IMG/VR virus record: IMGVR_UViG_3300024272_001997
Length of the DNA stretch: 64,000 nt
DNA from: a virus
Lineage: Duplodnaviria; Heunggongvirae; Uroviricota; Caudoviricetes
Reading direction: 5' to 3' (one strand)
Shown: piece after piece, positions 1 to 64,000 of the stretch
Numbering within the stretch: position 1 is the stretch's first letter
How the letters are laid out: each line of letters starts with the position of its first letter
Notes under the pieces: model-generated
The model's input: the letters and a program-made list of their open reading frames with translations, nothing else
Database searches by the model: none
What the model was told of the DNA's origin: nothing
Position numbers and translations under genes: made by a program

Positions 1-143
1 CAAAGGATAATGCACAGGATCATAACATCCCAAGCACATTCCAACAGAGCAATGAAAATGCCTATGCCGCAAACGCAGGCTATTACAATGCTTAGAATGA
101 AGATGAAATTGAGAATCAGACGGGCAAAGAATTCTTTCATTAG
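1..143 (-). CDS. membrane protein, partial (start at 143, runs off window edge)
   Basis: ATG at 141-143 on minus strand; translation MKEFFARLILNFIFILSIVIACVCGIGIFIALLE... is hydrophobic; no stop before position 1. Confidence 0.4.
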
Positions 144-188
144 TTGATTTTCCTTTCTTATTTTTGTATAATTTATTTAGAAAAGAAA

Positions 189-560
189 TCAATCGCAGAA
201 GCAATCTGCGTCGTCATCATCATATATGCCATCTTCATCTTCTTCATCAAGGAGGACACCATCATGAACGGGAATTACCTTATAAGTAATCCAACCTTCG
301 ACTTCTTCAGTCATGCGATCATCAACATCCTCGGGATCAACCTGTTCGATGTCGCCATCATACAGTTCATCAGCAATTTCCTGGCGCATGGAATCCCAGG
401 TATAAAGGCCATGATAGCCGCCATAGGATTCATACTCTTCCATTGCCAGTTCACGAGCATACTGCTCAGCGTCAGCATGATCAATGAACTCATCGGTGCA
501 ATGATAGTGAGCACCGCCAAAACCACCGGACAAACCGGCATAAATCTTAAACTTGGGCAT
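189..560 (-). CDS. acidic hypothetical protein (123 aa)
   Basis: Track ORF; GGAGAGG RBS upstream of ATG; Asp/Glu-rich C-terminus; tightly packed with neighbours. Confidence 0.6.
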   Translation of the reverse strand: MPKFKIYAGLSGGFGGAHYHCTDEFIDHADAEQYARELAMEEYESYGGYHGLYTWDSMRQEIADELYDGDIEQVDPEDVDDRMTEEVEGWITYKVIPVHDGVLLDEEDEDGIYDDDDADCFCD

Positions 561-921
561 ATCTTACATCCTCTCCGACTACAGGGCAGTCACGCCGCAC
601 ACATTCCACGACTACCTTAGGCCATGTGTCTAATTCAGAACCGTCTTCAAATGCGATGGTCCAAACGGGACATTCACCGCACCACTGGCAAGGGCGCACA
701 GTGCGGGCGGCAATGCGCTCGATAGTATGGACCGCCGCATAATTACCAGCAAAACCAATGCCAGCCATCGCCGCAGTTAGTTCGCTCTTGGGCTTATCGT
801 TGAACGCTTTTTTCCATTCTTCAGAGCCGATGCATTTGATCATCTGCTCCATGAACTCATCTCGATAAACGAGAACCTTATCCTTCTCCATAGAAGTTAT
901 CTCCATGCAGAGTGAAGTCAA
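547..921 (-). CDS. hypothetical protein (start uncertain, alternative Met at 906 or 891)
   Basis: Track ORF overlapping both neighbours; CxxC pair near C-terminus. Confidence 0.5.
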   Translation of the reverse strand: MTSLCMEITSMEKDKVLVYRDEFMEQMIKCIGSEEWKKAFNDKPKSELTAAMAGIGFAGNYAAVHTIERIAARTVRPCQWCGECPVWTIAFEDGSELDTWPKVVVECVRRDCPVVGEDVRYAQV

Positions 922-1309
922 TGGTATTCAGCTTGGCAATATCCTCCGCAGGATAGAACCAACCATTCCACTTGCTTTCGGAGGCCGCAATCACTTTTTC
1001 GTAGGCTTCGTTATAAGTATTGACCTTGTCGTAATAGTCGTATCGCACATATTCATTATCAGAATATACAACGGTATTGTAATACAGCATCAGGTCGTCA
1101 TAACGAACAGTCAGATAATTCAGGTCGCTCTTGGCCGCGGCGTTCAGGGCGATGCAGAAGATAGCAAAGATGATTGCGACAACCAATGCACCACTGACGA
1201 TACCCTTAGCGAGCTTAGTGGGATGAAGCCAAATAGAGATGGCTGCGACAGTCATTACTACGATTGCGCCCAGTAGAATAAAAAAAGGAATCATATTCAA
1301 TCTCTCCAA
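878..1309 (-). CDS. membrane protein (143 aa, 2-3 TM helices)
   Basis: Track ORF; hydrophobic stretches IPFFILLGAIVVMTVAAISIWL and GALVVAIIFAIFCIALNAA. Confidence 0.6.
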   Translation of the reverse strand: MERLNMIPFFILLGAIVVMTVAAISIWLHPTKLAKGIVSGALVVAIIFAIFCIALNAAAKSDLNYLTVRYDDLMLYYNTVVYSDNEYVRYDYYDKVNTYNEAYEKVIAASESKWNGWFYPAEDIAKLNTIDFTLHGDNFYGEG

Positions 1310-1770
1310 TTCGTTTTTTGATTTTTACAACCGCAACCTTCTTGTTTGCGGCAGAATGTATTTGTATCCAGACCATCTTCATTGAAGCACTCGCACTTGG
1401 CGCAGGTTGCCATGACTCGCTTCGGATTCATGATCTGTGTCTGCATAATCATATTGCCTTGTCGCACTTCATGCATGATGAATGGTGGCTCTTGGCAGGT
1501 ATGATCGGTCTGGAAGTAGCAAACATTTGCGCGGGTGCAGGTTTCGCATGGGGTTGCGCTGAGACAGTTGCGGCAAATGATATGAGTATTGCCATCTTGA
1601 TCGTAATCAATGATTGGCTGGCTCATGATGATGTTGCCGCAAAGAGCGCATTTAGTTATCGTGGTTGAGAAGATGGGGCATCCCGGTGTTTCGACCGGCA
1701 TTTCTCGTCCAAAGACAGGACACTTCCCGTCTTGAAGCGCCTTATAGGCGCACTCGCCGCAAATTTTCAT
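1297..1770 (-). CDS. cysteine-rich (about 24 Cys) putative zinc-binding protein
   Basis: Track ORF 157 aa with many CxxC pairs (CGEC, CALCGN, CRNC, CETC, CAKCEC, CGCK). Confidence 0.65.
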   Translation of the reverse strand: MKICGECAYKALQDGKCPVFGREMPVETPGCPIFSTTITKCALCGNIIMSQPIIDYDQDGNTHIICRNCLSATPCETCTRANVCYFQTDHTCQEPPFIMHEVRQGNMIMQTQIMNPKRVMATCAKCECFNEDGLDTNTFCRKQEGCGCKNQKTNWRD

Positions 1771-1988
1771 GCTGTCAACATCTCCTTGAAAAATTCCATC
1801 TTATCATCGGGGATCTCAAAGTAGGAATCGAATGCTTGAATATCAATGCGCACTGACCCGGGAAATTCATCTTCAATTTCATGGCAGGCTTCAGCAATAG
1901 AATTTGCAAAAGTGAAGCCATTATAGTGTTTTATAACATCTGTCTCGTAGAAATATACTGTATAGAGAATCGCGTATGCCTTGCCCAT
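1767..1988 (-). CDS. hypothetical protein (73 aa)
   Basis: Track ORF, 4-nt overlap with downstream gene (coupled). Confidence 0.5.
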   Translation of the reverse strand: MGKAYAILYTVYFYETDVIKHYNGFTFANSIAEACHEIEDEFPGSVRIDIQAFDSYFEIPDDKMEFFKEMLTA

Positions 1989-2191
1989 TACTTTACACCA
2001 TTCTTTCTGATAGACTCTTCCATCAAATCCATCAAGCGATTGAAATAAATGGAAGCCATAGTTTCATCGTCAGCCTGATACTTGTTGGTGCTGTCGTCCA
2101 GCCAGGTGATAACGATCTTGTCGCCATCAAGACCAATGTCTTTGATGTTTTTGACATTGATACCCCAGTTCTTATTTACTCTTGCAATCAT
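1988..2191 (-). CDS. hypothetical protein (67 aa)
   Basis: Track ORF; GGAGG RBS (plus-strand 2197-2203 CCTCC). Confidence 0.5.
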   Translation of the reverse strand: MIARVNKNWGINVKNIKDIGLDGDKIVITWLDDSTNKYQADDETMASIYFNRLMDLMEESIRKNGVK

Positions 2192-2194
2192 TGG

Positions 2195-2629
2195 TTATAC
2201 CTCCTTCCGGCATACTCCGTAGATGTCTACGGGTTCGTTGTCATAGTCGCAGAGGAAACAATTCAGAATCTCATCGTAGAAACAATGAGCACAGAGTTCA
2301 CAACTGCGCTGGTCGTCGGGGATTTTGAGGATACAATCCCGACGAATAATCTTGGCGAGAGCAGGATCTTGCTTCTTTACATCACTCCAACGCTCCCAGT
2401 GATACTCGGGGTTGTCGGTGATGTCGCCGGTAATATCGTAAATGCGGCCTTCGATTTCAGTTGCGAAGTGATTGGCCACCTGGTCATACATGATGGGGCA
2501 GTGGAGCGATCCGAAGCGATGCCGCAGAATAACTGTGAAGTGAAAGCACATTCCATTGGAAAATGCATTTTCTGCGCCCAAGTCTCGGAACTGCTTGATG
2601 AAATCGAGGATCAGTTCTTGTTTAGTCAT
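2195..2629 (-). CDS. hypothetical protein (144 aa, Cys/His-rich)
   Basis: Track ORF; GGAGGTAATCGTT-ATG RBS. Confidence 0.6.
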   Translation of the reverse strand: MTKQELILDFIKQFRDLGAENAFSNGMCFHFTVILRHRFGSLHCPIMYDQVANHFATEIEGRIYDITGDITDNPEYHWERWSDVKKQDPALAKIIRRDCILKIPDDQRSCELCAHCFYDEILNCFLCDYDNEPVDIYGVCRKEV

Positions 2630-2634
2630 AACGA

Positions 2635-2886
2635 TTACCTCCGCTGAATACCGGTTTTGAGGATGGGTAAAGAAGGAGAACGATGGAGAACCCAGTATGC
2701 TTCATCCAGTTTCCCTTGGTTTTCCTTAGCAGTGCCGGTGATAGGATAAGTAATGCTCTGGCCTTTGTATTCGATACTGACGACGGCATACTCGGGATTG
2801 ATAGCTTCACAGATTTCAATGGATTCAATGAAGTCCATGTTGAAATCCCGTCCCGCAATACGAATGAAATTACGATAACGATTCAT
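2635..2886 (-). CDS. hypothetical protein (83 aa)
   Basis: Track ORF; C-terminus overlaps RBS of the next gene. Confidence 0.45.
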   Translation of the reverse strand: MNRYRNFIRIAGRDFNMDFIESIEICEAINPEYAVVSIEYKGQSITYPITGTAKENQGKLDEAYWVLHRSPSLPILKTGIQRR

Positions 2887-2887
2887 A

Positions 2888-3157
2888 TTAGAAACCTCCT
2901 GCGAAATTCAAACAGATGTGATGAAGGTGACGATTTTCGATCCAAGCGAAAGATACGGATGCGCCGGAATTATCGGGGTAGGGATCAACGATCTCATTCC
3001 ACTGGAAGAGAGGATCTTCATATTCCAAATTTTCAAAGTATTCTTCAACGACATGAAGGGCGTCTTTGGTATATTCTTTGGAAGACACAAGATGGTCTAC
3101 CTGCTCGCAGATGTTATATACTTCATCTTCAATAACAGACGGGGTGAAGCCTACCAT
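2888..3157 (-). CDS. hypothetical protein (89 aa), first gene of leftward operon
   Basis: Track ORF; GGAGGTAAAAGAATT-ATG RBS at 3166-3176. Confidence 0.6.
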   Translation of the reverse strand: MVGFTPSVIEDEVYNICEQVDHLVSSKEYTKDALHVVEEYFENLEYEDPLFQWNEIVDPYPDNSGASVSFAWIENRHLHHICLNFAGGF

Positions 3158-3188
3158 AATTCTTTTACCTCCTGGCGTATTATTCAGT

Positions 3189-3201
3189 CTTACTCAGTAA
3201 G
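3189..3201. promoter_or_regulatory. perfect 13-bp palindrome CTTACTCAGTAAG in 5' UTR of leftward operon (operator candidate)
   Basis: Self-complementary sequence read directly; loop too small for an RNA hairpin, so protein-binding site is more likely. Confidence 0.4.
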
Positions 3202-3293
3202 ATTTTGTATTACGCTCGGTACACGGAATTTTACTTTTCTGACGGAGCGCATTACCTTTTCTTTTACTATCTTTTCCTTTACTTTACATATAT

Positions 3294-3322
3294 ATTATAT
3301 CATAAAATTTTTACAAAATCAA
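3294..3322 (-). promoter_or_regulatory. sigma70-type promoter (class 2: TTGATT-17-TATAAT with T-rich spacer) for leftward operon
   Basis: Reverse complement reads TTGATTttgtaaaaattttatgaTATAAT. Confidence 0.5.
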
Positions 3323-3350
3323 TTAAGATACAATTAATTAGAATATAAAT

Positions 3351-3390
3351 GTAATACGTTGTAATACAGTGTAGGACAACGTAATACAAT
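3351..3390 (+). promoter_or_regulatory. three direct GTAATAC repeats (plus inverted copy at 3207-3213) overlapping putative rightward promoter TTGTAA-17-TAATAC; operator candidate
   Basis: TGTAATACGtTGTAATACAgtgtaggacaACGTAATACA; outer copies form an imperfect inverted repeat. Confidence 0.45.
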
Positions 3391-3431
3391 TTTTCTTTCC
3401 TAATTTTCAATAATCATACGGAGGTGATTAT

Positions 3432-3569
3432 ATGACCGTTATTACTGTAAGACTTGATGATATTGAAAAGCAATTATTACAGCAATATGCAGAAGATGAA
3501 GATCTATCTGTGTCATAGATTATAAGACGTCTAATAAAAGAATTTTTAGACGAGAAAGTTAGAAACTAA
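3432..3569 (+). CDS. ribbon-helix-helix (CopG/Arc/MetJ-like) DNA-binding protein, 45 aa, with in-frame TAG at 3516-3518
   Basis: GGAGGTG RBS 7 nt upstream; MTVITVRLDDIEKQLLQQYAEDEDLSVS[TAG]IIRRLIKEFLDEKVRN matches beta-strand/helix1/helix2 of the RHH fold; TAG falls where RHH proteins have E/Q (xSxS-E/Q-xIRxxI). Confidence 0.6.
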
Positions 3570-3584
3570 AAAGGAGCTTGTGAA

Positions 3585-3764
3585 ATGCCAAATTCAAAAG
3601 TAAAAATTGTATACTCTTTAAGAATCCATATTGGTTTACAACAATTAGGATTTTCTTATATAACAGAAATGAAGAATCCCAAGAATCCGCATCTGAATTG
3701 TTGGGTGTATCAAGAGACTCCCGCACTTCTGAAAGCGTTTGACTCCTTGGTAAAGGAGGGGTAA
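3585..3764 (+). CDS. hypothetical protein (59 aa)
   Basis: AAGGAG RBS 8 nt upstream of ATG; codon walk gives 60 codons ending TAA at 3762-3764; below the ORF-track length cut-off. Confidence 0.5.
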   Translation: MPNSKVKIVYSLRIHIGLQQLGFSYITEMKNPKNPHLNCWVYQETPALLKAFDSLVKEG

Positions 3765-4153
3765 TGATGAGCGCTATTGAAACATTTGTGGTTCACAAAG
3801 AATGGTTAGATAGTATTGCTGGATTACCCTGTGAGACTCAGGATAGAATCATTGCGGAGTTCGTTCGATATGGCTGTGGACTGGACCCTGCGCACCCTGA
3901 GGACGCAATCGCGCAGTCTTTTGTGAATATTTTGAAAAATAGAATTGATTATAGTAAGGATCAATATGCAAAGAAAGTTGCAATGGGAAAAACTGCTGGG
4001 GCTAAGAAGAAAATTGATGACAGACAAATTTATGAGTTGGCGCAAGAAGGAAAAACTGCAACTGAAATTGCAACAATTTTGAATATATCTAAATCTTCTG
4101 TTGACCACAGTGATGGTTGGAGAAAGAGAAGAGAAAACGAATTTGTATTTTGA
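3764..4153 (+). CDS. helix-turn-helix DNA-binding protein (129 aa)
   Basis: Track ORF; AAAGGAGGGG RBS; C-terminal segment IYELAQEGKTATEIATILNISKSSV resembles sigma region 4 / LuxR-type HTH. Confidence 0.65.
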   Translation: MMSAIETFVVHKEWLDSIAGLPCETQDRIIAEFVRYGCGLDPAHPEDAIAQSFVNILKNRIDYSKDQYAKKVAMGKTAGAKKKIDDRQIYELAQEGKTATEIATILNISKSSVDHSDGWRKRRENEFVF

Positions 4154-4154
4154 T

Positions 4155-4313
4155 TTGCAAAATTTGTTGCAAAGTTGCAAAAATTGTAACAATATATTCG
4201 TGCAAAGTTTGCATTTTGCATTGCATTGTACAAATCTAACTTATAACTTACAAATGCAACAATTTTGCAAATTGAATTGCAATTTTGCAACTTAATTTTT
4301 GCAATAAATTGCA
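4155..4313. repeat. array of at least 9 perfect and about 6 variant TTGCAA palindromic hexamers at roughly 9-12 bp spacing (iteron array)
   Basis: Perfect copies start near 4155, 4167, 4175, 4265, 4276, 4285, 4297, 4308; variants TTGTAA, TTGCAT, ATGCAA between; lies immediately after the HTH gene stop. Confidence 0.8.
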
Positions 4314-4322
4314 AAAATTTTA

Positions 4323-4344
4323 GGGGACCCCTCCGGGGATCCCC
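4323..4344. other. GC-rich hairpin GGGGACCCCtccGGGGATCCCC (9-bp GC stem, one bulge)
   Basis: Read from sequence; not followed by a U-tract on either strand. Confidence 0.4.
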
Positions 4345-4366
4345 ATCATAAAGGAGATAATGGAGA

Positions 4367-4594
4367 ATGATATATCAAAGACCGAAAGGTAATGTAAGAT
4401 TTGCTTATGGTAGATTTGATGATTTACCATATGGAGCCGAAGAAGTAAAGATATTTATGGTACCTGGGGATCCAGTATTATATGTAGTACCAATTGGAGA
4501 TATTCCATATGCGTATGAGAAAAATGAACCAGAAATTCCAATGTCAGATAGGCAGTGTGAGGAGTTATTGGATTATTTTAGAGAGTACGTATAA
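4367..4594 (+). CDS. hypothetical protein (75 aa)
   Basis: Track ORF; AAGGAG at 4351-4356. Confidence 0.55.
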   Translation: MIYQRPKGNVRFAYGRFDDLPYGAEEVKIFMVPGDPVLYVVPIGDIPYAYEKNEPEIPMSDRQCEELLDYFREYV

Positions 4595-4601
4595 TCTTTA
4601 T

Positions 4602-4630
4602 TTGATTTTATAAAAAAATATTGTTATAAT
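4602..4630 (+). promoter_or_regulatory. sigma70-type promoter TTGATT-17-TATAAT
   Basis: TTGATTttataaaaaaatattgtTATAAT; a second candidate (TTGGAT-16-TATAAT) lies at 4568-4595. Confidence 0.45.
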
Positions 4631-4665
4631 TATTATAGTATAAAAGAAAAGGTGGAAAAGGTTAT

Positions 4666-4830
4666 ATGATGCTTGTAGATGAAGGTTATCTTCATGACAA
4701 TACTATCGTGCGCATCGGGGAAGAGATGGGAATCTTTAGAAAACCCGATGAAAGCAAAGTAGAATATGTCATGAGGGTCATTCAAGAACTTCAATTCAAA
4801 AAGCCCTATGTAGGGGTATTCAAAAAATGA
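4666..4830 (+). CDS. hypothetical protein (54 aa)
   Basis: AAAAGGTGGAAAAGG RBS; 55 codons to TGA at 4828-4830; below ORF-track cut-off. Confidence 0.4.
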   Translation: MMLVDEGYLHDNTIVRIGEEMGIFRKPDESKVEYVMRVIQELQFKKPYVGVFKK

Positions 4831-4887
4831 ATTGAAAAAATGAAATGAAAACCGAGGAACAAAATAAAAAATGAAATGAAAATCCGA
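4822..4887 (+). repeat. three tandem copies of AAAAAATGAA(A/T)TGAAAA (start-stop mini-ORFs) in leader of 4905 gene
   Basis: Copies at about 4822, 4835, 4866; last two extend to ...AAAA(C/T)CCGA. Confidence 0.5.
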
Positions 4888-4904
4888 TTGAAAGGAAAAG
4901 TAAA

Positions 4905-5360
4905 ATGGTTTTTAGCTATAATAATTTAATGTCTGCCGCAAAGTCTGGTCAGAGACTTGGTAAGTGGAAGGATTTGCCGGTCTTTTCTTGTGATAGAATG
5001 GGACTGGCGCAAAAAGGCAATGGTGCTTATTATGTCGTCTATGATGATGACAATGCTTTCGTGAAGAAGAGCGGTTCTATGTGGTTCAGATTTGGTTATC
5101 TGGATAAGGAAGGCTCTGTTCATGAGGACACTAAGCGAGAATATTTCCCCATCCGCACAGAGAAGGACAAGGAAGTCTTCTATTATAATGAGAAGAAAGC
5201 TACAGTGGAGTTTGCGCCTGTACCGACCGTACATACTACTGCTTCTTCTGGAACTACGACTGCGGATGTGAAACTGGAGATTGACGTTGAGGGAACCTTG
5301 AAGAAGGCGAGGGAAATGACTATTGAAGATTTGCTCGCAGGATTCAACTACGGACTCTAA
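4905..5360 (+). CDS. hypothetical protein (151 aa)
   Basis: Track ORF, GAAAGGAAAAG RBS. Confidence 0.6.
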   Translation: MVFSYNNLMSAAKSGQRLGKWKDLPVFSCDRMGLAQKGNGAYYVVYDDDNAFVKKSGSMWFRFGYLDKEGSVHEDTKREYFPIRTEKDKEVFYYNEKKATVEFAPVPTVHTTASSGTTTADVKLEIDVEGTLKKAREMTIEDLLAGFNYGL

Positions 5361-5453
5361 GTGGACTCGCTTCTGGAATAAAGTATTTCCGATCGTTGAG
5401 TGGTTAGAAGATTTGGGGGAGCTTATTGTGCTCTTGGATGATATATTTGATTA

Positions 5454-5479
5454 AGGAGGACTTCGGTCCTCCTTTTTTT
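5454..5479 (+). terminator. rho-independent terminator
   Basis: AGGAGGActtcgGTCCTCCT followed by TTTTTTT. Confidence 0.7.
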
Positions 5480-5571
5480 GTTGCTTTTGGAAGAGAATTG
5501 TGAGATTGTTCTGGCCGATCGGCCCCTGGACTATCCGATCGCTTTTCCTCGTCACCGTTACCGTTGGGGCA

Positions 5572-5606
5572 TAAAAAAATCCACCCTCATTTTCAGAGGG
5601 TGGGTT
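5572..5606 (-). terminator. rho-independent terminator for gene 5693..6160
   Basis: Minus strand reads CCCACCCTctgaaaatGAGGGTGG followed by ATTTTTTT. Confidence 0.65.
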
Positions 5607-5692
5607 CTAAAATTATCTTAGCGTAGCTCTTCTCTTGGTAGTTGTAGCTTAGTCAGAAATCATCTTATGAGAATTTCTTCACAACGAGAATC

Positions 5693-6160
5693 TTACTTCA
5701 TAATTTGAGCCAAAAATTCCTTTAGAGCTTCATCATCGCTCTTGGCGTGAATGGTGGCGGAACGCTTCTTAGGATTTAGACCAACCAGCTTATCCTCGGG
5801 GATAGCATCGATTGCGGTCTTCAGTTCCTTCATTGCGCCCATCAGGGCGAAAGTCTGATCCAGGGCCTCAACCAGAGTGTCCAGGTCATCGTCAGTGATT
5901 TCCATCTCATCCATGGCGGTGTTGCCAGTCAGATCAGCGTAATCACGGAACAGGTCGACCATCTTCAGACCCAGATCCTTTTTCTTTGCGGCCAGCTCCA
6001 CCTTGGCGACACGCTCTGCCTCGGCCTTACGGGCGGCCTCCTGCTCAGCACAGAAGTCAGACATTGCGGCGTTCATGGCATCTGCCATGGCCTGACCAAT
6101 TGCATTGATATCCTGACCATTGCGCAACTGGTCCAGGAAATAGTTCTTATCATAAACCAT
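5693..6160 (-). CDS. hypothetical coiled-coil protein (155 aa)
   Basis: Track ORF trimmed to Met with GAGGT RBS (MVYDKNYF...); the upstream Met lies inside the promoter. Confidence 0.6.
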   Translation of the reverse strand: MVYDKNYFLDQLRNGQDINAIGQAMADAMNAAMSDFCAEQEAARKAEAERVAKVELAAKKKDLGLKMVDLFRDYADLTGNTAMDEMEITDDDLDTLVEALDQTFALMGAMKELKTAIDAIPEDKLVGLNPKKRSATIHAKSDDEALKEFLAQIMK

Positions 6161-6197
6161 TGGTATATACCTCACATTTCTTATTTATTGTACTTAT

Positions 6198-6226
6198 ATT
6201 ATATCAAAAAATTTTATAAAAATCAA
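6198..6226 (-). promoter_or_regulatory. sigma70-type promoter class 2 (TTGATT-17-TATAAT, spacer tttataaaattttttga)
   Basis: Read on reverse complement. Confidence 0.5.
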
Positions 6227-6242
6227 ATCCGATCGGCGCTTT

Positions 6243-6273
6243 CTGCGTTCTCCGAACGCAGATTGGATTTTTT
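6243..6273 (+). terminator. hairpin CTGCGTTCtccGAACGCAG followed by attggaTTTTTT; overlaps candidate plus promoter TTGGAT-18-TATAAT (6264-6293)
   Basis: Read from sequence. Confidence 0.35.
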
Positions 6274-6299
6274 ATAAAAAAAATGTTATAATAAAAAAA

Positions 6300-6500
6300 A
6301 AGAACATTTTTACCGATCGGGACTTTCAATTCAATGTTTCGCCATATGAGAATTCCCGATCGGCCCTCCGGGGTGGGGTGCTAGATTTCGGGAGAACGGG
6401 GCATATGCGGAAGTCGCTAGAAGTAGCAGAAAAATTCCATATGGGGTATACCGATCGGAAAATCGGGCCCTGACCTCCGTTCAGGGCCCGTTGAACCACA
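6300..6500. ncRNA. ORF-less GC-rich segment apparently transcribed from both strands (minus class-1 promoter at 6506-6534, plus promoter at 6264-6293); contains CCGATCGG motifs and a 9-bp GC hairpin at 6467-6490
   Basis: No plausible ORF (6326..6517 begins inside the -10 element); hairpin GGGCCCTGAcctccgTTCAGGGCCC; CATATGG repeated. Confidence 0.3.
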
Positions 6501-6505
6501 CCCTT

Positions 6506-6534
6506 ATTATACCACAAGTCGAGGTATTTGTCAA
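6506..6534 (-). promoter_or_regulatory. class-1 consensus promoter TTGACA-17-TATAAT with no ORF downstream
   Basis: Reverse complement GGGGTTGACAaatacctcgacttgtggTATAATAAGGG. Confidence 0.6.
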
Positions 6535-6551
6535 CCCCTAAATCAAAAAAA

Positions 6552-6573
6552 AATCGACTGATTTCTCAGTCGA
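6552..6573 (-). terminator. terminator hairpin overlapping stop of gene 6566..6736
   Basis: ATCGACTGAgaaaTCAGTCGAT followed by TTTTTTTTT on minus strand. Confidence 0.55.
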
Positions 6574-6736
6574 TTTCTAAACAGCCATCCCAATGGAAGT
6601 GCGCCGTCACATGGAGGCTTGCACCGCACTCGGGGCAGATTGTGTAGGAAGTGCCGGTGACAAAATCGCCGTTGTCTTCCAGATCGTCGAACTCGTCCAC
6701 ATCAAAGGACGCACCGCAGTAAGGACATTCACCCAT
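6566..6736 (-). CDS. zinc-ribbon protein (56 aa, CxxC...CxxC)
   Basis: GGAGGTATGAAAA RBS; MGECPYCGASFDVDEFDDLEDNGDFVTGTSYTICPECGASLHVTAHFHWDGCLEID; below track cut-off. Confidence 0.5.
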   Translation of the reverse strand: MGECPYCGASFDVDEFDDLEDNGDFVTGTSYTICPECGASLHVTAHFHWDGCLEID

Positions 6737-6749
6737 TTTTCATACCTCC

Positions 6750-6938
6750 TTAGCAATCATAGGTGTAGCAACCTTCGTAGGGGTCGAAGCCGAAGTCATC
6801 GTCAATGTCTTCGGGTTCGTAGTCATCGTCGTACTCACAGGGGGCGGGAGTGCCATCATCGGGATAGTGGCAACGGGGGTATTCTTCGTCCTCGTCCTTC
6901 CAGTAGTAACCGCAATTAGAATCAGCACAGGTAGCCAT
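6750..6938 (-). CDS. acidic Cys-containing protein (62 aa)
   Basis: Track ORF; GGAGGAAAAC RBS. Confidence 0.5.
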   Translation of the reverse strand: MATCADSNCGYYWKDEDEEYPRCHYPDDGTPAPCEYDDDYEPEDIDDDFGFDPYEGCYTYDC

Positions 6939-7015
6939 TTTGTTTTCCTCCTTGTTTGATTTTCTTTATTATACCATGTCGGGGGGCATTTGTCAAGCCC
7001 CCCGACAACTTTTTT

Positions 7016-7609
7016 TTAGAAAGGCAGTTCGTCTGCCAGTCCGGCAACCTCATTCCATTCCTCGACAATCGCAGGAATATCGATGAAAGGACGGCTTGCC
7101 ATGTAGTCCGCCATGTGGACACATCTGTCCACATTGGTAAAGGGTCTGTCCTCTTTCTCGGTAGACCACTGACCCATGTGAGCGCAGACAGCGTTCAGAA
7201 GCAGAAAATGGGGTTCGCCGTAACCAGTGACCAGACAGTAATCACGGAAAGCAGTCGCCGCATTTCTGGCGTGATTCTTGTACTCGGCCTTGTCGAAACC
7301 ATCCAGACCATACTTGACAGTATCGTGAATGATACAGGCGACAATGACGAAATCCTTGTATTCTTCCTTCATGTATGCGTAAGAACTCATGCGGAGCAGT
7401 TCTTCGGCGAACATGACAACCGCCTTGGTGTGGCGAACCAGACCGCCAACGCCCTGGGACATCTTGGGGTGATACTTGCCAGAACTGGAAGCACCGTCTG
7501 TCCAGAAGTAGTCGGGAACTCGGTCGATCAGGTATCCCTTGACCGCCATGCGGAGATCCTCGTCCAGGATGAGGGACAGTTCCCTCTCAAAAAGCTTGAT
7601 GTTCTTCAT
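7016..7609 (-). CDS. HD-domain phosphohydrolase (197 aa)
   Basis: Track ORF trimmed to Met preceded by GAGGAATTGATACCC; contains H...HD motif (GKYHP, IIHDTVKYG) typical of the HD superfamily. Confidence 0.7.
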   Translation of the reverse strand: MKNIKLFERELSLILDEDLRMAVKGYLIDRVPDYFWTDGASSSGKYHPKMSQGVGGLVRHTKAVVMFAEELLRMSSYAYMKEEYKDFVIVACIIHDTVKYGLDGFDKAEYKNHARNAATAFRDYCLVTGYGEPHFLLLNAVCAHMGQWSTEKEDRPFTNVDRCVHMADYMASRPFIDIPAIVEEWNEVAGLADELPF

Positions 7610-7656
7610 GGGTATCAATTCCTCTCTCATTTGATGTACTCATTATAGCATAGGAT

Positions 7657-7833
7657 TTAGAGTTTGTCAAGTACTTTTTTAGAAAATTCTGTGTATTCAA
7701 TACACATTTTCAAAGTATCTTTTTCAACTGTCACACGCACAGAACTAACAAGGGGATTTTGTATCATCAGTTCGCCGGCCATTTTCTTGACCTCTGAATA
7801 GGGGATACCCTTACCAATTTCAATTCTAGCCAT
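7657..7833 (-). CDS. hypothetical protein (58 aa)
   Basis: Track ORF trimmed to Met with GGAGGG RBS. Confidence 0.45.
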   Translation of the reverse strand: MARIEIGKGIPYSEVKKMAGELMIQNPLVSSVRVTVEKDTLKMCIEYTEFSKKVLDKL

Positions 7834-7857
7834 TGTTTTTCCCTCCATGGTTCTGGG

Positions 7858-8028
7858 TTACCCCAGAACCACAAAATTTTTGCCGTAGTGGTCGTGAACG
7901 CCTTCTTCTACATTGTAGGTGATGGACAGTTCATCCATGTAAATGACCTTGGAATCACCAAAACCGAGTTCTTCCATGGTCTGAAGCTGGCGGAGCAGTT
8001 CACTAACAGTAATGCACTTTTTATTCAT
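7858..8028 (-). CDS. hypothetical protein (56 aa)
   Basis: GAGGAGGTAACC RBS; MNKKCITVSELLRQLQTMEELGFGDSKVIYMDELSITYNVEEGVHDHYGKNFVVLG; below track cut-off. Confidence 0.45.
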   Translation of the reverse strand: MNKKCITVSELLRQLQTMEELGFGDSKVIYMDELSITYNVEEGVHDHYGKNFVVLG

Positions 8029-8149
8029 GGGGGTTACCTCCTCTTGATTTATAATACAATTATACCACCGATTCCGGGAAAATCAAGTTGGAGTATTGCA
8101 CAAAAAATGCGCCCCAAAAATTGTTGGAGTTGGTTATTTTGCCGAAAAA

Positions 8150-8236
8150 CCGGCCCGCGCGCACGTAAAGGGCCGGCCGAAATTTGTGCAAATTGCACAA
8201 AAACGAAGAAAAACCGGGATTTTTCCCGGTTTTTCT
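8150..8236 (+). ncRNA. degenerate copy of GC-hairpin/terminator cassette
   Basis: Hairpin CCGGCCC-13nt-GGGCCGG then GCCGAAATTTGTGCAAATTGCACAAAAA then bidirectional terminator AAACCGGGAtttttCCCGGTTT; upstream promoter degenerate. Confidence 0.25.
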
Positions 8237-8603
8237 AACTTTTTGCCTTTCTTTTTGCGATTAAAGTCAATTCGTAGGCATTTTCACCAATTTTGAAGCT
8301 AATTTGACGAGTTTTGTTGGTGATTTCCACTGAAACGTAGCCTTTTTCCGCTAAAAAGTGGGCGATTTCCGCAATTACAGCCTCTTTTTCCGGATTTTCG
8401 GTGGGTTTTCGTGCGGATTTGGTGGTTTTTGGCGATTTTGTGTCCGCATTAGCGTTTTTCATAGCCAGTTTGTGTGCTTCTGGACTCAAATCAAAGTCCA
8501 TTTGCTCTCCCCTGTCGATGCATTTATCATCGGCAAGAATGGCTTCGGCTTCGCTTCTGGAACACTTGAGAGAACGCATGATGCGTTCGATTTGGCTATC
8601 CAT
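8235..8603 (-). CDS. hypothetical protein (122 aa), paralog of 11293..11649; TAG is its stop codon
   Basis: Track ORF; shares N-terminal SR(S/E)EAIxLxD(D/E)DKxIDRGE motif with its paralog; stop codon TAG at 8235-8237 followed by the terminator. Confidence 0.6.
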   Translation of the reverse strand: MDSQIERIMRSLKCSRSEAEAILADDKCIDRGEQMDFDLSPEAHKLAMKNANADTKSPKTTKSARKPTENPEKEAVIAEIAHFLAEKGYVSVEITNKTRQISFKIGENAYELTLIAKRKAKS

Positions 8604-8702
8604 GGTGGTTGCCCCCTTTCCTTACTTAGTATAGCACATTTGGGGGGATTTGTCAAGAGGAAAGTTTGGGGGAGAATTTCTCCCCCTCTCCCCTCTCTCT
8701 GG

Positions 8703-9095
8703 TTAGACCAGAGAGAAGAAAGCCTTTCTCTTGTCCTCGGTTCTCTTGACCTGGCCTGCATCAACCATCTGGCGAACCAGAGCGGACATTCTCTGGTTGG
8801 TCATGGTGTCAGGCAGGTTGGGAACCTTTTTCAGCAGTTCGGACACGGTGAACAGCTGATTGGGATTGGCTTCCATCACAGCCAGAACACCGGCCTTGAT
8901 GGTTGCGTTGGCTTCCTGCTGAGCGGTGGGCTTCTTCTCAGCGGAGTTCTTCTTGGCCAGCAGTTCCTGCTCGTGGGCGATGAACTCAGCCAGCATGGGG
9001 TTGTTGGCGACTTCGGGGATGTTCGCAATCATAGCGAACTTCTGAGCCTTGGTCAGCTTGGTGGATGCGGAAGCGGAAGAAGTAGTGTTAGCCAT
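8703..9095 (-). CDS. putative winged-helix protein (130 aa), paralog of 11729..12106
   Basis: Track ORF; about 70 percent identity to paralog over whole length; GAAAGGAATTGATACT-ATG leader. Confidence 0.65.
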   Translation of the reverse strand: MANTTSSASASTKLTKAQKFAMIANIPEVANNPMLAEFIAHEQELLAKKNSAEKKPTAQQEANATIKAGVLAVMEANPNQLFTVSELLKKVPNLPDTMTNQRMSALVRQMVDAGQVKRTEDKRKAFFSLV

Positions 9096-9366
9096 AGTAT
9101 CAATTCCTTTCGGTTTTAGCGACTTGAACCTGTCGATGATTTATTCTGTAAGAGGTGTTCCTCTTTACATTCTTATTATAGCACATTCGGCTCGGTTTGT
9201 CAAGAACTTTTTTTCTTTTTTTTTCTTGACCTTGGAGGGTTGCCCCTCTCTTTTTGTACCCTCATTGTATCACATCTTGGGCGGTTTGTCAAGAGGTTTT
9301 TTCAACTTTTTTTTTCGCTCGGCTCGCTCTGTCCTGCGTTGTTGCCTGTCCCTCACTGACAAGGGT

Positions 9367-9395
9367 ATTATACCATAGCCAGAAGCGGATTGCAA
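9367..9395 (-). promoter_or_regulatory. orphan promoter TTGCAA-17-TATAAT, back-to-back with plus promoter at 9454
   Basis: Reverse complement TTGCAAtccgcttctggctatggTATAAT; no ORF downstream before next promoter. Confidence 0.45.
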
Positions 9396-9453
9396 TAGGC
9401 AAAGTATACAAAATCGGGAGAAATAATTTGTGCATTTTTTTCGCATTTTCCTC

Positions 9454-9482
9454 TTGACAAATTGCTGGGGGTATGGTATAAT
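9454..9482 (+). promoter_or_regulatory. orphan consensus promoter CCTCTTGACAAA-17-TATAAT on plus strand
   Basis: TTGACAaattgctgggggtatggTATAAT; fires toward 3' end of the convergent gene 9569..10006. Confidence 0.65.
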
Positions 9483-9488
9483 GGAAAT

Positions 9489-9576
9489 TCTGCCCGGGCA
9501 CACTCGCGCCCGGGCCGCCGAAATGTCAATTGGTAATTTTGCACAAAAAAGTGAGGGTTGCCCCTCACTCATTTTT
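9489..9576 (+). ncRNA. candidate small RNA: 5' GC hairpin GCCCGGGC-acactcgc-GCCCGGGC plus terminator hairpin GTGAGGGttgcCCCTCAC-tcaTTTTT
   Basis: Starts about 7 nt after -10, ends at intrinsic terminator that also terminates the minus gene; no ORF. Confidence 0.35.
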
Positions 9577-10006
9577 GAATGACCGTTTCCAGATTGATTC
9601 CGGCGCTGACTTCTTCCCAGTTCTCCACATTGTCAACATGGACAACCTTGTGACAGCCATTGACCATCATCAGAGAATAGGTTGCGTTCTCATAACCGCA
9701 CAGAACCTGGACAACCTCTTTGCCGATTGCCATGCCGAAGCCGGCTTCCCATGCCGTACCAGAGTCGGAATACATACCGAAGTTGAGAACCATGACCACA
9801 TCACAGTCATGGATGGCTTCAATGTCCATTTCAAAGACACGCTTTGCCCAGTCAGAGTTCGGCAAGTCCCATGCGTTGGGAACTTCATGCTCCTGGGGTA
9901 CATGAACCGGATAACCTGCGGAGCGCAGACGAGAGATGGTTTCCTTGTAGACTACCAATTCAGTAGCATTGAAGAACGGCGAAGCCAGATAGATTTTCTT
10001 TTTCAT
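9569..10006 (-). CDS. nucleoside 2-deoxyribosyltransferase-like protein (145 aa)
   Basis: Track ORF trimmed to Met after GGAAAGGAACTGAACACT; KIYLASPFF...MVLNFGMYSDSGTAWEAGFGMAIGKEVV matches the NDT/Rcl family signature. Confidence 0.65.
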   Translation of the reverse strand: MKKKIYLASPFFNATELVVYKETISRLRSAGYPVHVPQEHEVPNAWDLPNSDWAKRVFEMDIEAIHDCDVVMVLNFGMYSDSGTAWEAGFGMAIGKEVVQVLCGYENATYSLMMVNGCHKVVHVDNVENWEEVSAGINLETVIQK

Positions 10007-10062
10007 AGTGTTCAGTTCCTTTCCTTTTTGTATTCTCATTATACCATGAGAAAAGGCTTTTG

Positions 10063-10398
10063 TCAAGCCTTTTCTACTCGGTAGAAGAAAAATTTATTGA
10101 CAATTCTTTTTGCCTTTTTGTCGTGGCAAAAATAAATACTTCCGAACAGATGTGTGGAATCGTCCATCAATTTGAGATTTTGAATTGCTTCCAATTTCAC
10201 AGGCTTGCTTACATTGCGGAAGAGTTTCCAGAAGAAAACGAATGGGAAAAGCAGGATTTCCAGAATAATTTCCAGAATACCAGTGATGAGCAGATAGGGA
10301 AGCTGGATGAAGTTCATCCATCTCTGGCCCCACAGTTCTTCGTGAATGAAAGACAGGATAATGTATCCGGCAAGAATACCTAATAAGAAATTCAACAT
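10063..10398 (-). CDS. membrane protein (111 aa)
   Basis: Track ORF trimmed to Met with GAGGTG RBS; two TM helices. Confidence 0.5.
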   Translation of the reverse strand: MLNFLLGILAGYIILSFIHEELWGQRWMNFIQLPYLLITGILEIILEILLFPFVFFWKLFRNVSKPVKLEAIQNLKLMDDSTHLFGSIYFCHDKKAKRIVNKFFFYRVEKA

Positions 10399-10462
10399 TT
10401 TACACACCTCATTTGTTTTTCTTTATTATAGCATGAATTGGGGGTTTTGTCAACCCCCAATT

Positions 10463-10771
10463 TTACGGAAGTTCATCGGGATAGCAGAAGCATTCCCATG
10501 CGATACTCTCCCAAGTTTCCATACACTTGGAAGTGTTGCACAGCCAGATCGTGACAAAGAAAGTATTGACAACAGGCAGACCAATCATCAAAGCGCACTG
10601 GATGAGACTGATGAAAGTCTTTGCCCAGTTCGTAGGCTGTTTGACCCTGACCATGCCCTTGGCCTTGCACTCCTTAAAAGTGGGAATCATAGCCAGACTG
10701 GCGAACACGAACAGATACAGGAAAGCCAGAATTGCGCTTGCGACATAGACCCAGAAGAAAATTTCTAACAT
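10463..10771 (-). CDS. membrane protein (102 aa)
   Basis: Track ORF trimmed to Met with GAGGT RBS; 3 hydrophobic helices. Confidence 0.5.
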   Translation of the reverse strand: MLEIFFWVYVASAILAFLYLFVFASLAMIPTFKECKAKGMVRVKQPTNWAKTFISLIQCALMIGLPVVNTFFVTIWLCNTSKCMETWESIAWECFCYPDELP

Positions 10772-10843
10772 AACATTTACCTCACTCATTTAATTTTCTT
10801 TATTATAACATAGGTTTGCGAATTTGTCAAGAGTTATTTTGTA

Positions 10844-11056
10844 TCAAAGGGACATTTTCTGTCCCCAGATACAACGCTCAAAGGCAGGCTTGTAGACATT
10901 GTTCCAAATGAACTCCATCTCGTTGTAAGCTTCTCTGTCCTCCACAATCATTGCGTAGAACTGAACTGCTCCGAACGCCTGATGAATCCACAGTTCTTTG
11001 CCGTCCTTCTGGCACTGAGCCAAAAGCCAATCGATGTGCTGTTTCAGTTTATCCAT
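10844..11056 (-). CDS. hypothetical protein (70 aa)
   Basis: Track ORF trimmed to Met after AGGAGGTAATCACC; upstream Mets lie in promoter. Confidence 0.5.
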   Translation of the reverse strand: MDKLKQHIDWLLAQCQKDGKELWIHQAFGAVQFYAMIVEDREAYNEMEFIWNNVYKPAFERCIWGQKMSL

Positions 11057-11175
11057 GGTGATTACCTCCTTGATTTGTACCCTAATTATAGCATAGGTTT
11101 CGGGATTTGTCAAGGGGTTTTGCAAAAATAATTTTTGCAAGAAAAATTGCTGAAATAGGGGGTTAGTAGCGAAAT

Positions 11176-11234
11176 GCCGGGCGCCACACTCGTCAGCGCC
11201 CGGCCATTATACCACATTCTTTTGAAAATGTCAA
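11176..11234 (-). promoter_or_regulatory. class-1 promoter immediately abutting GC hairpin GCCGGGCGC-cacactcgtca-GCGCCCGGC (inverted-orientation copy of the cassette)
   Basis: TTGACAttttcaaaagaatgtggTATAAT then hairpin 1 nt later; no terminator follows. Confidence 0.4.
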
Positions 11235-11263
11235 GCATTATTTTTTCGTCAAAATGCACAAAA

Positions 11264-11294
11264 AATCTGTCCGCGCTGGGCGGACAGATTTCTC
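11264..11294 (-). terminator. terminator for gene 11293..11649
   Basis: TCTGTCCGCccagcGCGGACAGA followed by TTTTTTGTGC on minus strand. Confidence 0.55.
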
Positions 11295-11649
11295 AGGAGC
11301 GGGGACACGCAAGGGTGACTTTGTACTTCGTGCCGTTGTGGGTGAACAGGAACTCACGCTCGGCATTGGTGACATTGAACTCGGTGATTCCCAGTCCATT
11401 CAGACCTTCCATCATTGCGGAACACAGCTCTGCCTTTTCCGGCTTGGCTTTCTTCTCTCTTTTGGTGGTGGTCTGCTTGCGGTCTGCCTGTCGTGCTTTC
11501 TTTGCGCCCGCTTCCAGTTCGGGGTCAAGCTCAAACAACTTTTCGCCCCTGTCGATTCGCTTGTCTTCGTCCATCAGTTCGATGGCTTCCTCACGGCTGA
11601 TGTTCAGCGACTTCATCAGCTTCTGGATTTTCTCTTCCATCGGGGTCAT
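11293..11649 (-). CDS. hypothetical protein (118 aa), paralog of 8235..8603
   Basis: Track ORF. Confidence 0.6.
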   Translation of the reverse strand: MTPMEEKIQKLMKSLNISREEAIELMDEDKRIDRGEKLFELDPELEAGAKKARQADRKQTTTKREKKAKPEKAELCSAMMEGLNGLGITEFNVTNAEREFLFTHNGTKYKVTLACPRS

Positions 11650-11728
11650 CTCCTTTCTGTACTAAGTATAGCACAGATTGCTGGATTTGTCAAGGGGAAA
11701 TTTTGGGGGAGTTTCCTCCCCCATCGGG

Positions 11729-12106
11729 TTACGCAATGGCGAAGAACGCCTTGCGCTTGTCCTCGGAGCGGACAACCTGACCCGCATCGACCATCTGACG
11801 GACGAGTGCGCTCATGCGCTGATTGGTCATGGTGTCGGGCAGACCGGGCACTTCCTTGAGCAGTTCGGACACGGTGCGCTTCTTGCCGTCAGCCAGAACC
11901 TCCAGAACGGCGGTCTTGATTACGGCATTTGCCTCCTGCTGGGCAGTGGGCTTCTTGTCGGCGGAGTTCTTCTTTGCCAGAAGCTCAACTTCGTGGGCGA
12001 TGAACTCGGACAGCATGGGGTCAGCCTTGACGGCGGGCAGTTCAGCCAGAATGGCGAACTTCTGAGCCTTGGTCAGACGAGCGGAAGAAGAAGTAGTGTT
12101 AGCCAT
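11729..12106 (-). CDS. putative winged-helix protein (125 aa), paralog of 8703..9095
   Basis: Track ORF trimmed to MANTTSS... matching its paralog's start. Confidence 0.65.
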   Translation of the reverse strand: MANTTSSSARLTKAQKFAILAELPAVKADPMLSEFIAHEVELLAKKNSADKKPTAQQEANAVIKTAVLEVLADGKKRTVSELLKEVPGLPDTMTNQRMSALVRQMVDAGQVVRSEDKRKAFFAIA

Positions 12107-12284
12107 AGTATCGATCTCCAATCTTGCGGTAGGTCGCAACCCAAATTTGATTTATCTGTAAGAGGTGTTCCTCTTTACATTCTTATTGTATCACATCTTG
12201 AGCCAGTTGTCAAGAGGTTTTTTGAATTTTTTTTTGGCTTTCACTCCACCTAGTCCCTAATACAGCCTCGGGATTGGTTCACAT

Positions 12285-12380
12285 TTATATTCCGCACAAC
12301 GGAGCGACCGTGCGGTCGAGGACTTTGTCGTCATGGTCTGACACGACTCTCGTGGGTCTTGTCTCAACGACTTCTGCCAT
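12285..12380 (-). CDS. possible micro-protein (31 aa)
   Basis: Sits 17 nt downstream of a class-1 promoter with the conserved leader GGGTACAAAAGAGGGAAGC-ATG; MAEVVETRPTRVVSDHDDKVLDRTVAPLCGI. Confidence 0.25.
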   Translation of the reverse strand: MAEVVETRPTRVVSDHDDKVLDRTVAPLCGI

Positions 12381-12689
12381 GCTTCCCTCTTTTGTACCCT
12401 TATTATAACACATCTTGGGGAGTTTGTCAAGAGGTTTTTTTTCAGATTTCCTTCTGTTCGGTCATCTTGTGGTCACTTGCTCCGCAAGCCCTACCGCCTC
12501 CGACCACGGCTAACCTCTTGACTTCTCTTACATTGTATCACAACTTGGGGGATTTGTCAAGGGGTTTCTTGAAGTTTCTTCAAGAAAGTTGCGTGCCGGA
12601 AGGTTGGGTCGTACACAGCCTCTGCCAACAGTTCGACGCCTAGCGTGGGTTTCCCAACTCCCGAGGCGTTCCCTCCCCTTGACACCAAT

Positions 12690-12718
12690 ACTATACCACA
12701 TCTGCCCCCAGATTGCAA
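12690..12718 (-). promoter_or_regulatory. orphan promoter TTGCAA-17-TATAGT back-to-back with plus promoter at 12776
   Basis: Same architecture and flanking sequence as 9367-9395. Confidence 0.4.
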
Positions 12719-12775
12719 TTGGCAAAATACACAAAATCGGGAAAAATAATTATTTATTATTTGTGCAATTTTCCT

Positions 12776-12805
12776 CTTGACAAATTGGCTGGCGGTGTGG
12801 TATAA
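12776..12805 (+). promoter_or_regulatory. orphan consensus promoter on plus strand (18-bp spacer)
   Basis: CCTCTTGACAaattggctggcggtgtggTATAAT. Confidence 0.6.
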
Positions 12806-12811
12806 TAAAAT

Positions 12812-12875
12812 TTCGGCGCCCATCAACCGTGGGCGCCGCGCCGAAAAAGCCACCCCAAAAATGGGGTGGCTTTCG
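12812..12875 (+). ncRNA. candidate small RNA: hairpin CGGCGCCCA-tcaaccg-TGGGCGCCG then GCGCCGAAAAA then terminator hairpin AGCCACCCCAaaaaTGGGGTGGCT
   Basis: Same architecture as 9489..9576 with compensatory stem changes. Confidence 0.35.
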
Positions 12876-12877
12876 TA

Positions 12878-13306
12878 TCAGCTGGGCAGACCTCCGCCCA
12901 TAACCTGAATCACCTTCAAAACCATGTCCTCGGCTGACATACACTCTTCGGGTTCCTCGGGGGGCAGGAGTTCGGCTTTCTGCTGTTCGGCCAGGGCGGA
13001 CATGACCTCGAAAATGTTGGGGATGATTTCTCGCTCGACCTCGAGTTCGGGTTCGGGGATGGGTTCCTCGTCCTGTTCCCAGAGGTGCTTCATCAGCACC
13101 CCCAGAATCATCAGAGAGAACTCGTCCGTGGCGAACTGGTCGGGGTGGTTCACCAGAGCCAGAACCTCGCCGGTGTAGCCGTCGCACACATGGGCATGAT
13201 TGCCGTTCGTGTCAGCTCTCAGCAGTTCCAGGATTGCGATTTCGGGGTCGTCAGTCTTGACAGTGACCTCAGCGTCGGAGTAAAAAACAGAGATTACATA
13301 CTTCAT
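12878..13306 (-). CDS. acidic hypothetical protein (142 aa)
   Basis: Track ORF; AAAGGAAAGGAACTGATACCT-ATG leader. Confidence 0.6.
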   Translation of the reverse strand: MKYVISVFYSDAEVTVKTDDPEIAILELLRADTNGNHAHVCDGYTGEVLALVNHPDQFATDEFSLMILGVLMKHLWEQDEEPIPEPELEVEREIIPNIFEVMSALAEQQKAELLPPEEPEECMSAEDMVLKVIQVMGGGLPS

Positions 13307-13405
13307 AGGTATCAGTTCCTTTCCTTTGTTGTACCAACATTATAACATGGATTAGTTGGTTTGTCAAGAGGTTTTTGAAAAATTTTTTTTAGGGGATGGG
13401 GCGGA

Positions 13406-14077
13406 TTACTCCGCCCACTTGGGGAAACACTTGTTGTATTCCTTGCCCTTGGCATCCCAGCAATGCACATTCTTGGTGAACTTCTTGTGTGTCCGCAGAC
13501 AGCGGACAAAAATCTGCATTTCAATCATGGCATCAGCCAGAGCCGTGTGTTCCTCGATGAAGTCGGGGTCGTTAGTGATGAACGCATACACGGCTTCCGC
13601 AGTGGTCGCACAAGTGTTCTTGCTTCTGGACTGGAAGCCATTTGCACGGCAAAACTTGGCATAGCCTTTCTGGTGGCAGATGGTCTGGGTTGCCATCAAC
13701 CAAAGGTCGATGAACTCGAACTCCTCAGCCAACGCACGGCAGGCAGTTTTGGTAAGGTCGAAAGCGGAATTGTAAGCACAGATGTACTTGACGCCGTAGA
13801 AGTGGCACAGATTGGAAACAATGCTGACTGCCTCGGCTTCGGTAGTCACCGCAGACATTTCACCGCTTGCCAGTCTCTTGGCATAGATGGGGAAGTTCTT
13901 CTTGGCATAGTCATCGTTGCGGATTTCCTCATAGTGTTCCATCACCAGAAGATTGGTGGTTGCGAAGATGTTACCCTCTCTGTCATGGATGGTACAGCCG
14001 ACATTGTACATTCCGGAGGGAGTGGAAGCACCGCCTACAGTCTCGGTGTCCAGAGTACAGAAAATTGTCTTATTCAT
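13406..14077 (-). CDS. DEDDh (DnaQ-like) 3'-5' exonuclease (223 aa)
   Basis: Track ORF trimmed to Met after AAAGGAAAGGAATTGATACCA; Exo I FCTLDTETVG, Exo II YNSAFDL, Exo III HTALADA. Confidence 0.75.
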   Translation of the reverse strand: MNKTIFCTLDTETVGGASTPSGMYNVGCTIHDREGNIFATTNLLVMEHYEEIRNDDYAKKNFPIYAKRLASGEMSAVTTEAEAVSIVSNLCHFYGVKYICAYNSAFDLTKTACRALAEEFEFIDLWLMATQTICHQKGYAKFCRANGFQSRSKNTCATTAEAVYAFITNDPDFIEEHTALADAMIEMQIFVRCLRTHKKFTKNVHCWDAKGKEYNKCFPKWAE

Positions 14078-14145
14078 TGGTATCAATTCCTTTCCTTTGA
14101 TGAACTTATTGTATCACAAAATAGCCGGTTTGTCAAGGGATTTTT

Positions 14146-14595
14146 TTAGAATCCCTGACACATTTTTTCCAGCTTCGCCCAGTTGACGGAGAAGACATTG
14201 CGGAAACCCTCAAACTCCATCTCGGCGTAGTCCATGAAGTTCCGCAGTTCAGAGTAGCAGGGCAGATGGCCATCGAACCGCAGACCGAACTCACGAGCCA
14301 GCTTCTTGCACCACAGTTCATCCAACTGGTCTTCGGTGAACTTCTCGTGGGTCTTGGGGTTGATAACCACACGGACTTCCTTGTGGTAGGTAGTCTTCTC
14401 AGTGCGGACGACCTGCACCAGACCATACTCCCGGGCAGTTTCCAGACAGACGGAAGCGGAATAGGGATAGCGACCATCGGAGAAGCGGTCACGAACCTCA
14501 TTGAACTGCTTCTTGGTGAACTCAACAGGCAGAGCCTTGAAGGTTTCACGAGTCTTGGGAGCCAGTGCCATCATAGAAGAGAAATTGTGTGCCAT
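14146..14595 (-). CDS. hypothetical protein (149 aa)
   Basis: Track ORF preceded by class-1 promoter at about 14660-14688. Confidence 0.6.
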   Translation of the reverse strand: MAHNFSSMMALAPKTRETFKALPVEFTKKQFNEVRDRFSDGRYPYSASVCLETAREYGLVQVVRTEKTTYHKEVRVVINPKTHEKFTEDQLDELWCKKLAREFGLRFDGHLPCYSELRNFMDYAEMEFEGFRNVFSVNWAKLEKMCQGF

Positions 14596-14969
14596 AATAT
14601 TTTACCTCATTTCATTTATTTGGTGGGGCTTACCATCGTTTCCCTCACCTTGTATTTGTATTATAGCATAGATTGTTTGGTTTGTCAAGAGGTTTTCTCA
14701 AAAAATTCCGGACTTTTTTGATTATCTCCGATACTTCTTGCCTCAAAAGACCTGTTTTAGATTGTTGCCCCAGCTCATTCCTTGTACCCTCGGGCAAGGA
14801 CTATGTCAGTCCGCAACTTCTCTCTTTCCGCTTTCTCTTGGCGATTTTCTCCGTCGAGGTTCCCCTCTTGACACAGTCATTGTACCACAGATTTTGGGAT
14901 TTGTCAACTCGTTAAAATACACAAATAATCGCCGAAAATAAATGCCTAGGTTGGTTATTGTGCCAAATT

Positions 14970-15058
14970 CGGCGCGCCTGGACCGTGGGCGCGCCGCCGA
15001 ACTTTTGTGCAAAATGACGAAAAATCCCTTTCCATTTCTGGAAAGGGATTCCAAAATC
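14970..15058 (+). ncRNA. degenerate hairpin/terminator cassette
   Basis: CGGCGCGCC-tggaccgtg-GGCGCGCCG then GCCGAAC...; terminator ATCCCTTTCCAtttcTGGAAAGGGAT; upstream promoter weak (TATTGT -10). Confidence 0.25.
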
Positions 15059-15428
15059 AAATCACATTGAAAAGGACAATCTTTTCGGGAATGTCCTTCC
15101 ACTCGTTCCGACCGACCTGGATGCGGAGGGTGCGTCCGGTGATGAACTCAGTGCGCTGGACTGCGCCGACCTTGACCAGCTTCCGCACATTCTGAGAAAT
15201 CAGCTGAACAGTGGGAGCATGATACTCGGGGTTGTACTTCTCCATCGGGTAGCCGTAAGACTCCCATCTCTTTCTGCCGACTACCTCGGCAATCTGTGTG
15301 GCAGTAGCACCGCACTCGCCGAAACCAGATAAGGCGCTCAGAATGTCGGACAGGTACTTGTATCTTTTTCGGTTCTCACGGGTAGAACACTCAGCGACAG
15401 CAACATGGGCAAGATTAGGATTATTCAT
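15057..15428 (-). CDS. putative winged-helix DNA-binding protein (123 aa)
   Basis: Track ORF; GATATQIAEVVG...LVKVGAVQRTEF pattern; GAAAGGAATTGATACT-ATG leader. Confidence 0.55.
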   Translation of the reverse strand: MNNPNLAHVAVAECSTRENRKRYKYLSDILSALSGFGECGATATQIAEVVGRKRWESYGYPMEKYNPEYHAPTVQLISQNVRKLVKVGAVQRTEFITGRTLRIQVGRNEWKDIPEKIVLFNVI

Positions 15429-15503
15429 AGTATCAATTCCTTTCAGTTCTCTTTTGTTGTAATTATTGTATCATAGGTTTTCGGATTTGTCAAGAGGAAA
15501 TTC

Positions 15504-15944
15504 TCAGATTTCTCTGAGAATTTCCATGATGTTCTGTACATCGTGGGGGATGCCAGTCCATCCAGTTCTGTTCCGTTCCTCATCATCGAACAGAATGTCG
15601 AGAGGGGTTCGGCAGAACATTTCCTTAGGAGTGCCATAGGGAACGATGTTGATTTCATCCCAATGGACGGAGGGCAGATGTTCCGCAAGCCAGACCTTTT
15701 TGACTTCGGTAACTCTTGCGTTGTACTCTTTGCTTCCGCTCTTGGAAGTCCAGGAGATAACGGAGAGCCGATAGCCTTGCTTCTGGAGTGCGTTCAGCTT
15801 GCGAGCCAGAGCGGAGAGGTTCAGCAGAGGTTTTGCGATTGCGTAGGGAGTGGTATCTTCAGCTTCCAGATAGGGGAGCCAGTTCTTGACACCGTAGAGG
15901 TCAGCGATTGTGCCGTCCATGTCGAAGTTAATTGTAACAGTCAT
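15504..15944 (-). CDS. HAD-superfamily 5'(3')-deoxyribonucleotidase-like protein (146 aa)
   Basis: Track ORF; N-terminal FDMDGTIADL (DxDGT motif I); size and motifs fit the NT5C family. Confidence 0.65.
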   Translation of the reverse strand: MTVTINFDMDGTIADLYGVKNWLPYLEAEDTTPYAIAKPLLNLSALARKLNALQKQGYRLSVISWTSKSGSKEYNARVTEVKKVWLAEHLPSVHWDEINIVPYGTPKEMFCRTPLDILFDDEERNRTGWTGIPHDVQNIMEILREI

Positions 15945-15994
15945 TTGATTCAGTTCCTTTCCTTTTTTGTACCTTAATTATAACACGGAATACC

Positions 15995-16195
15995 TCATTT
16001 GTCAAGAGGTATTCCAACAATTTTTCTGATTTCTTCATCTTTTTTGTAGTGTGTGAAAGACTTGTCAAAGCAACATTCCACGATCCACAAATCATCTCCG
16101 GTGGAGTAGTTCACGACTTTCCACATTGTACCATGTTCGGGGAACACCAGACCGCACCGCACATGAGTCAGGGATCTACATTTAATTTTATCCAT
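15995..16195 (-). CDS. hypothetical protein (66 aa)
   Basis: Track ORF; AAGAGGTGAGATAA-ATG. Confidence 0.5.
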   Translation of the reverse strand: MDKIKCRSLTHVRCGLVFPEHGTMWKVVNYSTGDDLWIVECCFDKSFTHYKKDEEIRKIVGIPLDK

Positions 16196-16250
16196 TTATC
16201 TCACCTCTTGATTATTGTATCATAGTTTGGAGATTTTGTCAAGCCCTTTT

Positions 16251-16811
16251 TTAGTAGGGCTTGGCAACTCTCTTTGCTTCCTTGGGGTCAATCAGAACAC
16301 CAACAAAGCGGTCATTCAGCTGATAGGCTTCTTCATACTTGCCGATGAAATAAGCACGCATCCGACTTTCACAGGCGATTGTGGCGGAGAGGTTGTGGCA
16401 GGGTTCGCACATTACAACTTCAAGCCGAACTTTTGCACCTGCCAACTTTTCATACTCGGCGACTTCCTGCTGAAATCTTTCCTGCGGTTGTTCGCTTGTA
16501 CCAATCTTGCTTGCGTACAGCAGACCAGATTCCACAAAGTACACATGGAGCAGATAGCAAGCAGAGCCGAACACTTCCCGCACCTTCCAATCAATGTAAT
16601 GCTTGGTGTGGTTGGTTCTACCTCTTCCGCACTTAAAAGCGACCTTGTCTTTTTCCTTGACGGTGAACCGCTTCATCCATGCTTCATACTGATTTGCCTT
16701 GTAAGCGGTCAGAACTGCTTTCCATGCCTTCTGGATGTGTCCTGCGGACAAGCCTGCGTTCTTACGGCGATTGTATTCTTTTACCAGACCCTCAAAAATA
16801 ACCTCATTCAT
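16251..16811 (-). CDS. hypothetical protein (186 aa); weak GIY-YIG-like segment
   Basis: Track ORF trimmed to MNEVIFEGL with AAGAGGAACACAAA RBS; VYFVESGLLYASKIGTS...ERFQQE loosely resembles GIY-YIG. Confidence 0.55.
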   Translation of the reverse strand: MNEVIFEGLVKEYNRRKNAGLSAGHIQKAWKAVLTAYKANQYEAWMKRFTVKEKDKVAFKCGRGRTNHTKHYIDWKVREVFGSACYLLHVYFVESGLLYASKIGTSEQPQERFQQEVAEYEKLAGAKVRLEVVMCEPCHNLSATIACESRMRAYFIGKYEEAYQLNDRFVGVLIDPKEAKRVAKPY

Positions 16812-16930
16812 TTTGTGTTCCTCTTTCCGGGTTGCCCCTTGATTTATAAGCCTAGTATACACTATAAATCACGATTTGTCAAGCATTATTTTGGGATTTT
16901 TCAAAAAAAGTTTTTTGTGCAAATTGCCTA

Positions 16931-16959
16931 TTGACAAATTGGCTGGGCTGTGGTATAAT
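16931..16959 (+). promoter_or_regulatory. orphan consensus promoter on plus strand
   Basis: TTGACAaattggctgggctgtggTATAAT. Confidence 0.6.
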
Positions 16960-16965
16960 GGAAAT

Positions 16966-17030
16966 AACGCGCCGGCTGGGTCGTGGGCGGCGCGCCGAAA
17001 AATAAAGTGAGAATTTCTTCTCACTTTACA
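16966..17030 (+). ncRNA. candidate small RNA: hairpin CGCGCCG-13nt-CGGCGCG then CCGAAAAA then terminator AAGTGAGAAtttcTTCTCACTT
   Basis: Third intact copy of the cassette. Confidence 0.3.
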
Positions 17031-17208
17031 GCTTGGTTCCAGAAGGTGACCGGAAAATCATTTCAGTTTTCTTGTATGTGATTTCTGCGGTGGCTCCGCA
17101 ACCACATTTGAATTTGCGATACAGCTGATGGGAAGTTTCTCCCTCGTAAACTACCTTGAACTGTGCGGTGCTTCCGCAATTAGGACATCTCTCAACCATT
17201 ATTATCAT
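17026..17208 (-). CDS. zinc-ribbon protein (60 aa)
   Basis: Track ORF trimmed to Met downstream of TSS; CPNCG...CGCG. Confidence 0.5.
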   Translation of the reverse strand: MIIMVERCPNCGSTAQFKVVYEGETSHQLYRKFKCGCGATAEITYKKTEMIFRSPSGTKL

Positions 17209-17255
17209 TTCCTTTCCTTTTGTTGTACTTATTATACCATGTAATTGGGGATTTG

Positions 17256-17534
17256 TCAATCCCCAATTTCACAACATTCGTAAGTATTTTGCGGGATGAT
17301 GCAGTCCATCACATCAAACTTCTGTGCGTTGCCATGAATGAGATAGACATGAGCATTGGGAAACTCCCTCTGAATGTCTTCCAGATAATTGTAGAAGCCA
17401 TTACACAGTTGTTCAAACCGTTCCTGTCTTTCGTCAATGCGTTCCTCGCACATCTGAGCGAGTGCCCGCAACTGTTCTTTGTTCATGTTTTTGACATTGT
17501 CGCAGAGGTCTGCGAATCTAACTGGATTCAACAT
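17256..17534 (-). CDS. hypothetical protein (92 aa)
   Basis: Track ORF trimmed to Met after AAAGGAGAATGATACC. Confidence 0.55.
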   Translation of the reverse strand: MLNPVRFADLCDNVKNMNKEQLRALAQMCEERIDERQERFEQLCNGFYNYLEDIQREFPNAHVYLIHGNAQKFDVMDCIIPQNTYECCEIGD

Positions 17535-17539
17535 GGTAT

Positions 17540-17686
17540 CATTCTCCTTTCTTGAACTTCTGGCGATTGTATCGCTTGCCACTTTCTACCTTGCTTCCTC
17601 TCTTGCGGAAGTTCAGCCACTGCTGAAGTTCTTCGCCCTCTTTCTTGAATACTCGGCGATCCAGTTCCTTTTTCTTCTTTGCCATT
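17540..17686 (-). CDS. small basic protein (48 aa, Lys/Arg-rich)
   Basis: AAGGAGTTGACAACA-ATG; MAKKKKELDRRVFKKEGEELQQWLNFRKRGSKVESGKRYNRQKFKKGE; below track cut-off; class-1 promoter at about 17716-17744. Confidence 0.45.
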
Positions 17687-17763
17687 GTTGTCAACTCCTT
17701 TGTTTTTCTATAAATATTATAACATACTTTTTATTTATTGTCAAGGGGAATTTTTCATTCCCC

Positions 17764-18078
17764 TTACATTCTCAGCAGAAACGCATACTTTTCATTGTTC
17801 TTGCGGACTCTGTTCTTCAATGCCACAGGCATCTTTTCATTGTAGTAGAAGGAAGAAACCTGAGCCATCGTTCCCATGTATCCGGTGATGAGGGTATCAT
17901 CCTTGACTACCAAAATGATTCCGGTATCAGTCAGCTTTCTGGTTGCGTATTCGCCATGCCGGTAGCTTGTCTGTTCTCTGATGATTTCATTGAATCCCAG
18001 ATGTTGGATGCAAGCGGTGAGTCTGTCAATCCGTTCTTCCTTAGCGTGGTAGGTCATTTCAAATCTCATAGTAGCCAT
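17764..18078 (-). CDS. hypothetical protein (104 aa)
   Basis: Track ORF; AAAGGAGATAAAAACA-ATG. Confidence 0.55.
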   Translation of the reverse strand: MATMRFEMTYHAKEERIDRLTACIQHLGFNEIIREQTSYRHGEYATRKLTDTGIILVVKDDTLITGYMGTMAQVSSFYYNEKMPVALKNRVRKNNEKYAFLLRM

Positions 18079-18164
18079 TGTTTTTATCTCCTTTTGTTTT
18101 CCTTTTTTGTACCTTTATTATAACATGAGTTTCGGGATTTGTCAAGGGGTTTTTTATTTATTTT

Positions 18165-18344
18165 TCAAAACCCCATCAGACAGAACAGAATCATAACAAC
18201 CAGACCTGTGAGGGTCAGACCCAAGGCCGCAAGGAAGTTTTCAAACATTTGCTTGTAATTCTTGCGATTGTCCACAGGACACCAGTCTGCGTAATAGATG
18301 TTCCGGCAGATGCGGAAGCGGATGTATTTGAACAGTTTCTTCAT
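18165..18344 (-). CDS. small membrane protein (59 aa)
   Basis: Track ORF trimmed to Met after AGAGGAG; C-terminal TM helix. Confidence 0.45.
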   Translation of the reverse strand: MKKLFKYIRFRICRNIYYADWCPVDNRKNYKQMFENFLAALGLTLTGLVVMILFCLMGF

Positions 18345-18411
18345 GGCTCTTGGCTCCTCTCTTTTGTTGTCTTCATTATAACACAAAAGAGGCTTGTTGT
18401 CAAGCCCCTTT

Positions 18412-18687
18412 TTAGAAAATTCTAATAATTTCATCGTCGTAAATGTCATTTGTACCCATGTCATCAAACTCAATCCAGACCTGCTGCCCCAGTTCGAAGG
18501 ATTCTCCCTCTTCCAGTTCCCAGACCCAGACCTCGCCAGAAGCATCCTCAAAAGCAACAGCCTCTGCATTGACTTCGCACACAGTAGCACTTACTTCATT
18601 AGCATCACTGTAGAGACAGTCTACGAGCATCCATCCGCACACCATAGCCAGAGCCAGCATTCCTACGCACAGTACTTTTCTAATCAT
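18412..18687 (-). CDS. secreted/membrane-anchored acidic protein (91 aa)
   Basis: Track ORF trimmed to Met after GAAGGAGATAATGACA; N-terminal hydrophobic signal. Confidence 0.5.
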   Translation of the reverse strand: MIRKVLCVGMLALAMVCGWMLVDCLYSDANEVSATVCEVNAEAVAFEDASGEVWVWELEEGESFELGQQVWIEFDDMGTNDIYDDEIIRIF

Positions 18688-18851
18688 TGTCATTATCTCC
18701 TTCGTTGTTTGTACCTGTATTGTATCATGAATTATGGGATTTGTCAATCGTCAAAATACACAAAAGAATTGCGTTTTTTATTTGCTGAGTTGTGCATTTC
18801 GCCGAAGTCTAGGCAGGTGGCGGTCGTGTGCGGAGACAAGTAAAGGTCTGC

Positions 18852-19070
18852 TTATTTGCAGACCTTCATGATTAGTCTCTCATAGCTTAGTCCTGCCACA
18901 GCACACAGAGACCGCAGGTTCTCTTTGACGTACAGCTTCTCTGCATAGGCAAGTGTGCCCTTCGGCTTGTCCATCATGCGCATGATGTAGTTGTACTGAT
19001 AGGTCTCGCGCAGGCTAGGCTTGCGCTCTGTGATGATGTCGAGCATCTTGTTGATGGCTGTCTTGTTCAT
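18852..19070 (-). CDS. hypothetical protein (72 aa)
   Basis: Track ORF; AAAGGAGGCACACACA-ATG. Confidence 0.5.
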   Translation of the reverse strand: MNKTAINKMLDIITERKPSLRETYQYNYIMRMMDKPKGTLAYAEKLYVKENLRSLCAVAGLSYERLIMKVCK

Positions 19071-19083
19071 TGTGTGTGCCTCC

Positions 19084-19251
19084 TTTACTTGATGGTGATG
19101 GTGGTGTGCTTGGTGTACTTGCTAGTCTTTACATCTACGATGGTATCCTGGTAGGCTCTGTTGCTGATGCTGTGGAACTCTACGGTGGTGTTCTTGTCTT
19201 CTACCTTGTTCAGCAGAGCGATCAGTTCAGCGACGGTCATGGTGTTCTTCA
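19084..19251 (-). CDS. hypothetical protein (55 aa)
   Basis: GTAAAGGAGATACACACT-ATG; MKNTMTVAELIALLNKVEDKNTTVEFHSISNRAYQDTIVDVKTSKYTKHTTITIK; below track cut-off. Confidence 0.4.
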
Positions 19252-19424
19252 TAGTGTGTATCTCCTTTACTCTTGGGTTGTGTCCCTCTCTCTTTGTGTC
19301 TTTATTATAACATTACAGGAGTTATTTGTCAAGCTTTTTTTTATTATTTTACACACTTTTTTTTCTACAGCCTAGCCCTACGGGCCAGTTAGGGAGCCTG
19401 TGGGTCGTGGTCGGTGGCTACTCC

Positions 19425-19796
19425 TTACAGAGTAGCCATTACCTTAGCAAGCTCTTCAGTACTCATGCTCTTGTAGTGTTCCATGATAGCCTTGAGCATC
19501 TTGTTGCGCTTAGTCTCTTCTTCTCTCTCTGTGTTGCGCTGTGCTCTGTACTCGTCACGCTCAGCCTCTGTGTCGAACCACGTGTACTGTCCGTAGAGGT
19601 AGCCAACCTTCTTGCCCTGTGCGGTGTAGATGTTGATGATGCCTTTGTTGTTGTTGATGTACATGACCTCGGACCAACCACCTTCGTTGTGGATGTCATA
19701 GATGTTACGCTTGGGGATGTTGTGGGCTTCGATGTAGTCCTTGGTGTAGAGCTTCTGTCCGTTGATGTGGTACAGTTCGTTTACGTTGTGCATCAT
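19425..19796 (-). CDS. hypothetical protein (123 aa)
   Basis: Track ORF; AAAGGAGATAATCACT-ATG; class-1 promoter at about 19850-19878. Confidence 0.55.
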   Translation of the reverse strand: MMHNVNELYHINGQKLYTKDYIEAHNIPKRNIYDIHNEGGWSEVMYINNNKGIINIYTAQGKKVGYLYGQYTWFDTEAERDEYRAQRNTEREEETKRNKMLKAIMEHYKSMSTEELAKVMATL

Positions 19797-20185
19797 AGTG
19801 ATTATCTCCTTTACTTTGTGAGGTGTGTTCCTCTGTTTTTTGTAGCTTTATTATAACACACGGGTGAGAGTTTGTCAAGGGGTTTTAGGAAATTTTTTTA
19901 TTATTTTTTTTCTTTGGAATGTGGCAAAATTTTCTCGAACCTCTCAAGATAACGCAAAATCGGCTCTGCGCGCACGTCGCCGAGCCGAGCAATTAGGGGG
20001 TGCTTTGTAGGGGGTGGGTATCTGTCATGTGTCAGAGAGTTTAGAGACATGGACAATAGACTCTGTATTTTCTGCCGGATGAAAAACCGGGGGTGTATTT
20101 CGGGAAAAACTTTTTTTTCGATAGGCCAAAACTTTTGCGCTGGGCAATACAATCTTGAAATCAATTTTCAATTTCGGAATACGAT

Positions 20186-20226
20186 TCTGGGATAAAAAAA
20201 AGGAGAACGGTATTTTACCATTCTCC
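20186..20226 (-). terminator. rho-independent terminator of leftward operon 22364-20235
   Basis: Minus strand AGGAGAAtggtaaaataccgTTCTCCT followed by TTTTTTTTT. Confidence 0.65.
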
Positions 20227-20234
20227 TCAAATTT

Positions 20235-20738
20235 TTACTGGCGCGCAAATGTGACTGCCGTCGCACTGGTTGGGTCGGCGCAATTGCTTGTAACATATGT
20301 AATTGTATCGTTCATAACGCTCCAATTAGCCTCTGTGTTTCCCAAGATTCGTCTCAATACTTCCTCGTCCAATGTTACACTGAAGGAGTCCCCTGGCATC
20401 GCGTAGGCAGAGGCCGCCGCAAGCGTCTCTTCTTCTCTTGGATCTTCAAAGACAGTATTCATTCTGGCAAAATAGTGCCAAACATATCCATATCTATCTT
20501 CGCAAGTTCCAATGTAGTCGCAATCCATCCAAACCTCGTCCGGTAAATCCCAACCGGTACCCCAGGCCACAATATCCCAACTTCTCTTGGCGTGGCGATT
20601 ATTGCCATCCAAATCTACAACACCCCAGACCGTTGGTAAATTATCCTGGAGTCCTACATGCAGCCAATCAATAACATGGTCATTGATAGTCACAACTTCG
20701 CCATCTCTTGGCAGTCTATACTTATAAATTTTCTGCAT
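20235..20738 (-). CDS. hypothetical protein (167 aa)
   Basis: Track ORF; 17-nt overlap with upstream AbrB-like gene. Confidence 0.6.
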   Translation of the reverse strand: MQKIYKYRLPRDGEVVTINDHVIDWLHVGLQDNLPTVWGVVDLDGNNRHAKRSWDIVAWGTGWDLPDEVWMDCDYIGTCEDRYGYVWHYFARMNTVFEDPREEETLAAASAYAMPGDSFSVTLDEEVLRRILGNTEANWSVMNDTITYVTSNCADPTSATAVTFARQ

Positions 20739-20976
20739 TTTGCTTTTCCCTTTCAGCCTCAGTTGCTTCTTTATCCAATCTTACACATAAAAACCAGCTA
20801 TTGTCAATAAAAGCAGTAAAATATTCTACTCTATCGCCAATTTCAATTTGGAACTTATTTCTCAAATGCGCCGGGATGATAATTCGACCAGAACCGTCAA
20901 CCTTGTAATTCATGTTCTCAGGAATCAACTGAACACCATTAATCCATCCGCTTTGTGGCATTGGTACAACCTCCAT
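20722..20976 (-). CDS. AbrB/MazE/SpoVT-family swapped-hairpin DNA-binding protein (84 aa)
   Basis: Track ORF; GRIIIPAHLRNKFQIEIGDRVE matches the AbrB/MazE domain signature. Confidence 0.6.
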   Translation of the reverse strand: MEVVPMPQSGWINGVQLIPENMNYKVDGSGRIIIPAHLRNKFQIEIGDRVEYFTAFIDNSWFLCVRLDKEATEAEREKQNAENL

Positions 20977-21250
20977 TCTTATAGAAAATACACATCATGC
21001 TACAGTTTCCATCGCCTGTTTCGCACGGACTGTAACCATATTGTTCTATTAGATCCAGAATGTGCGGACAGCGCTCCACAAACATCCGGAAGTAATCATA
21101 TCCATACATATCTAAAATGCGGCGAGCCTTATAAAAATCTCGTTCTCGTCTGTAATCCTCGGTCATTGGATACCATGCGGCCGACATACGCTCACGAGAT
21201 CCTTCCCACATTTCTTCCACTTCTAATAAAATACTTACCCACTTATCCAT
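20939..21250 (-). CDS. hypothetical protein (103 aa)
   Basis: Track ORF overlapping both neighbours. Confidence 0.5.
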   Translation of the reverse strand: MDKWVSILLEVEEMWEGSRERMSAAWYPMTEDYRRERDFYKARRILDMYGYDYFRMFVERCPHILDLIEQYGYSPCETGDGNCSMMCIFYKNGGCTNATKRMD

Positions 21251-22022
21251 CCTTAAGCTCCTTAGCTTTCACAACATTTTCCAAGAGAGCCAATCGTGTC
21301 AATAAACCAACACCTCCGGGGACTGGAGTTACATTGCGCCCCTCGGTATTGTAACAATCTCCAACTAGCTTTCCATCTACAAAATTTATGCCCACATCGA
21401 CAACTGGAACATGAATTGGATAACAATTCAAAAATCCCGGTTTGCCGACGGCGCTTACAATCAAATCACTACTATACAAATGATTTGACAATTTGGAATG
21501 ACTATGACACAAGGTGACCGTTGCGTCCCTATCAGTCATCATTTTTGCGAGAGGCTTACCGACAATATCACTTCTGCCGATAATCATGACTTCTTTACCT
21601 TCAAAATTGAAACCACAATAATCCAAATAATTCATAATTCCAAGAGGAGTTGCGGGTTGGAATAAACTATCACATCTAAATCCATCCACATCTTTTTCTC
21701 TGGGGATTGCGGCCTGCGCGACCTTGACGCGGATATGGGGCGGGAGTGGTAGTTGCACTATGACGCCGTCATAAAATTCAACCATATGCTCTAATTGGTC
21801 ATCTAATTCAAATTCAGTGGTTTCTGTGGGATAAAAATAAGTGTGTGCGGTGATGCCGATTTCATCACAATCTTTCATCTTATTTCTAATATAACGATTT
21901 GATGCTTCATTCTCACCAACTTGGACAATTGCTAGGGTGGGAGGAAATTCCATTTTAGAAACTTTTTCCTTCAACTCTTGTTTGCGTTCATTTACATAAC
22001 TCTTAATATCCTTTAGCTCCAT
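21243..22022 (-). CDS. folD: bifunctional 5,10-methylene-tetrahydrofolate dehydrogenase/cyclohydrolase
   Basis: Track ORF 259 aa; LAIVQVGENEASNRYIRNKMK, DGVIVQLPLPPHI, KDVDGF, IGRSDIVGKPLAKMM, DVGIN, PVPGGVGLLT all match conserved FolD motifs. Confidence 0.9.
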   Translation of the reverse strand: MELKDIKSYVNERKQELKEKVSKMEFPPTLAIVQVGENEASNRYIRNKMKDCDEIGITAHTYFYPTETTEFELDDQLEHMVEFYDGVIVQLPLPPHIRVKVAQAAIPREKDVDGFRCDSLFQPATPLGIMNYLDYCGFNFEGKEVMIIGRSDIVGKPLAKMMTDRDATVTLCHSHSKLSNHLYSSDLIVSAVGKPGFLNCYPIHVPVVDVGINFVDGKLVGDCYNTEGRNVTPVPGGVGLLTRLALLENVVKAKELKDG

Positions 22023-22227
22023 CGTCGCTCCATCCTTCCGGTAAAAAACAATCTAAAAGTGCCTCAAGCACATTTGCGGCCGCGAATATTGGGCCACCAA
22101 TAATGAAAATCAATCCTACTGCCAATCTATCACCTTCCGATAAATCTTTACACAAAGGTGCATATTCAATCATTGCCAGGAGCGACATAACAGCCCATAA
22201 AATGGTAATCACTATCGTTTGTGCCAT
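22003..22227 (-). CDS. small membrane protein (74 aa)
   Basis: Track ORF; two TM helices. Confidence 0.5.
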   Translation of the reverse strand: MAQTIVITILWAVMSLLAMIEYAPLCKDLSEGDRLAVGLIFIIGGPIFAAANVLEALLDCFLPEGWSDDGAKGY

Positions 22228-22364
22228 ATATATCCTTCCTTCGGAGTATACTCAGAAGTTACACTAAGATTATCGTAGGTATTTTTTGGCACTCTTGAAG
22301 TCCAAAAATAAAAAGCCGTTGCGGCGACCGTTATAAACATCCATAAGATTATTGTAATCTCCAC
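22212..22364 (-). CDS. small membrane protein (50 aa, GTG start); TAG is its stop
   Basis: AAAAGGAGTGTAAGA-GTG; VEITIILWMFITVAATAFYFW...; stop TAG at 22212-22214 overlaps next gene start. Confidence 0.35.
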   Translation of the reverse strand: MEITIILWMFITVAATAFYFWTSRVPKNTYDNLSVTSEYTPKEGYIWHKR

Positions 22365-22394
22365 TCTTACACTCCTTTTATTATTTTCTTATAA

Positions 22395-22430
22395 TTATTA
22401 TATCAAAAAATTTTTTCTTTGTCAAGTTTC
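22395..22430 (-). promoter_or_regulatory. class-2 promoter TTGACA-17-TATAAT (spacer aagaaaaaattttttga) for leftward folD operon
   Basis: Near-identical inverted copy of the rightward promoter at 22509-22540. Confidence 0.55.
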
Positions 22431-22508
22431 TTGTCCGAGGTCAAAACCTGTTTATCAAAAAATATTCTCTTTCATAAATAAAAAGTGTCAAAATTTTTCC
22501 GGAAAAAC

Positions 22509-22540
22509 TTGACAATGAAAAATTTTTCTGGTATAATAAT
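22509..22540 (+). promoter_or_regulatory. class-2 promoter TTGACA-17-TATAAT (spacer atgaaaaatttttctgg) for rightward late module
   Basis: Followed by GGAGGTAAGATAATC-ATG. Confidence 0.55.
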
Positions 22541-22567
22541 ATCAATGAGACTGGAGGTAAGATAATC

Positions 22568-23620
22568 ATGTTGAAATTAGATTATACTTTAGAATCTCCA
22601 GAAGAGAGAAGAGAATTGGTTGAAAAAATTCTAGCTGAAACCCCTAATCCCTCAGAGGCGTATCTAGAAACTTTAGCTGATTATCTAGTTCTCTGTATGG
22701 AGAAACAAGAGAAAAAGGAGCGCAAACTATTAACTGATAACCGTATGGCTACAGTCAATAAGCGAGAAACTTCTTATGAAGGTCTTGTTTCCCAGCTAGA
22801 GAATGGCGAAGACGGCATTTATAATATGATAACTAATAATAAGAATACGATTTTCCAGCCAAAAGTAATGATAACTAAACAAGATGTAGAAGAAATACCC
22901 GGTATGTAGCAATTGCGCGACGCCATCAAAATGTGGGAAACAAAATTAAAGAGTGCCTCCGGGCGAGAAGCATTTATTATTAAGAGTACAATTATTGAAT
23001 TGCGAAAAGATCAATATGTTTTGAAGAACGCTTATCGTAAACCAATTGTACCAACTAAAATCACTCGTTCAAGACACGATATTCCTTTAGATGATGATTT
23101 CTGGTTTGATGACGAAGGCTATATTGTTCCAGAGGGTGTTTCTTTATGTAATCCAAAAGTAGTCTCAGCAATTCTTTGTAACTACTCCTTATGTAAACAA
23201 GAAAGTTGGGGAGAGTTTGAAAAAGATTTATGGTACTTGATGGATGACTTTGACAGAGTTGCGGATGCTGCTTTGAAAAATTATCCATTGTATGAACGAA
23301 TTGTTGAGTATAAAATTGATGGATTACAAAATATTGATATTCAAGAAAAAATCCAAATGGAGTTTGGGATCAAGCATAGTTTGGAATATATCTCAAGTTT
23401 ATGGCGTAATAAAATTCCAAAGATCATTGCGTCCGAGGCGGAAGATAGACTCTTAAATTGGTACTTCATGAATGAAATGAAGGGCAAATACAAAAAGTGC
23501 AGTCGTTGCGGGCAAGTCAAATTAGCTCACAATAAATACTTTAGTAAAAATAAGACAAGCCGAGATGGTTTTTATAGCATTTGCAAATGCTGTAGAAATG
23601 CGAAGGCCAAAAGCGTGTAA
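22568..23620 (+). CDS. hypothetical protein (350 aa) with C-terminal Cys4 zinc finger; one in-frame TAG at 22907-22909
   Basis: Track ORFs 22568..22909 and 22913..23620 are in the same frame, separated only by TAG; ends CSRCGQ...CKCCRN. Confidence 0.55.
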
Positions 23621-23664
23621 TTCCTCGCTGCTATTTTCATATTTTGTAAAGGAGGAATTTATAT

Positions 23665-24864
23665 ATGGCCCAAGAATCTTATTACTGTGAAAAATGTAAT
23701 AGAACAATGGCGGCCGACCAGTTCTACGGTACTAATAATTTAGAAAAATATCCTGATGGTAAATTGCGCATTTGTAAGAAATGTATGACAATGCACGTAG
23801 ACAATTTCAATCCGGATACTTATTTATGGATTTTACAAGAATGCGATGTTCCATATATTCCAGAAGAATGGAATAAATTATTGGCATCATATGGTAAAGA
23901 CCGCAGTAAACTGACTGGTCTGTCAATTATTGGTAGATATCTATCAAAAATGAAATTGAAGCAATTCCGAGATTATCGCTGGGAACACACCGAGCATCTT
24001 CAAGAAGTTGCGAATAAGAAAATTGAAGAGACGATGAAGCGTCAAGGATATGACGCAGTTGAAATCGCTCAAGCTGTCGCTCAGGCGACTGTCCCCGTCC
24101 CGCAGGGCATCATCGAACAACCAAAGTATGAAGAACCTAATCCATTCTTGGCATCTGGTGAAGAAGATTATTTTTCAGAGCAAAATGGTGGTCAAGATGA
24201 CTTTGTTGATGATTTGACTGAAGAGGATAAAACCTATTTGCGTTTGAAATGGGGAAAAACTTATAAACCCGAAGAATGGGTTCGATTAGAACAGCTATAT
24301 GAAGAAATGATGGCATCATATGATATTCAAGGTGCCGGACACATCGATACACTAAAATTGGTATGTAAGACATCTCTAAAGGCGAATCAATTAATCGACA
24401 TTGGCGATATTGAAGGCTTCCAAAAGATGAGCAAAGTTTATGATAGTTTGATGAAGTCTGGTAAGTTCACCGCACAACAGAATAAAGCTGAAAGTGGTGA
24501 CTTCGTTGATTCAATTGGCGAACTAATTGAAATGTGCGAAAAACAAGGATATATTGAAAGATATTATATTGAATCTCCAAAAGATAGAGTTGATATGACA
24601 ATTGCGGATATGCAGAGATATACTAAAACTCTGGTTGAAGAAGAAACCAATTTGTCAATCATGGTTGAAAAGGCTCTACGTGATATTGAGAAAGAAGATA
24701 AGGCTGAAGCTGAAAATACTGAAGATACAATTATCGATGATATTGATTTGAGTCTTGAGGATTTGGAAAAGACCTTGAAAGATCAAGATTATGTGGATTT
24801 CCAAGACTTCTTAGATGAAGAAGCTGAAGCTGACTCTGATTACTTGAATCGAGGTAGACGGTAA
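23665..24864 (+). CDS. hypothetical protein (399 aa), N-terminal zinc ribbon, acidic C-terminus; possible small terminase or DNA-packaging accessory
   Basis: Track ORF, no TAG; sits immediately upstream of terL with ATG overlapping TAA (TAATG). Confidence 0.55.
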   Translation: MAQESYYCEKCNRTMAADQFYGTNNLEKYPDGKLRICKKCMTMHVDNFNPDTYLWILQECDVPYIPEEWNKLLASYGKDRSKLTGLSIIGRYLSKMKLKQFRDYRWEHTEHLQEVANKKIEETMKRQGYDAVEIAQAVAQATVPVPQGIIEQPKYEEPNPFLASGEEDYFSEQNGGQDDFVDDLTEEDKTYLRLKWGKTYKPEEWVRLEQLYEEMMASYDIQGAGHIDTLKLVCKTSLKANQLIDIGDIEGFQKMSKVYDSLMKSGKFTAQQNKAESGDFVDSIGELIEMCEKQGYIERYYIESPKDRVDMTIADMQRYTKTLVEEETNLSIMVEKALRDIEKEDKAEAENTEDTIIDDIDLSLEDLEKTLKDQDYVDFQDFLDEEAEADSDYLNRGRR

Positions 24865-26603
24865 TGGCTTTACAAGATTTACTTGATTTATCAACATCCC
24901 GGAGAAAGATTGGTCTTTCTCCGGAACGTGTTGAGGCTGTTATGCCTACAATACGAAAGTACATAGCCTTTTGGAGAGAATATCCTGATTTATTCGTTGA
25001 CTTTATGGTACGTGGAACTAGTACCGAAGTAAAAGATGGAGAATTCTGTTTTTATTTCTATCAAAGAGTTTTCCTTCGTTGCGTTATGAGATATTAGTAT
25101 GTGTATGCGGTTTTTCCTCGTGCATATTCTAAATCTTTCTTGACTGTTATGGCATTGATGTGCCGTTGTATTTTATATCCCAATGCTCACTTGTTTGTCA
25201 CTTCTGGTGGTAAGGAGCAGGGTGCTTCTATTCTACAAAGTAAAGTAGAAGAAATTTGTAAATTGATTCCCAGCTTTGAAAGAGAAATTGACTGGGGACG
25301 AGGTAAGACTTTAACTGGTAAAGATAAAGTCCGATATGTATTTAAGAATGGTTCTGTTCTGGATAACCTTGCGGCCCGTGAATCTACGCGTGGTCAGCGT
25401 CGTCATGGCGGCGTAATGGAGGAATGTGTTGGTATTGATGACCAAATCCTTCGCGAAGTTATTATCCCTGTTATGGCTATCTCTCGTCGTGCGAAAGATG
25501 GTACTACTAATGAAAAAGAACCTTTGAATAAATCTCAGATTTATATTACAACTGCTGGATATAAAGGAACTTATCCATATGATAGATTGATTGGTTTCTT
25601 GGTTCGTATGGTCACTCAGCCCGATCGCTGTATTGTGCTTGGTGGTACTTGGAGAACGCCAGTGGCAATGGGATTACAGAGTAAAACATTCATTACCGAC
25701 CAGAAGAATGAAGGTACTTATAATGAAGCCTCTTTCGAGCGTGAGTATGAGTCTAAGTGGTCTGGTACTGTTGAAGATGCATTCTTCAATGGAGAACATT
25801 TTACTCGTAATAGAAAATTATTACAACCTGAATATGAACATTCCGGAAGGTCTGCGGCCGGCGCTTATTATGTGCTATCAGTCGACGTAGGTCGTAAGGG
25901 ATGTGATTCTGTTGTTTGTGTATTCAAGGTGACGCCGCAGGCGCAAGGCCCTGCTATCAAGTCTTTGGTAAATATTTATACAATGGCTGATGAACACTTT
26001 GAAGATCAAGCAATTAAGCTGAAAAAACTGTTCTATAAGTATAAAGCTAGAACTCTCGTAATCGACGGTAATGGTGTTGGTTTGGGTCTAATTGATTATA
26101 TGATTAAATCTTAGAATGATGAAAATGGAGACTTCTATCCTGACTTTGGCGTTCAAAACGACGATGAAGGTTATTATAAAAAGTATAGAACAGCTAATAC
26201 TGAATATGATGCTATGTATATTATCAAGGCAAATGCGCCAATCAATACAGAGTGTCACGCAAACGCACAAAGCCAACTTGCGGCCGGTAAGGTAAAATTC
26301 TTGATTGATGAAAGAACAGCAAGAGAAAAATTACTGGGAACCGCAAAAGGTTAGAAAATGAAGCCTGAGGAAAGGGCAGAATACCTTCAACCATTTACCC
26401 TAACTTCCATATTGAAAGAGGAAATGATGAATTTGCGTGAAGAAAATGAAGGCATAAATATCATTTTGAAACAAGCAAATCGTGGAATTAGGAAGGATAA
26501 GTTTTCTGCGTTTGAATATGGTTTGTATTATATAAAACAAGAAGAAGATAAAAAGAAGAAGAAAAAGAGATTTAACGCTGCTGATTGGGCGTTTTATAAT
26601 TAA
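24864..26603 (+). CDS. terL: terminase large subunit (about 579 aa) with 3 in-frame TAG codons (25098, 26112, 26352)
   Basis: Three same-frame track ORFs joined by TAG; N-terminal ATPase-like region (VFPRAYSKSF) and C-terminal RNaseH-like nuclease (YYVLSVDVGRKG...LVIDGNGVG). Confidence 0.7.
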
Positions 26604-26614
26604 GGAGGGTTGAC

Positions 26615-26971
26615 ATGAGAGCATCTCGCGGTGAGATTAAGATTGAAGAAATCTTAAAAGAAGCTGAGCTTACTTTTAAGATGGAATATATCTTCCCTGA
26701 CTTAAAGAGCCCCAATGGTCGCCCTTTAAGATTTGATTTTGTCGTTTTTGATGATGATGGTAAAATTGATTTTATTATTGAATATCAAGGAAAACAGCAC
26801 TATGAACCAAGTGCGAAGTTCGGTGGTAAAAAAGGATTTTATCAACAGCAATACAATGATAATCAAAAGCGACGCTTTTGTGCTTTACATGATTTTCGTT
26901 TAATTGAAATACCATATACAGATGAAAACTTGATCTCTTATGACTATATCATGAAATTAGCAGGATATTAA
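26615..26971 (+). CDS. putative PD-(D/E)xK-like (DUF559/Vsr-like) endonuclease, 118 aa, TAG-free
   Basis: Track ORF; RFDFVVFDDDGKIDFIIEYQGKQHY resembles REase-like core; between terL and portal, a common homing-endonuclease site. Confidence 0.45.
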   Translation: MRASRGEIKIEEILKEAELTFKMEYIFPDLKSPNGRPLRFDFVVFDDDGKIDFIIEYQGKQHYEPSAKFGGKKGFYQQQYNDNQKRRFCALHDFRLIEIPYTDENLISYDYIMKLAGY

Positions 26972-26985
26972 AAGGAGGTGGAGTT

Positions 26986-28584
26986 TTGGATAAGTTAACT
27001 AGACAAGAAGAAATTCGTGCCAAAGGTTTTGACATGGGTGGAACTACCTATGGTAAAATTAAAATTGGAACTAAAACACTTGAAGATGCCGTTTTGAATT
27101 TAGGTTCAATTCAAAAGGAAACTAGAAACATCATCAATAAAGGCGTTATTTATCGTGCGCTTGCGGATAATGATGTTGAGAAGTTAAGAGAGATTTCTAA
27201 TTACTTCTATAAGACCAGCGGTATCTATCAAAGAGTATGTAATTATTTCGCTACTATGTATCGTTATGATTGGTATGTTGTTCCAGAAGTATACGATGAA
27301 AGTATCAAAGAAGAAAAGATTGTTGGAGATTTCCATAAGGTCTTGAACTTCTTAGATAATTCATATGTCAAAAAAGTTTGCGGTGATATGGCTCTTGGCG
27401 TTATCAAGAATGGCGCTTATTATGGATATATCGTTCCCACCTCAAAAGGAATTATTATTCAAGAGTTGCCTGTAAATTATTGCCGTTCTCGTTTTAGTTT
27501 GAATAATTTACCAACTGTTGAGTTCAATATGAAGTTTTTTGATGTTATGTTCCCAGATACTGGATACAGAATGAAAGTATTGAATTTGTTCCCAGAAGAG
27601 TTCAAGAAGGGATATGCTGCTTACAAGAGTGGTAAGTTACTTCCTGAAAGTCCATGGGATAGAGATAGTGGTTGGTATTTGTTGGACCCAGAGAAAACCG
27701 TGAAATTTAGTTTTAGTAATGGTGGATTCGGCGGTGTCGATTTACCATTATTTATCAATGCGATTCCTCTTATTTTGGATTTGGATGCGGCTCAGGATTT
27801 GGATCGTAGAAAGCAAATGCAAAAGTTATTGAAAATTGTAGTTCAGAAACTCCCATTAGATAAAAATGGTGATTTGATTTTTGACGTCGATGAAGCAAGA
27901 GATATTCATAATAATGCTGTTTAGATGTTGAAGCGTGCGGTTGGTGTTGACGTATTGACTACTTTCGCTGATATTGAAAGTATTGATATGTCTGATAAGA
28001 ATACTACTACTACTCAAGATGACTTGATGAAAGTTGAGCGTAGTGTATATAATGCTTTTGGTGTTCCGCAAAGTTTATTTAACTCTGATAGTAATTTAGC
28101 AATGAATTTATCTGTGCTAAATGATGAAGGTGCGGTCCGCACCTTGTTGCTACAATTTGGTGTTTTCTTTGATAGACTAACACAGAATTTTGGTGCGAAT
28201 AAAAAGAAATACAATTTTAGATTCTATATGCTTGAGACTACTCAGTATAACTACAAAGAGTTGTCTAAGATGTATAAAGAATGTGTTCAGTTAGGATATT
28301 CTAAGATGTTGCCTCAAATTGCTTTAGGCCATTCTCAGAGTGCTATCTTGAATACTGCTTACTTTGAAAATGAAGTTTTACATTTGAGTGAAGTTATGAT
28401 TCCTCCGCTGATGTCTTCTACTATGAATATGCAAGACTTAAAGGGCAATTCTAATCAAACTCAAACTAACAAAACTCAAACTAAATCAGGAGGATAGTCT
28501 TCTGAGAAGTCTGCGGGCCGACCGGAGAAACCAGACAATCAAAAGAGCGATAAGACTATCCAAAATAAAGAATCTATGAGCTAA
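26986..28584 (+). CDS. portal protein candidate (about 532 aa), TTG start, 2 in-frame TAGs (27922, 28495)
   Basis: AAGGAGGTGGAGTT-TTG; two same-frame track ORFs joined by TAG; position after terL. Confidence 0.55.
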
Positions 28585-28595
28585 GGAGGAGCAAG

Positions 28596-30122
28596 ATGCA
28601 TACAAGTATTAAGTTAGATACACCTGTTGAGTTTATCAACATTACTCCTCTCAATCCTTTGATTTCTAAATGTCAGATTAAGGTGTGCTACGTAAGCGAT
28701 GAACCAAATCGTAACCGTAGTATCATCACCAAAGAAGTTGCAAAGCAAATGGCTAATTCATTGCCAGGATGCCCTATCGTTGGTTTTTATAATGAAGATA
28801 AGGGCGACTTTGAGGAGCACAATCGTATCATTGATATTTCCAATGGAAAGTTCGAGATCAAGGATACTACTCGCCCATACGGTTTCGTTGATTTGAGTGC
28901 GAAAGTTTGGTTCCAAAAGTTCTTGGATGATGGAATGACTGAGCGAGAGTATATGATGACTGAGGGCTGGTTATGGACCGGCCAATATCCAGAGTGCCGC
29001 AGAATCCTGGCACATGGAAATAATCAATCCATGGAATTGGATGAAGGTACATTAGATGCTCATTGGTCAAAAGATGGTAATGGAGATCCCAAATTCTTTA
29101 TTATCAATGAAGCAATTATTTCAAAACTTTGTACTCTTGGTGAAAGTAATGAACCCTGCTTCGAGGGTGCCAACATTACTGCACCTACCATTCAATTCGC
29201 TTTTGAAGATGGCTTTAAAGAGCAACTATTCTCTATGATGAACGAATTGAAAGAATATTTGAATAAAGGAGGAGAAAAAGTGTTTACTAGATATGCTGTT
29301 GAAATCGGTGACGCTTTATGGACCGCTCTTTATAGTCGCGTTGAAGATGCTTACGTTATTGAGAGCGTATGTGAAGATGGTGAGCAGAAGTTCGCTGTTG
29401 TTACTGCCGATGATAAGTATTACCGTTTAGATTTCTCCATCGCTGAAGACGGCGTAATTGAGTTCGCTGCTGAACCTGTTTTGATGGAAGAGTATACTCC
29501 ATCTGAAGAGCCTCAGTTTGATCCTGTCGCTGTTGATGAATATGCCAAGTCTAAGAAGGCCGCCAAGAAGGATGAAGATGATGACGAGCCTGAAAAGAAA
29601 GATGGCGAAGGCGAGGAAGAAAAGTGCCCTAAGTGCGGCAAGCCTAAGTCTGAGTGTGAATGCGAAGACGAAGATGACGACGATAAAAAGAAAAAGGGCA
29701 AGAAAGAAAAATACAATCTTGATGAAATTCAAGAATATGTAGAGCTAAGCTCCAAATATTCTGACTTGGAGACTAATTATAATGCTGCTCAGGAAAAAAT
29801 CGCTGACCTAGAAGCTCAGATTGGTGAGTTGACTGCATTTAAGAAGTCCATTGAAAAGGCAGAAAAAGAGAAAATGATTGACAGTTTCTATATGCTGTCT
29901 GATGATGACAAGAAGGATGTTATTGAGAACATCGATACTTATTCTCTGGATGATATTGAAGCTAAGCTATCAATTATTTGTGTTCGCAACAAGGTCAGTT
30001 TCAACCTTGATGATGATAAGAACAATGGCGTAACCACCTATAATTTGGATGGTGGAGTTCCTGCGGACGAGACTGTTCCCGCTTGGATTAAAGCCTTGCG
30101 TTCTGTTGCGAGTGAAATGTAA
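28596..30122 (+). CDS. scaffolding / prohead-maturation protein candidate (508 aa), TAG-free
   Basis: Track ORF; acidic low-complexity linker, CPKCGKPKSECEC motif and C-terminal coiled coil. Confidence 0.5.
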   Translation: MHTSIKLDTPVEFINITPLNPLISKCQIKVCYVSDEPNRNRSIITKEVAKQMANSLPGCPIVGFYNEDKGDFEEHNRIIDISNGKFEIKDTTRPYGFVDLSAKVWFQKFLDDGMTEREYMMTEGWLWTGQYPECRRILAHGNNQSMELDEGTLDAHWSKDGNGDPKFFIINEAIISKLCTLGESNEPCFEGANITAPTIQFAFEDGFKEQLFSMMNELKEYLNKGGEKVFTRYAVEIGDALWTALYSRVEDAYVIESVCEDGEQKFAVVTADDKYYRLDFSIAEDGVIEFAAEPVLMEEYTPSEEPQFDPVAVDEYAKSKKAAKKDEDDDEPEKKDGEGEEEKCPKCGKPKSECECEDEDDDDKKKKGKKEKYNLDEIQEYVELSSKYSDLETNYNAAQEKIADLEAQIGELTAFKKSIEKAEKEKMIDSFYMLSDDDKKDVIENIDTYSLDDIEAKLSIICVRNKVSFNLDDDKNNGVTTYNLDGGVPADETVPAWIKALRSVASEM

Positions 30123-30149
30123 TAAAAACTAATAAGGAGGAAAATAGAA

Positions 30150-30968
30150 ATGCTTAGAGAATTATTGAAGAAGCATATTAAGTCTCAGGCAGAGTTCGTA
30201 GAAGTCGGCTACGGTCAGGTTGAACCCAACCACCTAAGCGCTCAGAGAACTGCTCAGATTTATGCTCAGTTGCCTGCTGATCCTGCTATTAAGGTTCTAG
30301 AGCAGGGACAGTTTGTTAAGTATGACTATGCAGCTGGCCTTGTAAACTTTACTGGTGCAGGCGAGTGGATGCTTGTTTATAACGAAATCAAGTTGTATCG
30401 TGAGCATCAGTTAGATTGCGAGTTCGCAATGTTAAAAGACAATTATCAGGCTCGTGTTTATAGCCCATTGGATCACACCAAGCCTGAGGAGATGTACGGT
30501 CCTACCCGTTTCATGAACGGCGTAAGAGAGCGTTATAATCCTACTACCGGCGCTTTCGAGCAGTTGGATGAAATCAAGAATCCTGAGACTGGCGAAGTTG
30601 CTGATTACAGCGTTATTTCTAGCGTACATGACTACTATGAGATGAACGACATCAACAATCCTGAAATCGAGGGAGACGCTCGTAAGAGATTGTTCATGAA
30701 GTTGCGTGATTACCAGGAGAAGATGATGCCCGCAGGTACTACTATGGTTCCTCGTGTATTCAAGACTAATGTTGGTGACCACTACACTACCAACCTAATC
30801 CATGCTGAACCCGGCTCTTTGAAGGAGTTCGATCTATTGGCTCCTCGTGCTGCCGATGGTATCTTAGAGCCTGTTGCTGATGCTTCTGGCGATATGGTAT
30901 GGCAGGTTGCTAAGGTTTACACTATGCCTGACCACCAGCCTGGTGTCAAGGTTATTAGAATTAAGTAA
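30150..30968 (+). CDS. structural protein (272 aa), TAG-free
   Basis: Track ORF; GGAGG RBS; highly expressed-type codon usage. Confidence 0.55.
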   Translation: MLRELLKKHIKSQAEFVEVGYGQVEPNHLSAQRTAQIYAQLPADPAIKVLEQGQFVKYDYAAGLVNFTGAGEWMLVYNEIKLYREHQLDCEFAMLKDNYQARVYSPLDHTKPEEMYGPTRFMNGVRERYNPTTGAFEQLDEIKNPETGEVADYSVISSVHDYYEMNDINNPEIEGDARKRLFMKLRDYQEKMMPAGTTMVPRVFKTNVGDHYTTNLIHAEPGSLKEFDLLAPRAADGILEPVADASGDMVWQVAKVYTMPDHQPGVKVIRIK

Positions 30969-30987
30969 TTGAAAGGAGAGAAGTATA

Positions 30988-32127
30988 ATGGCTTTAGATA
31001 AGAAAAATTTAGTACAGCTGGCAAAGACTGTAGCAAAAGCTGACCCTTCTGCTCCTGTTTCTTACAGCTTCAATGGCGAAAGTTTTAACTATGAGACTCT
31101 AAATGAGACTCTACGCCGTGAATTCAATGAGATTGCTGGTACTTACGCTTTGTATCGTGAGAACAAGCACCTGATCTTCGCAGTTATCGAAGAGACTATG
31201 GACGAGGTTCTGCCTAAGAAGGTTGAGCAGGCTTATATGCAGTTTGCTGAGACCAAGCAGTTCGCTCAGGGCGACAAGCCTATTTTCCGTCGTAAGAGAG
31301 ACGTTCGTCAGCGCGCTAAGCAGTTCGTAACTCGCGTTGGTCTAGCAGGTATTTACGAAGTCTTCAAGCTAGGTCCTAGTGAAGAAGAGAGCTTCGAAGT
31401 CCGCACTAGCGCCATCGGTGGAGCTGCTCAGATCGGCTTCGAAGAGTTCTTGGATGGACGTGTTGACTTCGCTGAAGTAACTAATATCGTCATGGAAGGC
31501 ATGAACGAGTTGATCATGAAGGAAGTTGGTCATGCACTAGCTGCTTCTATCAATCAGTTGCCTCCTGCTAATATCGCTGTTGTTAATGGTTTCGACGAGC
31601 AGGAATTCGATCGCTTGTTGGTTATCGCTTCTGCTTACGGTGAGCCTACCATTTACTGCACTTACGAGTTTGCCGTAAAGATGGTTCCTACCGAGGGTTG
31701 GAGATACACTGAGTCCATGAAGCAGCAGTTGTGGGATACTGGTCACTTGGCTACTTACAAGGGACGTAAGGTTGTTATTCTACCCCAGGGCTTAGAGGAT
31801 GAGACCAATATGCGCAAGGTAATCAATCCTGGTTACTGCTACATCATCCCCGCTGGTGCTGACACCAAGCCTGTGAAGATTGCTTTCGAGGGTAATACCA
31901 TTGTTGACGAGTTCAATAACTATGACCGTTCTCGTGATATTCACGTCTATAAGAAGGTCGGCGTTCTAGCTATGTTGGCTAACAACATCTGCGCTTACGC
32001 TGATGCTAGCTTGTTGGGTCAGATGGATATTGCTGGCTCTGTTTGGGATAGCACTGCTTATGTAAGTGAAGTTAAGGCTTATGCTGAGTCCACTTACAAT
32101 CCTAACTACGAGTTCCCAAAGGTTTAA
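30988..32127 (+). CDS. major capsid protein candidate (379 aa), TAG-free
   Basis: Track ORF after scaffold; GGAGAGAAGTATA-ATG; followed by the strongest terminator in the window. Confidence 0.6.
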   Translation: MALDKKNLVQLAKTVAKADPSAPVSYSFNGESFNYETLNETLRREFNEIAGTYALYRENKHLIFAVIEETMDEVLPKKVEQAYMQFAETKQFAQGDKPIFRRKRDVRQRAKQFVTRVGLAGIYEVFKLGPSEEESFEVRTSAIGGAAQIGFEEFLDGRVDFAEVTNIVMEGMNELIMKEVGHALAASINQLPPANIAVVNGFDEQEFDRLLVIASAYGEPTIYCTYEFAVKMVPTEGWRYTESMKQQLWDTGHLATYKGRKVVILPQGLEDETNMRKVINPGYCYIIPAGADTKPVKIAFEGNTIVDEFNNYDRSRDIHVYKKVGVLAMLANNICAYADASLLGQMDIAGSVWDSTAYVSEVKAYAESTYNPNYEFPKV

Positions 32128-32152
32128 TTTAATATAAAATAATTAGTTTAGA

Positions 32153-32190
32153 GGGGGAAGAGGGGATATCCCCACTTCCCCCTATTTTTT
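32153..32190 (+). terminator. rho-independent terminator after capsid gene
   Basis: GGGGGAAGaggggatatccccaCTTCCCCC followed by TATTTTTT. Confidence 0.75.
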
Positions 32191-32215
32191 ATTATGAGAA
32201 AAAGGAGATAATACA

Positions 32216-32800
32216 ATGGCTATTTTTAATGTAAAGAACAGAGGTGCTAGTTGGGTCACCTATAAGATTCCAGAAGACGGAATCCGCAGAAGTTTTGCTC
32301 CCGGCGAAGTAAAGAAAGTTAGCGATGTTGAATTGGAAAAGCTAACTTATCAGCCTGGTGGTATGGTTATTCTTTCCCAGTTCCTTCAGATTCAAGACGA
32401 AGTTGCTCTAAGAAATTTGAATATTCGTACTGAGCCTGAGTATCATATGAGCGAAGCAGATGTTGCTGCTTTGATTAGAACTGGTTCTTTAGATGCTTTC
32501 TTAGATGCTCTTGATTTTGCTCCAGCTGGAGTTATTGATTTGATCAAGAAGTTGAGCTTGGAAATTCCTCTAATGGATTTGGGTAAGAGAAAGGCTTTGA
32601 AAGATAAGACTGGTCTTGATGTCGATGCTGCTCTAAAGAACAGAGAAGCTGAGAAGGAAGACGAGAATGGTGGAAATACCATCCTAAAGCAGACTGAGCG
32701 TAGAGTGAAGACTGAGGAAGTCGCTCCTGGTCGTCGTACCACTACTCCTAAGTACAATATTATTAAGACAGAGCCAGCAGCTGATAAAGCTACTGAATAA
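32216..32800 (+). CDS. structural protein (194 aa), TAG-free
   Basis: Track ORF; AAAAAGGAGATAATACA-ATG. Confidence 0.55.
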   Translation: MAIFNVKNRGASWVTYKIPEDGIRRSFAPGEVKKVSDVELEKLTYQPGGMVILSQFLQIQDEVALRNLNIRTEPEYHMSEADVAALIRTGSLDAFLDALDFAPAGVIDLIKKLSLEIPLMDLGKRKALKDKTGLDVDAALKNREAEKEDENGGNTILKQTERRVKTEEVAPGRRTTTPKYNIIKTEPAADKATE

Positions 32801-32822
32801 TAAAATATAAGGAGGCAATTAT

Positions 32823-33401
32823 ATGACATTATTTTCGTCTGTCTATAATCGCTTTCTTGGACAAGTTACCGATGACCTCTATCTAGAGCTCACTCCAGAA
32901 GATACATTAAGAGATTTACAAAATCTTTTGCTTAATGCAATTCCGGGTTTTGAATTTCCTAGACAAAATCTTTATGATTATACTCTTAATTTGACAGAAA
33001 AGCTGGAAAGTGATGTAACCCCTGATGAATTTATTTTAGGTACTATCTGGGGTAATTTAGATGGAGAATTATTAGAAACTCCTAAAGTCCTAGTAGATAA
33101 TTCACATTTTAATGTTGAACTTACTGCTGAGGAAATTAATATCTTGGCGCTTTTAATGAAACAAGGTTGGGTTCAGCGTCAAGTAACTTCAATTGAAAAT
33201 ACTCGTATGAAATATAGTGGAAGCGATTTTAAAATGACTTCTCAAGCTAATCATTTATCTAAGTTATTAGCTTTGTTAGAAGAGAGTCGAAGAGATTCTT
33301 TCCATATGCAAAGACTATATAAGCGTCGTAAATTTACGGCCGATGGTAAATATGCCTCCAACTGGGGCAGTTTAATGGAGACTAGTGCTCTTGATTACTA
33401 A
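32823..33401 (+). CDS. head-completion/adaptor candidate (192 aa), TAG-free
   Basis: Track ORF; AAGGAGGCAATTAT-ATG. Confidence 0.55.
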   Translation: MTLFSSVYNRFLGQVTDDLYLELTPEDTLRDLQNLLLNAIPGFEFPRQNLYDYTLNLTEKLESDVTPDEFILGTIWGNLDGELLETPKVLVDNSHFNVELTAEEINILALLMKQGWVQRQVTSIENTRMKYSGSDFKMTSQANHLSKLLALLEESRRDSFHMQRLYKRRKFTADGKYASNWGSLMETSALDY

Positions 33402-33700
33402 GTATGGTTTTGAATTTCGTGTGTATGATATTGAAGTAAATGTTCGTCGCTTAACCAACCAATTATGGAAGCTAATTCCAATGCGCGAACACGAAGAAGA
33501 TTGGCTGAAACAATTAGATACAGTAACTATTGAGATTGCGGGACTGAATGAAATTTTTACAGGCCCGCAATTTTTACAGATGTTATGTAAATTAGAGGGA
33601 TTAAAGACCTAGGAAACAGAATTTGAGCTATATCGCAAAACTGTGTTTGAATGCATTAGTTTATTGTAGGAGCTAAACCATGGCATCAGGTTATGATTTA
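33391..33700 (+). CDS. hypothetical protein (about 103 aa; TTG or GTG start; 2 TAGs)
   Basis: Frame +1 relative to previous gene; GGAG 10 nt before TTG; reads through TAG at 33610 and 33676 to TGA. Confidence 0.3.
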
Positions 33701-34726
33701 AGTAGTCAAATCCCTTTTAGATTGATGAAAGGCCGATTAGGAGTTTATGATAAAAGAAAGTTTGATCCAAAGAAGAGTGGGGTTGATGGAGTTCTTCATC
33801 AATCAGCTCGTATGGGACAAGCTGGCGGTAATCTATAGCAAGAGCGAATGATTAAAGATAAACGTCGTTCTTTAGACCATGCGGTTTGGTATTCTTATCA
33901 AGGTGCAAAAGTTATTCCTGTAGATGCGAGCGATCGGACGCCGATCCGCGCACTTATCAATCCGAATAAGTTGAAAATGGATTATGATGATAAAATTATT
34001 TCAGTGGGCTATGAATATAACTTTGCTCCTGGAACGGTTTTTGAGTGGGTTGGTACAGGAACTTATTGGATTGTACAATTACAAGATTTAACTGAATTAG
34101 CTTATTTTCGTGGAGATATAAGAAGATGCCGTTATGAAATTGCTTGGGAAGATGAAAACGGTAAGCATAAAACTTATGCGGCTGTTAGAGGTCCCGTTGA
34201 AACGAAAATCAATTATATTCAAAAGCATGGAATAAGTGTTGATACTCCTAATCTTTCGCTGAATCTTTATTTACCATTAAATGAAGATACAAAAAATTAT
34301 TTCAAACGTTATTCTAAATTTTATTTGTAGAATGATGATACTTGTTGGCGTGTTGAAGCTCTTGATTGGATTTCTACTCCTGGTATTTTAGAGATTGCCG
34401 CAGTTGAATATTATGCAAATGAATTTGAAGATGATGTTGAAAATGGTGTTGTAGATGGATTAATTGAAGAAATTCCAGATCCAAATGTAGCTGGTGGTAA
34501 GATTATTGGTGATACCTTCATTAAAATTAGACAACCTGCTGTGTTTAAATTTGATGGTAATATTGGAGCAGTCTGGGAAGTGGATAAAAAATATCCTGTG
34601 ACCTTAGATATTGATAAAGATGATCCTCGTATAGTAGTAGTTACCTGGGAAGGATCATTCAGCGGTTAGTTTGAATTGAGATATTCAAAATATAGTAAGA
34701 CTATTGTAGTAGAATCTCTATTTTAA
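33680..34726 (+). CDS. structural protein (about 348 aa) with 3 in-frame TAGs (33836, 34331, 34667)
   Basis: GGAG then ATG at 33680; track ORF 33848..34330 is its middle fragment; ends TAA. Confidence 0.5.
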
Positions 34727-34752
34727 GAACTAAGAGTAAAAGGAGTGTTTAT

Positions 34753-35343
34753 ATGAAAATTGAAACTTATACATATCCTAAGTCTAGTTTTTTAGCTTTA
34801 GAAAAGGATATGGGTATTATTGTTTAGATGATTATGAAAAATGATCGTTTAAAGAAAATGCTTTATTACACAACCAAGGATTGTTTAGATAGACCAAAAC
34901 TAACTAAAATGTAGACCAATAGTTTATTTGGAGAGCAAATAAAAATTGTTCCAAAATTATATATAGATCATTCTGTATTAAATTATATTATCGTTAGTTT
35001 TGATAATTTTGTACCAAATCGTACTAATCCAGAATTTAGAGATAATATTATTGAATTTGATATTATTTGTCATTATGATCAATGGCATATGAAAGATTTT
35101 GAATTGCGTCCATATAAAATTGCAGCAGAATTAGATTCTATGTTTAGTGAATAGCATTTAACTGGCATTGGTAAATTAGAATTTAATGGTGCTAATCAAA
35201 TTTTACTTACCGATGAATATGCTGGTTTATGTATTACTTTTAGAGCAATCCATGGAGAAGAAGATAAAAAATTTATGCCGAATCCAATGGATGAAGAGGC
35301 ATTTATTGAGAACTTTAATGCAATTTTTAATGAGGATAAATAA
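34753..35343 (+). CDS. structural protein (about 196 aa) with about 4 in-frame TAGs
   Basis: AAAAGGAGTGTTTAT-ATG; continuous frame to TAA at 35341-35343. Confidence 0.5.
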
Positions 35344-35345
35344 TT

Positions 35346-36071
35346 ATGGATACTAGATTAGCTCTAATGTGTGGAGCTGATTATCCAGTTCCAGAATTAT
35401 AGATTACAGTTCATTAGCCTCAAATAAAAGAAATTGCATATATTGGGGAGACAGATTTTTTCTCAGGAGTTCAATGTTTGTGTTTGAATAAATCTATGTT
35501 TGTAAAGGACGAAAGTGATTTACTCAATACGAGCAACTTTTAGATATTTATGACGATAATGTCAGAAAAAGAAGCGGCAGATAAAAAAAGAGCTGTTTAG
35601 CAAGTTTGTTCTTTGTTTTTTCCAAAACATAGATTGCTGATGACACCACGCTCTGTGCTATTAAGTGATGGCTCAGCAAATATTCAAATTGATGAAACTA
35701 ACTTTGAATTTTTACAAAATGCTATATCAACTATTTGCTGTTTAAAAACTGGCCCTATGGATCAGACAACTTTCAATCCCGCAGATGCTAAAGCGAGAGA
35801 GATCGCTGAAAAACTTATGCGAGGACGTTAGAGAGTTGCGGCTCAAAAGGGCGAAACTAACACAAGTATATTTAGCCAATATCTTTCAATCATTACTGTA
35901 GGACTACATTCAATGTCTCTACAAGACGCGACTGAATTGACCATGTTCCAATTATACGATTTAGTTGAAAGATATATGCTATATATTAATTGGGATATGG
36001 ATATTCGGTCTCGGTTGGCTGGCGCAAAGCCGGATTCTTAGCCGGATAACTGGATGAAAAATATCCACTAA
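35346..36071 (+). CDS. structural protein (about 241 aa) with about 8 in-frame TAGs
   Basis: ATG overlaps previous TAA (TAATTATGG); track ORF 35613..35831 is an internal fragment; ends TAA at 36069-36071. Confidence 0.5.
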
Positions 36072-36094
36072 TATTTTTAAGGAGGATACTACCT

Positions 36095-37147
36095 ATGAAA
36101 TTTGGCGTTCGCGAAATTTGTGATGTCGTTCTAAAGGCAAAGGCCGCTCAGAAGGTTGGTAATAAAGTCTTCTATAAGAATGAGCCTGTTATTTATTTCG
36201 ACACTTTGAAGACTTCCAGCATGGAAGGTACTGCTACTACTTCTTACGCACAGGGCGGTCGTGGTAACTCTCGTCTAATCGCTTGGGAAGGTGAGAGAAC
36301 TGTTACTTTCACTATGGAAGATGCATTGATCTCTCCCGCTGGCTTCATGATTCTATCTGGTGCTGGCTTGGTTGAGGCTACTTCTAAGAACACTCTAAAG
36401 GTTCACACTACTGAGCAGACTAATAAGGTTAGAGTTGAAGGTACTGAAGTTCAGATTGTTTTGACTCAAAAGCCTTACGTTGGTAAAATGAATGCTGATG
36501 GTGCTTTAGTTGGTGCTCATGAAGATTTAATTTATGTTATGAAGTTAGATAATGGCGAAGTTGCTACTGAACCATATATTCCTGATCACAATGCTGTTAC
36601 CGCTGTTGTCTTTGATGAAGAGAGCGATTGGTATGCACCTATGGCTGATGGTACTTCTGAAGACGAGGCCGATGGTTGGATGATTGTATTGAATGGTGCC
36701 GCTGTCACTGGCGCAAGACCTTCTCGTGAAGCTAACCCTGGTTTTGATGAAGTAAATGTATTTGCTAACGAAGATGTCGTATTGGTCGACTATTATGTTG
36801 AACACGCATCTGCCGCACAGCAGATTGAGATTACTCCCGACAAGTTCGGTGGTAACTACTACTTAGAGGCTTCTACTCTATTCCGTGATACTAACGGTGT
36901 TGATATGCCTGCTGAGTTCATCATTCCTAACTGCAAGATTCAGTCTAACTTCACTTTCACCATGGCTTCTTCTGGTGATCCATCTACTTTCACCTTCACC
37001 ATGGACGCATTCCCAGACTACACTCGCTTCGATCCTACTAAGAAGGTTCTAGCTGCTATCCAGATCATCCAGACTGGTAACGCTGCTGAAGTCGGAGCAC
37101 GTACTCGTACTTCTCACGATCCTGCTCACGAGAAGTATTTGATGTAA
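36095..37147 (+). CDS. major tail (tube/sheath-like) protein candidate (350 aa), TAG-free
   Basis: Track ORF; AAGGAGGATACTACCT-ATG; followed by strong terminator. Confidence 0.55.
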   Translation: MKFGVREICDVVLKAKAAQKVGNKVFYKNEPVIYFDTLKTSSMEGTATTSYAQGGRGNSRLIAWEGERTVTFTMEDALISPAGFMILSGAGLVEATSKNTLKVHTTEQTNKVRVEGTEVQIVLTQKPYVGKMNADGALVGAHEDLIYVMKLDNGEVATEPYIPDHNAVTAVVFDEESDWYAPMADGTSEDEADGWMIVLNGAAVTGARPSREANPGFDEVNVFANEDVVLVDYYVEHASAAQQIEITPDKFGGNYYLEASTLFRDTNGVDMPAEFIIPNCKIQSNFTFTMASSGDPSTFTFTMDAFPDYTRFDPTKKVLAAIQIIQTGNAAEVGARTRTSHDPAHEKYLM

Positions 37148-37170
37148 TTTACAATTAAATAACTTTTTAG

Positions 37171-37203
37171 GGGAGAGATAAGAAATTATCTCTCCCCTTT
37201 TTT
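37171..37203 (+). terminator. rho-independent terminator
   Basis: GGGGAGAGATAagaaaTTATCTCTCCCC followed by TTTTTTGTTTT. Confidence 0.7.
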
Positions 37204-37231
37204 GTTTTATCCGGAGAGAAAGGAGAAAATA

Positions 37232-38557
37232 ATGGGTATTGGTAGTGAATTTGCTAGAAGAAATATTATTGAAGGATATGCCGATAAAAATCCTTTTTGG
37301 GACCCTTATAGCGGAACTCCATAGTATTCTTTATTAAACCAAGTTTCAGTGCCAGATAACACTGCAATTAGAAACTATTAGATTGCAAAAATTCGTGAAT
37401 GTGAAAATGCAATAATGGATTCTAAATTTAAAAACTTAGATGGTTTGGGTAAAGAAAATTTTCAAACTGTAATAGATTCATTTGAAGGAGACGAAGCAGA
37501 TAGAATCAATGAAATGATAGAGCACTTTGTCACGACAATGAATAGATTTTATTGGGCAAGTAAAGATGAATAGAAAAGTCAAAATGCATGGAAATATTTA
37601 CAAAATGCTTTAAAAGCCTTAGAAAAATCATTAACTGAATTAATGACTGAATTAAACATTTCTTCTGTAAATGAATTTGGAAATCAAACTGTAATGGGAG
37701 CAACTCTTGAAAAAGTTCAAACTGCATTAAATGCTTGCGGCATTACTTCATTTGATAGTGGTGTTGTAAATGAATTTTTAAAAAATGTAAATCAAATGAA
37801 GGGTGATACATTAGAAGAATTAGGTGTTGCTTTTTTTAGAAAATTAAAGATCCCAAATATTGAAAGTATTCGTTTAGGTAGTGTTTATTTAAATACAGAT
37901 GGTAGAAAAGGTAGACATAGAGGTTAGTTAATTCAAGACTTAATTGCTTTTGATATTACTAGTCCAGATATTTTAAATGATATAGAGGTTGAATATCGTC
38001 CAGTAGGATCTGATAAATATATAAAAGCTCCTTTGTCTAAATTATTTTAGGATATAGAAGCCGCCAATGGTCAAAATAAATAGATTTCAATCACAGATGA
38101 GACTTATGACGTACTTACTAATTTACAATCTATTAATATTCAGGCTAAGTCTGGTAAGAATCAGTTGCCATGGAACTAGAATGCTTCTACAAGTGTTTCT
38201 ATTGGCGAATATGGTGAAGATAATTTAGATATATCAGTACGAAGAACTTTTTAGTTATTGAGTACTTTAAATGATGCTGAAAATGAAAAATAGCCTTGGG
38301 TTGTAAAAGATAGCAGTCCTGACTACAATGCCTTAGCAAATTACGGTCTTGCTACTGTTATGCATAAAGTTTTACATTTATCAGAAGAGGGCAACCAGTA
38401 TGTTTTAACTCCTTACGGCTTTATGACATTCTCTAAAAGAATGGAACAGCTATTAAAAACTGAAAATTATATTGCTTTAATTCAAGGTAATGTTGTTCTA
38501 GAAGGCGATAAGACTATGACTGATAAGCGTAAGGTTGGTATTACCAAAGGAAATTAA
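37232..38557 (+). CDS. tail protein (about 441 aa) with about 9 in-frame TAGs
   Basis: AAAGGAGAAAATA-ATG; track ORFs 37643..37927 and 38360..38557 are same-frame fragments. Confidence 0.5.
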
Positions 38558-38562
38558 AATTT

Positions 38563-38592
38563 GACTCGCTCAAATTTTTTTGATATAATATA
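38563..38592 (+). promoter_or_regulatory. class-2 promoter TTGACT-17-TATAAT
   Basis: TTGACTcgctcaaatttttttgaTATAAT, near-identical to 48727-48756. Confidence 0.5.
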
Positions 38593-38619
38593 TAAAAAGA
38601 GATAAAGGAGTGTTTATAA

Positions 38620-39159
38620 ATGGCAAAAATTCCATTTTCTAAACTTGATATGAAAATCAATTCTCGTGATTTTGTTATGTGTCACGAAAATTCAAAGGGA
38701 GAAGTTATCCAGTATGAAGTAAAAAACTATCTTCCTATTAAAGAAAAAATGGATTTAGTTTCTCGTATTATTAATCAGTCTACTGATGATAATGGTTTCT
38801 ATAATCCTATGAGAGTAAAGTTATATACTACTTTAGAAATGGTATATACTTATACTAATTTAACTTTCACTCCAAAGCAGAAAGAAGATCCTTTTAAATT
38901 GTATGATTTATTAGTAAGTACCGGTTTATATAATGATATTACTAGTCATATTTGTACTGAAGATTTAGAGGAATTGGAAGGAAGTATTTGGGATACTATT
39001 AAAAGTATTTATAATTATCGTAATTCTGCTATGGGTATTTTAGAAAATATTACTGCAGATTATAGTAATTTAAATTTAGATGCAACTGAAATTCAGAGTA
39101 AGTTAGCTGATCCAAATAATATGGCTTTATTAAAGGATGTATTGGCTAAATTGGGCTAA
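38620..39159 (+). CDS. tail assembly chaperone candidate (179 aa), TAG-free
   Basis: Track ORF immediately upstream of tape measure gene. Confidence 0.45.
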   Translation: MAKIPFSKLDMKINSRDFVMCHENSKGEVIQYEVKNYLPIKEKMDLVSRIINQSTDDNGFYNPMRVKLYTTLEMVYTYTNLTFTPKQKEDPFKLYDLLVSTGLYNDITSHICTEDLEELEGSIWDTIKSIYNYRNSAMGILENITADYSNLNLDATEIQSKLADPNNMALLKDVLAKLG

Positions 39160-39204
39160 TTACATTTATTAACCTATCTAGATTTTCAATCTATTTAGGA
39201 ATAA

Positions 39205-39245
39205 TCGCCGGTTAGATTATTTCAATCTAACCGGCTTATTTTTAT
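39205..39245 (+). terminator. terminator/attenuator hairpin
   Basis: GCCGGTTAGATTatttcaATCTAACCGGC followed by TTATTTTTATTTT. Confidence 0.55.
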
Positions 39246-39283
39246 TTTGCAAAATAAAAATTGGAGAGAAAGGAGTATTTTAA

Positions 39284-42200
39284 ATGGCTAAACAGTTAAA
39301 TGTAGATTTGCGATTTACGGCAAGTAATACACAAGCTAAACAGCAAATCCAAGATTTACAAAGTGCTTTAAATAATTTAATGACTACTGCAAGTAAAAAT
39401 ACCACAGGCCTTGGTATTACTAAAGATATAGCTTAGGCAACTAATGAAGTCGCTAAATTATAGGCAATGTTAGAGTCTTCTAAAAATGCATCTGGTGGTT
39501 TAGATTTAGGTAAATTTAATCAGAGCTTAAGTTAGGGACAAACAAAAATTTCTGATTATGCCAGAACTCTAAGTTCTTTAGGTCCATAGGGAGATCAAGC
39601 TTTTGCTAAATTAGCAAAAGCAATTATTAACGCTGAAGTTCCTTTAAAAAGAACAAATAGTGTATTAAAAGAATTTAAAACTTCTCTTATGAATACTGCT
39701 AGATGGCAATTGTCTTCTAGTATGTTACATGGTTTTATGGGAGCGGTACAATCTGCCTATGGTTACGCGCAAGATTTAAATGAATCTTTAAATAATATTC
39801 GTATTGTTACTGGAGCAAATATTGATGAAATGTCACGATTTGCAAAAGAAGCTAATGCGGCAGCTTAGGCTTTAAGCACAACTACTACAGAATATACTAA
39901 CGCTTCTTTGATTTTTTATCAATAGGGTTTAAGTGATGAAGAAGTTGCCAAGAGAACAGAAGTAACTGTAAAAATGGCAAATGCCGCAGGTGAAAGTGCT
40001 TAGAAAATTTCTGATCAATTAACTGCTGTTTGGAATAACTTCTATGACGGTTCCAAATCTTTGGAATATTATGCTGATGTTATGACTGCTCTTGGTGCAG
40101 CAACTGCATCTAGTACTGATGAAATTGCAGGCGGTTTAGAAAAGTTTGCGGCAATTGGTTAGACTATTGGTTTAAGTTATGAATATGCTGCTTCTGCATT
40201 AGCAACTATTACTTCTAACACTCGTCAAAGTGAAGAAGTTGTTGGTACTGCATTAAAAACTATTTTTGCACGTATTCAAGGTTTAAATTTAGGTGAAACT
40301 CTTGAAGATGGAACTTCTTTAAATAAATATTCAGAAGCTTTATCAAAAATTGGAATTAGCATTTTTGAGTAGAATGGCGAAATCAAAAAGATGGATAACA
40401 TTCTAAATGAAATGGCTGAAAAATGGGGAACTTTAGCGAAGGATCAACAAATTGCTTTAGCATAGACTGTTGCTGGCGTTCGTCAATATACTTAGCTAAT
40501 TGCTTTAATGGATAACTGGAATGCTGGAGATTCTGATAGTATGACAGCTAACTTAAATACTGCTTATAATGCCACTGGCACTTTACAAGAACAAGCAGAT
40601 ATTTATGCAGAATCTTGGGAAGCTGCAAAAGATAGAGTTACTGCAGCGGCAGAAGAAATTTATAACCAATTATTGAACGATGAATTTTTTATTGATTTAA
40701 ATAATGGTTTTGCAGGTTTCTTAAATATTATCTCTGATACTATCGACACTCTTGGTGGATTACCTGGAGTACTTACTGTTGCATCTAGCCTCATGATTAA
40801 AATGTTTGGTAAAGATATGGCAAAAGCGATTGATGATTGGGGATATAATATTAAATTGCGCTCTAAAGAGGGCGTTTAGTCTTTAATGGAGCTTAGAGAG
40901 CAAGCAAAAAATTCTTTAAAAACAATGTATGCAGATAATGTAGACACTGGTCCTATAAATTCTGCATCTCAAATTGCTTTCAGTGAATATGCTTCTTTAA
41001 CAGATGTAGTATTAGCAAAACAAAAAGAATTAACTGCTCAAGGTTAGATGCTTTCAGAAGAAAATCAAAAGCAAGTTCAATATTTATTACAAGCAAATGA
41101 AGCATATGGAGAGCAAGCAATTCTTGCTGCAAAATCTTTAGAGGCAGCTGAACAGTAGACTCGAGAAAATGAGATGCAATTAAGATATGCTGTTTAGAAG
41201 CAAAATACAAAAAATCCTGAAGACAAAAAAGTTGATTTTAAAACAACTTTAAAACCTCAGATTGATGAAGCTCAAAAAGCTTAGATGTAGTATTCTTCTT
41301 TGTATGATGTTTTTTTGAAATTAAAACAATTACAAAATAAAGGTTTAGATAGTGCAACAATAATTAAAGAACTGACTGAAATGAGTAATTAGGCTAAAGC
41401 GGCAGGCCTTGATATTTCACATTTTGATGCCATTTTACACTCTTTAAATAACGGAGATAGCGTAGTAGTTACTTTAAATGCAATTGAAAGCAATTTAGAT
41501 GATCTTGCATTGGAAGCTTTAAATACTGCAGAAACTGTTAAAAATTCTTTAACTGGAATGGGAATGGATGGCACTCAAGTTGATGCAATTCTTGATTAGT
41601 TAATTGAATCTTGGAGACAGCAAGGTATTGTTACTGCGGATTTAGCAGAAAAATTAAAAAATATAAAAGTTAATGGAGATGCTGCGGCAGAAGCTATTAG
41701 TGGAATGCAAGGTCCTCCACCAACTGTCGGCCAGAAATTTATGGCAGTTGCAAATACAATTAGTAATATTGCTATGAGTATTAATGTAGTAAAAGGATTA
41801 ATTGATACTTGGAATAATGAAGATATGAGTTTTGGAGAGAAATTACTTTCCACTTTTACATCTCTTGGAATGGTTATTCCAATGGTTACAACTGCTTTTA
41901 CTGGAAACAATCTTGCAATGTTAGGTAGTGTTTCTTCTTCTATTGTTGCAGCAGCAGGTTTTGATGGTGTTGCTATTTCTGCAAAAGTTGCTGCAGGTGG
42001 TGTTGGAGCATTGTGGGCAGCTTTATGGCCTATTGCATTAGTAGTTGCAGGCTTGACGTTAGTAATTACTGCATTAGCAGCTGGAGTAAAATATTTATCT
42101 GATGAATATAATAAAGATGCTATTGCTGCTAACAAAGCTGCTGAAGCAGCAAATAATTTGAAAGAAGCATATGAAGAAACTAAGAAATCTTATGAAGATA

Positions 42201-45200
42201 TGATTTCTGCTATGGAAAATTATCAAAGTGCTAGAGACAGTCTTGATAATTTAACTAAGGGTACTGAAGCATATCGAGATGCCTTAAACGGAGCGAATGA
42301 AGCAGCTTTACAATTAATTAAAGCTGGTAATTTGATTCGTGGAGAAGATTACGATATTGTCGGTGGAGAAATCATTATTAAACAAGAATCAATTGATGCG
42401 GCTAAAGAAAATCAATATGGAAAAGTTCAAGAAGCATATGCTGCAAGTACAATGGCAAATGCAAATGCTAGTCGTTTAAAAGCTGAGGCAGATCAAACTA
42501 AACTTACTCGAACTGATGATAAATCTATTTGGTAGGGCGTAGTTGAAGGTATGGTCACAGGAATGGCTGCAATGATGATTACTGGTAATGCTCCAGCAGT
42601 TTTAGCAGGTGCATTAACGGGTGGAGTTGTTGGAGCTATTGATACTGCTCTTATAAATAAAGCTAGTAATGAAGCACAACAAAAACAAATTGATGATTTA
42701 GTAGCTCTTTATGATGAAATGGGAGAAGCTGCTTTTGATTCTGTAGAACTTCAAAAATTAGGCATTGATACTGCTAATGAAGAATATATTAATTCTTTAA
42801 AAGAAATTGTTCGTGCTACCCATCAGGCTGCAGAAGAAATGGAAGTCGCCGCTGAGTTAGCCGCAACCTCTATTTTGAGTCAAGATGAGCGTTTTGCAAA
42901 GTCTCAAGATAGTGAAGAATTATATGCAGCAAGTGGAGAAATATATAATAAATTATATCAAGATAATTTAAAAAAATATCAAGAAGTTGATATTGCCAAT
43001 TGGGTAGGAGCTGGAACTGAAGATGCTAAAGATTTATGGAATAAATATTTAGAGGCTTCTGGCTTAGACGAACTAAGAGGAATTAAAGCCACCAATTTTA
43101 GAAAAGATAATACTGTTGACTATGAGTATTATGATGAAGAGGGTAAGAAGCAAGAAGCTAATGTTGATTTGGCTACAATGGCTGCGGCAGTTGCAGCTGC
43201 AGAAGCAAATAATTTATTAGCTGATTCAGCAAATGTATTACTAGGAATATTTAATGAATTAAATAATTCTGGTAATGAAGCTGCTTAGGCATTAAAAAAT
43301 ATTATCGCTTATGAAAATGTTGAAAAATCAACTAGAGCTGAGTTTGATGATTTAAAAAATGAATATGAATCAGCAGAAGATAAAACTGCTTATTTAAATG
43401 AAGCTTTTGGTGGTGCTGATGGTGTTATTGATGAAGCTGAATTAAAGGCTTTGGGGTATGATTCCATAGAAGCTTTATAGGCAGGAATTGAATAGGCCAT
43501 TGAAGATGGTGAAGATGCTTGGGATGATGTTGGTAAACATTTAACTAGCACTGCAAAAAAAGCATTTAAAAATTCTATGGATTCTGGTATTTTTGATGAT
43601 TTGACTTTAGAACAAACTAATCAAATGGCAGATCTCTTCCAAGATGCTTTCGCCAAGGGTGGAGTTGAAGGTTTAGATTCTCTATAGAATAGTTTAAATG
43701 TAATGTTTGAGAAGTCTGGTCAAGATGCTGGAAAAATGGCTGCAATCTTAGCAAATGTTGATTGGCAAACTACTAATATTGAAGATTTAACTGCAATTTT
43801 AGAAGACGCAGGCATTGAAACTGATGGTTTTGCTAATGAGCTAGAAAACTTAATAGACTTAATGCAAGAGGGTCAAAACATTGGTTTTGACGGTGCGGCC
43901 GATATTTATAAAACTGCTCATGAGATTATTGATGATCTTAAAACTGGAGATACTATTTCTAGTGAAGATTATGATAATCTTAAAACTATGGGCATTAATA
44001 TGTCTGACTATTTTGTTCAAATGGCAGATGGGTCTTATAAATTAACTGCTGATGCAAAAGAATTCTATGATGTTGTTAATGCTAAAACTTTAGAACAATT
44101 CCAAAATAATATTGACGCTTTACGCGGTCAAAAAGCAGATGTAAATAATTTACAAAATAGTACCTATGATAAGGATTCTATTGCTACAATGGATACTAAT
44201 ATGATAGGTATGATTAAACAAGATAATGATAAATTAGGAGATCAATTAACTTTCTTAAAAGCAATTGGTTCTGATTTAGAAAATCTTGATAGCTATATTC
44301 AAGAGATTGAAGCTGGTAGACAATTAACCCAACGTCAATTAAGAGAAATTCGCAACGAACTTGAAGAAAATGCTTGGCAATGGGATAATTTATCTCAAGT
44401 AACTGAAGGGTTTGATGCAGAAATCCAACGTAATATGGATGCATATGCTATGTCTGCAACTACAGTTGGAGATTTAAATGATATGCTTCGCGAAGGATTA
44501 ATTAATGCTGAAGCATATAATAAAGCAATTGAATCCGTAATGGATGTGGAATTTGAGGCTGAAGGGTTAGATGTAGAAGCCGCTAATGATGTAGCAGATG
44601 CTTTCCGTGAAATGGCAGATGCTGGTGAAGCAGGCACAGAAGCTTTAAAAGACAATGAAGAAGCTGTTAAAGATGCTACTGTTCGTTATATGGAACTTAA
44701 CGAAGCTATTACTGATATTTATGATAATTATGATGATTATATAGATGTTTTAAAAGCAGCAAGAAAAGCTTCAACTCCTTTAGAAAAAGCTAACCTATTA
44801 AATGAAAAATCTGCTAGATCTTTAAGAACTTCTTTGGCAGGTTTGCTTGGCACTACAGAAGATTTAATTGATGCAGATTTAATGGCAGCAATTAATCCAG
44901 CAGATTTCGAAGCAGCTGCAAACGGTAGTGTTGAAGCTATTGATAGAATTAGAGAGGCTTTTATAAAATTATAGATTGAAGGTATTGATGGAATTACACT
45001 TGATGGCTTAATGGCTGAATTAAATGCATTTAATGATGGTGCTTATATTGATTTAGACAATATGCCAATGCTATGGTCTTTAATTGAAGCAAAGGTTGCC
45101 GCAGGTGCAACTGCAGCTGACATTGAAGCTTTGTTAAGTGGTTTGAACATCGATGCTGATGTTAGTGATTTCTATGGTACGATGGAAGAAATGGCAGCTA

Positions 45201-48200
45201 TTGCAGAGCAAGCTGGTTCTCGTGTAGTACAAGCTACTTCTTTCTCTCAAACATCAACGACTGAAACTGAAGCTACTCCACGTACAGTTGATAATGTAAA
45301 TTTCACTGAAACTGTTACAACTACTAATCATCCGTCTATTGCGGCAGTGCCTATGACAAATGGTTTTGGACCATTAATTTATGGTACTAATATGGTTAGT
45401 TATTAGAAGTCTGTAAGTGTTGATCCAGTAAGTTATCAAACTCAAGATACTGCAACTGCTACTGAAGTTGTCACTGAGAACGCTGCGGGTGAAGAAGGTA
45501 AAGTTCGTGGTATTTAGATAAATGGTGCTCATAAAGCTCCAACTGCTTCTAGAACTCCAAGTCCAACTAATACAACCAGAAAACCTGTATCATCAGGCAG
45601 TGGCGGTGGTGGTAGTAGTGGTAGTAAAGCAAAAGAACCTTCTAAACCAAAATAGATGGATACCACTAAACAAACTGATGTAGTAAAAAGATATAAAGAA
45701 ATTGATGATGCGCTTGATGATTTATCTGATGAATATGATAGAGCTTCTAAATCTGCAGATAGATTATGGGGCGAACATCGTTTAGATGCTCTTCGTGAAC
45801 AAAATGCTTTAATTGAAGAGTAGCAAGAATTGTTAGCTGAAAAATAGCGTCAAGCAGAACGCTATATGAAACAAGATCAAGTTGCTTTACAATAGGCTGC
45901 AGCTGCAGCGGGATTAGCCTTCTCATTTGATGATAAAGGTAATATTACTAATTACACTGACTAGATGACTGTCCTTTATAATCAGTTAGCTGCCGCAGAA
46001 TCTCGTTACAATTCTCTTGCTACTGGTGAAGCTCAAGAGTCTTATGAAGAAACTATTCTTGACCCTCTAAAAAATAAGATCCAAAACATTGAAGATGCAA
46101 TGGAGTTATACGAAGAGAGTAAAGAATTATTTGAAGAATTGGGTATTAACATTGAAGATCTTCAAGATTAGATTATGCAAAATAATTATGATATTATAAT
46201 GGACGGTTTAGAGCTTCATATTGGTTTTAATGAAGAAGATTTAGAAATAATTAATTATTATTTATCTAAGATTGAAGATGATTTTTATTCTATGGCTGAA
46301 GCTGCTGCTTTAATAGCAAATCCAAAAGGAAATAGTCAATTGACTGAGTATATTTCTAATTTAGAAGAATATGAATCTTCTCTTCAAGGATTAAATAAAG
46401 CTTATGTCGCAGGAGAAATTACTGAAGCAATGTATCAAGAAGGCTTAGAAGAAGTCCGTTCTGGTATTAGAGATAATTTAAGTTCTTTAGTTGAATTAGA
46501 TAATACTATGAAAGAGTATTATAGTAAAACTCTAAATATGGCCTAGGAAGAATTAGCGAAGTATACTGACCGTATGGAGCATCAAACTGAAGTTCTAGAA
46601 CATTATCAATCTTTAATGGAAATTCTTGGCAAAGAAACTGACTATAACGGTTTAGGAATTATTCTTGAAGGTCAAGCAAAAACTATTGAAAATCAAATGA
46701 AGGTTGCTAAAGAAGCATATGCTATGTATCAATCTGAAGCAGATGAAAAGAAGAAATTGCTTGATTAGGCTATTGCCACAGGAAATACTGAAGCTGCAGA
46801 AGTATATCAGAAAGAATGGGAAGCTGCTAATGCTGCTGCCATGGAAGCTCAACAAGATATGCTTGATAAAACTGAAGAGTGGGCTGATGCATTACGAGCA
46901 ATACTGGAGAATAAACTATCTGGTTTCGCTCAAAATTTAGAGAACGCTCTGACCGGAGGCACATCTTTTGATACTTTAACTACTTCTATGGAGCGAGCAG
47001 CTAGTCTACAAGAAGAATATTTAACAACGACTAACCAAATTTATGAGACTAATAAGTTGATGCGCGTTGCACAGCAAGCTATTGATAATTCCACTAGTAG
47101 TATTGCAAAGCAAAAACTAAAAGGATTTATTAATGAAACTAAGCAATTGCAAGATCAAACAAAGTTAAGTAAATACGAGTTAGAAATTCAGCAAGCAAAA
47201 TATAATTTATTATTGGCTGAGATGGCTCTAGAAGATGCTCGTGATGCGAAAACTGTTGTTAGATTAAAGCGTGATAATGAAGGCAATCTTGGTTATGTAT
47301 ATACCGCAGATCAAGATAAGTTGGCCGAAGCGCAACAAGAGTTAGAAGACGCACAAAATAGTTTATATAATATTGGATTGGAAGGCGCTAATGAATATAG
47401 TGAAAAGTATCAGCAAACCATGAGTGAAATGTATGATACATTTACTGAACTCCAAGAGCAGTATTTGAGTGGTGAATTCGAAACTGAAGCTGAATATCAA
47501 GATGCTATGTTAAAAGCTAAGGAATATTATTATGAAAAATTGAAGAGTTATTCTTCTCTGCATCAAATAGCATTGACTACAGATAGTCGAGTCATTGCAG
47601 ATGCTTGGTCTTCTGATTATAGCGAAATGATTTTCAATACTGAAGATTGGATGCGCGCAGTTACTGAATATGTTGGTAATGTAAATCTTGCATTTGACGA
47701 ATGGGAAGAAAATGTTGATACTATTACTAATGAGACTCTTGGACCAAATCTTGATACTCTTGAAGATAACGTTAAAGATATTACAGATGCTAATGATGCT
47801 TTAACTGATTCTATCGTAAAAGATGGCGGCGTTATTGACGCTATTGAGTCTGAATTGGATCAAGTTAGTGAATTGACTGGTAAATACGCTAATTTAAGAC
47901 AATAGATTCAGGGACTGATTGCGGATCATGAAACTCTTATGGTACGTATTGGCAATGAACCTAATCCTTACACTCCTCCTGGAACTGGTACTTCTGGAAG
48001 TTCTTCTTCTAGCGGAGGTAGTAGTGGAAGTTCTAATTCTGGTAATTCTTCTAGTGGTAGTGGTCGAGGTTCTAGTACAGCAAGCACATCTTCTGGAACT
48101 AGTACTAAAGAAGCAAGTGCTCCAGAATATAGTGACACTACTAAGCAAGGAGTTGCTCTCGCAATTTGGAATGGTGGTTTTGGTTGGGGTAACGGTACTA

Positions 48201-48673
48201 CCCGCCGCAACCGGTTGGATGAAAAAGGATTTGATCCCGAAGAAATCCAGCGTATTGTTGATATTACTAATCCTAATGGAGATTGGCGTACTCGTTATGG
48301 AATTTCTGACTTAAGTAAGTATGCTTATTCTAGTTTTGATACTGGTGGTTATACTGGAGCTTGGGGTTCTTATGGTAAGTTCGCTATGTTACATGAAAAA
48401 GAATTGATTTTGAATCCAGGTGAAACTGAAAACTTTTTAGCAAGTATGGAAGTATTGCGTAGTATTATCAAGATGATTGACTTACAAAGCACTGCTTCTC
48501 AGCTAGGTGGATTGTTACATAGTCCTGGATATTACGCTCCTCAAACTTCTGAGGTATTAGAGCAAAATGTTCATATTGAAGCTAGCTTCCCTGAAGTAAC
48601 TGATAGATATGAAATTGAAGCTGCTTTGACTTCTATCGTCAATCGTGCTTCTCAATACGCTAACCGTAAATAA
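39284..48673 (+). CDS. tape measure protein, single 9390-nt frame (3129 aa) with at least 35 in-frame TAGs
   Basis: All 10 track ORF fragments (40508, 41705, 42551, 43703, 45011, 45965, 46175, 46574, 46841, 47939) share frame 2 with the ATG at 39284; no TAA/TGA for 9.4 kb; Ala/Gln/Leu-rich helical repeats; Ser/Gly linker at about 47990-48110 then a globular C-terminal domain. Confidence 0.8.
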
Positions 48674-48679
48674 ATTTTT

Positions 48680-48713
48680 GGGTAGGTTGTAGAAATACAA
48701 CCTACCCTTTTTC
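48680..48713 (+). terminator. rho-independent terminator after tape measure
   Basis: GGGTAGGTTGTagaaaTACAACCTACCC followed by TTTTTC. Confidence 0.7.
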
Positions 48714-48726
48714 TTATTTGGTCTAA

Positions 48727-48756
48727 TATAAAAAATTGACTTTTCTAAATTTTTAT
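48727..48756 (+). promoter_or_regulatory. class-2 promoter TTGACT-17-TATAAT
   Basis: TTGACTtttctaaatttttatgaTATAAT then AGAGAGAAAGGAG leader. Confidence 0.5.
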
Positions 48757-48794
48757 GATATAATAGATTATAAGAGAGAAAGGAGATATTGGTT

Positions 48795-51700
48795 GTGGTA
48801 ATAGATTATGCTGAGGAACTGTTAAAAGCAGTTGATATAGTTGTAGAATAGCGTATTCGAAATATCCAAATGGATACTACAATTATTTGTACTGTTACTG
48901 ATAATACAGAAAAGAAAAGTGGCATATATCAGGTAACTGATGGTGCCGCAAAATTTACTGCCAAAACCGATGCCAATAGTAGATATTATAATGTCGGAGA
49001 TACTGTAAGAGTTCTTGCTATTAAAGGCGATTTGGGTAACTGTTATATTAGTGGTAAATATTCTTATAATGATGACAGTGATCCCTTAACTTATATTTCT
49101 CCATCTGAAACTGTTGTTGATATGACTGATAATCTGATTCCAGGTAAAGTAGATGCTTGGGGCATTACCGCAAATGGCGATGAAACTCAACTTCCTCTTT
49201 GGAGTGTAAATTTATCTAATTCAGATTATAAAGATTTACAAACTAACAGTATTTATAATACTCTTAATCTAAAGGCAGATTTTAAATGTCTTTTATCTAA
49301 TTATAAAATGAAAACAGGTACTTATGGTTTAATTTTACGATTAGATGTTAGACCAACAAATGATAATAGCCAAACAATTAGTCAATGGGTATCATTAGAT
49401 TCCACAGATATGTTTGGTAATCCATATGCATTTATGGTATATTCTACACAAGAAGCCACATTCGATATTTCTGGATTGGGCACAATTGAAAGTCTTCAAT
49501 TATTTTTATATCAAAATGATGATTTTGAATTTTATAATGATAAAGGTTTCCCTGAGCGGTTACCTGCGGTTGATTTCAGTAATATTCTTGTGAAGAATAT
49601 TTATTTGAGTTTTGGCTCAGATTTAACTAAAGTAGAAGATAATACTTTACAAATTTATACTGGCGATAGTGCTATTTATAATATTAGCGACGATGGTAGT
49701 AATTCTCGTGACATCGGATTGCTATGGTATAATAAAGACGAAGATAATACTTATATTGGTTTTAGTGATGGTATTTATGACCCCGGTTATGATGAAATTA
49801 CTTATTTAGAAATAAGTGAAGTTGATAGTCGTTTGGTCGCTCAAATGGGCAAGGACGTTCCTAATGATGAAATTGCATTAGGGATTTCAGCTGATATTGA
49901 AGAGGCTCAACCGATTTTCAAAAATCTTCGTAATGCTTTAACAAGAGATTTAAGAAATAACTTAACTTCTTATCGAGATTAGATTCAATCAATTGAGACT
50001 TTTAAAGACGATTTTGAACTTCTGTTATCTGAAATTTCAATTGTCGGTTAGCAAATTGAAGAAGATCAAAAAACTATGACAGAAGAATATGCTACAATTT
50101 TATCTGCGGCAAAAAAAATTCAAGATGGTATTGTTGTAGCTAAACCAAATCAAACTGTTACAATTGATAAGATAAAAGAAAAAGTAAATTCTGTTATTGG
50201 GGATACAGATGCTTTATTGTCAGCAACAGAGACTGAAATAAAAGATAAATATACTGGTTTTGTAAGTATATATGATACTTATGAGGCTCGTATTGAAAAA
50301 GTCAAAAAGTCAATTACTGGTTATATCGATCAGCTGAATGCATTATTAGCTGATGATGCCAATAAGATGGATGCTTTCTTCCTGCCAGGTTATAATTTTG
50401 AGCCTTATGGAAGAACTGATTTTAGTGAATATGATAATAAATACTGTATTTACTGGTATCGGTATGAACCTGGTTATGCTAACTTAGAAGAAAGATTCCT
50501 TGAAACAGGATGGCATAGATTATCAAAAAAATTAAATGTTGGATTGCCTTCTGCAAAACTAAGTGAAGATAGTATTTATAATGCTAAAAAAACATTAAAT
50601 CCAGAAGGAATTTTAGAAGTAGAATTAGATACTCAATACGTAGAAGAAAAATATATGGCAGTATTATTCTTTAATCATAATATGTATAAGAGTAATATTC
50701 TAACTTTTACAAATGCAAATCCTCCTGTAGATGAGAAGATTGTAGACTAGGCTGATGCTTGTCGCATTGAGCATGGAGATAACTCTCAACCTTCTTATCA
50801 AGTTTATGGATTAAATAACTTATTAGTAAATGCGGCCGATGGTTATCGTAAACGCGAACTGTTATTGCGCTATGAGGGCTTGACCGCAGGTGATGAAGCA
50901 TTATACGGAGCGCAGATTTTCTGGTACATTCCTAAAAATTCAACTATGTTGAAATATGAACTTGAAGATTTTGACAGTTCTTGGTCTAATGATGAAAAGG
51001 CTATGCCTGGAGTAACTTCTCCTTATTCTAAGACTGGTTATGTATGCTTCTATAAAACAATCGGTGGTACAGAAAGCACTGACGAAGATGGAAAAGTTCA
51101 TTATGAAATTGCAAATCGAGACAGATATTTTACATACCGCATAAAAGATTATTATTCTCAAAGTTTTACAAATAATACAATTTATTGTAGAGTTGTAAAA
51201 CCTAATTATTATGACTGCAATGCAGAGATTTCTTTAATATTTAGTAGCTTTGGTACTTCTGGAACAGATTATACTTTAGTAATTTCTCCTAATACCGCAA
51301 AAGCTGCGGCAGATGGTGTATTAGAAGATGGAGCTAATCTTCCTCTTGGTCTGGCATTATATGATTATGATAATAATCGAATTAAGATTTTGGATAGTGC
51401 TCCGGCAGTTGATAATCCAGATCCATACTTAGCAAGTTTAGAATGGATTGGTCCTACTGGATATTATGCCGCACCAGTCTACAATAGTGATCCTAAAGGA
51501 TATGGTGTTGAAAGAATTAATATCACCTTAAAAGAGAGCGAAGGTCCATTGCAAAAATACTATAATGGTATTTTGAAAGCGACAGTCCCTTACCCTATTG
51601 ATGAATTAGGTGAAATTATCAATTTAATTTCTATTTATACTGTTCCTTATACAGCTGGAAATTATTATATTGAAGGTCCTGGTATTGTAGTTTATAACTC

Positions 51701-54374
51701 TGATGGAGTTAATCCTACTTATTATAAAAATCCATATAAGATTTTTAGACGTAAGGAAGAAACTGATGCTGATGGTAATGTAATCCATGAAGCTGATTCT
51801 GAAGTTACTGGTGTAACTTGGAAGATTATGTATTATAAAGAAAATGGCGATATTATGACTGCCACAGATTGGGGTCAATCACAATATGCTGTTTTACAAA
51901 GTTATATGCCTAAATTGAATGAGCGAAATTGCTTGATTCCTTGTCATATTTTCTTAGAAAATAATGGTGGTACAATGGTTTATCCAGTTGTTACTTGTGA
52001 AGATGAGGATGCAGTAGTAATTTGGGCTCAGCCAATTTATTGTATGAAAAATAGATACGCTTCTGCTATGATCAATAAATGGGACGGTAGTCTAGTTATT
52101 GATGAAGAGAATGGAACTATTATGTCTACTATGGTAGGTGCGGGCCGCAAGAACTCAGAAAACCAATTTGAAGGTGTTTTACTGGGCGATGTAAATACCG
52201 CCTCTGAAGATAATGCTACTGGCGTAGGCTTATATGGTTTCCACAAAGGAGCGCAAAGCTTTAATTTCAATGTTGATGGTACTGCTTTTATCGGTAAATC
52301 TGGTAGAGGTAGAATCAAGTTTGATGGAAATACAGGTACTATTACAAGTGCTTCGTATGAACAAGCAAAAGATTCTTCTGGAATGAAAATTGATTTAGAT
52401 GATGGTATCATTGACATGAAAGGAGATAAAATTGATGCTACTACTGGTAAGTATGTAGCAGATACTGCAAGTCATATTCATATTGATGTAAAAAGTCCTT
52501 ATTTCAAGATTGATAGTGTTAAAGGTAAAACTTTAATGTTTATCGGCGGAGAGAAAGAAGGATATTATTTACAATCTGACGAATATAATGAAACAAAATT
52601 TACTTTGAATGAGACTGAATCTAATGGCTTAACTACACCAACTACTGATACTACTGGTACCGGTATGCGATTGGATTTAAAAAATGGTACATTAGATGCA
52701 TTTGATTTTTATTTAACTTCAAAGAATGTAATGTTAAATTCAAAAGATTCAAGTAAACCTTATTTTGTTATTAAAGATAATTGTAACAATATGCTTATGC
52801 ATATTGGTGGTACTAAGTTCTGGCTAAAATCTGCTGATTATAGTGAGACTGCAGCTGGTGAACCTGAATCTGGTATGAAAATTGATTTATCTACTGGTAA
52901 AATTGATGCTTTTAATTTTTCATTAGTTTCTAGTAGAGTTAAATTGAGTACTAGCGGAACAGTAACAAAACCTTATTTAGAAATTGTTGGTAATGATATA
53001 ACTTTAATGCATATTTCTGAAGCGGGACAATATATTCGTTCTAATACTTTTATTCGAGAGGCTGCTGGTACTCCTGGAACAGGTATGGAAATTAATCTTG
53101 GTACTGGAGAATTTACAGCTTATACATTTAATTTAAAAGCTGGTAATGCTTCTACTGGTCAATTAAGAATTGATAGTAGTGCCGCACAATATCCTTTGTG
53201 GATAGGTACAATTGATAAAACCTATGATCCTGAAAATGATGATCCAGAAGATATAATTCCTAATTTTAAAGTTGATTGGGCCGGCAATTTTTATTCACAA
53301 GGTGGTAAATTTACCGGAGCAATTCATGCAACTAGCGGTACTCTTGGTAGTTTAACTGTTAGTGGTGTTTTGACAGGTGGTACTATTTCAGGTGCTACTA
53401 TTGAAGGTGGCGTGTTAAAAGTAGGTCCAACCTCAGGAGAAACTGGTTATCAGTTATATGCTGATAACAAAGAGGTTGTAATTAAAAATGCAAAAATTAT
53501 AAATTGTGATATTTAGAGCGGCGATGGAGCTCCCACAGGTACTGGTGGATTTAGTGTCACTCCAGCGGGTATTATGAAAGGTTTTGGTTGTAGTTTAACA
53601 AATGGATCTTTTACCACTTGTACTGTAATTGATTCTTTATATATCGGAGGAACTGTGGATGGAAAGACCGTTTCTGGCAATATTTATTTAAATGGTAATA
53701 ATAAAATATATTTTGGTTCTGGTACTGGTAATTATTTATATTTTTCAGATGATGGTCGTGTTTCAGTAAGTGCTTTAACGGCTTTTTATGCTAATAAAAT
53801 AAATGCTTCAAAAATAACTGCTTATCAAATTGTTGGTGCGCTAGAATCGAATGGCATGGAAGACTATAATACTCAAGTGTTATTTACTTCAGGAGCAAAA
53901 GTAAAAGGTCATTATTTATCAGCAGAAAATTCTTCTGGAGCTTTACTATTTTCAGCAGGTGATAATACCGCTGGTTTATATGCTAGTAGCGTTTATTTAG
54001 GTGGTACTAAGACCGCTTCTGTTAATGTAGCAGATGGTAATGGTAGTGTTGTAAGCTTAGAGGCATATATAAAATCAATAATAAAAGATAGCGTTACAGT
54101 ATCTGTGACTTCTGGAGCTAGTGATACAACAGTAACTGGTGGAACAGATGGGGTTTATACAGTAACAACAACAGATAATAAAACTGTTACAGCATCTTAG
54201 ACAATTTGTTGTTATACATATACACAACCTTCTGGAGGTTATTTTTCTACTACTGAAACAGCTGGTAGTCCGCCATCAGGTTCTTACTATACTTATTGTA
54301 CTAAAGATAAATCTCAAACAAAAGATGTTTCAACTTCTGGTACAATTCAAGTAGCTGTTACTATTAAAGATTAA
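48795..54374 (+). CDS. giant distal tail / baseplate-fibre protein (about 1860 aa; GTG start at 48795 or ATG at 48870) with about 5 in-frame TAGs
   Basis: Track ORFs 48870, 50076, 50865, 53574 all frame 0; no TAA/TGA until 54372-54374. Confidence 0.5.
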
Positions 54375-54399
54375 AAAGGAGAAAAAGGAGATATACGTT

Positions 54400-54765
54400 A
54401 TGAAAATGACAAATTTAGAAATTTATAATACTGCAAGTCACCTTATGGAGGCTTTCAGTGATGGTAATCAAAAATTACCTGTTAAATTGAATTTCTTCTT
54501 ACAGAAGAATAAAAAGACTTTATTGGGTTTAGCTCAAGAAATTGAAGAGGCTCGTTTGAATGTTGCTAAAGAACTCGGCGTTCAAAATGAAAATGGTGGA
54601 TATACCGTCGAACCTGAAAATGTTGATAAGGCCCAAGCTGAATTAACTCAGTTGTTTAATATTGAGCAAGAGGTTGACATTGCTATGATTAGTTATGATG
54701 ATCTCGATCCTGGTATGACAATGACTGCTGCCCAGATGGAAGCATTATTGTTCATGATTAAGTAA
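54400..54765 (+). CDS. hypothetical tail-associated protein (121 aa), TAG-free
   Basis: Track ORF; AAAAGGAGATATACGTT-ATG. Confidence 0.5.
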   Translation: MKMTNLEIYNTASHLMEAFSDGNQKLPVKLNFFLQKNKKTLLGLAQEIEEARLNVAKELGVQNENGGYTVEPENVDKAQAELTQLFNIEQEVDIAMISYDDLDPGMTMTAAQMEALLFMIK

Positions 54766-54769
54766 TTAT

Positions 54770-54806
54770 ATGGGCTACTGGAAATTTTCCAGTAGCCCAA
54801 TTTTTT
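54770..54806 (+). terminator. rho-independent terminator
   Basis: GGGCTACTGGAAAtttTCCAGTAGCCC followed by AATTTTTT. Confidence 0.7.
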
Positions 54807-54827
54807 AGAGAGAAAGGAGTTAGAGTT

Positions 54828-57674
54828 ATGAAATTACATCCACCTGTTATAGATGGTAAATTACCTGCTTTTGCGGGAACCTCAATGAATATTCCTTTTA
54901 TGTTGAATCGTGCAGTTGCTCTATCTGATTTGAATGAAGCCACTCCACTAAAATTGAAAATTAAAACTGTAAAAACCAACAGAGAGATTGGTACTTTTAG
55001 TGGTCAATATATATACAATAAAGCTACGGGTAATTATCATGCTAACTTTATTTTATCTGAAAAGAAAAATGAAATAAAATTTGGTACTTTTTATAAAGTT
55101 CAAATTGCTTTTGTTTCTAAGGATAATACTGTGGGTTATTATTCTACCGTAGGAATTATTAAATGTACTACATACCCCATCGTAAAAGTTTAGGGACAAA
55201 GTGATAATTTATCTAATAGTTATGAATATGTTGGTGTTTATCAACAGCCAAGCGAAGGTAATAAGTATGATACAACAGAAAAAGCTTACTCTTATTGTTT
55301 TGAATTAAGGGACATTGATGGAAATATTGTTTCTACAAGCGGAACTCAAATTCATAATAGCTCTTATGATACGGAGCCAGAAGAGATGCATGACCACTGG
55401 GTTTTGCGAAAGAATTTGAAAGAAGGAGTTCCTTATTATCTTACTTATAAAGTAACTACTACCAATGGATTAGAATGTGAAAGTCAAAGTTATCCAATTG
55501 TTACTCAAGAAAGCGTAGACTCTTCTCTTCAAGAGAAATGTGATTTAATTGCCACTTCTAATTTTGAAGATGGTTTTATTCGTTTAAGTTTACGTCCAAA
55601 AGTGAAGCATGGTGTTATTGATGGTAGCTTTGTTTTGTCTCGTTCTTCTAGCGAAGATAATTTTGATAGCTGGAATGAGATTTACCGATTCTCTTATAAA
55701 AATCTTCATGTATATGGAGATATTGGAGAATCTGCGGACTTATTAACAACTCACCCAGATTTTTGGGATAAGAATGATTTAATCCTTTGGGAAGATTTTA
55801 CTGTGCAACAAGGTGTTCAATATGTTTATTCTATTCAAGCATTCAATGCTCAAGGATTATTTTCTAATCGAATGATAAATCATAAATGGACACTAGCTTA
55901 TCGTGACAATGATATGAATGCCGCAGGCGACTATGAAGAGCCTGATGGTTATGATGAATACCGCAGAGGATATTATTTTGACAGCACTCCAGAAACTATT
56001 ACAGTTGATTTTGAAGATATGTTCTTATTTGATGGCTCTCGTCAATTAAAGATTAGATTTAATCCAAAGGTTACTTCTTTTAAGTCTACTGTTTTGGAAT
56101 CTAAAATTGATACTTTAGGCGGTAAATATCCATTCGTATTTAGAAATGGTAATGTAGAATATAAAGAATTCCCTGTATCTGGATTATTATCTCTCATTAG
56201 TGATCCAAATGAGTTCTTCTTAAAAGGTATTTAGACTGAGAAGTTATTATATCGTTCTTAGGCTAATGGCGATGAAATTATCGGTCCAGGAGATACTCAT
56301 GTAACTATGGATAATTTACGCAGAGAACGCGAATTTAAAATGGAGGCTTTGTCTTGGCTAACAAATGGCAAGCCTAAGTTGTTCCGCTCTCCTAGCGAGG
56401 GTAATTTTATTGTTCGTATTATGAATGTATCCATGTCTCCACTTGATGTAGTGGGACGTATGCTTCATAGCTTTAGCGGAACTGCTTACGAGATTGCGGA
56501 ATGCACTTTTGATAATCTAAATACATATGGATTTATTTCTGCTCCTGATAGAGATAATCGCGATCTGAAAATCGGTTAGATTAGACTTGCGGACGCCGCA
56601 GATCCCAAAAAAGATGTACAAGGATTTAGTGCAGAAGGTAATAAAATTACCACTCCCGCAATTTATCGAGCTAGCTTTACTGGTGTCGCTCCTGGAACAA
56701 TTTTTGCATTAAACTTTGAAGATGGATATGGTAATGTTGAAATTGAAATTGGCTATACGGGTACTTATTATGTACAAGTACAGGATAAACCAATTACTTC
56801 AATTACTTTATTAAAATCCGCAGATATTGATAAATTAGATTATACTAAGAAACCTGAGACCGATGATTGGAGAGACGCATATTTAACTTTCTGTTATTAT
56901 GATAGTAATCCTACTGATAATTTTAGTAAGATTACAAGCATCGCAGTACAAGACGAATTTAGACAATTTATTGGCACTGGCTTTAATGCTAATCTTATTT
57001 CTTTTTTGGAAGATATTCGTCGATAGACTGGTAGATTCCATTATTTGCGAATTAGCGAAAGACCAATTCGTCAGATTTATAAAGATAGTAACGGAGTTTG
57101 GTTCTTTAATCCACAGTTCACCGATCGTATATATGATACTGAATGGGATGCTAGTGTAATTTATCAAGTCGGAAATTCAGGAACTTATTATAGCGGTAAA
57201 CCTCGTTCTCCCATGGGTAAGCCTGATTATCGTCTAAAGATTGTAAATGGTGATGGCGAGTATGAGGATGAAATCAAATTCGATGGTAGAAAATCACCTG
57301 GCATCGAATTAGATAAATGGTGGCCTACTAATTCTTATAATAATGGTCGTATCAATAAATCTTCTGGTACTCACAGTAGAATTGATGCGATTACTGGTGT
57401 TGATAAAATTGATGGAATTTATATTGGCACTGGTTTAATGGTTGAGATGGCTTATCGTGTTAAATTCTTAGGATATGATGTTGAGACTAGTAGTAGTGCA
57501 GTTAGAAATGCTAAAGCAACTTGGCAGGCTGCAATTGAGAATTGGGAAGCTGTCACTGGTGATGCAGAATCTACCAGAGAACAAATTGATGCTAGTTTAC
57601 AACAAATTGAATCTGCTTATGCAAAATATATAGAAGCACTTGAATATGCTTTGGCACAGGAGGTTGAAGATTAA
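54828..57674 (+). CDS. tail/baseplate protein (about 948 aa) with about 6 in-frame TAGs
   Basis: Track ORFs 54828, 55386, 56307, 57045 share frame 0; ends TAA 57672-57674. Confidence 0.5.
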
Positions 57675-60571
57675 TGGTTTATGATAAAAATTTTTTATTA
57701 GAGTTAGATAGAGATAAAAACAAAACCATTTATGCTCGTATCACAGCTTTGCGCTTTGATGAATCTCCTATTGAATTTATTGAAGGTCGTGTAACGCAGG
57801 GTTCCATCAATATCGATGGAACCTCTGCCATCAGACGCTCTTGTTCTTTAACCATGGTCGCCGCAGATTTTGATTATCGAAATTATTATTGGGGACTGAA
57901 TACTAAATTCAAGTTAGAAATTGGATTGGAAAATTATATCAATCCTGCCTACCCAAAAGTATGCTGGTTTGATTAGGGTGTCTTTTTAATTACTCAATTT
58001 AATACAAGTCGTAATGCCTCAAGTTTTAATATTTCTGTATCTGGTAAAGATAAGATGTGTTAGCTAAATGGTGAAATTGGTGGTAATTTTGAATCTTCTG
58101 TTGATTTCGGTCAAATTGAAGAACAAAATCCTGATGGCTCTTGGAAAATTACTAAACTTCCAATTCATCGTATTATTCGCGAAATGATTCACCAATACGC
58201 CGGAGAGCCTTTTCACAATATTATTATCAATGATTTAGAAGAATATGGTTTAGAGCTTTTAGAGTATCAATACGATGTTCCAATGTTTTTATACAGACAT
58301 ATTGATTCTCCAATTTATACAAACGCTTTATTAAAAGGTGAAGTCGAATGTAAGGTAGACAGAGTTAATCCAGAAACAAAAGAAGTAGAGCGAGTATCCA
58401 TTCAAGTAAAAGATTTAACTAATACAGAATTAGAAATGTTAGTTGATCCATTGACTGGAACACCTAATCCCTCTGAAGTATGGATTTGGGACAGTGAAGA
58501 AAAGCAAGATATTCCTTATTATTTTGCTAAGATTGAAACTAATTAGACTGCAGGTTATCGAACTACTGAGTTAACTTACCCAGGTGATTTGATTGCGGCC
58601 GCAGGTGAAACAGTTACTTCTGTTTTAGATAAGATCGTAAATATGCTTGGTGAATTCGAGTATTTTTATGATTTATAGGGACAATTCATTTTCTAGAAAA
58701 AGCGTTCTTTTGTCAATACTTTATGGTCTCCATTGGTTGATAGTAGTTCCGATGATGAGGATGGTTCTTATGATGAACAATATGTAGAAAGCTTGGCGAT
58801 TGCTTCCTCTCAAAGTTATGTATTCCATGAAGGAGAGCTAATTACTGCTTTCAATAATAATCCTAATTTGACTAATATGAAAAATGATTATTCAATTTGG
58901 GGTACTCGTGCTTCCGTTCAAAATACTGAAATTCCAATTCATATGCGCTATGCAATTGATAAGAAACCAACCTTCTACCGCACATATGACGGAAGTAAAT
59001 TCTTTACAACTGAGAAAAAAACTGATGAAGATTTATATAATGAAATCTTTAGCGAGCTATATGAAGAATTTACTAAAAAGCCAAATCCAAATGGATTACC
59101 GGAAGATTGGTGGGATATTATGGATTGGGCTGAAAGATATAAAATGCTAAAAGGTTTTTATCCTCCTGGACGTATTGGCCAATACTGTTCTGAAGCAGTA
59201 AGTAAAAGAATTGATTTAAATTCTTATTTCCCTGCTCCTCCTGAGGATTAGAATTTGAATGATAGTAGAGGTAAATGGAATCATTATCGTGACATTTATA
59301 TCTTTGATGTAGAAAGTGATGGAACTCTTGGATATTATGGACATTATAATGGATGTACTCATTATTATGAATATTTCTTAGAAAGAGCGTTAGAAGGATT
59401 AGGAACTTCTTACATTTATAAGCCAGAAATTCCCGAATCTGAAGGCGGCGATGTAAGTAATATTGTTGTTGATATTATGAAAAATCGTGTTTATAATCAA
59501 GATTGGCGAGAAATTATTTATCAAATGGCTTTAGACTATTATCAGCATGGTCAAGAAGAAGATTTTGAGCAACGGATTATTGAAAATAATTATCCTTATT
59601 ATCCTACTGGATTGACTGGATATGAATCTTATTATATTGATTTACAAGGCTTTTGGAGACAGTTATATTATCCCATTGAAAGAACTGTGCAAGAATACCA
59701 AGATGAAAAAGCAAAATTAATGGAAGAGAAAGGGTTCATTGGAAATTTTATTTATACTCCTGAATATATTGAAGAGAACAAAGAAGCATTATCTAACCTA
59801 GATAAGAAATTTGATTATTTCTTCTATGTAAGAAAAGAAAAGGACGAAGAAGGCGTAGTGCATGAGCTAGATCGATTTGGACCTGAGCAAGAAGAAGATG
59901 AAACAGATGACGCTTATGCGGAAAGAATAGACGCATTGTTATTACAATTCCAAGATGCTTTATACGTCACTTTAACTGAAATTGAAGAGCTTATTGCGAA
60001 GTGCGATACAAAAATTGAAGCAGTTGAAGAAGAAAGCTCTTATTATTATACCAAAGATGAACTTTATCCTCATTGGCGTAAAGATGTTTATGAATCTCCT
60101 TAGAGCTTGAATTTCTGGTTTGACTTTTTAGATACAGATGGAGAACTGGCACAATTCAATGTGTAGAATGTCGGTCGTAGGCCAAAAGTTGTAAATGATT
60201 CAAGTGTAAAATCCATTTATTTTAGAGATACACCGGACATTATTTTTAGAACTGCTGATGAGGGAGAAATAATGACTGGTTATAGATACATTTAGGCTCC
60301 AATGATTGAGACCATGTTTAAGATTAGTACTCAAGGCAAATCCGCAAAAGATAAGTTAGATGAACTAATTTATACTCATGGATATTGCATTGAAAATGCT
60401 ACAATTACAACTATTCCAATCTATTATTTGGAACCTAATATTCGTGTGCATTTATATGACAACGAAACCAATCTATGCGGAGATTATATTATTAGCAAAT
60501 ATACTATTCCATTAGCATATAATGGAACAATGAGTATTACTGCTACTAAAGCCGCAGAAAATATTGTTTAA
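57674..60571 (+). CDS. tail/baseplate protein (about 965 aa) with about 9 in-frame TAGs
   Basis: ATGA overlap with previous stop; track ORFs 57674, 58184, 58733, 59255, 60302 share frame 2. Confidence 0.5.
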
Positions 60572-60587
60572 AAGGAGGACGGACGAA

Positions 60588-60956
60588 TTGAAAGCTATTA
60601 GACAATTTAGATATTATGGATCTGATTTGATTAATAATGAATTTGCCAAAATAAATAATTATCCAAATGATCCTTCTTTCCCAGAAAGATTGATCGGTGG
60701 TAATATTTTTAATGAATATAGCGCAATCACAAAGCTTGGTATTCAAGGTCGTCCAGGTACAATGTTCTATTTGAATGATAGTAATTACCCAATCGTCATT
60801 GGCGAGACAGGTATTTATGAGATTGATTTAGAAGGTTATGGACAGATTTTCCGTATCAAATTTGACGGTCCTTCATTGAAGTGGTACGATGAAGATGGCA
60901 AAGGCGACCGTCTTCTAATTGACATTGTATTTGAAGGGTCAGGTGGAAGCGCATGA
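60588..60956 (+). CDS. hypothetical protein (122 aa, TTG start), TAG-free
   Basis: AAGGAGG 8 nt upstream of TTG at 60588; ends TGA. Confidence 0.45.
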   Translation: MKAIRQFRYYGSDLINNEFAKINNYPNDPSFPERLIGGNIFNEYSAITKLGIQGRPGTMFYLNDSNYPIVIGETGIYEIDLEGYGQIFRIKFDGPSLKWYDEDGKGDRLLIDIVFEGSGGSA

Positions 60957-63109
60957 GTTTTTATGGTAGCATATATTACCAATTAGTTGATGCTTTCAAT
61001 CGACTATGGTTTAGTAACTAGGGAAAAGACAGCATTATTTTCCCCGGTGAAGATAAATTAGTAAATCCAAATCCTGCTGAGGGTGTTCCAGAAGATACTT
61101 TTGAATATCATTCTCCTGGACGCCAAGGTGTTATCGACTTAAAGTCTGGTAACAGATGGATTGTTTTTACTTAGAATGAAGAAGATAAATCTTTCAAGAT
61201 TTGGCATAGAGAAGCAGATGCCGAGAGTAATGTTCCTGGTAATGGTTTTTATCATGTTCCAAATATGTATTTGGTTGTTTAGCAAGATGGAGAAAAAATC
61301 GAATAGGTTATTGATAGATGTATTCAAGAAACTTCTGACAGAATTGCAGAAGAGGGCGGAACTTTTACTTTAGAAGAGGGCTGTAGAGTAGTTGTTGAAA
61401 TTCCAAGCAAAGAAGATAATGTTGATCCTTCTCATGCAATCTATAAATATACTATTGATGGTGAATGGGAAGAGGAATTAGAAGCAACTCAAGGAATGGT
61501 AACCATTCTAAATCCCGATGATTTCTTTGTAACTACTGAATCTTATGCTGTAGATGGAGCAGGACATATGATTCCTGGTACTCGTCATTTATACAAGATG
61601 CCAAAGTCTGATGTTCAAGAAGAAATTGATGCTCTAAAGGCTCGTATGACGAAGAATGAAGAGCACGATGGAGAGCAAGACGACGATATTGATCTATTGG
61701 AAGAATATGTCGGTGATTGGAATCTATACAGAGGCGCAACCAATGATAAAGGATTTAATTATTGGATGCCGGGTGTCTCTGATGCCATTGGCGATATGTG
61801 TGAATTAATCGCAGGTCACCAAAATACTTTTAATGAAGATGGAAGCGTCAAAGATGTTTGGTCTGACTGGGAAGACCATCGTGATGTTAATATTGCTCGT
61901 GTTATCGGTAACTTAACACTATTAAGAGAAAGCTTAAAATCTTTTGATAATGCTCATTTTAGAGTTGATGATACTAAAATGAGTGATATTAGCTTGATTG
62001 ATGTTATTTTGTATATTAAAGATAATTTAGTTGCGACAAATACAACAACTCTTACTGGTCATAAAGGAAGACTTGATAACTTAACTGACGATATTAATAG
62101 ATTAACTTCAGATACTTTAGCTTTGACAAAACGTGCAGATGACTTAGAAGCAAAAGATATTGAAATTGAAGCTGATATTGATGCAATTAACGATCCTGCT
62201 ACTGGCATTTTGATTACTGCTAAAAATTATACTGATAGTTTAGCCAATGGCGCTGTAAAAGCAAATACTGATGCCATTGCCGCGATTAATGATCCTACTA
62301 CAGGTATTTTAGCAAATGCTAAGTCTTATACTGATAATTTAGCAAATGGAGCAGTAAAAGATAATACTAATGCTATTACCGCAATTAATGATAGTGAAAC
62401 TGGTATTTTAGCAAAGGCTAATAAGTATACAGATGAATTAGCCAATGGTGCAGTAACAGATAATGCTAATGCTATTATTGCAATTAATGATGGCGAAACT
62501 GGTATTTTAAAATCTGCAAATAATTACACTGATGATGAAATTGATAAATTAGATTATACTGACAGTGCTGCCGATGGACAATATGTCTATTCTGTAAATG
62601 AAACTGATGGTATTATTGCAGTTGAGCATAAAGCTCTTCCTACTTATACTTTAACTTCTGGTAGTACCAATGGTACAGTCGCTTTCAATGGATCTGATGT
62701 AATTGTAAAAGGATTAGGTACTGCTGCTTATTCTAATACAGACGCTTTTGATGCGGCTGGTGCGGCCGCAACTGCCAAGAACGAGGCAATTGCTGCAGCT
62801 AAAACCGAAACTGAAAATCAGATATAGGCATTAACTGAAGGCGCTATTGCAACTGCCAAGAGTGAAGCAATTGCTGAAGCCAAAACTGAAACTGAAAACC
62901 AAGTAAAAGCATTGGCTGAAGGTGCTGTTGCAGACAACAGTGCAGCAATTGAAGATTTAGAATTATTGCTTCAAAATTACAATGAACTGGTTGCGAAGGT
63001 AGCTGAGCTAGAAGGCAGAATTGCTGCCCTAGAACCCGCACCCGAAGAACCAGATCCAGAAGAACCAGATCCCACTCCAGGAGATGAAGGTTCTGAACCC
63101 ACTACATAA
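60953..63109 (+). CDS. tail fibre protein (about 718 aa) with about 5 in-frame TAGs and four tandem repeats of about 32 aa
   Basis: ATG overlaps previous TGA; repeats AINDxxTGILxxAxxYTDxLANGAVxxNxxAI at 62190-62520; C-terminal coiled-coil and Pro/Glu-rich tail. Confidence 0.55.
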
Positions 63110-63172
63110 TTTCTTTCTATTGAGAAATTAATATATATAAGTAAATAATTTTTAGGAAGGAGAGAGATTATA

Positions 63173-64000
63173 TTGGCAAGATACGTTAAGTTTATGCGAG
63201 GTACTCCTACACAGTACGCCGCTTTGGTTGAAAAAGATATTGATACCCTGTATTTTATTGCTGAACCTACTGCTAGTGAAGGTTGCTTGTACTTAGGTAA
63301 TAAGTTAATTGCTGGTAATGGCGAAAGCAATAGCGGAGATCTATCTGAATTACTAAGTTTAAACGACTTATCTGATGTCATTGTAAATTCCTTAGACTTA
63401 TCTGATGCTTCCTTTCTAATCTACAATCAATCTCAAGGTGCTTGGGTAAATTGTAGTAAAGAAGCATTAGTATTTGTTGGCTCTTCTTCTTTGTCCGACG
63501 GTAAGGCTGGCCTAGTGCCAGCCCCCGCAAAGGGCGAAGAAAATATGTTCTTGCGTGCGGACGGCACTTGGGCCGTTCCTGAAGGCGCAGGAGCTGCTTC
63601 TAATGCTGTTGTTTATCAAGTAACCGCAGAAGCAGATGAGAGCAAGGAGGCCGCAATCGTTCGCATCGTAAATGGTGCTGAATTGCATAAAAATGATGTA
63701 GCAATCGTAAGAGTCTTAATTGCTAATGATATGTATGAGCATACTGCTTATGTATATGACGGTACAAATTGGGCCGCCATGGATGGCAATTATAACGCTG
63801 AAAATGTTTACTTCAAAAGCGATTTTGTATTTACTGAAAATGTAGGTACAGTAAAAATTCCAGAGTCTGGTAATATTGAAGTTCAGGCCGCAGGTTTGAA
63901 TGTTGCTGAGTTCTTTAATAAGTTGTTCTCTGAGGTAAAAGATCCAACAATTACCGATGTAGAGTTCACTGTCTCCTGGGATGGAACTAAGACTTCTTAT
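63173..64000 (+). CDS. tail fibre / receptor-binding protein, partial (TTG start), runs off window end
   Basis: AGGAAGGAGAGAGATTATA-TTG; MARYVKFMRGTPTQYAALVEKDIDTLYFI N-terminus; open to position 64000. Confidence 0.5.
   Translation, partial: MARYVKFMRGTPTQYAALVEKDIDTLYFIAEPTASEGCLYLGNKLIAGNGESNSGDLSELLSLNDLSDVIVNSLDLSDASFLIYNQSQGAWVNCSKEALVFVGSSSLSDGKAGLVPAPAKGEENMFLRADGTWAVPEGAGAASNAVVYQVTAEADESKEAAIVRIVNGAELHKNDVAIVRVLIANDMYEHTAYVYDGTNWAAMDGNYNAENVYFKSDFVFTENVGTVKIPESGNIEVQAAGLNVAEFFNKLFSEVKDPTITDVEFTVSWDGTKTSY

Follow-up and report, generated by a model that had tools for sequence, protein, structure and literature searches.

In the late structural module of this phage, TAG appears to be read as glutamine rather than as a stop; why, then, do some of its genes contain no TAG at all? 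The window (the whole stretch of DNA analyzed, 64 kb) comprises an early region (1-22.4 kb, minus strand) and, from 22.5 to 64 kb on the plus strand, the late structural module. The late genes are predicted to decode TAG as glutamine (code 15). On the plus strand past 22.5 kb, long open reading frames, of up to 3130 codons, emerge solely when TAG is treated as a sense codon, and the PHROG and Kirov profile matches of terL, portal and other genes are full-length, running across in-frame TAGs. When TAG positions were aligned with non-recoded relatives, glutamine was the most frequent residue (116 of 254 columns, followed by glutamate in 34 and lysine in 21); for the window's own TAGs, the aligned residue was glutamine in 13 of 20. 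The 24 complete late genes terminate with TAA (22) or TGA (2), and none with TAG. A search of the 64-kb window and of 39 loci, among them the 10 kb that precede the window, recovered no tRNA gene, a suppressor tRNA included; the published phage phAss-1 carries three tRNA-Sup(CTA) genes, for which glutamine insertion is predicted (PMC10607447).

The phage is a gut siphovirus with a genome of ~180-200 kb, kin to phAss-1 and to SPbeta/Kirov-like phages. Its structural genes follow the order terS-terL-portal-protease-x-MCP ... tail terminator-x-tail tube ... tape measure, which is that of the SPbeta/Kirov-like large siphovirus module, and 10 of the 16 window genes tested matched syntenic Kirov proteins (E = 3e-6 to 5e-95). 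The MAG bins of related contigs were mixed, with many different taxa represented and Clostridia most often. The features considered here are listed in Table 1.

Table 1. Late-module genes and terminators discussed in the text, with their positions in the window.
Feature	Coordinates	Strand	Description
terL (g3), homing endonuclease (g4), portal (g5)	24864..28584	+	3 TAG in terL, 2 TAG in portal; PHROG matches for terL and portal
g6	28596..30122	+	putative prohead protease homologue; acidic linker, C-terminal coiled-coil-like part
g7	30150..30968	+	272 aa, between protease homologue and capsid gene; conserved TAG-avoider
g8	30988..32127	+	major capsid protein; TAG-free; strongest codon bias of the late module
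Intrinsic terminator after capsid gene	32152..32193	+	GC-rich hairpin, then ATTTTTTATT
g9	32216..32800	+	194-aa capsid-module protein; TAG avoidance partial
g10	32823..33401	+	head-module protein, Kirov gp38 homologue; not codon-biased
g11-g14	33385..36071	+	region of head completion and tail terminator; 14 TAG over 2.7 kb
g15	36095..37147	+	tail tube protein; conserved TAG-avoider
Intrinsic terminator after tail tube gene	37169..37208	+	13-bp stem with 6 GC pairs, then TTTTTTGTTTT
g17	38620..39159	+	small gene preceding the tape measure gene; no TAG, uninformative
g18	39284..48673	+	tape measure protein, 3129 aa, 36 TAG; one ORF solely with TAG as sense
Terminator after tape measure gene	48680-48707		

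Gene identities were assigned from profile homology together with full synteny with Bacillus phage Kirov, which identify g8 as the gene for the major capsid protein and g15 as that for the tail tube protein. In profile HMM comparisons the g8 product matched what is annotated as the major capsid protein of Kirov (E = 4.6e-21); tblastn returned annotated capsid genes of Bacillus phages, and a weak NCBIfam match pointed to an HK97-fold capsid family (E = 0.007). The g15 product matched the protein that carries the tail tube annotation in Kirov (E = 2.5e-33) and phrog_2729, a virion structural protein. Just upstream of it, g13 matched the Kirov tail terminator and g14 matched Kirov gp42. No match to g7 was found in Pfam, NCBIfam or PDB searches, and the gene is syntenic with Kirov gp35 (E = 0.03). 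The original prediction had taken g6 to be the scaffold; its profile match is instead to the putative prohead protease of Kirov (E = 6e-47).

We next consider how TAG is distributed. As originally predicted, nine genes (g6, g7, g8, g9, g10, g15, g17, g20 and g23, the last two starting at 54400 and 60588) contain no in-frame TAG, and further TAG-free genes begin at 23665, 26615 and, as a partial gene, 63173. The late module as a whole counts 90 TAG in its 542 Gln-like codons. Given that background, 4.2 TAG-free late-module genes would be expected, against 12 observed, a number reached in 0 of 20,000 permutations; when g6-g10 and g15 were pooled, TAG made up 0 of 62 Gln-like codons (Fisher P = 1.2e-5). 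Taken singly, none of the window's TAG-free genes is significant, with a probability of zero TAG between 0.08 and 0.58 (0.08 for g8, 0.16 for g15 and 0.48 for g17, which has only 4 Gln codons). The genes g17, g20 and g23 jointly have only 15 Gln-like codons (P = 0.15) and hold no information on TAG avoidance. In the other two frames of the TAG-free genes the density of TAG trinucleotides was normal, so it is the coding frame alone that lacks them. Low-copy genes had been described as saturated with TAG, which overstates the case: in terL, portal, tape measure and fibre genes TAG accounts for 8-29 % of Gln-like codons. A bias in the +4 nucleotide context of TAG would point to competition from RF1; the window showed only a weak one (P = 0.02), which did not recur in ten relatives (P = 0.26).

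The same genes were compared in 58 distinct recoded relatives and phAss-1, with orthologue numbers varying per gene, and in 19 non-recoded relatives that share the gene order and have zero TAG everywhere. Across the 58 recoded relatives, which are phylogenetically non-independent so that pooled P values are overstated, g7, g8 and g15 together contained 0.60 TAG per 1000 codons, compared with 14.84 in 12 neighboring genes, and their density was the lower in 58 of 58 genomes. The g7 gene was TAG-free in 50 of 56 recoded relatives, g8 in 50 of 58 (and in phAss-1), and g15 in 38 of 44; the exceptional capsid genes (8/58) and tube genes (6/44) hold 1-6 TAG. In one relative (L103), terL contains 24 TAG, and g7, g8 and g15 contain none. 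For g9, which has only 5 Gln codons in the window, 36 of 52 recoded relatives were TAG-free, and TAG made up 0.07 of Gln-like codons there. TAG was present at least once in g6 in 54 of 57 recoded relatives, in g10 in 49 of 52 and in g17 in 26 of 39. Never TAG-free were terL (0/51), portal (0/57), terS, g1, g12 and g14. TAG use was graded, rising from g7/g8/g15 through g9, g6/g13/g17, terL and portal to g12/g14 and the tape measure gene; for g11, g12, g14 and the tape measure gene of relatives, its share of Gln-like codons was as high as 0.42-0.57. The counts themselves vary widely between orthologues, from 3 to 24 in terL and from 1 to 16 in portal. The consistently TAG-avoiding genes therefore reduce to three, g7, g8 and g15, with g9 partly included; g6 and g10, originally counted with them, drop out. 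The TAG-free 'island' at 28596-33401 is peculiar to this lightly recoded genome, as g6 and g10 hold 1-8 TAG in heavier-recoded relatives. The observation on TAG-free genes was partly confirmed, being real yet narrower than first stated.

Codon choice in these genes was also examined beyond TAG. The suggestion that all nine genes show a GC-rich, CAG-using codon choice held for g7, g8 and g15, held in part for g6 and g9, and failed for g10, g20 and g23, with g17 combining low GC3 (0.17) and exclusive use of CAG (4 of 4 Gln codons). The g7 and g8 genes encode glutamine by CAG only (13 and 14 codons, with GC3 of 0.47 and 0.49, respectively), and g15 by CAG in 9 cases and CAA in 1; for g7 the NNC index was 0.52 and the AAG index 0.94. 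Codon bias is intermediate in g6 (TAG at 0 of 12 Gln-like codons, GC3 0.38), and g10 uses CAA 7 times and CAG once (GC3 0.23). Preferred in g7, g8 and g15 were TTC, CAC, TGC, AAG (0.90), CAG (0.97) and T-ending four-fold codons, with C-ending codons favored in two-fold families, and ten codons (ACA, ACG, GCG, CCG, GGG, TCA, ATA, AGG, CGA and CGG) were absent. The GC-rich early genes use another set, and their CTG, CCC and ACC are avoided here; the preference is coherent over many amino acids, as is typical of translational selection, and is no plain GC shift. Moreover, the higher the TAG share of a gene, the lower its non-Gln codon indices tended to be (rho -0.51 to -0.75). Recoded relatives, phAss-1 and non-recoded relatives all show the bias in these same genes. 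Among the non-recoded ones, CAG had a share of 0.55-0.74 in g7, g8, g9 and g15 (0.74 in g9), compared with 0.18-0.40 elsewhere, which indicates that the bias is older than recoding. All 36 CAG codons of g7, g8 and g15 in the window lie a single transition away from TAG. The ratio TAG/(TAG+CAA) was low (0.044 vs 0.42) even in 22 genomes with a CAA-rich capsid gene; TAG is specifically disfavored and is avoided even where CAA is tolerated. Two of the three strongly codon-biased genes, those of the capsid and the tail tube, encode proteins for which virion architecture predicts high copy numbers. Codon adaptation of structural genes to the host is known for phages in general, and the present case resembles it in having the strongest bias of the genome in the capsid and tail tube genes; here, a reassigned stop is among the synonymous codons, which gives rise to apparent standard-code islands.

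Strong intrinsic terminators had been noted 3′ of the capsid and tail tube genes, and both were found there (Table 1). The intergenic region behind the capsid gene folds at -27.9 kcal/mol, a value equaled in 0 of 200 shuffles. Terminators of equal strength are also present 3′ of g17, of the TAG-rich tape measure gene and of g20. The proposal of two expression tiers was not supported at the level of transcription units. The genes are separated by gaps of 11 nt (g5-g6), 27 nt (g6-g7), 19 nt (g7-g8) and 23 nt (g14-g15); with g7 and g8 lying 11-27 nt behind upstream genes, there is no room for a promoter of their own, and no strong promoter-like site was found ahead of g6, g7 or g15. The gene immediately upstream of g15, g14, has 6 TAG, and the whole of g11-g14 sits directly between two TAG-free blocks. 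None of g7, g8 and g15 has a transcription unit to itself, and the occasional TAGs in capsid and tube genes of relatives also speak against two tiers.

We consider it probable that TAG is the costliest glutamine codon of the late module and has been purged from the genes of highest translational flux. Decoding of TAG would need a suppressor tRNA, presumably phage-encoded, and would probably compete with release factor 1, making TAG the least efficient of the synonymous glutamine codons. Selection against TAG would then grow with the translation load of each gene. TAG would be removed from the genes of the most-produced proteins, namely those of the major capsid, of the tail tube (which would need hundreds of copies if tail length is set by the 3129-aa tape measure protein) and the co-expressed g7 product, which would likewise be a high-copy protein; these genes are optimized in all other codon families as well. 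Low-copy genes (terminase, portal, connectors, tape measure and fibres) would drift to TAG at 8-50 % of glutamine positions. That inefficient suppression leads abundant proteins to avoid TAG was one of two explanations offered originally, and it gains indirect support: the conserved TAG-free genes are those of the capsid, the tail tube and one neighbor, no other genes match their overall codon bias, whether the relatives are recoded or not, TAG is shunned where CAA is tolerated, and its use is graded rather than all-or-none. Taken together, codon statistics, conservation across relatives and gene identities by homology establish the pattern, and we infer that its cause is translational, whether through yield, speed or truncated products that poison assembly. 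The pattern fits ordinary selection for efficient translation and not a new mechanism.

Several other explanations were weighed against this one. That short, glutamine-poor genes simply happen to be TAG-free has in its favor the unremarkable single-gene probabilities and the joint value for g17, g20 and g23, for which chance remains the default account; as a general explanation it is scarcely credible, given the excess of TAG-free genes over all permutations and its repetition in 58 of 58 relatives, and for g7, g8 and g15 it was rejected on those grounds. A recent acquisition of GC-richer, TAG-free genes from a non-recoded phage of other base composition would account for the GC content of g7 and g8 (45-46 %, vs about 33 % in the rest of the late module), and the identity of g15 to its relatives indeed does not follow that of portal (rho 0.09). 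Nevertheless, g15 resembles its TAG-rich neighbors g12 and g14 in identity pattern, portal identity rises and falls with that of g7 (rho 0.73) and of g8 (rho 0.87), and orthologues of g7, g8, g9 and g15 occupy the same positions in all relatives, phAss-1 and Kirov. The favored codons, with T-ending four-fold codons preferred and CTG, CCC and ACC avoided, do not amount to a uniform GC shift, and the same bias recurs in every lineage. Because the codon usage is unlike that of early genes and the genes are syntenic and co-inherited, horizontal transfer is very improbable.

Two further possibilities give TAG a regulatory role. The TAG-free genes might have to be translated ahead of the code switch or independently of it, for instance to pre-build procapsids and tail tubes, with TAG-containing genes gated until suppressor tRNA has built up, much as Borges et al. 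propose in their regulatory model. The TAG-free genes do yield the same proteins under codes 11 and 15, their stops being all TAA or TGA; published models have TAG gating late and lysis genes; and the terminators past g8 and g15 point to differential mRNA dosage. We nonetheless regard such gating as unlikely, for g7, g8 and g15 lack their own transcription unit and follow TAG-bearing portal, terL and g14 in the same packed runs; portal, which is needed for procapsid nucleation, has TAG in all 57 relatives; a gate demands strictly zero TAG, which the exceptional capsid and tube genes do not show; and timing leaves unexplained the bias in other codon families and in non-recoded relatives. Alternatively, TAG could be positively selected in low-copy genes, each TAG cutting full-length yield and so setting virion stoichiometry, with capsid and tube unthrottled by having none, portal and terminase carrying a few, and the tape measure gene dozens (36). 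The TAG share climbs stepwise, inversely to expected copy number, up to its high values in g11, g12, g14 and the tape measure gene of relatives, and translational tuning would be useful in tightly packed shared operons. Were this so, recoding would control stoichiometry besides timing, and TAG counts would provide an in-silico readout of suppression efficiency. However, orthologue TAG counts vary widely and are zero in the 19 non-recoded relatives with the same gene order, so that stoichiometry does not require TAG, and relaxed selection with AT-biased drift fits equally well; this reading, too, seems improbable.

The translational-cost explanation can be set beside known systems. Like the code 15 phages with recoded late modules studied previously (Ivanova 2014; Yutin 2021; Borges 2021/22, doi 10.1101/2021.08.26.457843; Peters 2022, PMC9523058), this phage limits in-frame TAG to late structural genes, has early genes without TAG, uses TAA as the main stop, and has close recoded and non-recoded relatives that coexist. 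Those studies asked which gene families are enriched in TAG (lysis genes, a crAss tail tube family), and depletion in the most abundant virion proteins was not reported there. A tail tube family of crAss-like phages reportedly prefers TAG, whereas the tail tube protein here avoids it; avoidance in the tail tube is thus not a rule valid for all recoded phages. In phAss-1 (proposed Phassvirus), the capsid protein is 46 % identical, the head-module gene order is the same and TAG encodes glutamine; its capsid, g7-like and tube genes are also TAG-free, with CAG as the glutamine codon throughout save for one CAA in the tube. At genus level phAss-1 falls in another lineage, with no nucleotide-level match found, and its description names the TAG-interrupted ORFs and does not discuss the spared capsid gene (PMC10607447).

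In ciliates, reassigned stop codons are under-used in highly expressed genes (PMC10553269, which cites like reports for Paramecium and Tetrahymena). The under-use at top expression and the GC-richer optimal codons, read there as translational inefficiency, parallel the present case; the ciliate code change is cellular, genome-wide and fixed, whereas here it is conditional, operates within a standard-code host and affects part of the genome only. In a TAG-recoded crAss-like phage, according to a remark in a 2026 preprint (doi 10.64898/2026.08.21.746148), the capsid gene 'shows no alternative codon usage', and the preprint suggests the same cause, adaptation of capsid genes to host translational preferences, for the same capsid observation; it concerns one gene in one genome, without statistics or relatives, from an unrelated order of Bacteroidota-infecting phages. 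A principle known from ciliates and from that one remark on a crAss-like phage is now clear in a new phage clade.

Open reading frames in the late module are long only when TAG is translated instead of terminating; on this reading the tape measure gene g18 is a single open reading frame of 3130 codons. Twenty-five genes (g1-g25) were called on strong AAGGAGG ribosome-binding sites, and TAG was counted in each against the Gln-like codons (TAG, CAA and CAG). The original prediction listed nine genes of this module as free of TAG, and the codon counts bore this out, with zero in-frame TAG in all nine; g2 (terS), g4 (homing endonuclease) and the partial gene g25 likewise had none. The module holds 90 TAG among 542 Gln-like codons. 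When TAG labels were shuffled among these codons, a mean of 4.2 TAG-free genes was expected compared with the 12 observed, and 0 of 20,000 shuffles reached 12. Genes g6-g10 and g15 together carried TAG at 0 of 62 Gln-like codons (Fisher P = 1.2e-5); no single gene was significant alone (for the capsid gene, the probability of zero TAG was 0.08). The genes at 38,620, 54,400 and 60,588 do lack TAG, but with 15 Gln-like codons in total they are uninformative (P = 0.15). In the TAG-free genes, TAG trinucleotides occurred at ordinary density in the other two frames, so the absence is an effect of reading frame and not of the DNA itself. The description of low-copy genes as saturated with TAG proved overstated: TAG makes up 8-29 % of Gln-like codons in the terL, portal, tape measure and fibre genes. 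In small connector genes it reaches 50 %.

Gene identities were sought by homology. PHROGs identified terL, portal, the homing endonuclease g4 and the sigma-like protein g1; sequence searches against Pfam, NCBIfam and PDB otherwise returned next to nothing, and nothing usable for g6, g7, g9, g10 or g17. Profile HMMs built from window proteins and their orthologues were then compared with the annotated proteins of Bacillus phage Kirov, and the matches lay in perfect synteny (see table). The NCBIfam HK97-fold capsid model lent g8 weak additional support (E = 0.007). Given its Kirov match, the product of g6, originally called a scaffold, is instead homologous to a protease and has an acidic, coiled-coil-like region at its C terminus. 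Homology searches assigned no function to g7 or g9. Structures predicted by AlphaFold2 for g8 (mean pLDDT 45.7) and g15 (54.4) were too poor for a fold search; the alignments were shallow (63-90 % identity). In the tail tube protein g15, the N- and C-terminal parts are invariant and a central insertion (residues ~92-245) is variable; this central domain alone was predicted confidently, as beta-rich, and may be a surface decoration domain.

Features of the window, with E values for profile matches to Kirov proteins
Feature	Coordinates	Strand	Remarks
Early region	1-22,400	-	~40 small genes, Shine-Dalgarno ahead of each; GC 42-50 %, GC3 0.57
Repeated early element	6,400-20,000	-	at least 20 copies, 45-60 nt
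Early duplication	8,600-9,470; 11,630-12,790		~3 kb spacing; 75-81 % identity
Perfect TTGACA-17-TATAAT promoter, TG upstream	22,397-22,425	-	early/late boundary
Perfect TTGACA-17-TATAAT promoter, TG upstream	22,509-22,537	+	ahead of g1
Late module	22,478 onward	+	GC ~33 %
g2		+	Kirov terS, 3e-29
g3		+	Kirov terL, 5e-95
g4	26,615-26,971	+	118-aa homing/HNH endonuclease
g5		+	Kirov portal, 2.4e-38
g6	28,596	+	Kirov 'putative prohead protease', 6e-47
g7	30,150	+	Kirov gp35, 0.03
g8	30,988	+	Kirov major capsid protein, 4.6e-21
Strong terminator	32,152-32,193		after g8 (capsid)
g9	32,216	+	
g10	32,823	+	
g13		+	Kirov tail terminator, 1e-9
g15	36,095-37,147	+	Kirov tail tube, 2.5e-33
Strong terminator	37,169-37,208		after g15 (tube)
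Near-consensus promoter-like site, TTGACT-17-TATAAT with TG	38,561-38,589		ahead of g17
g17	38,620	+	
Strong terminator	39,207-39,235		after g17
g18	39,284-48,673	+	tape measure
Strong terminator	48,680-48,707		after tape measure gene
Near-consensus promoter-like site, TTGACT-17-TATAAT with TG	48,736-48,764		ahead of g19
TAG-free gene	54,400	+	
Strong terminator	54,771-54,799		after g20
TAG-free gene	60,588	+	

Two codon dialects coexist in this genome: early genes favour CTG, CCC, ACC and GTC, and low-copy late genes (GC3 0.21) favour TTA, CAA and AAA. The repeated early element precedes almost all of the small early genes; in minus-strand orientation it is a sigma-70 promoter close to consensus, and its -10 is extended (TTGACAAA, ~17 nt, TGnTATAAT). 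Downstream of several of these elements lies a conserved ribosome-binding block, AAGGAAAGGAACTGA (found 5 times compared with 0.26 expected), and the set looks like an array of early or host-takeover promoters. The early duplication encodes paralogous proteins of 130 and 125 aa, both starting MANTTSS. The two promoters at the early/late boundary are divergent, and g1, a sigma-factor-like protein (phrog_5767), itself contains one TAG. No tRNA gene was found in the 64-kb window, and no suppressor tRNA in the window or in 39 loci searched. A nucleotide search of the phage collection with both window halves gave 0 matches.

To compare relatives, the capsid protein was used as query, yielding 53 IMG/VR loci and 61 genome-bin loci with ~10 kb on each side, in which orthologues of g1-g17 were mapped with TAG translated as Gln. 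The recoded genomes in the comparison, about 60, span 37-92 % capsid identity. About one relative in three shows no recoding; relatives with at least 10 TAG in the mapped region formed a recoded set of 58 distinct genomes. In this set, g7, g8 and g15 together carried 30 TAG in 50,214 codons (0.60 per 1000), compared with 2,788 in 187,831 codons (14.84 per 1000) for twelve other genes, and in 58 of 58 genomes the TAG share was lower in g7/g8/g15. Because the relatives share phylogeny, pooling inflates the P values (1e-52 to 1e-89); the effect, about 25-fold in size, was seen in every sampled lineage. TAG was absent from the capsid gene in 50 of 58 recoded relatives, from g7 in 50 of 56 and from the tube gene in 38 of 44; terS, terL, portal, g1, g12 and g14 were TAG-free in none. 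Even the most heavily recoded locus (L103; 24 TAG in terL, 21 in terS) had 0 TAG in g7, g8 and g15, and the described recoded relative phAss-1 showed the same avoidance. The TAG share rose in the order g7/g8/g15, g9, g6/g13/g17, terL, portal, g12/g14/tape measure.

The comparison also separated what is general in the TAG-free island from what is local. A core of g7, g8 and g15 is conserved, joined in part by g9 (TAG-free in 36 of 52 recoded relatives), but g6, g10, g2 and g4 bear TAG in nearly all recoded relatives. The contiguous island at 28,596-33,401 is thus a feature of this lightly recoded genome, whose TAG share is 0.17 versus ~0.34 in relatives. The original observation holds in part: the lack of TAG is genuine and non-random, but several of the listed genes are uninformative or genome-specific. 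In all relatives the endonuclease gene g4 lies between terL and portal, and most recoded relatives have 1-4 TAG in it. When the relatives (loci L002-L118) are ordered by capsid identity, recoded and non-recoded genomes interleave: at 88 % identity to the window the genome is recoded, at 85 % not recoded, at 81 % lightly recoded, and at 72 % both kinds occur. Interleaving at such close range implies that TAG recoding has been repeatedly gained or lost within one clade of ~180-200 kb gut phages.

The codon choice of g7, g8 and g15 is distinctive well beyond glutamine. TTC (share 0.80), CAC (0.67), TGC (0.83), AAG (0.90) and CAG (0.97) predominate, together with GCT, ACT and CCT (0.73-0.78) and GTT, GGT, TCT and CGT (0.56-0.62); ACA, ACG, GCG, CCG, GGG, TCA, TCG, ATA, AGG, CGA and CGG are absent. 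As read from sequence, this is a signature of translational selection across many codon families and no uniform GC shift. Three Gln-independent indices (C- versus T-ending two-fold codons, AAG share, and T- versus A,G-ending four-fold codons) correlated negatively with TAG share over 24 late genes (rho -0.51 to -0.64), reaching -0.75 in late genes with at least 10 Gln-like codons. The bias is older than recoding, since in 19 non-recoded relatives the CAG share was 0.55-0.74 in the same genes versus 0.18-0.40 elsewhere. TAG avoidance is nevertheless more than a by-product of CAG preference: in 22 recoded genomes with a CAA-rich capsid gene, TAG/(TAG+CAA) was 0.044 in g7/g8/g15 versus 0.42 elsewhere. 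Mutational opportunity was present, as the 36 CAG codons of these genes in the window each lie one C-to-T transition from TAG. A preferential origin of TAG from CAG was not supported; TAG columns align to CAA and CAG at 83:33, about the background ratio.

A GC-rich island within the module could be read as early-gene-like or foreign DNA, and recent horizontal acquisition would account for a foreign composition. That reading was rejected on codon choice, since the preferred codons of the early genes, though these too are GC-rich, are others: CTG, CCC, ACC, GTC and TCC. Moreover, the TAG-free genes are syntenic in all relatives, phAss-1 and Kirov, relatives closer in portal are also closer in g7 and g8 (rho 0.73 and 0.87 between identities), and g15 patterns like its TAG-rich neighbours g12 and g14. 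Foreign origin is therefore unnecessary, and it fits poorly.

Two expression tiers had been one of the original proposals, and the strong terminators noted after the capsid and tube genes are both present. Terminators of equal strength also lie behind g17, g20 and the TAG-rich tape measure gene, and the gaps between g5, g6, g7 and g8 are just 11-27 nt, with 23 nt between g14 and g15. Such short upstream gaps place TAG-free and TAG-containing genes on shared transcripts, which argues against a separate transcriptional tier. With its further terminators and promoter-like sites, the late module appears divided into several units. The terminators after g8 and g15 probably make the 3'-proximal capsid and tube messages more abundant or more stable. 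An absolute gate against TAG fits less well than quantitative selection, since some relatives carry occasional TAG in the capsid gene (up to 4) or the tube gene (up to 6). The original interpretation is partly supported: of its two explanations, the evidence favours costly or inefficient suppression and does not support separate expression tiers.

The comparative evidence suggests that selection excludes TAG from the proteins made in largest numbers, TAG-as-Gln still being costly in recoded phages. TAG would be the costliest glutamine codon because its decoding requires a suppressor tRNA, with which release factor 1 probably competes, and its cost would scale with translation flux; in proteins that polymerise, truncated subunits could moreover disrupt assembly. 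By general virion architecture, a genome of ~180-200 kb would call for several hundred to ~1000 capsid subunits, and a 3129-aa tape measure for a tail of ~450 nm in which tube subunits would number several hundred; 3-18 copies would be expected of portal, connectors, tape measure and fibres. The graded order of TAG share fits a flux-scaled cost. A bias in the +4 base after TAG, which would have been a sign of release-factor competition, was seen in the window (P = 0.02) but failed to recur in ten relatives and was dropped as evidence.

Among described phages the nearest is phAss-1 (OQ749652), of the 'Caudoviricetes code 15 clade', whose capsid protein is 46 % identical to that of the window; large siphoviruses resembling SPbeta, EF1 and Kirov are related more distantly. 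For phAss-1, its authors report that TAG encodes Gln, that three tRNA-Sup(CTA) genes are present, and that TAG interrupts the genes for terL, portal, tape measure and fibres (PMC10607447). Earlier work has established both the recoding of late modules and the proposal that it controls late and lysis genes; those studies tested enrichment only and found a crAss tail tube family TAG-enriched (doi 10.1101/2021.08.26.457843; PMC9523058), the opposite of the TAG-avoiding tube gene described here. A 2026 preprint mentions in passing one recoded crAss-like phage whose capsid gene lacks alternative codons, invoking host translational bias (doi 10.64898/2026.08.21.746148), and in ciliates highly expressed genes under-use reassigned stop codons (PMC10553269). 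Our literature search found no systematic report of such TAG depletion in phages. The finding extends a known principle to a new clade, clearly and with good replication, and is not a new mechanism.

Purely regulatory 'code switch' models of recoding need adjusting accordingly. Standard-code-like islands inside a recoded module are no proof of a different code, expression time or foreign DNA, and tools that predict the code window by window may mislabel them. TAG-free, strongly codon-biased genes could mark major virion proteins in unannotated recoded phages, with g7 as a candidate, and TAG introduced into the capsid gene would be predicted to lower burst size.
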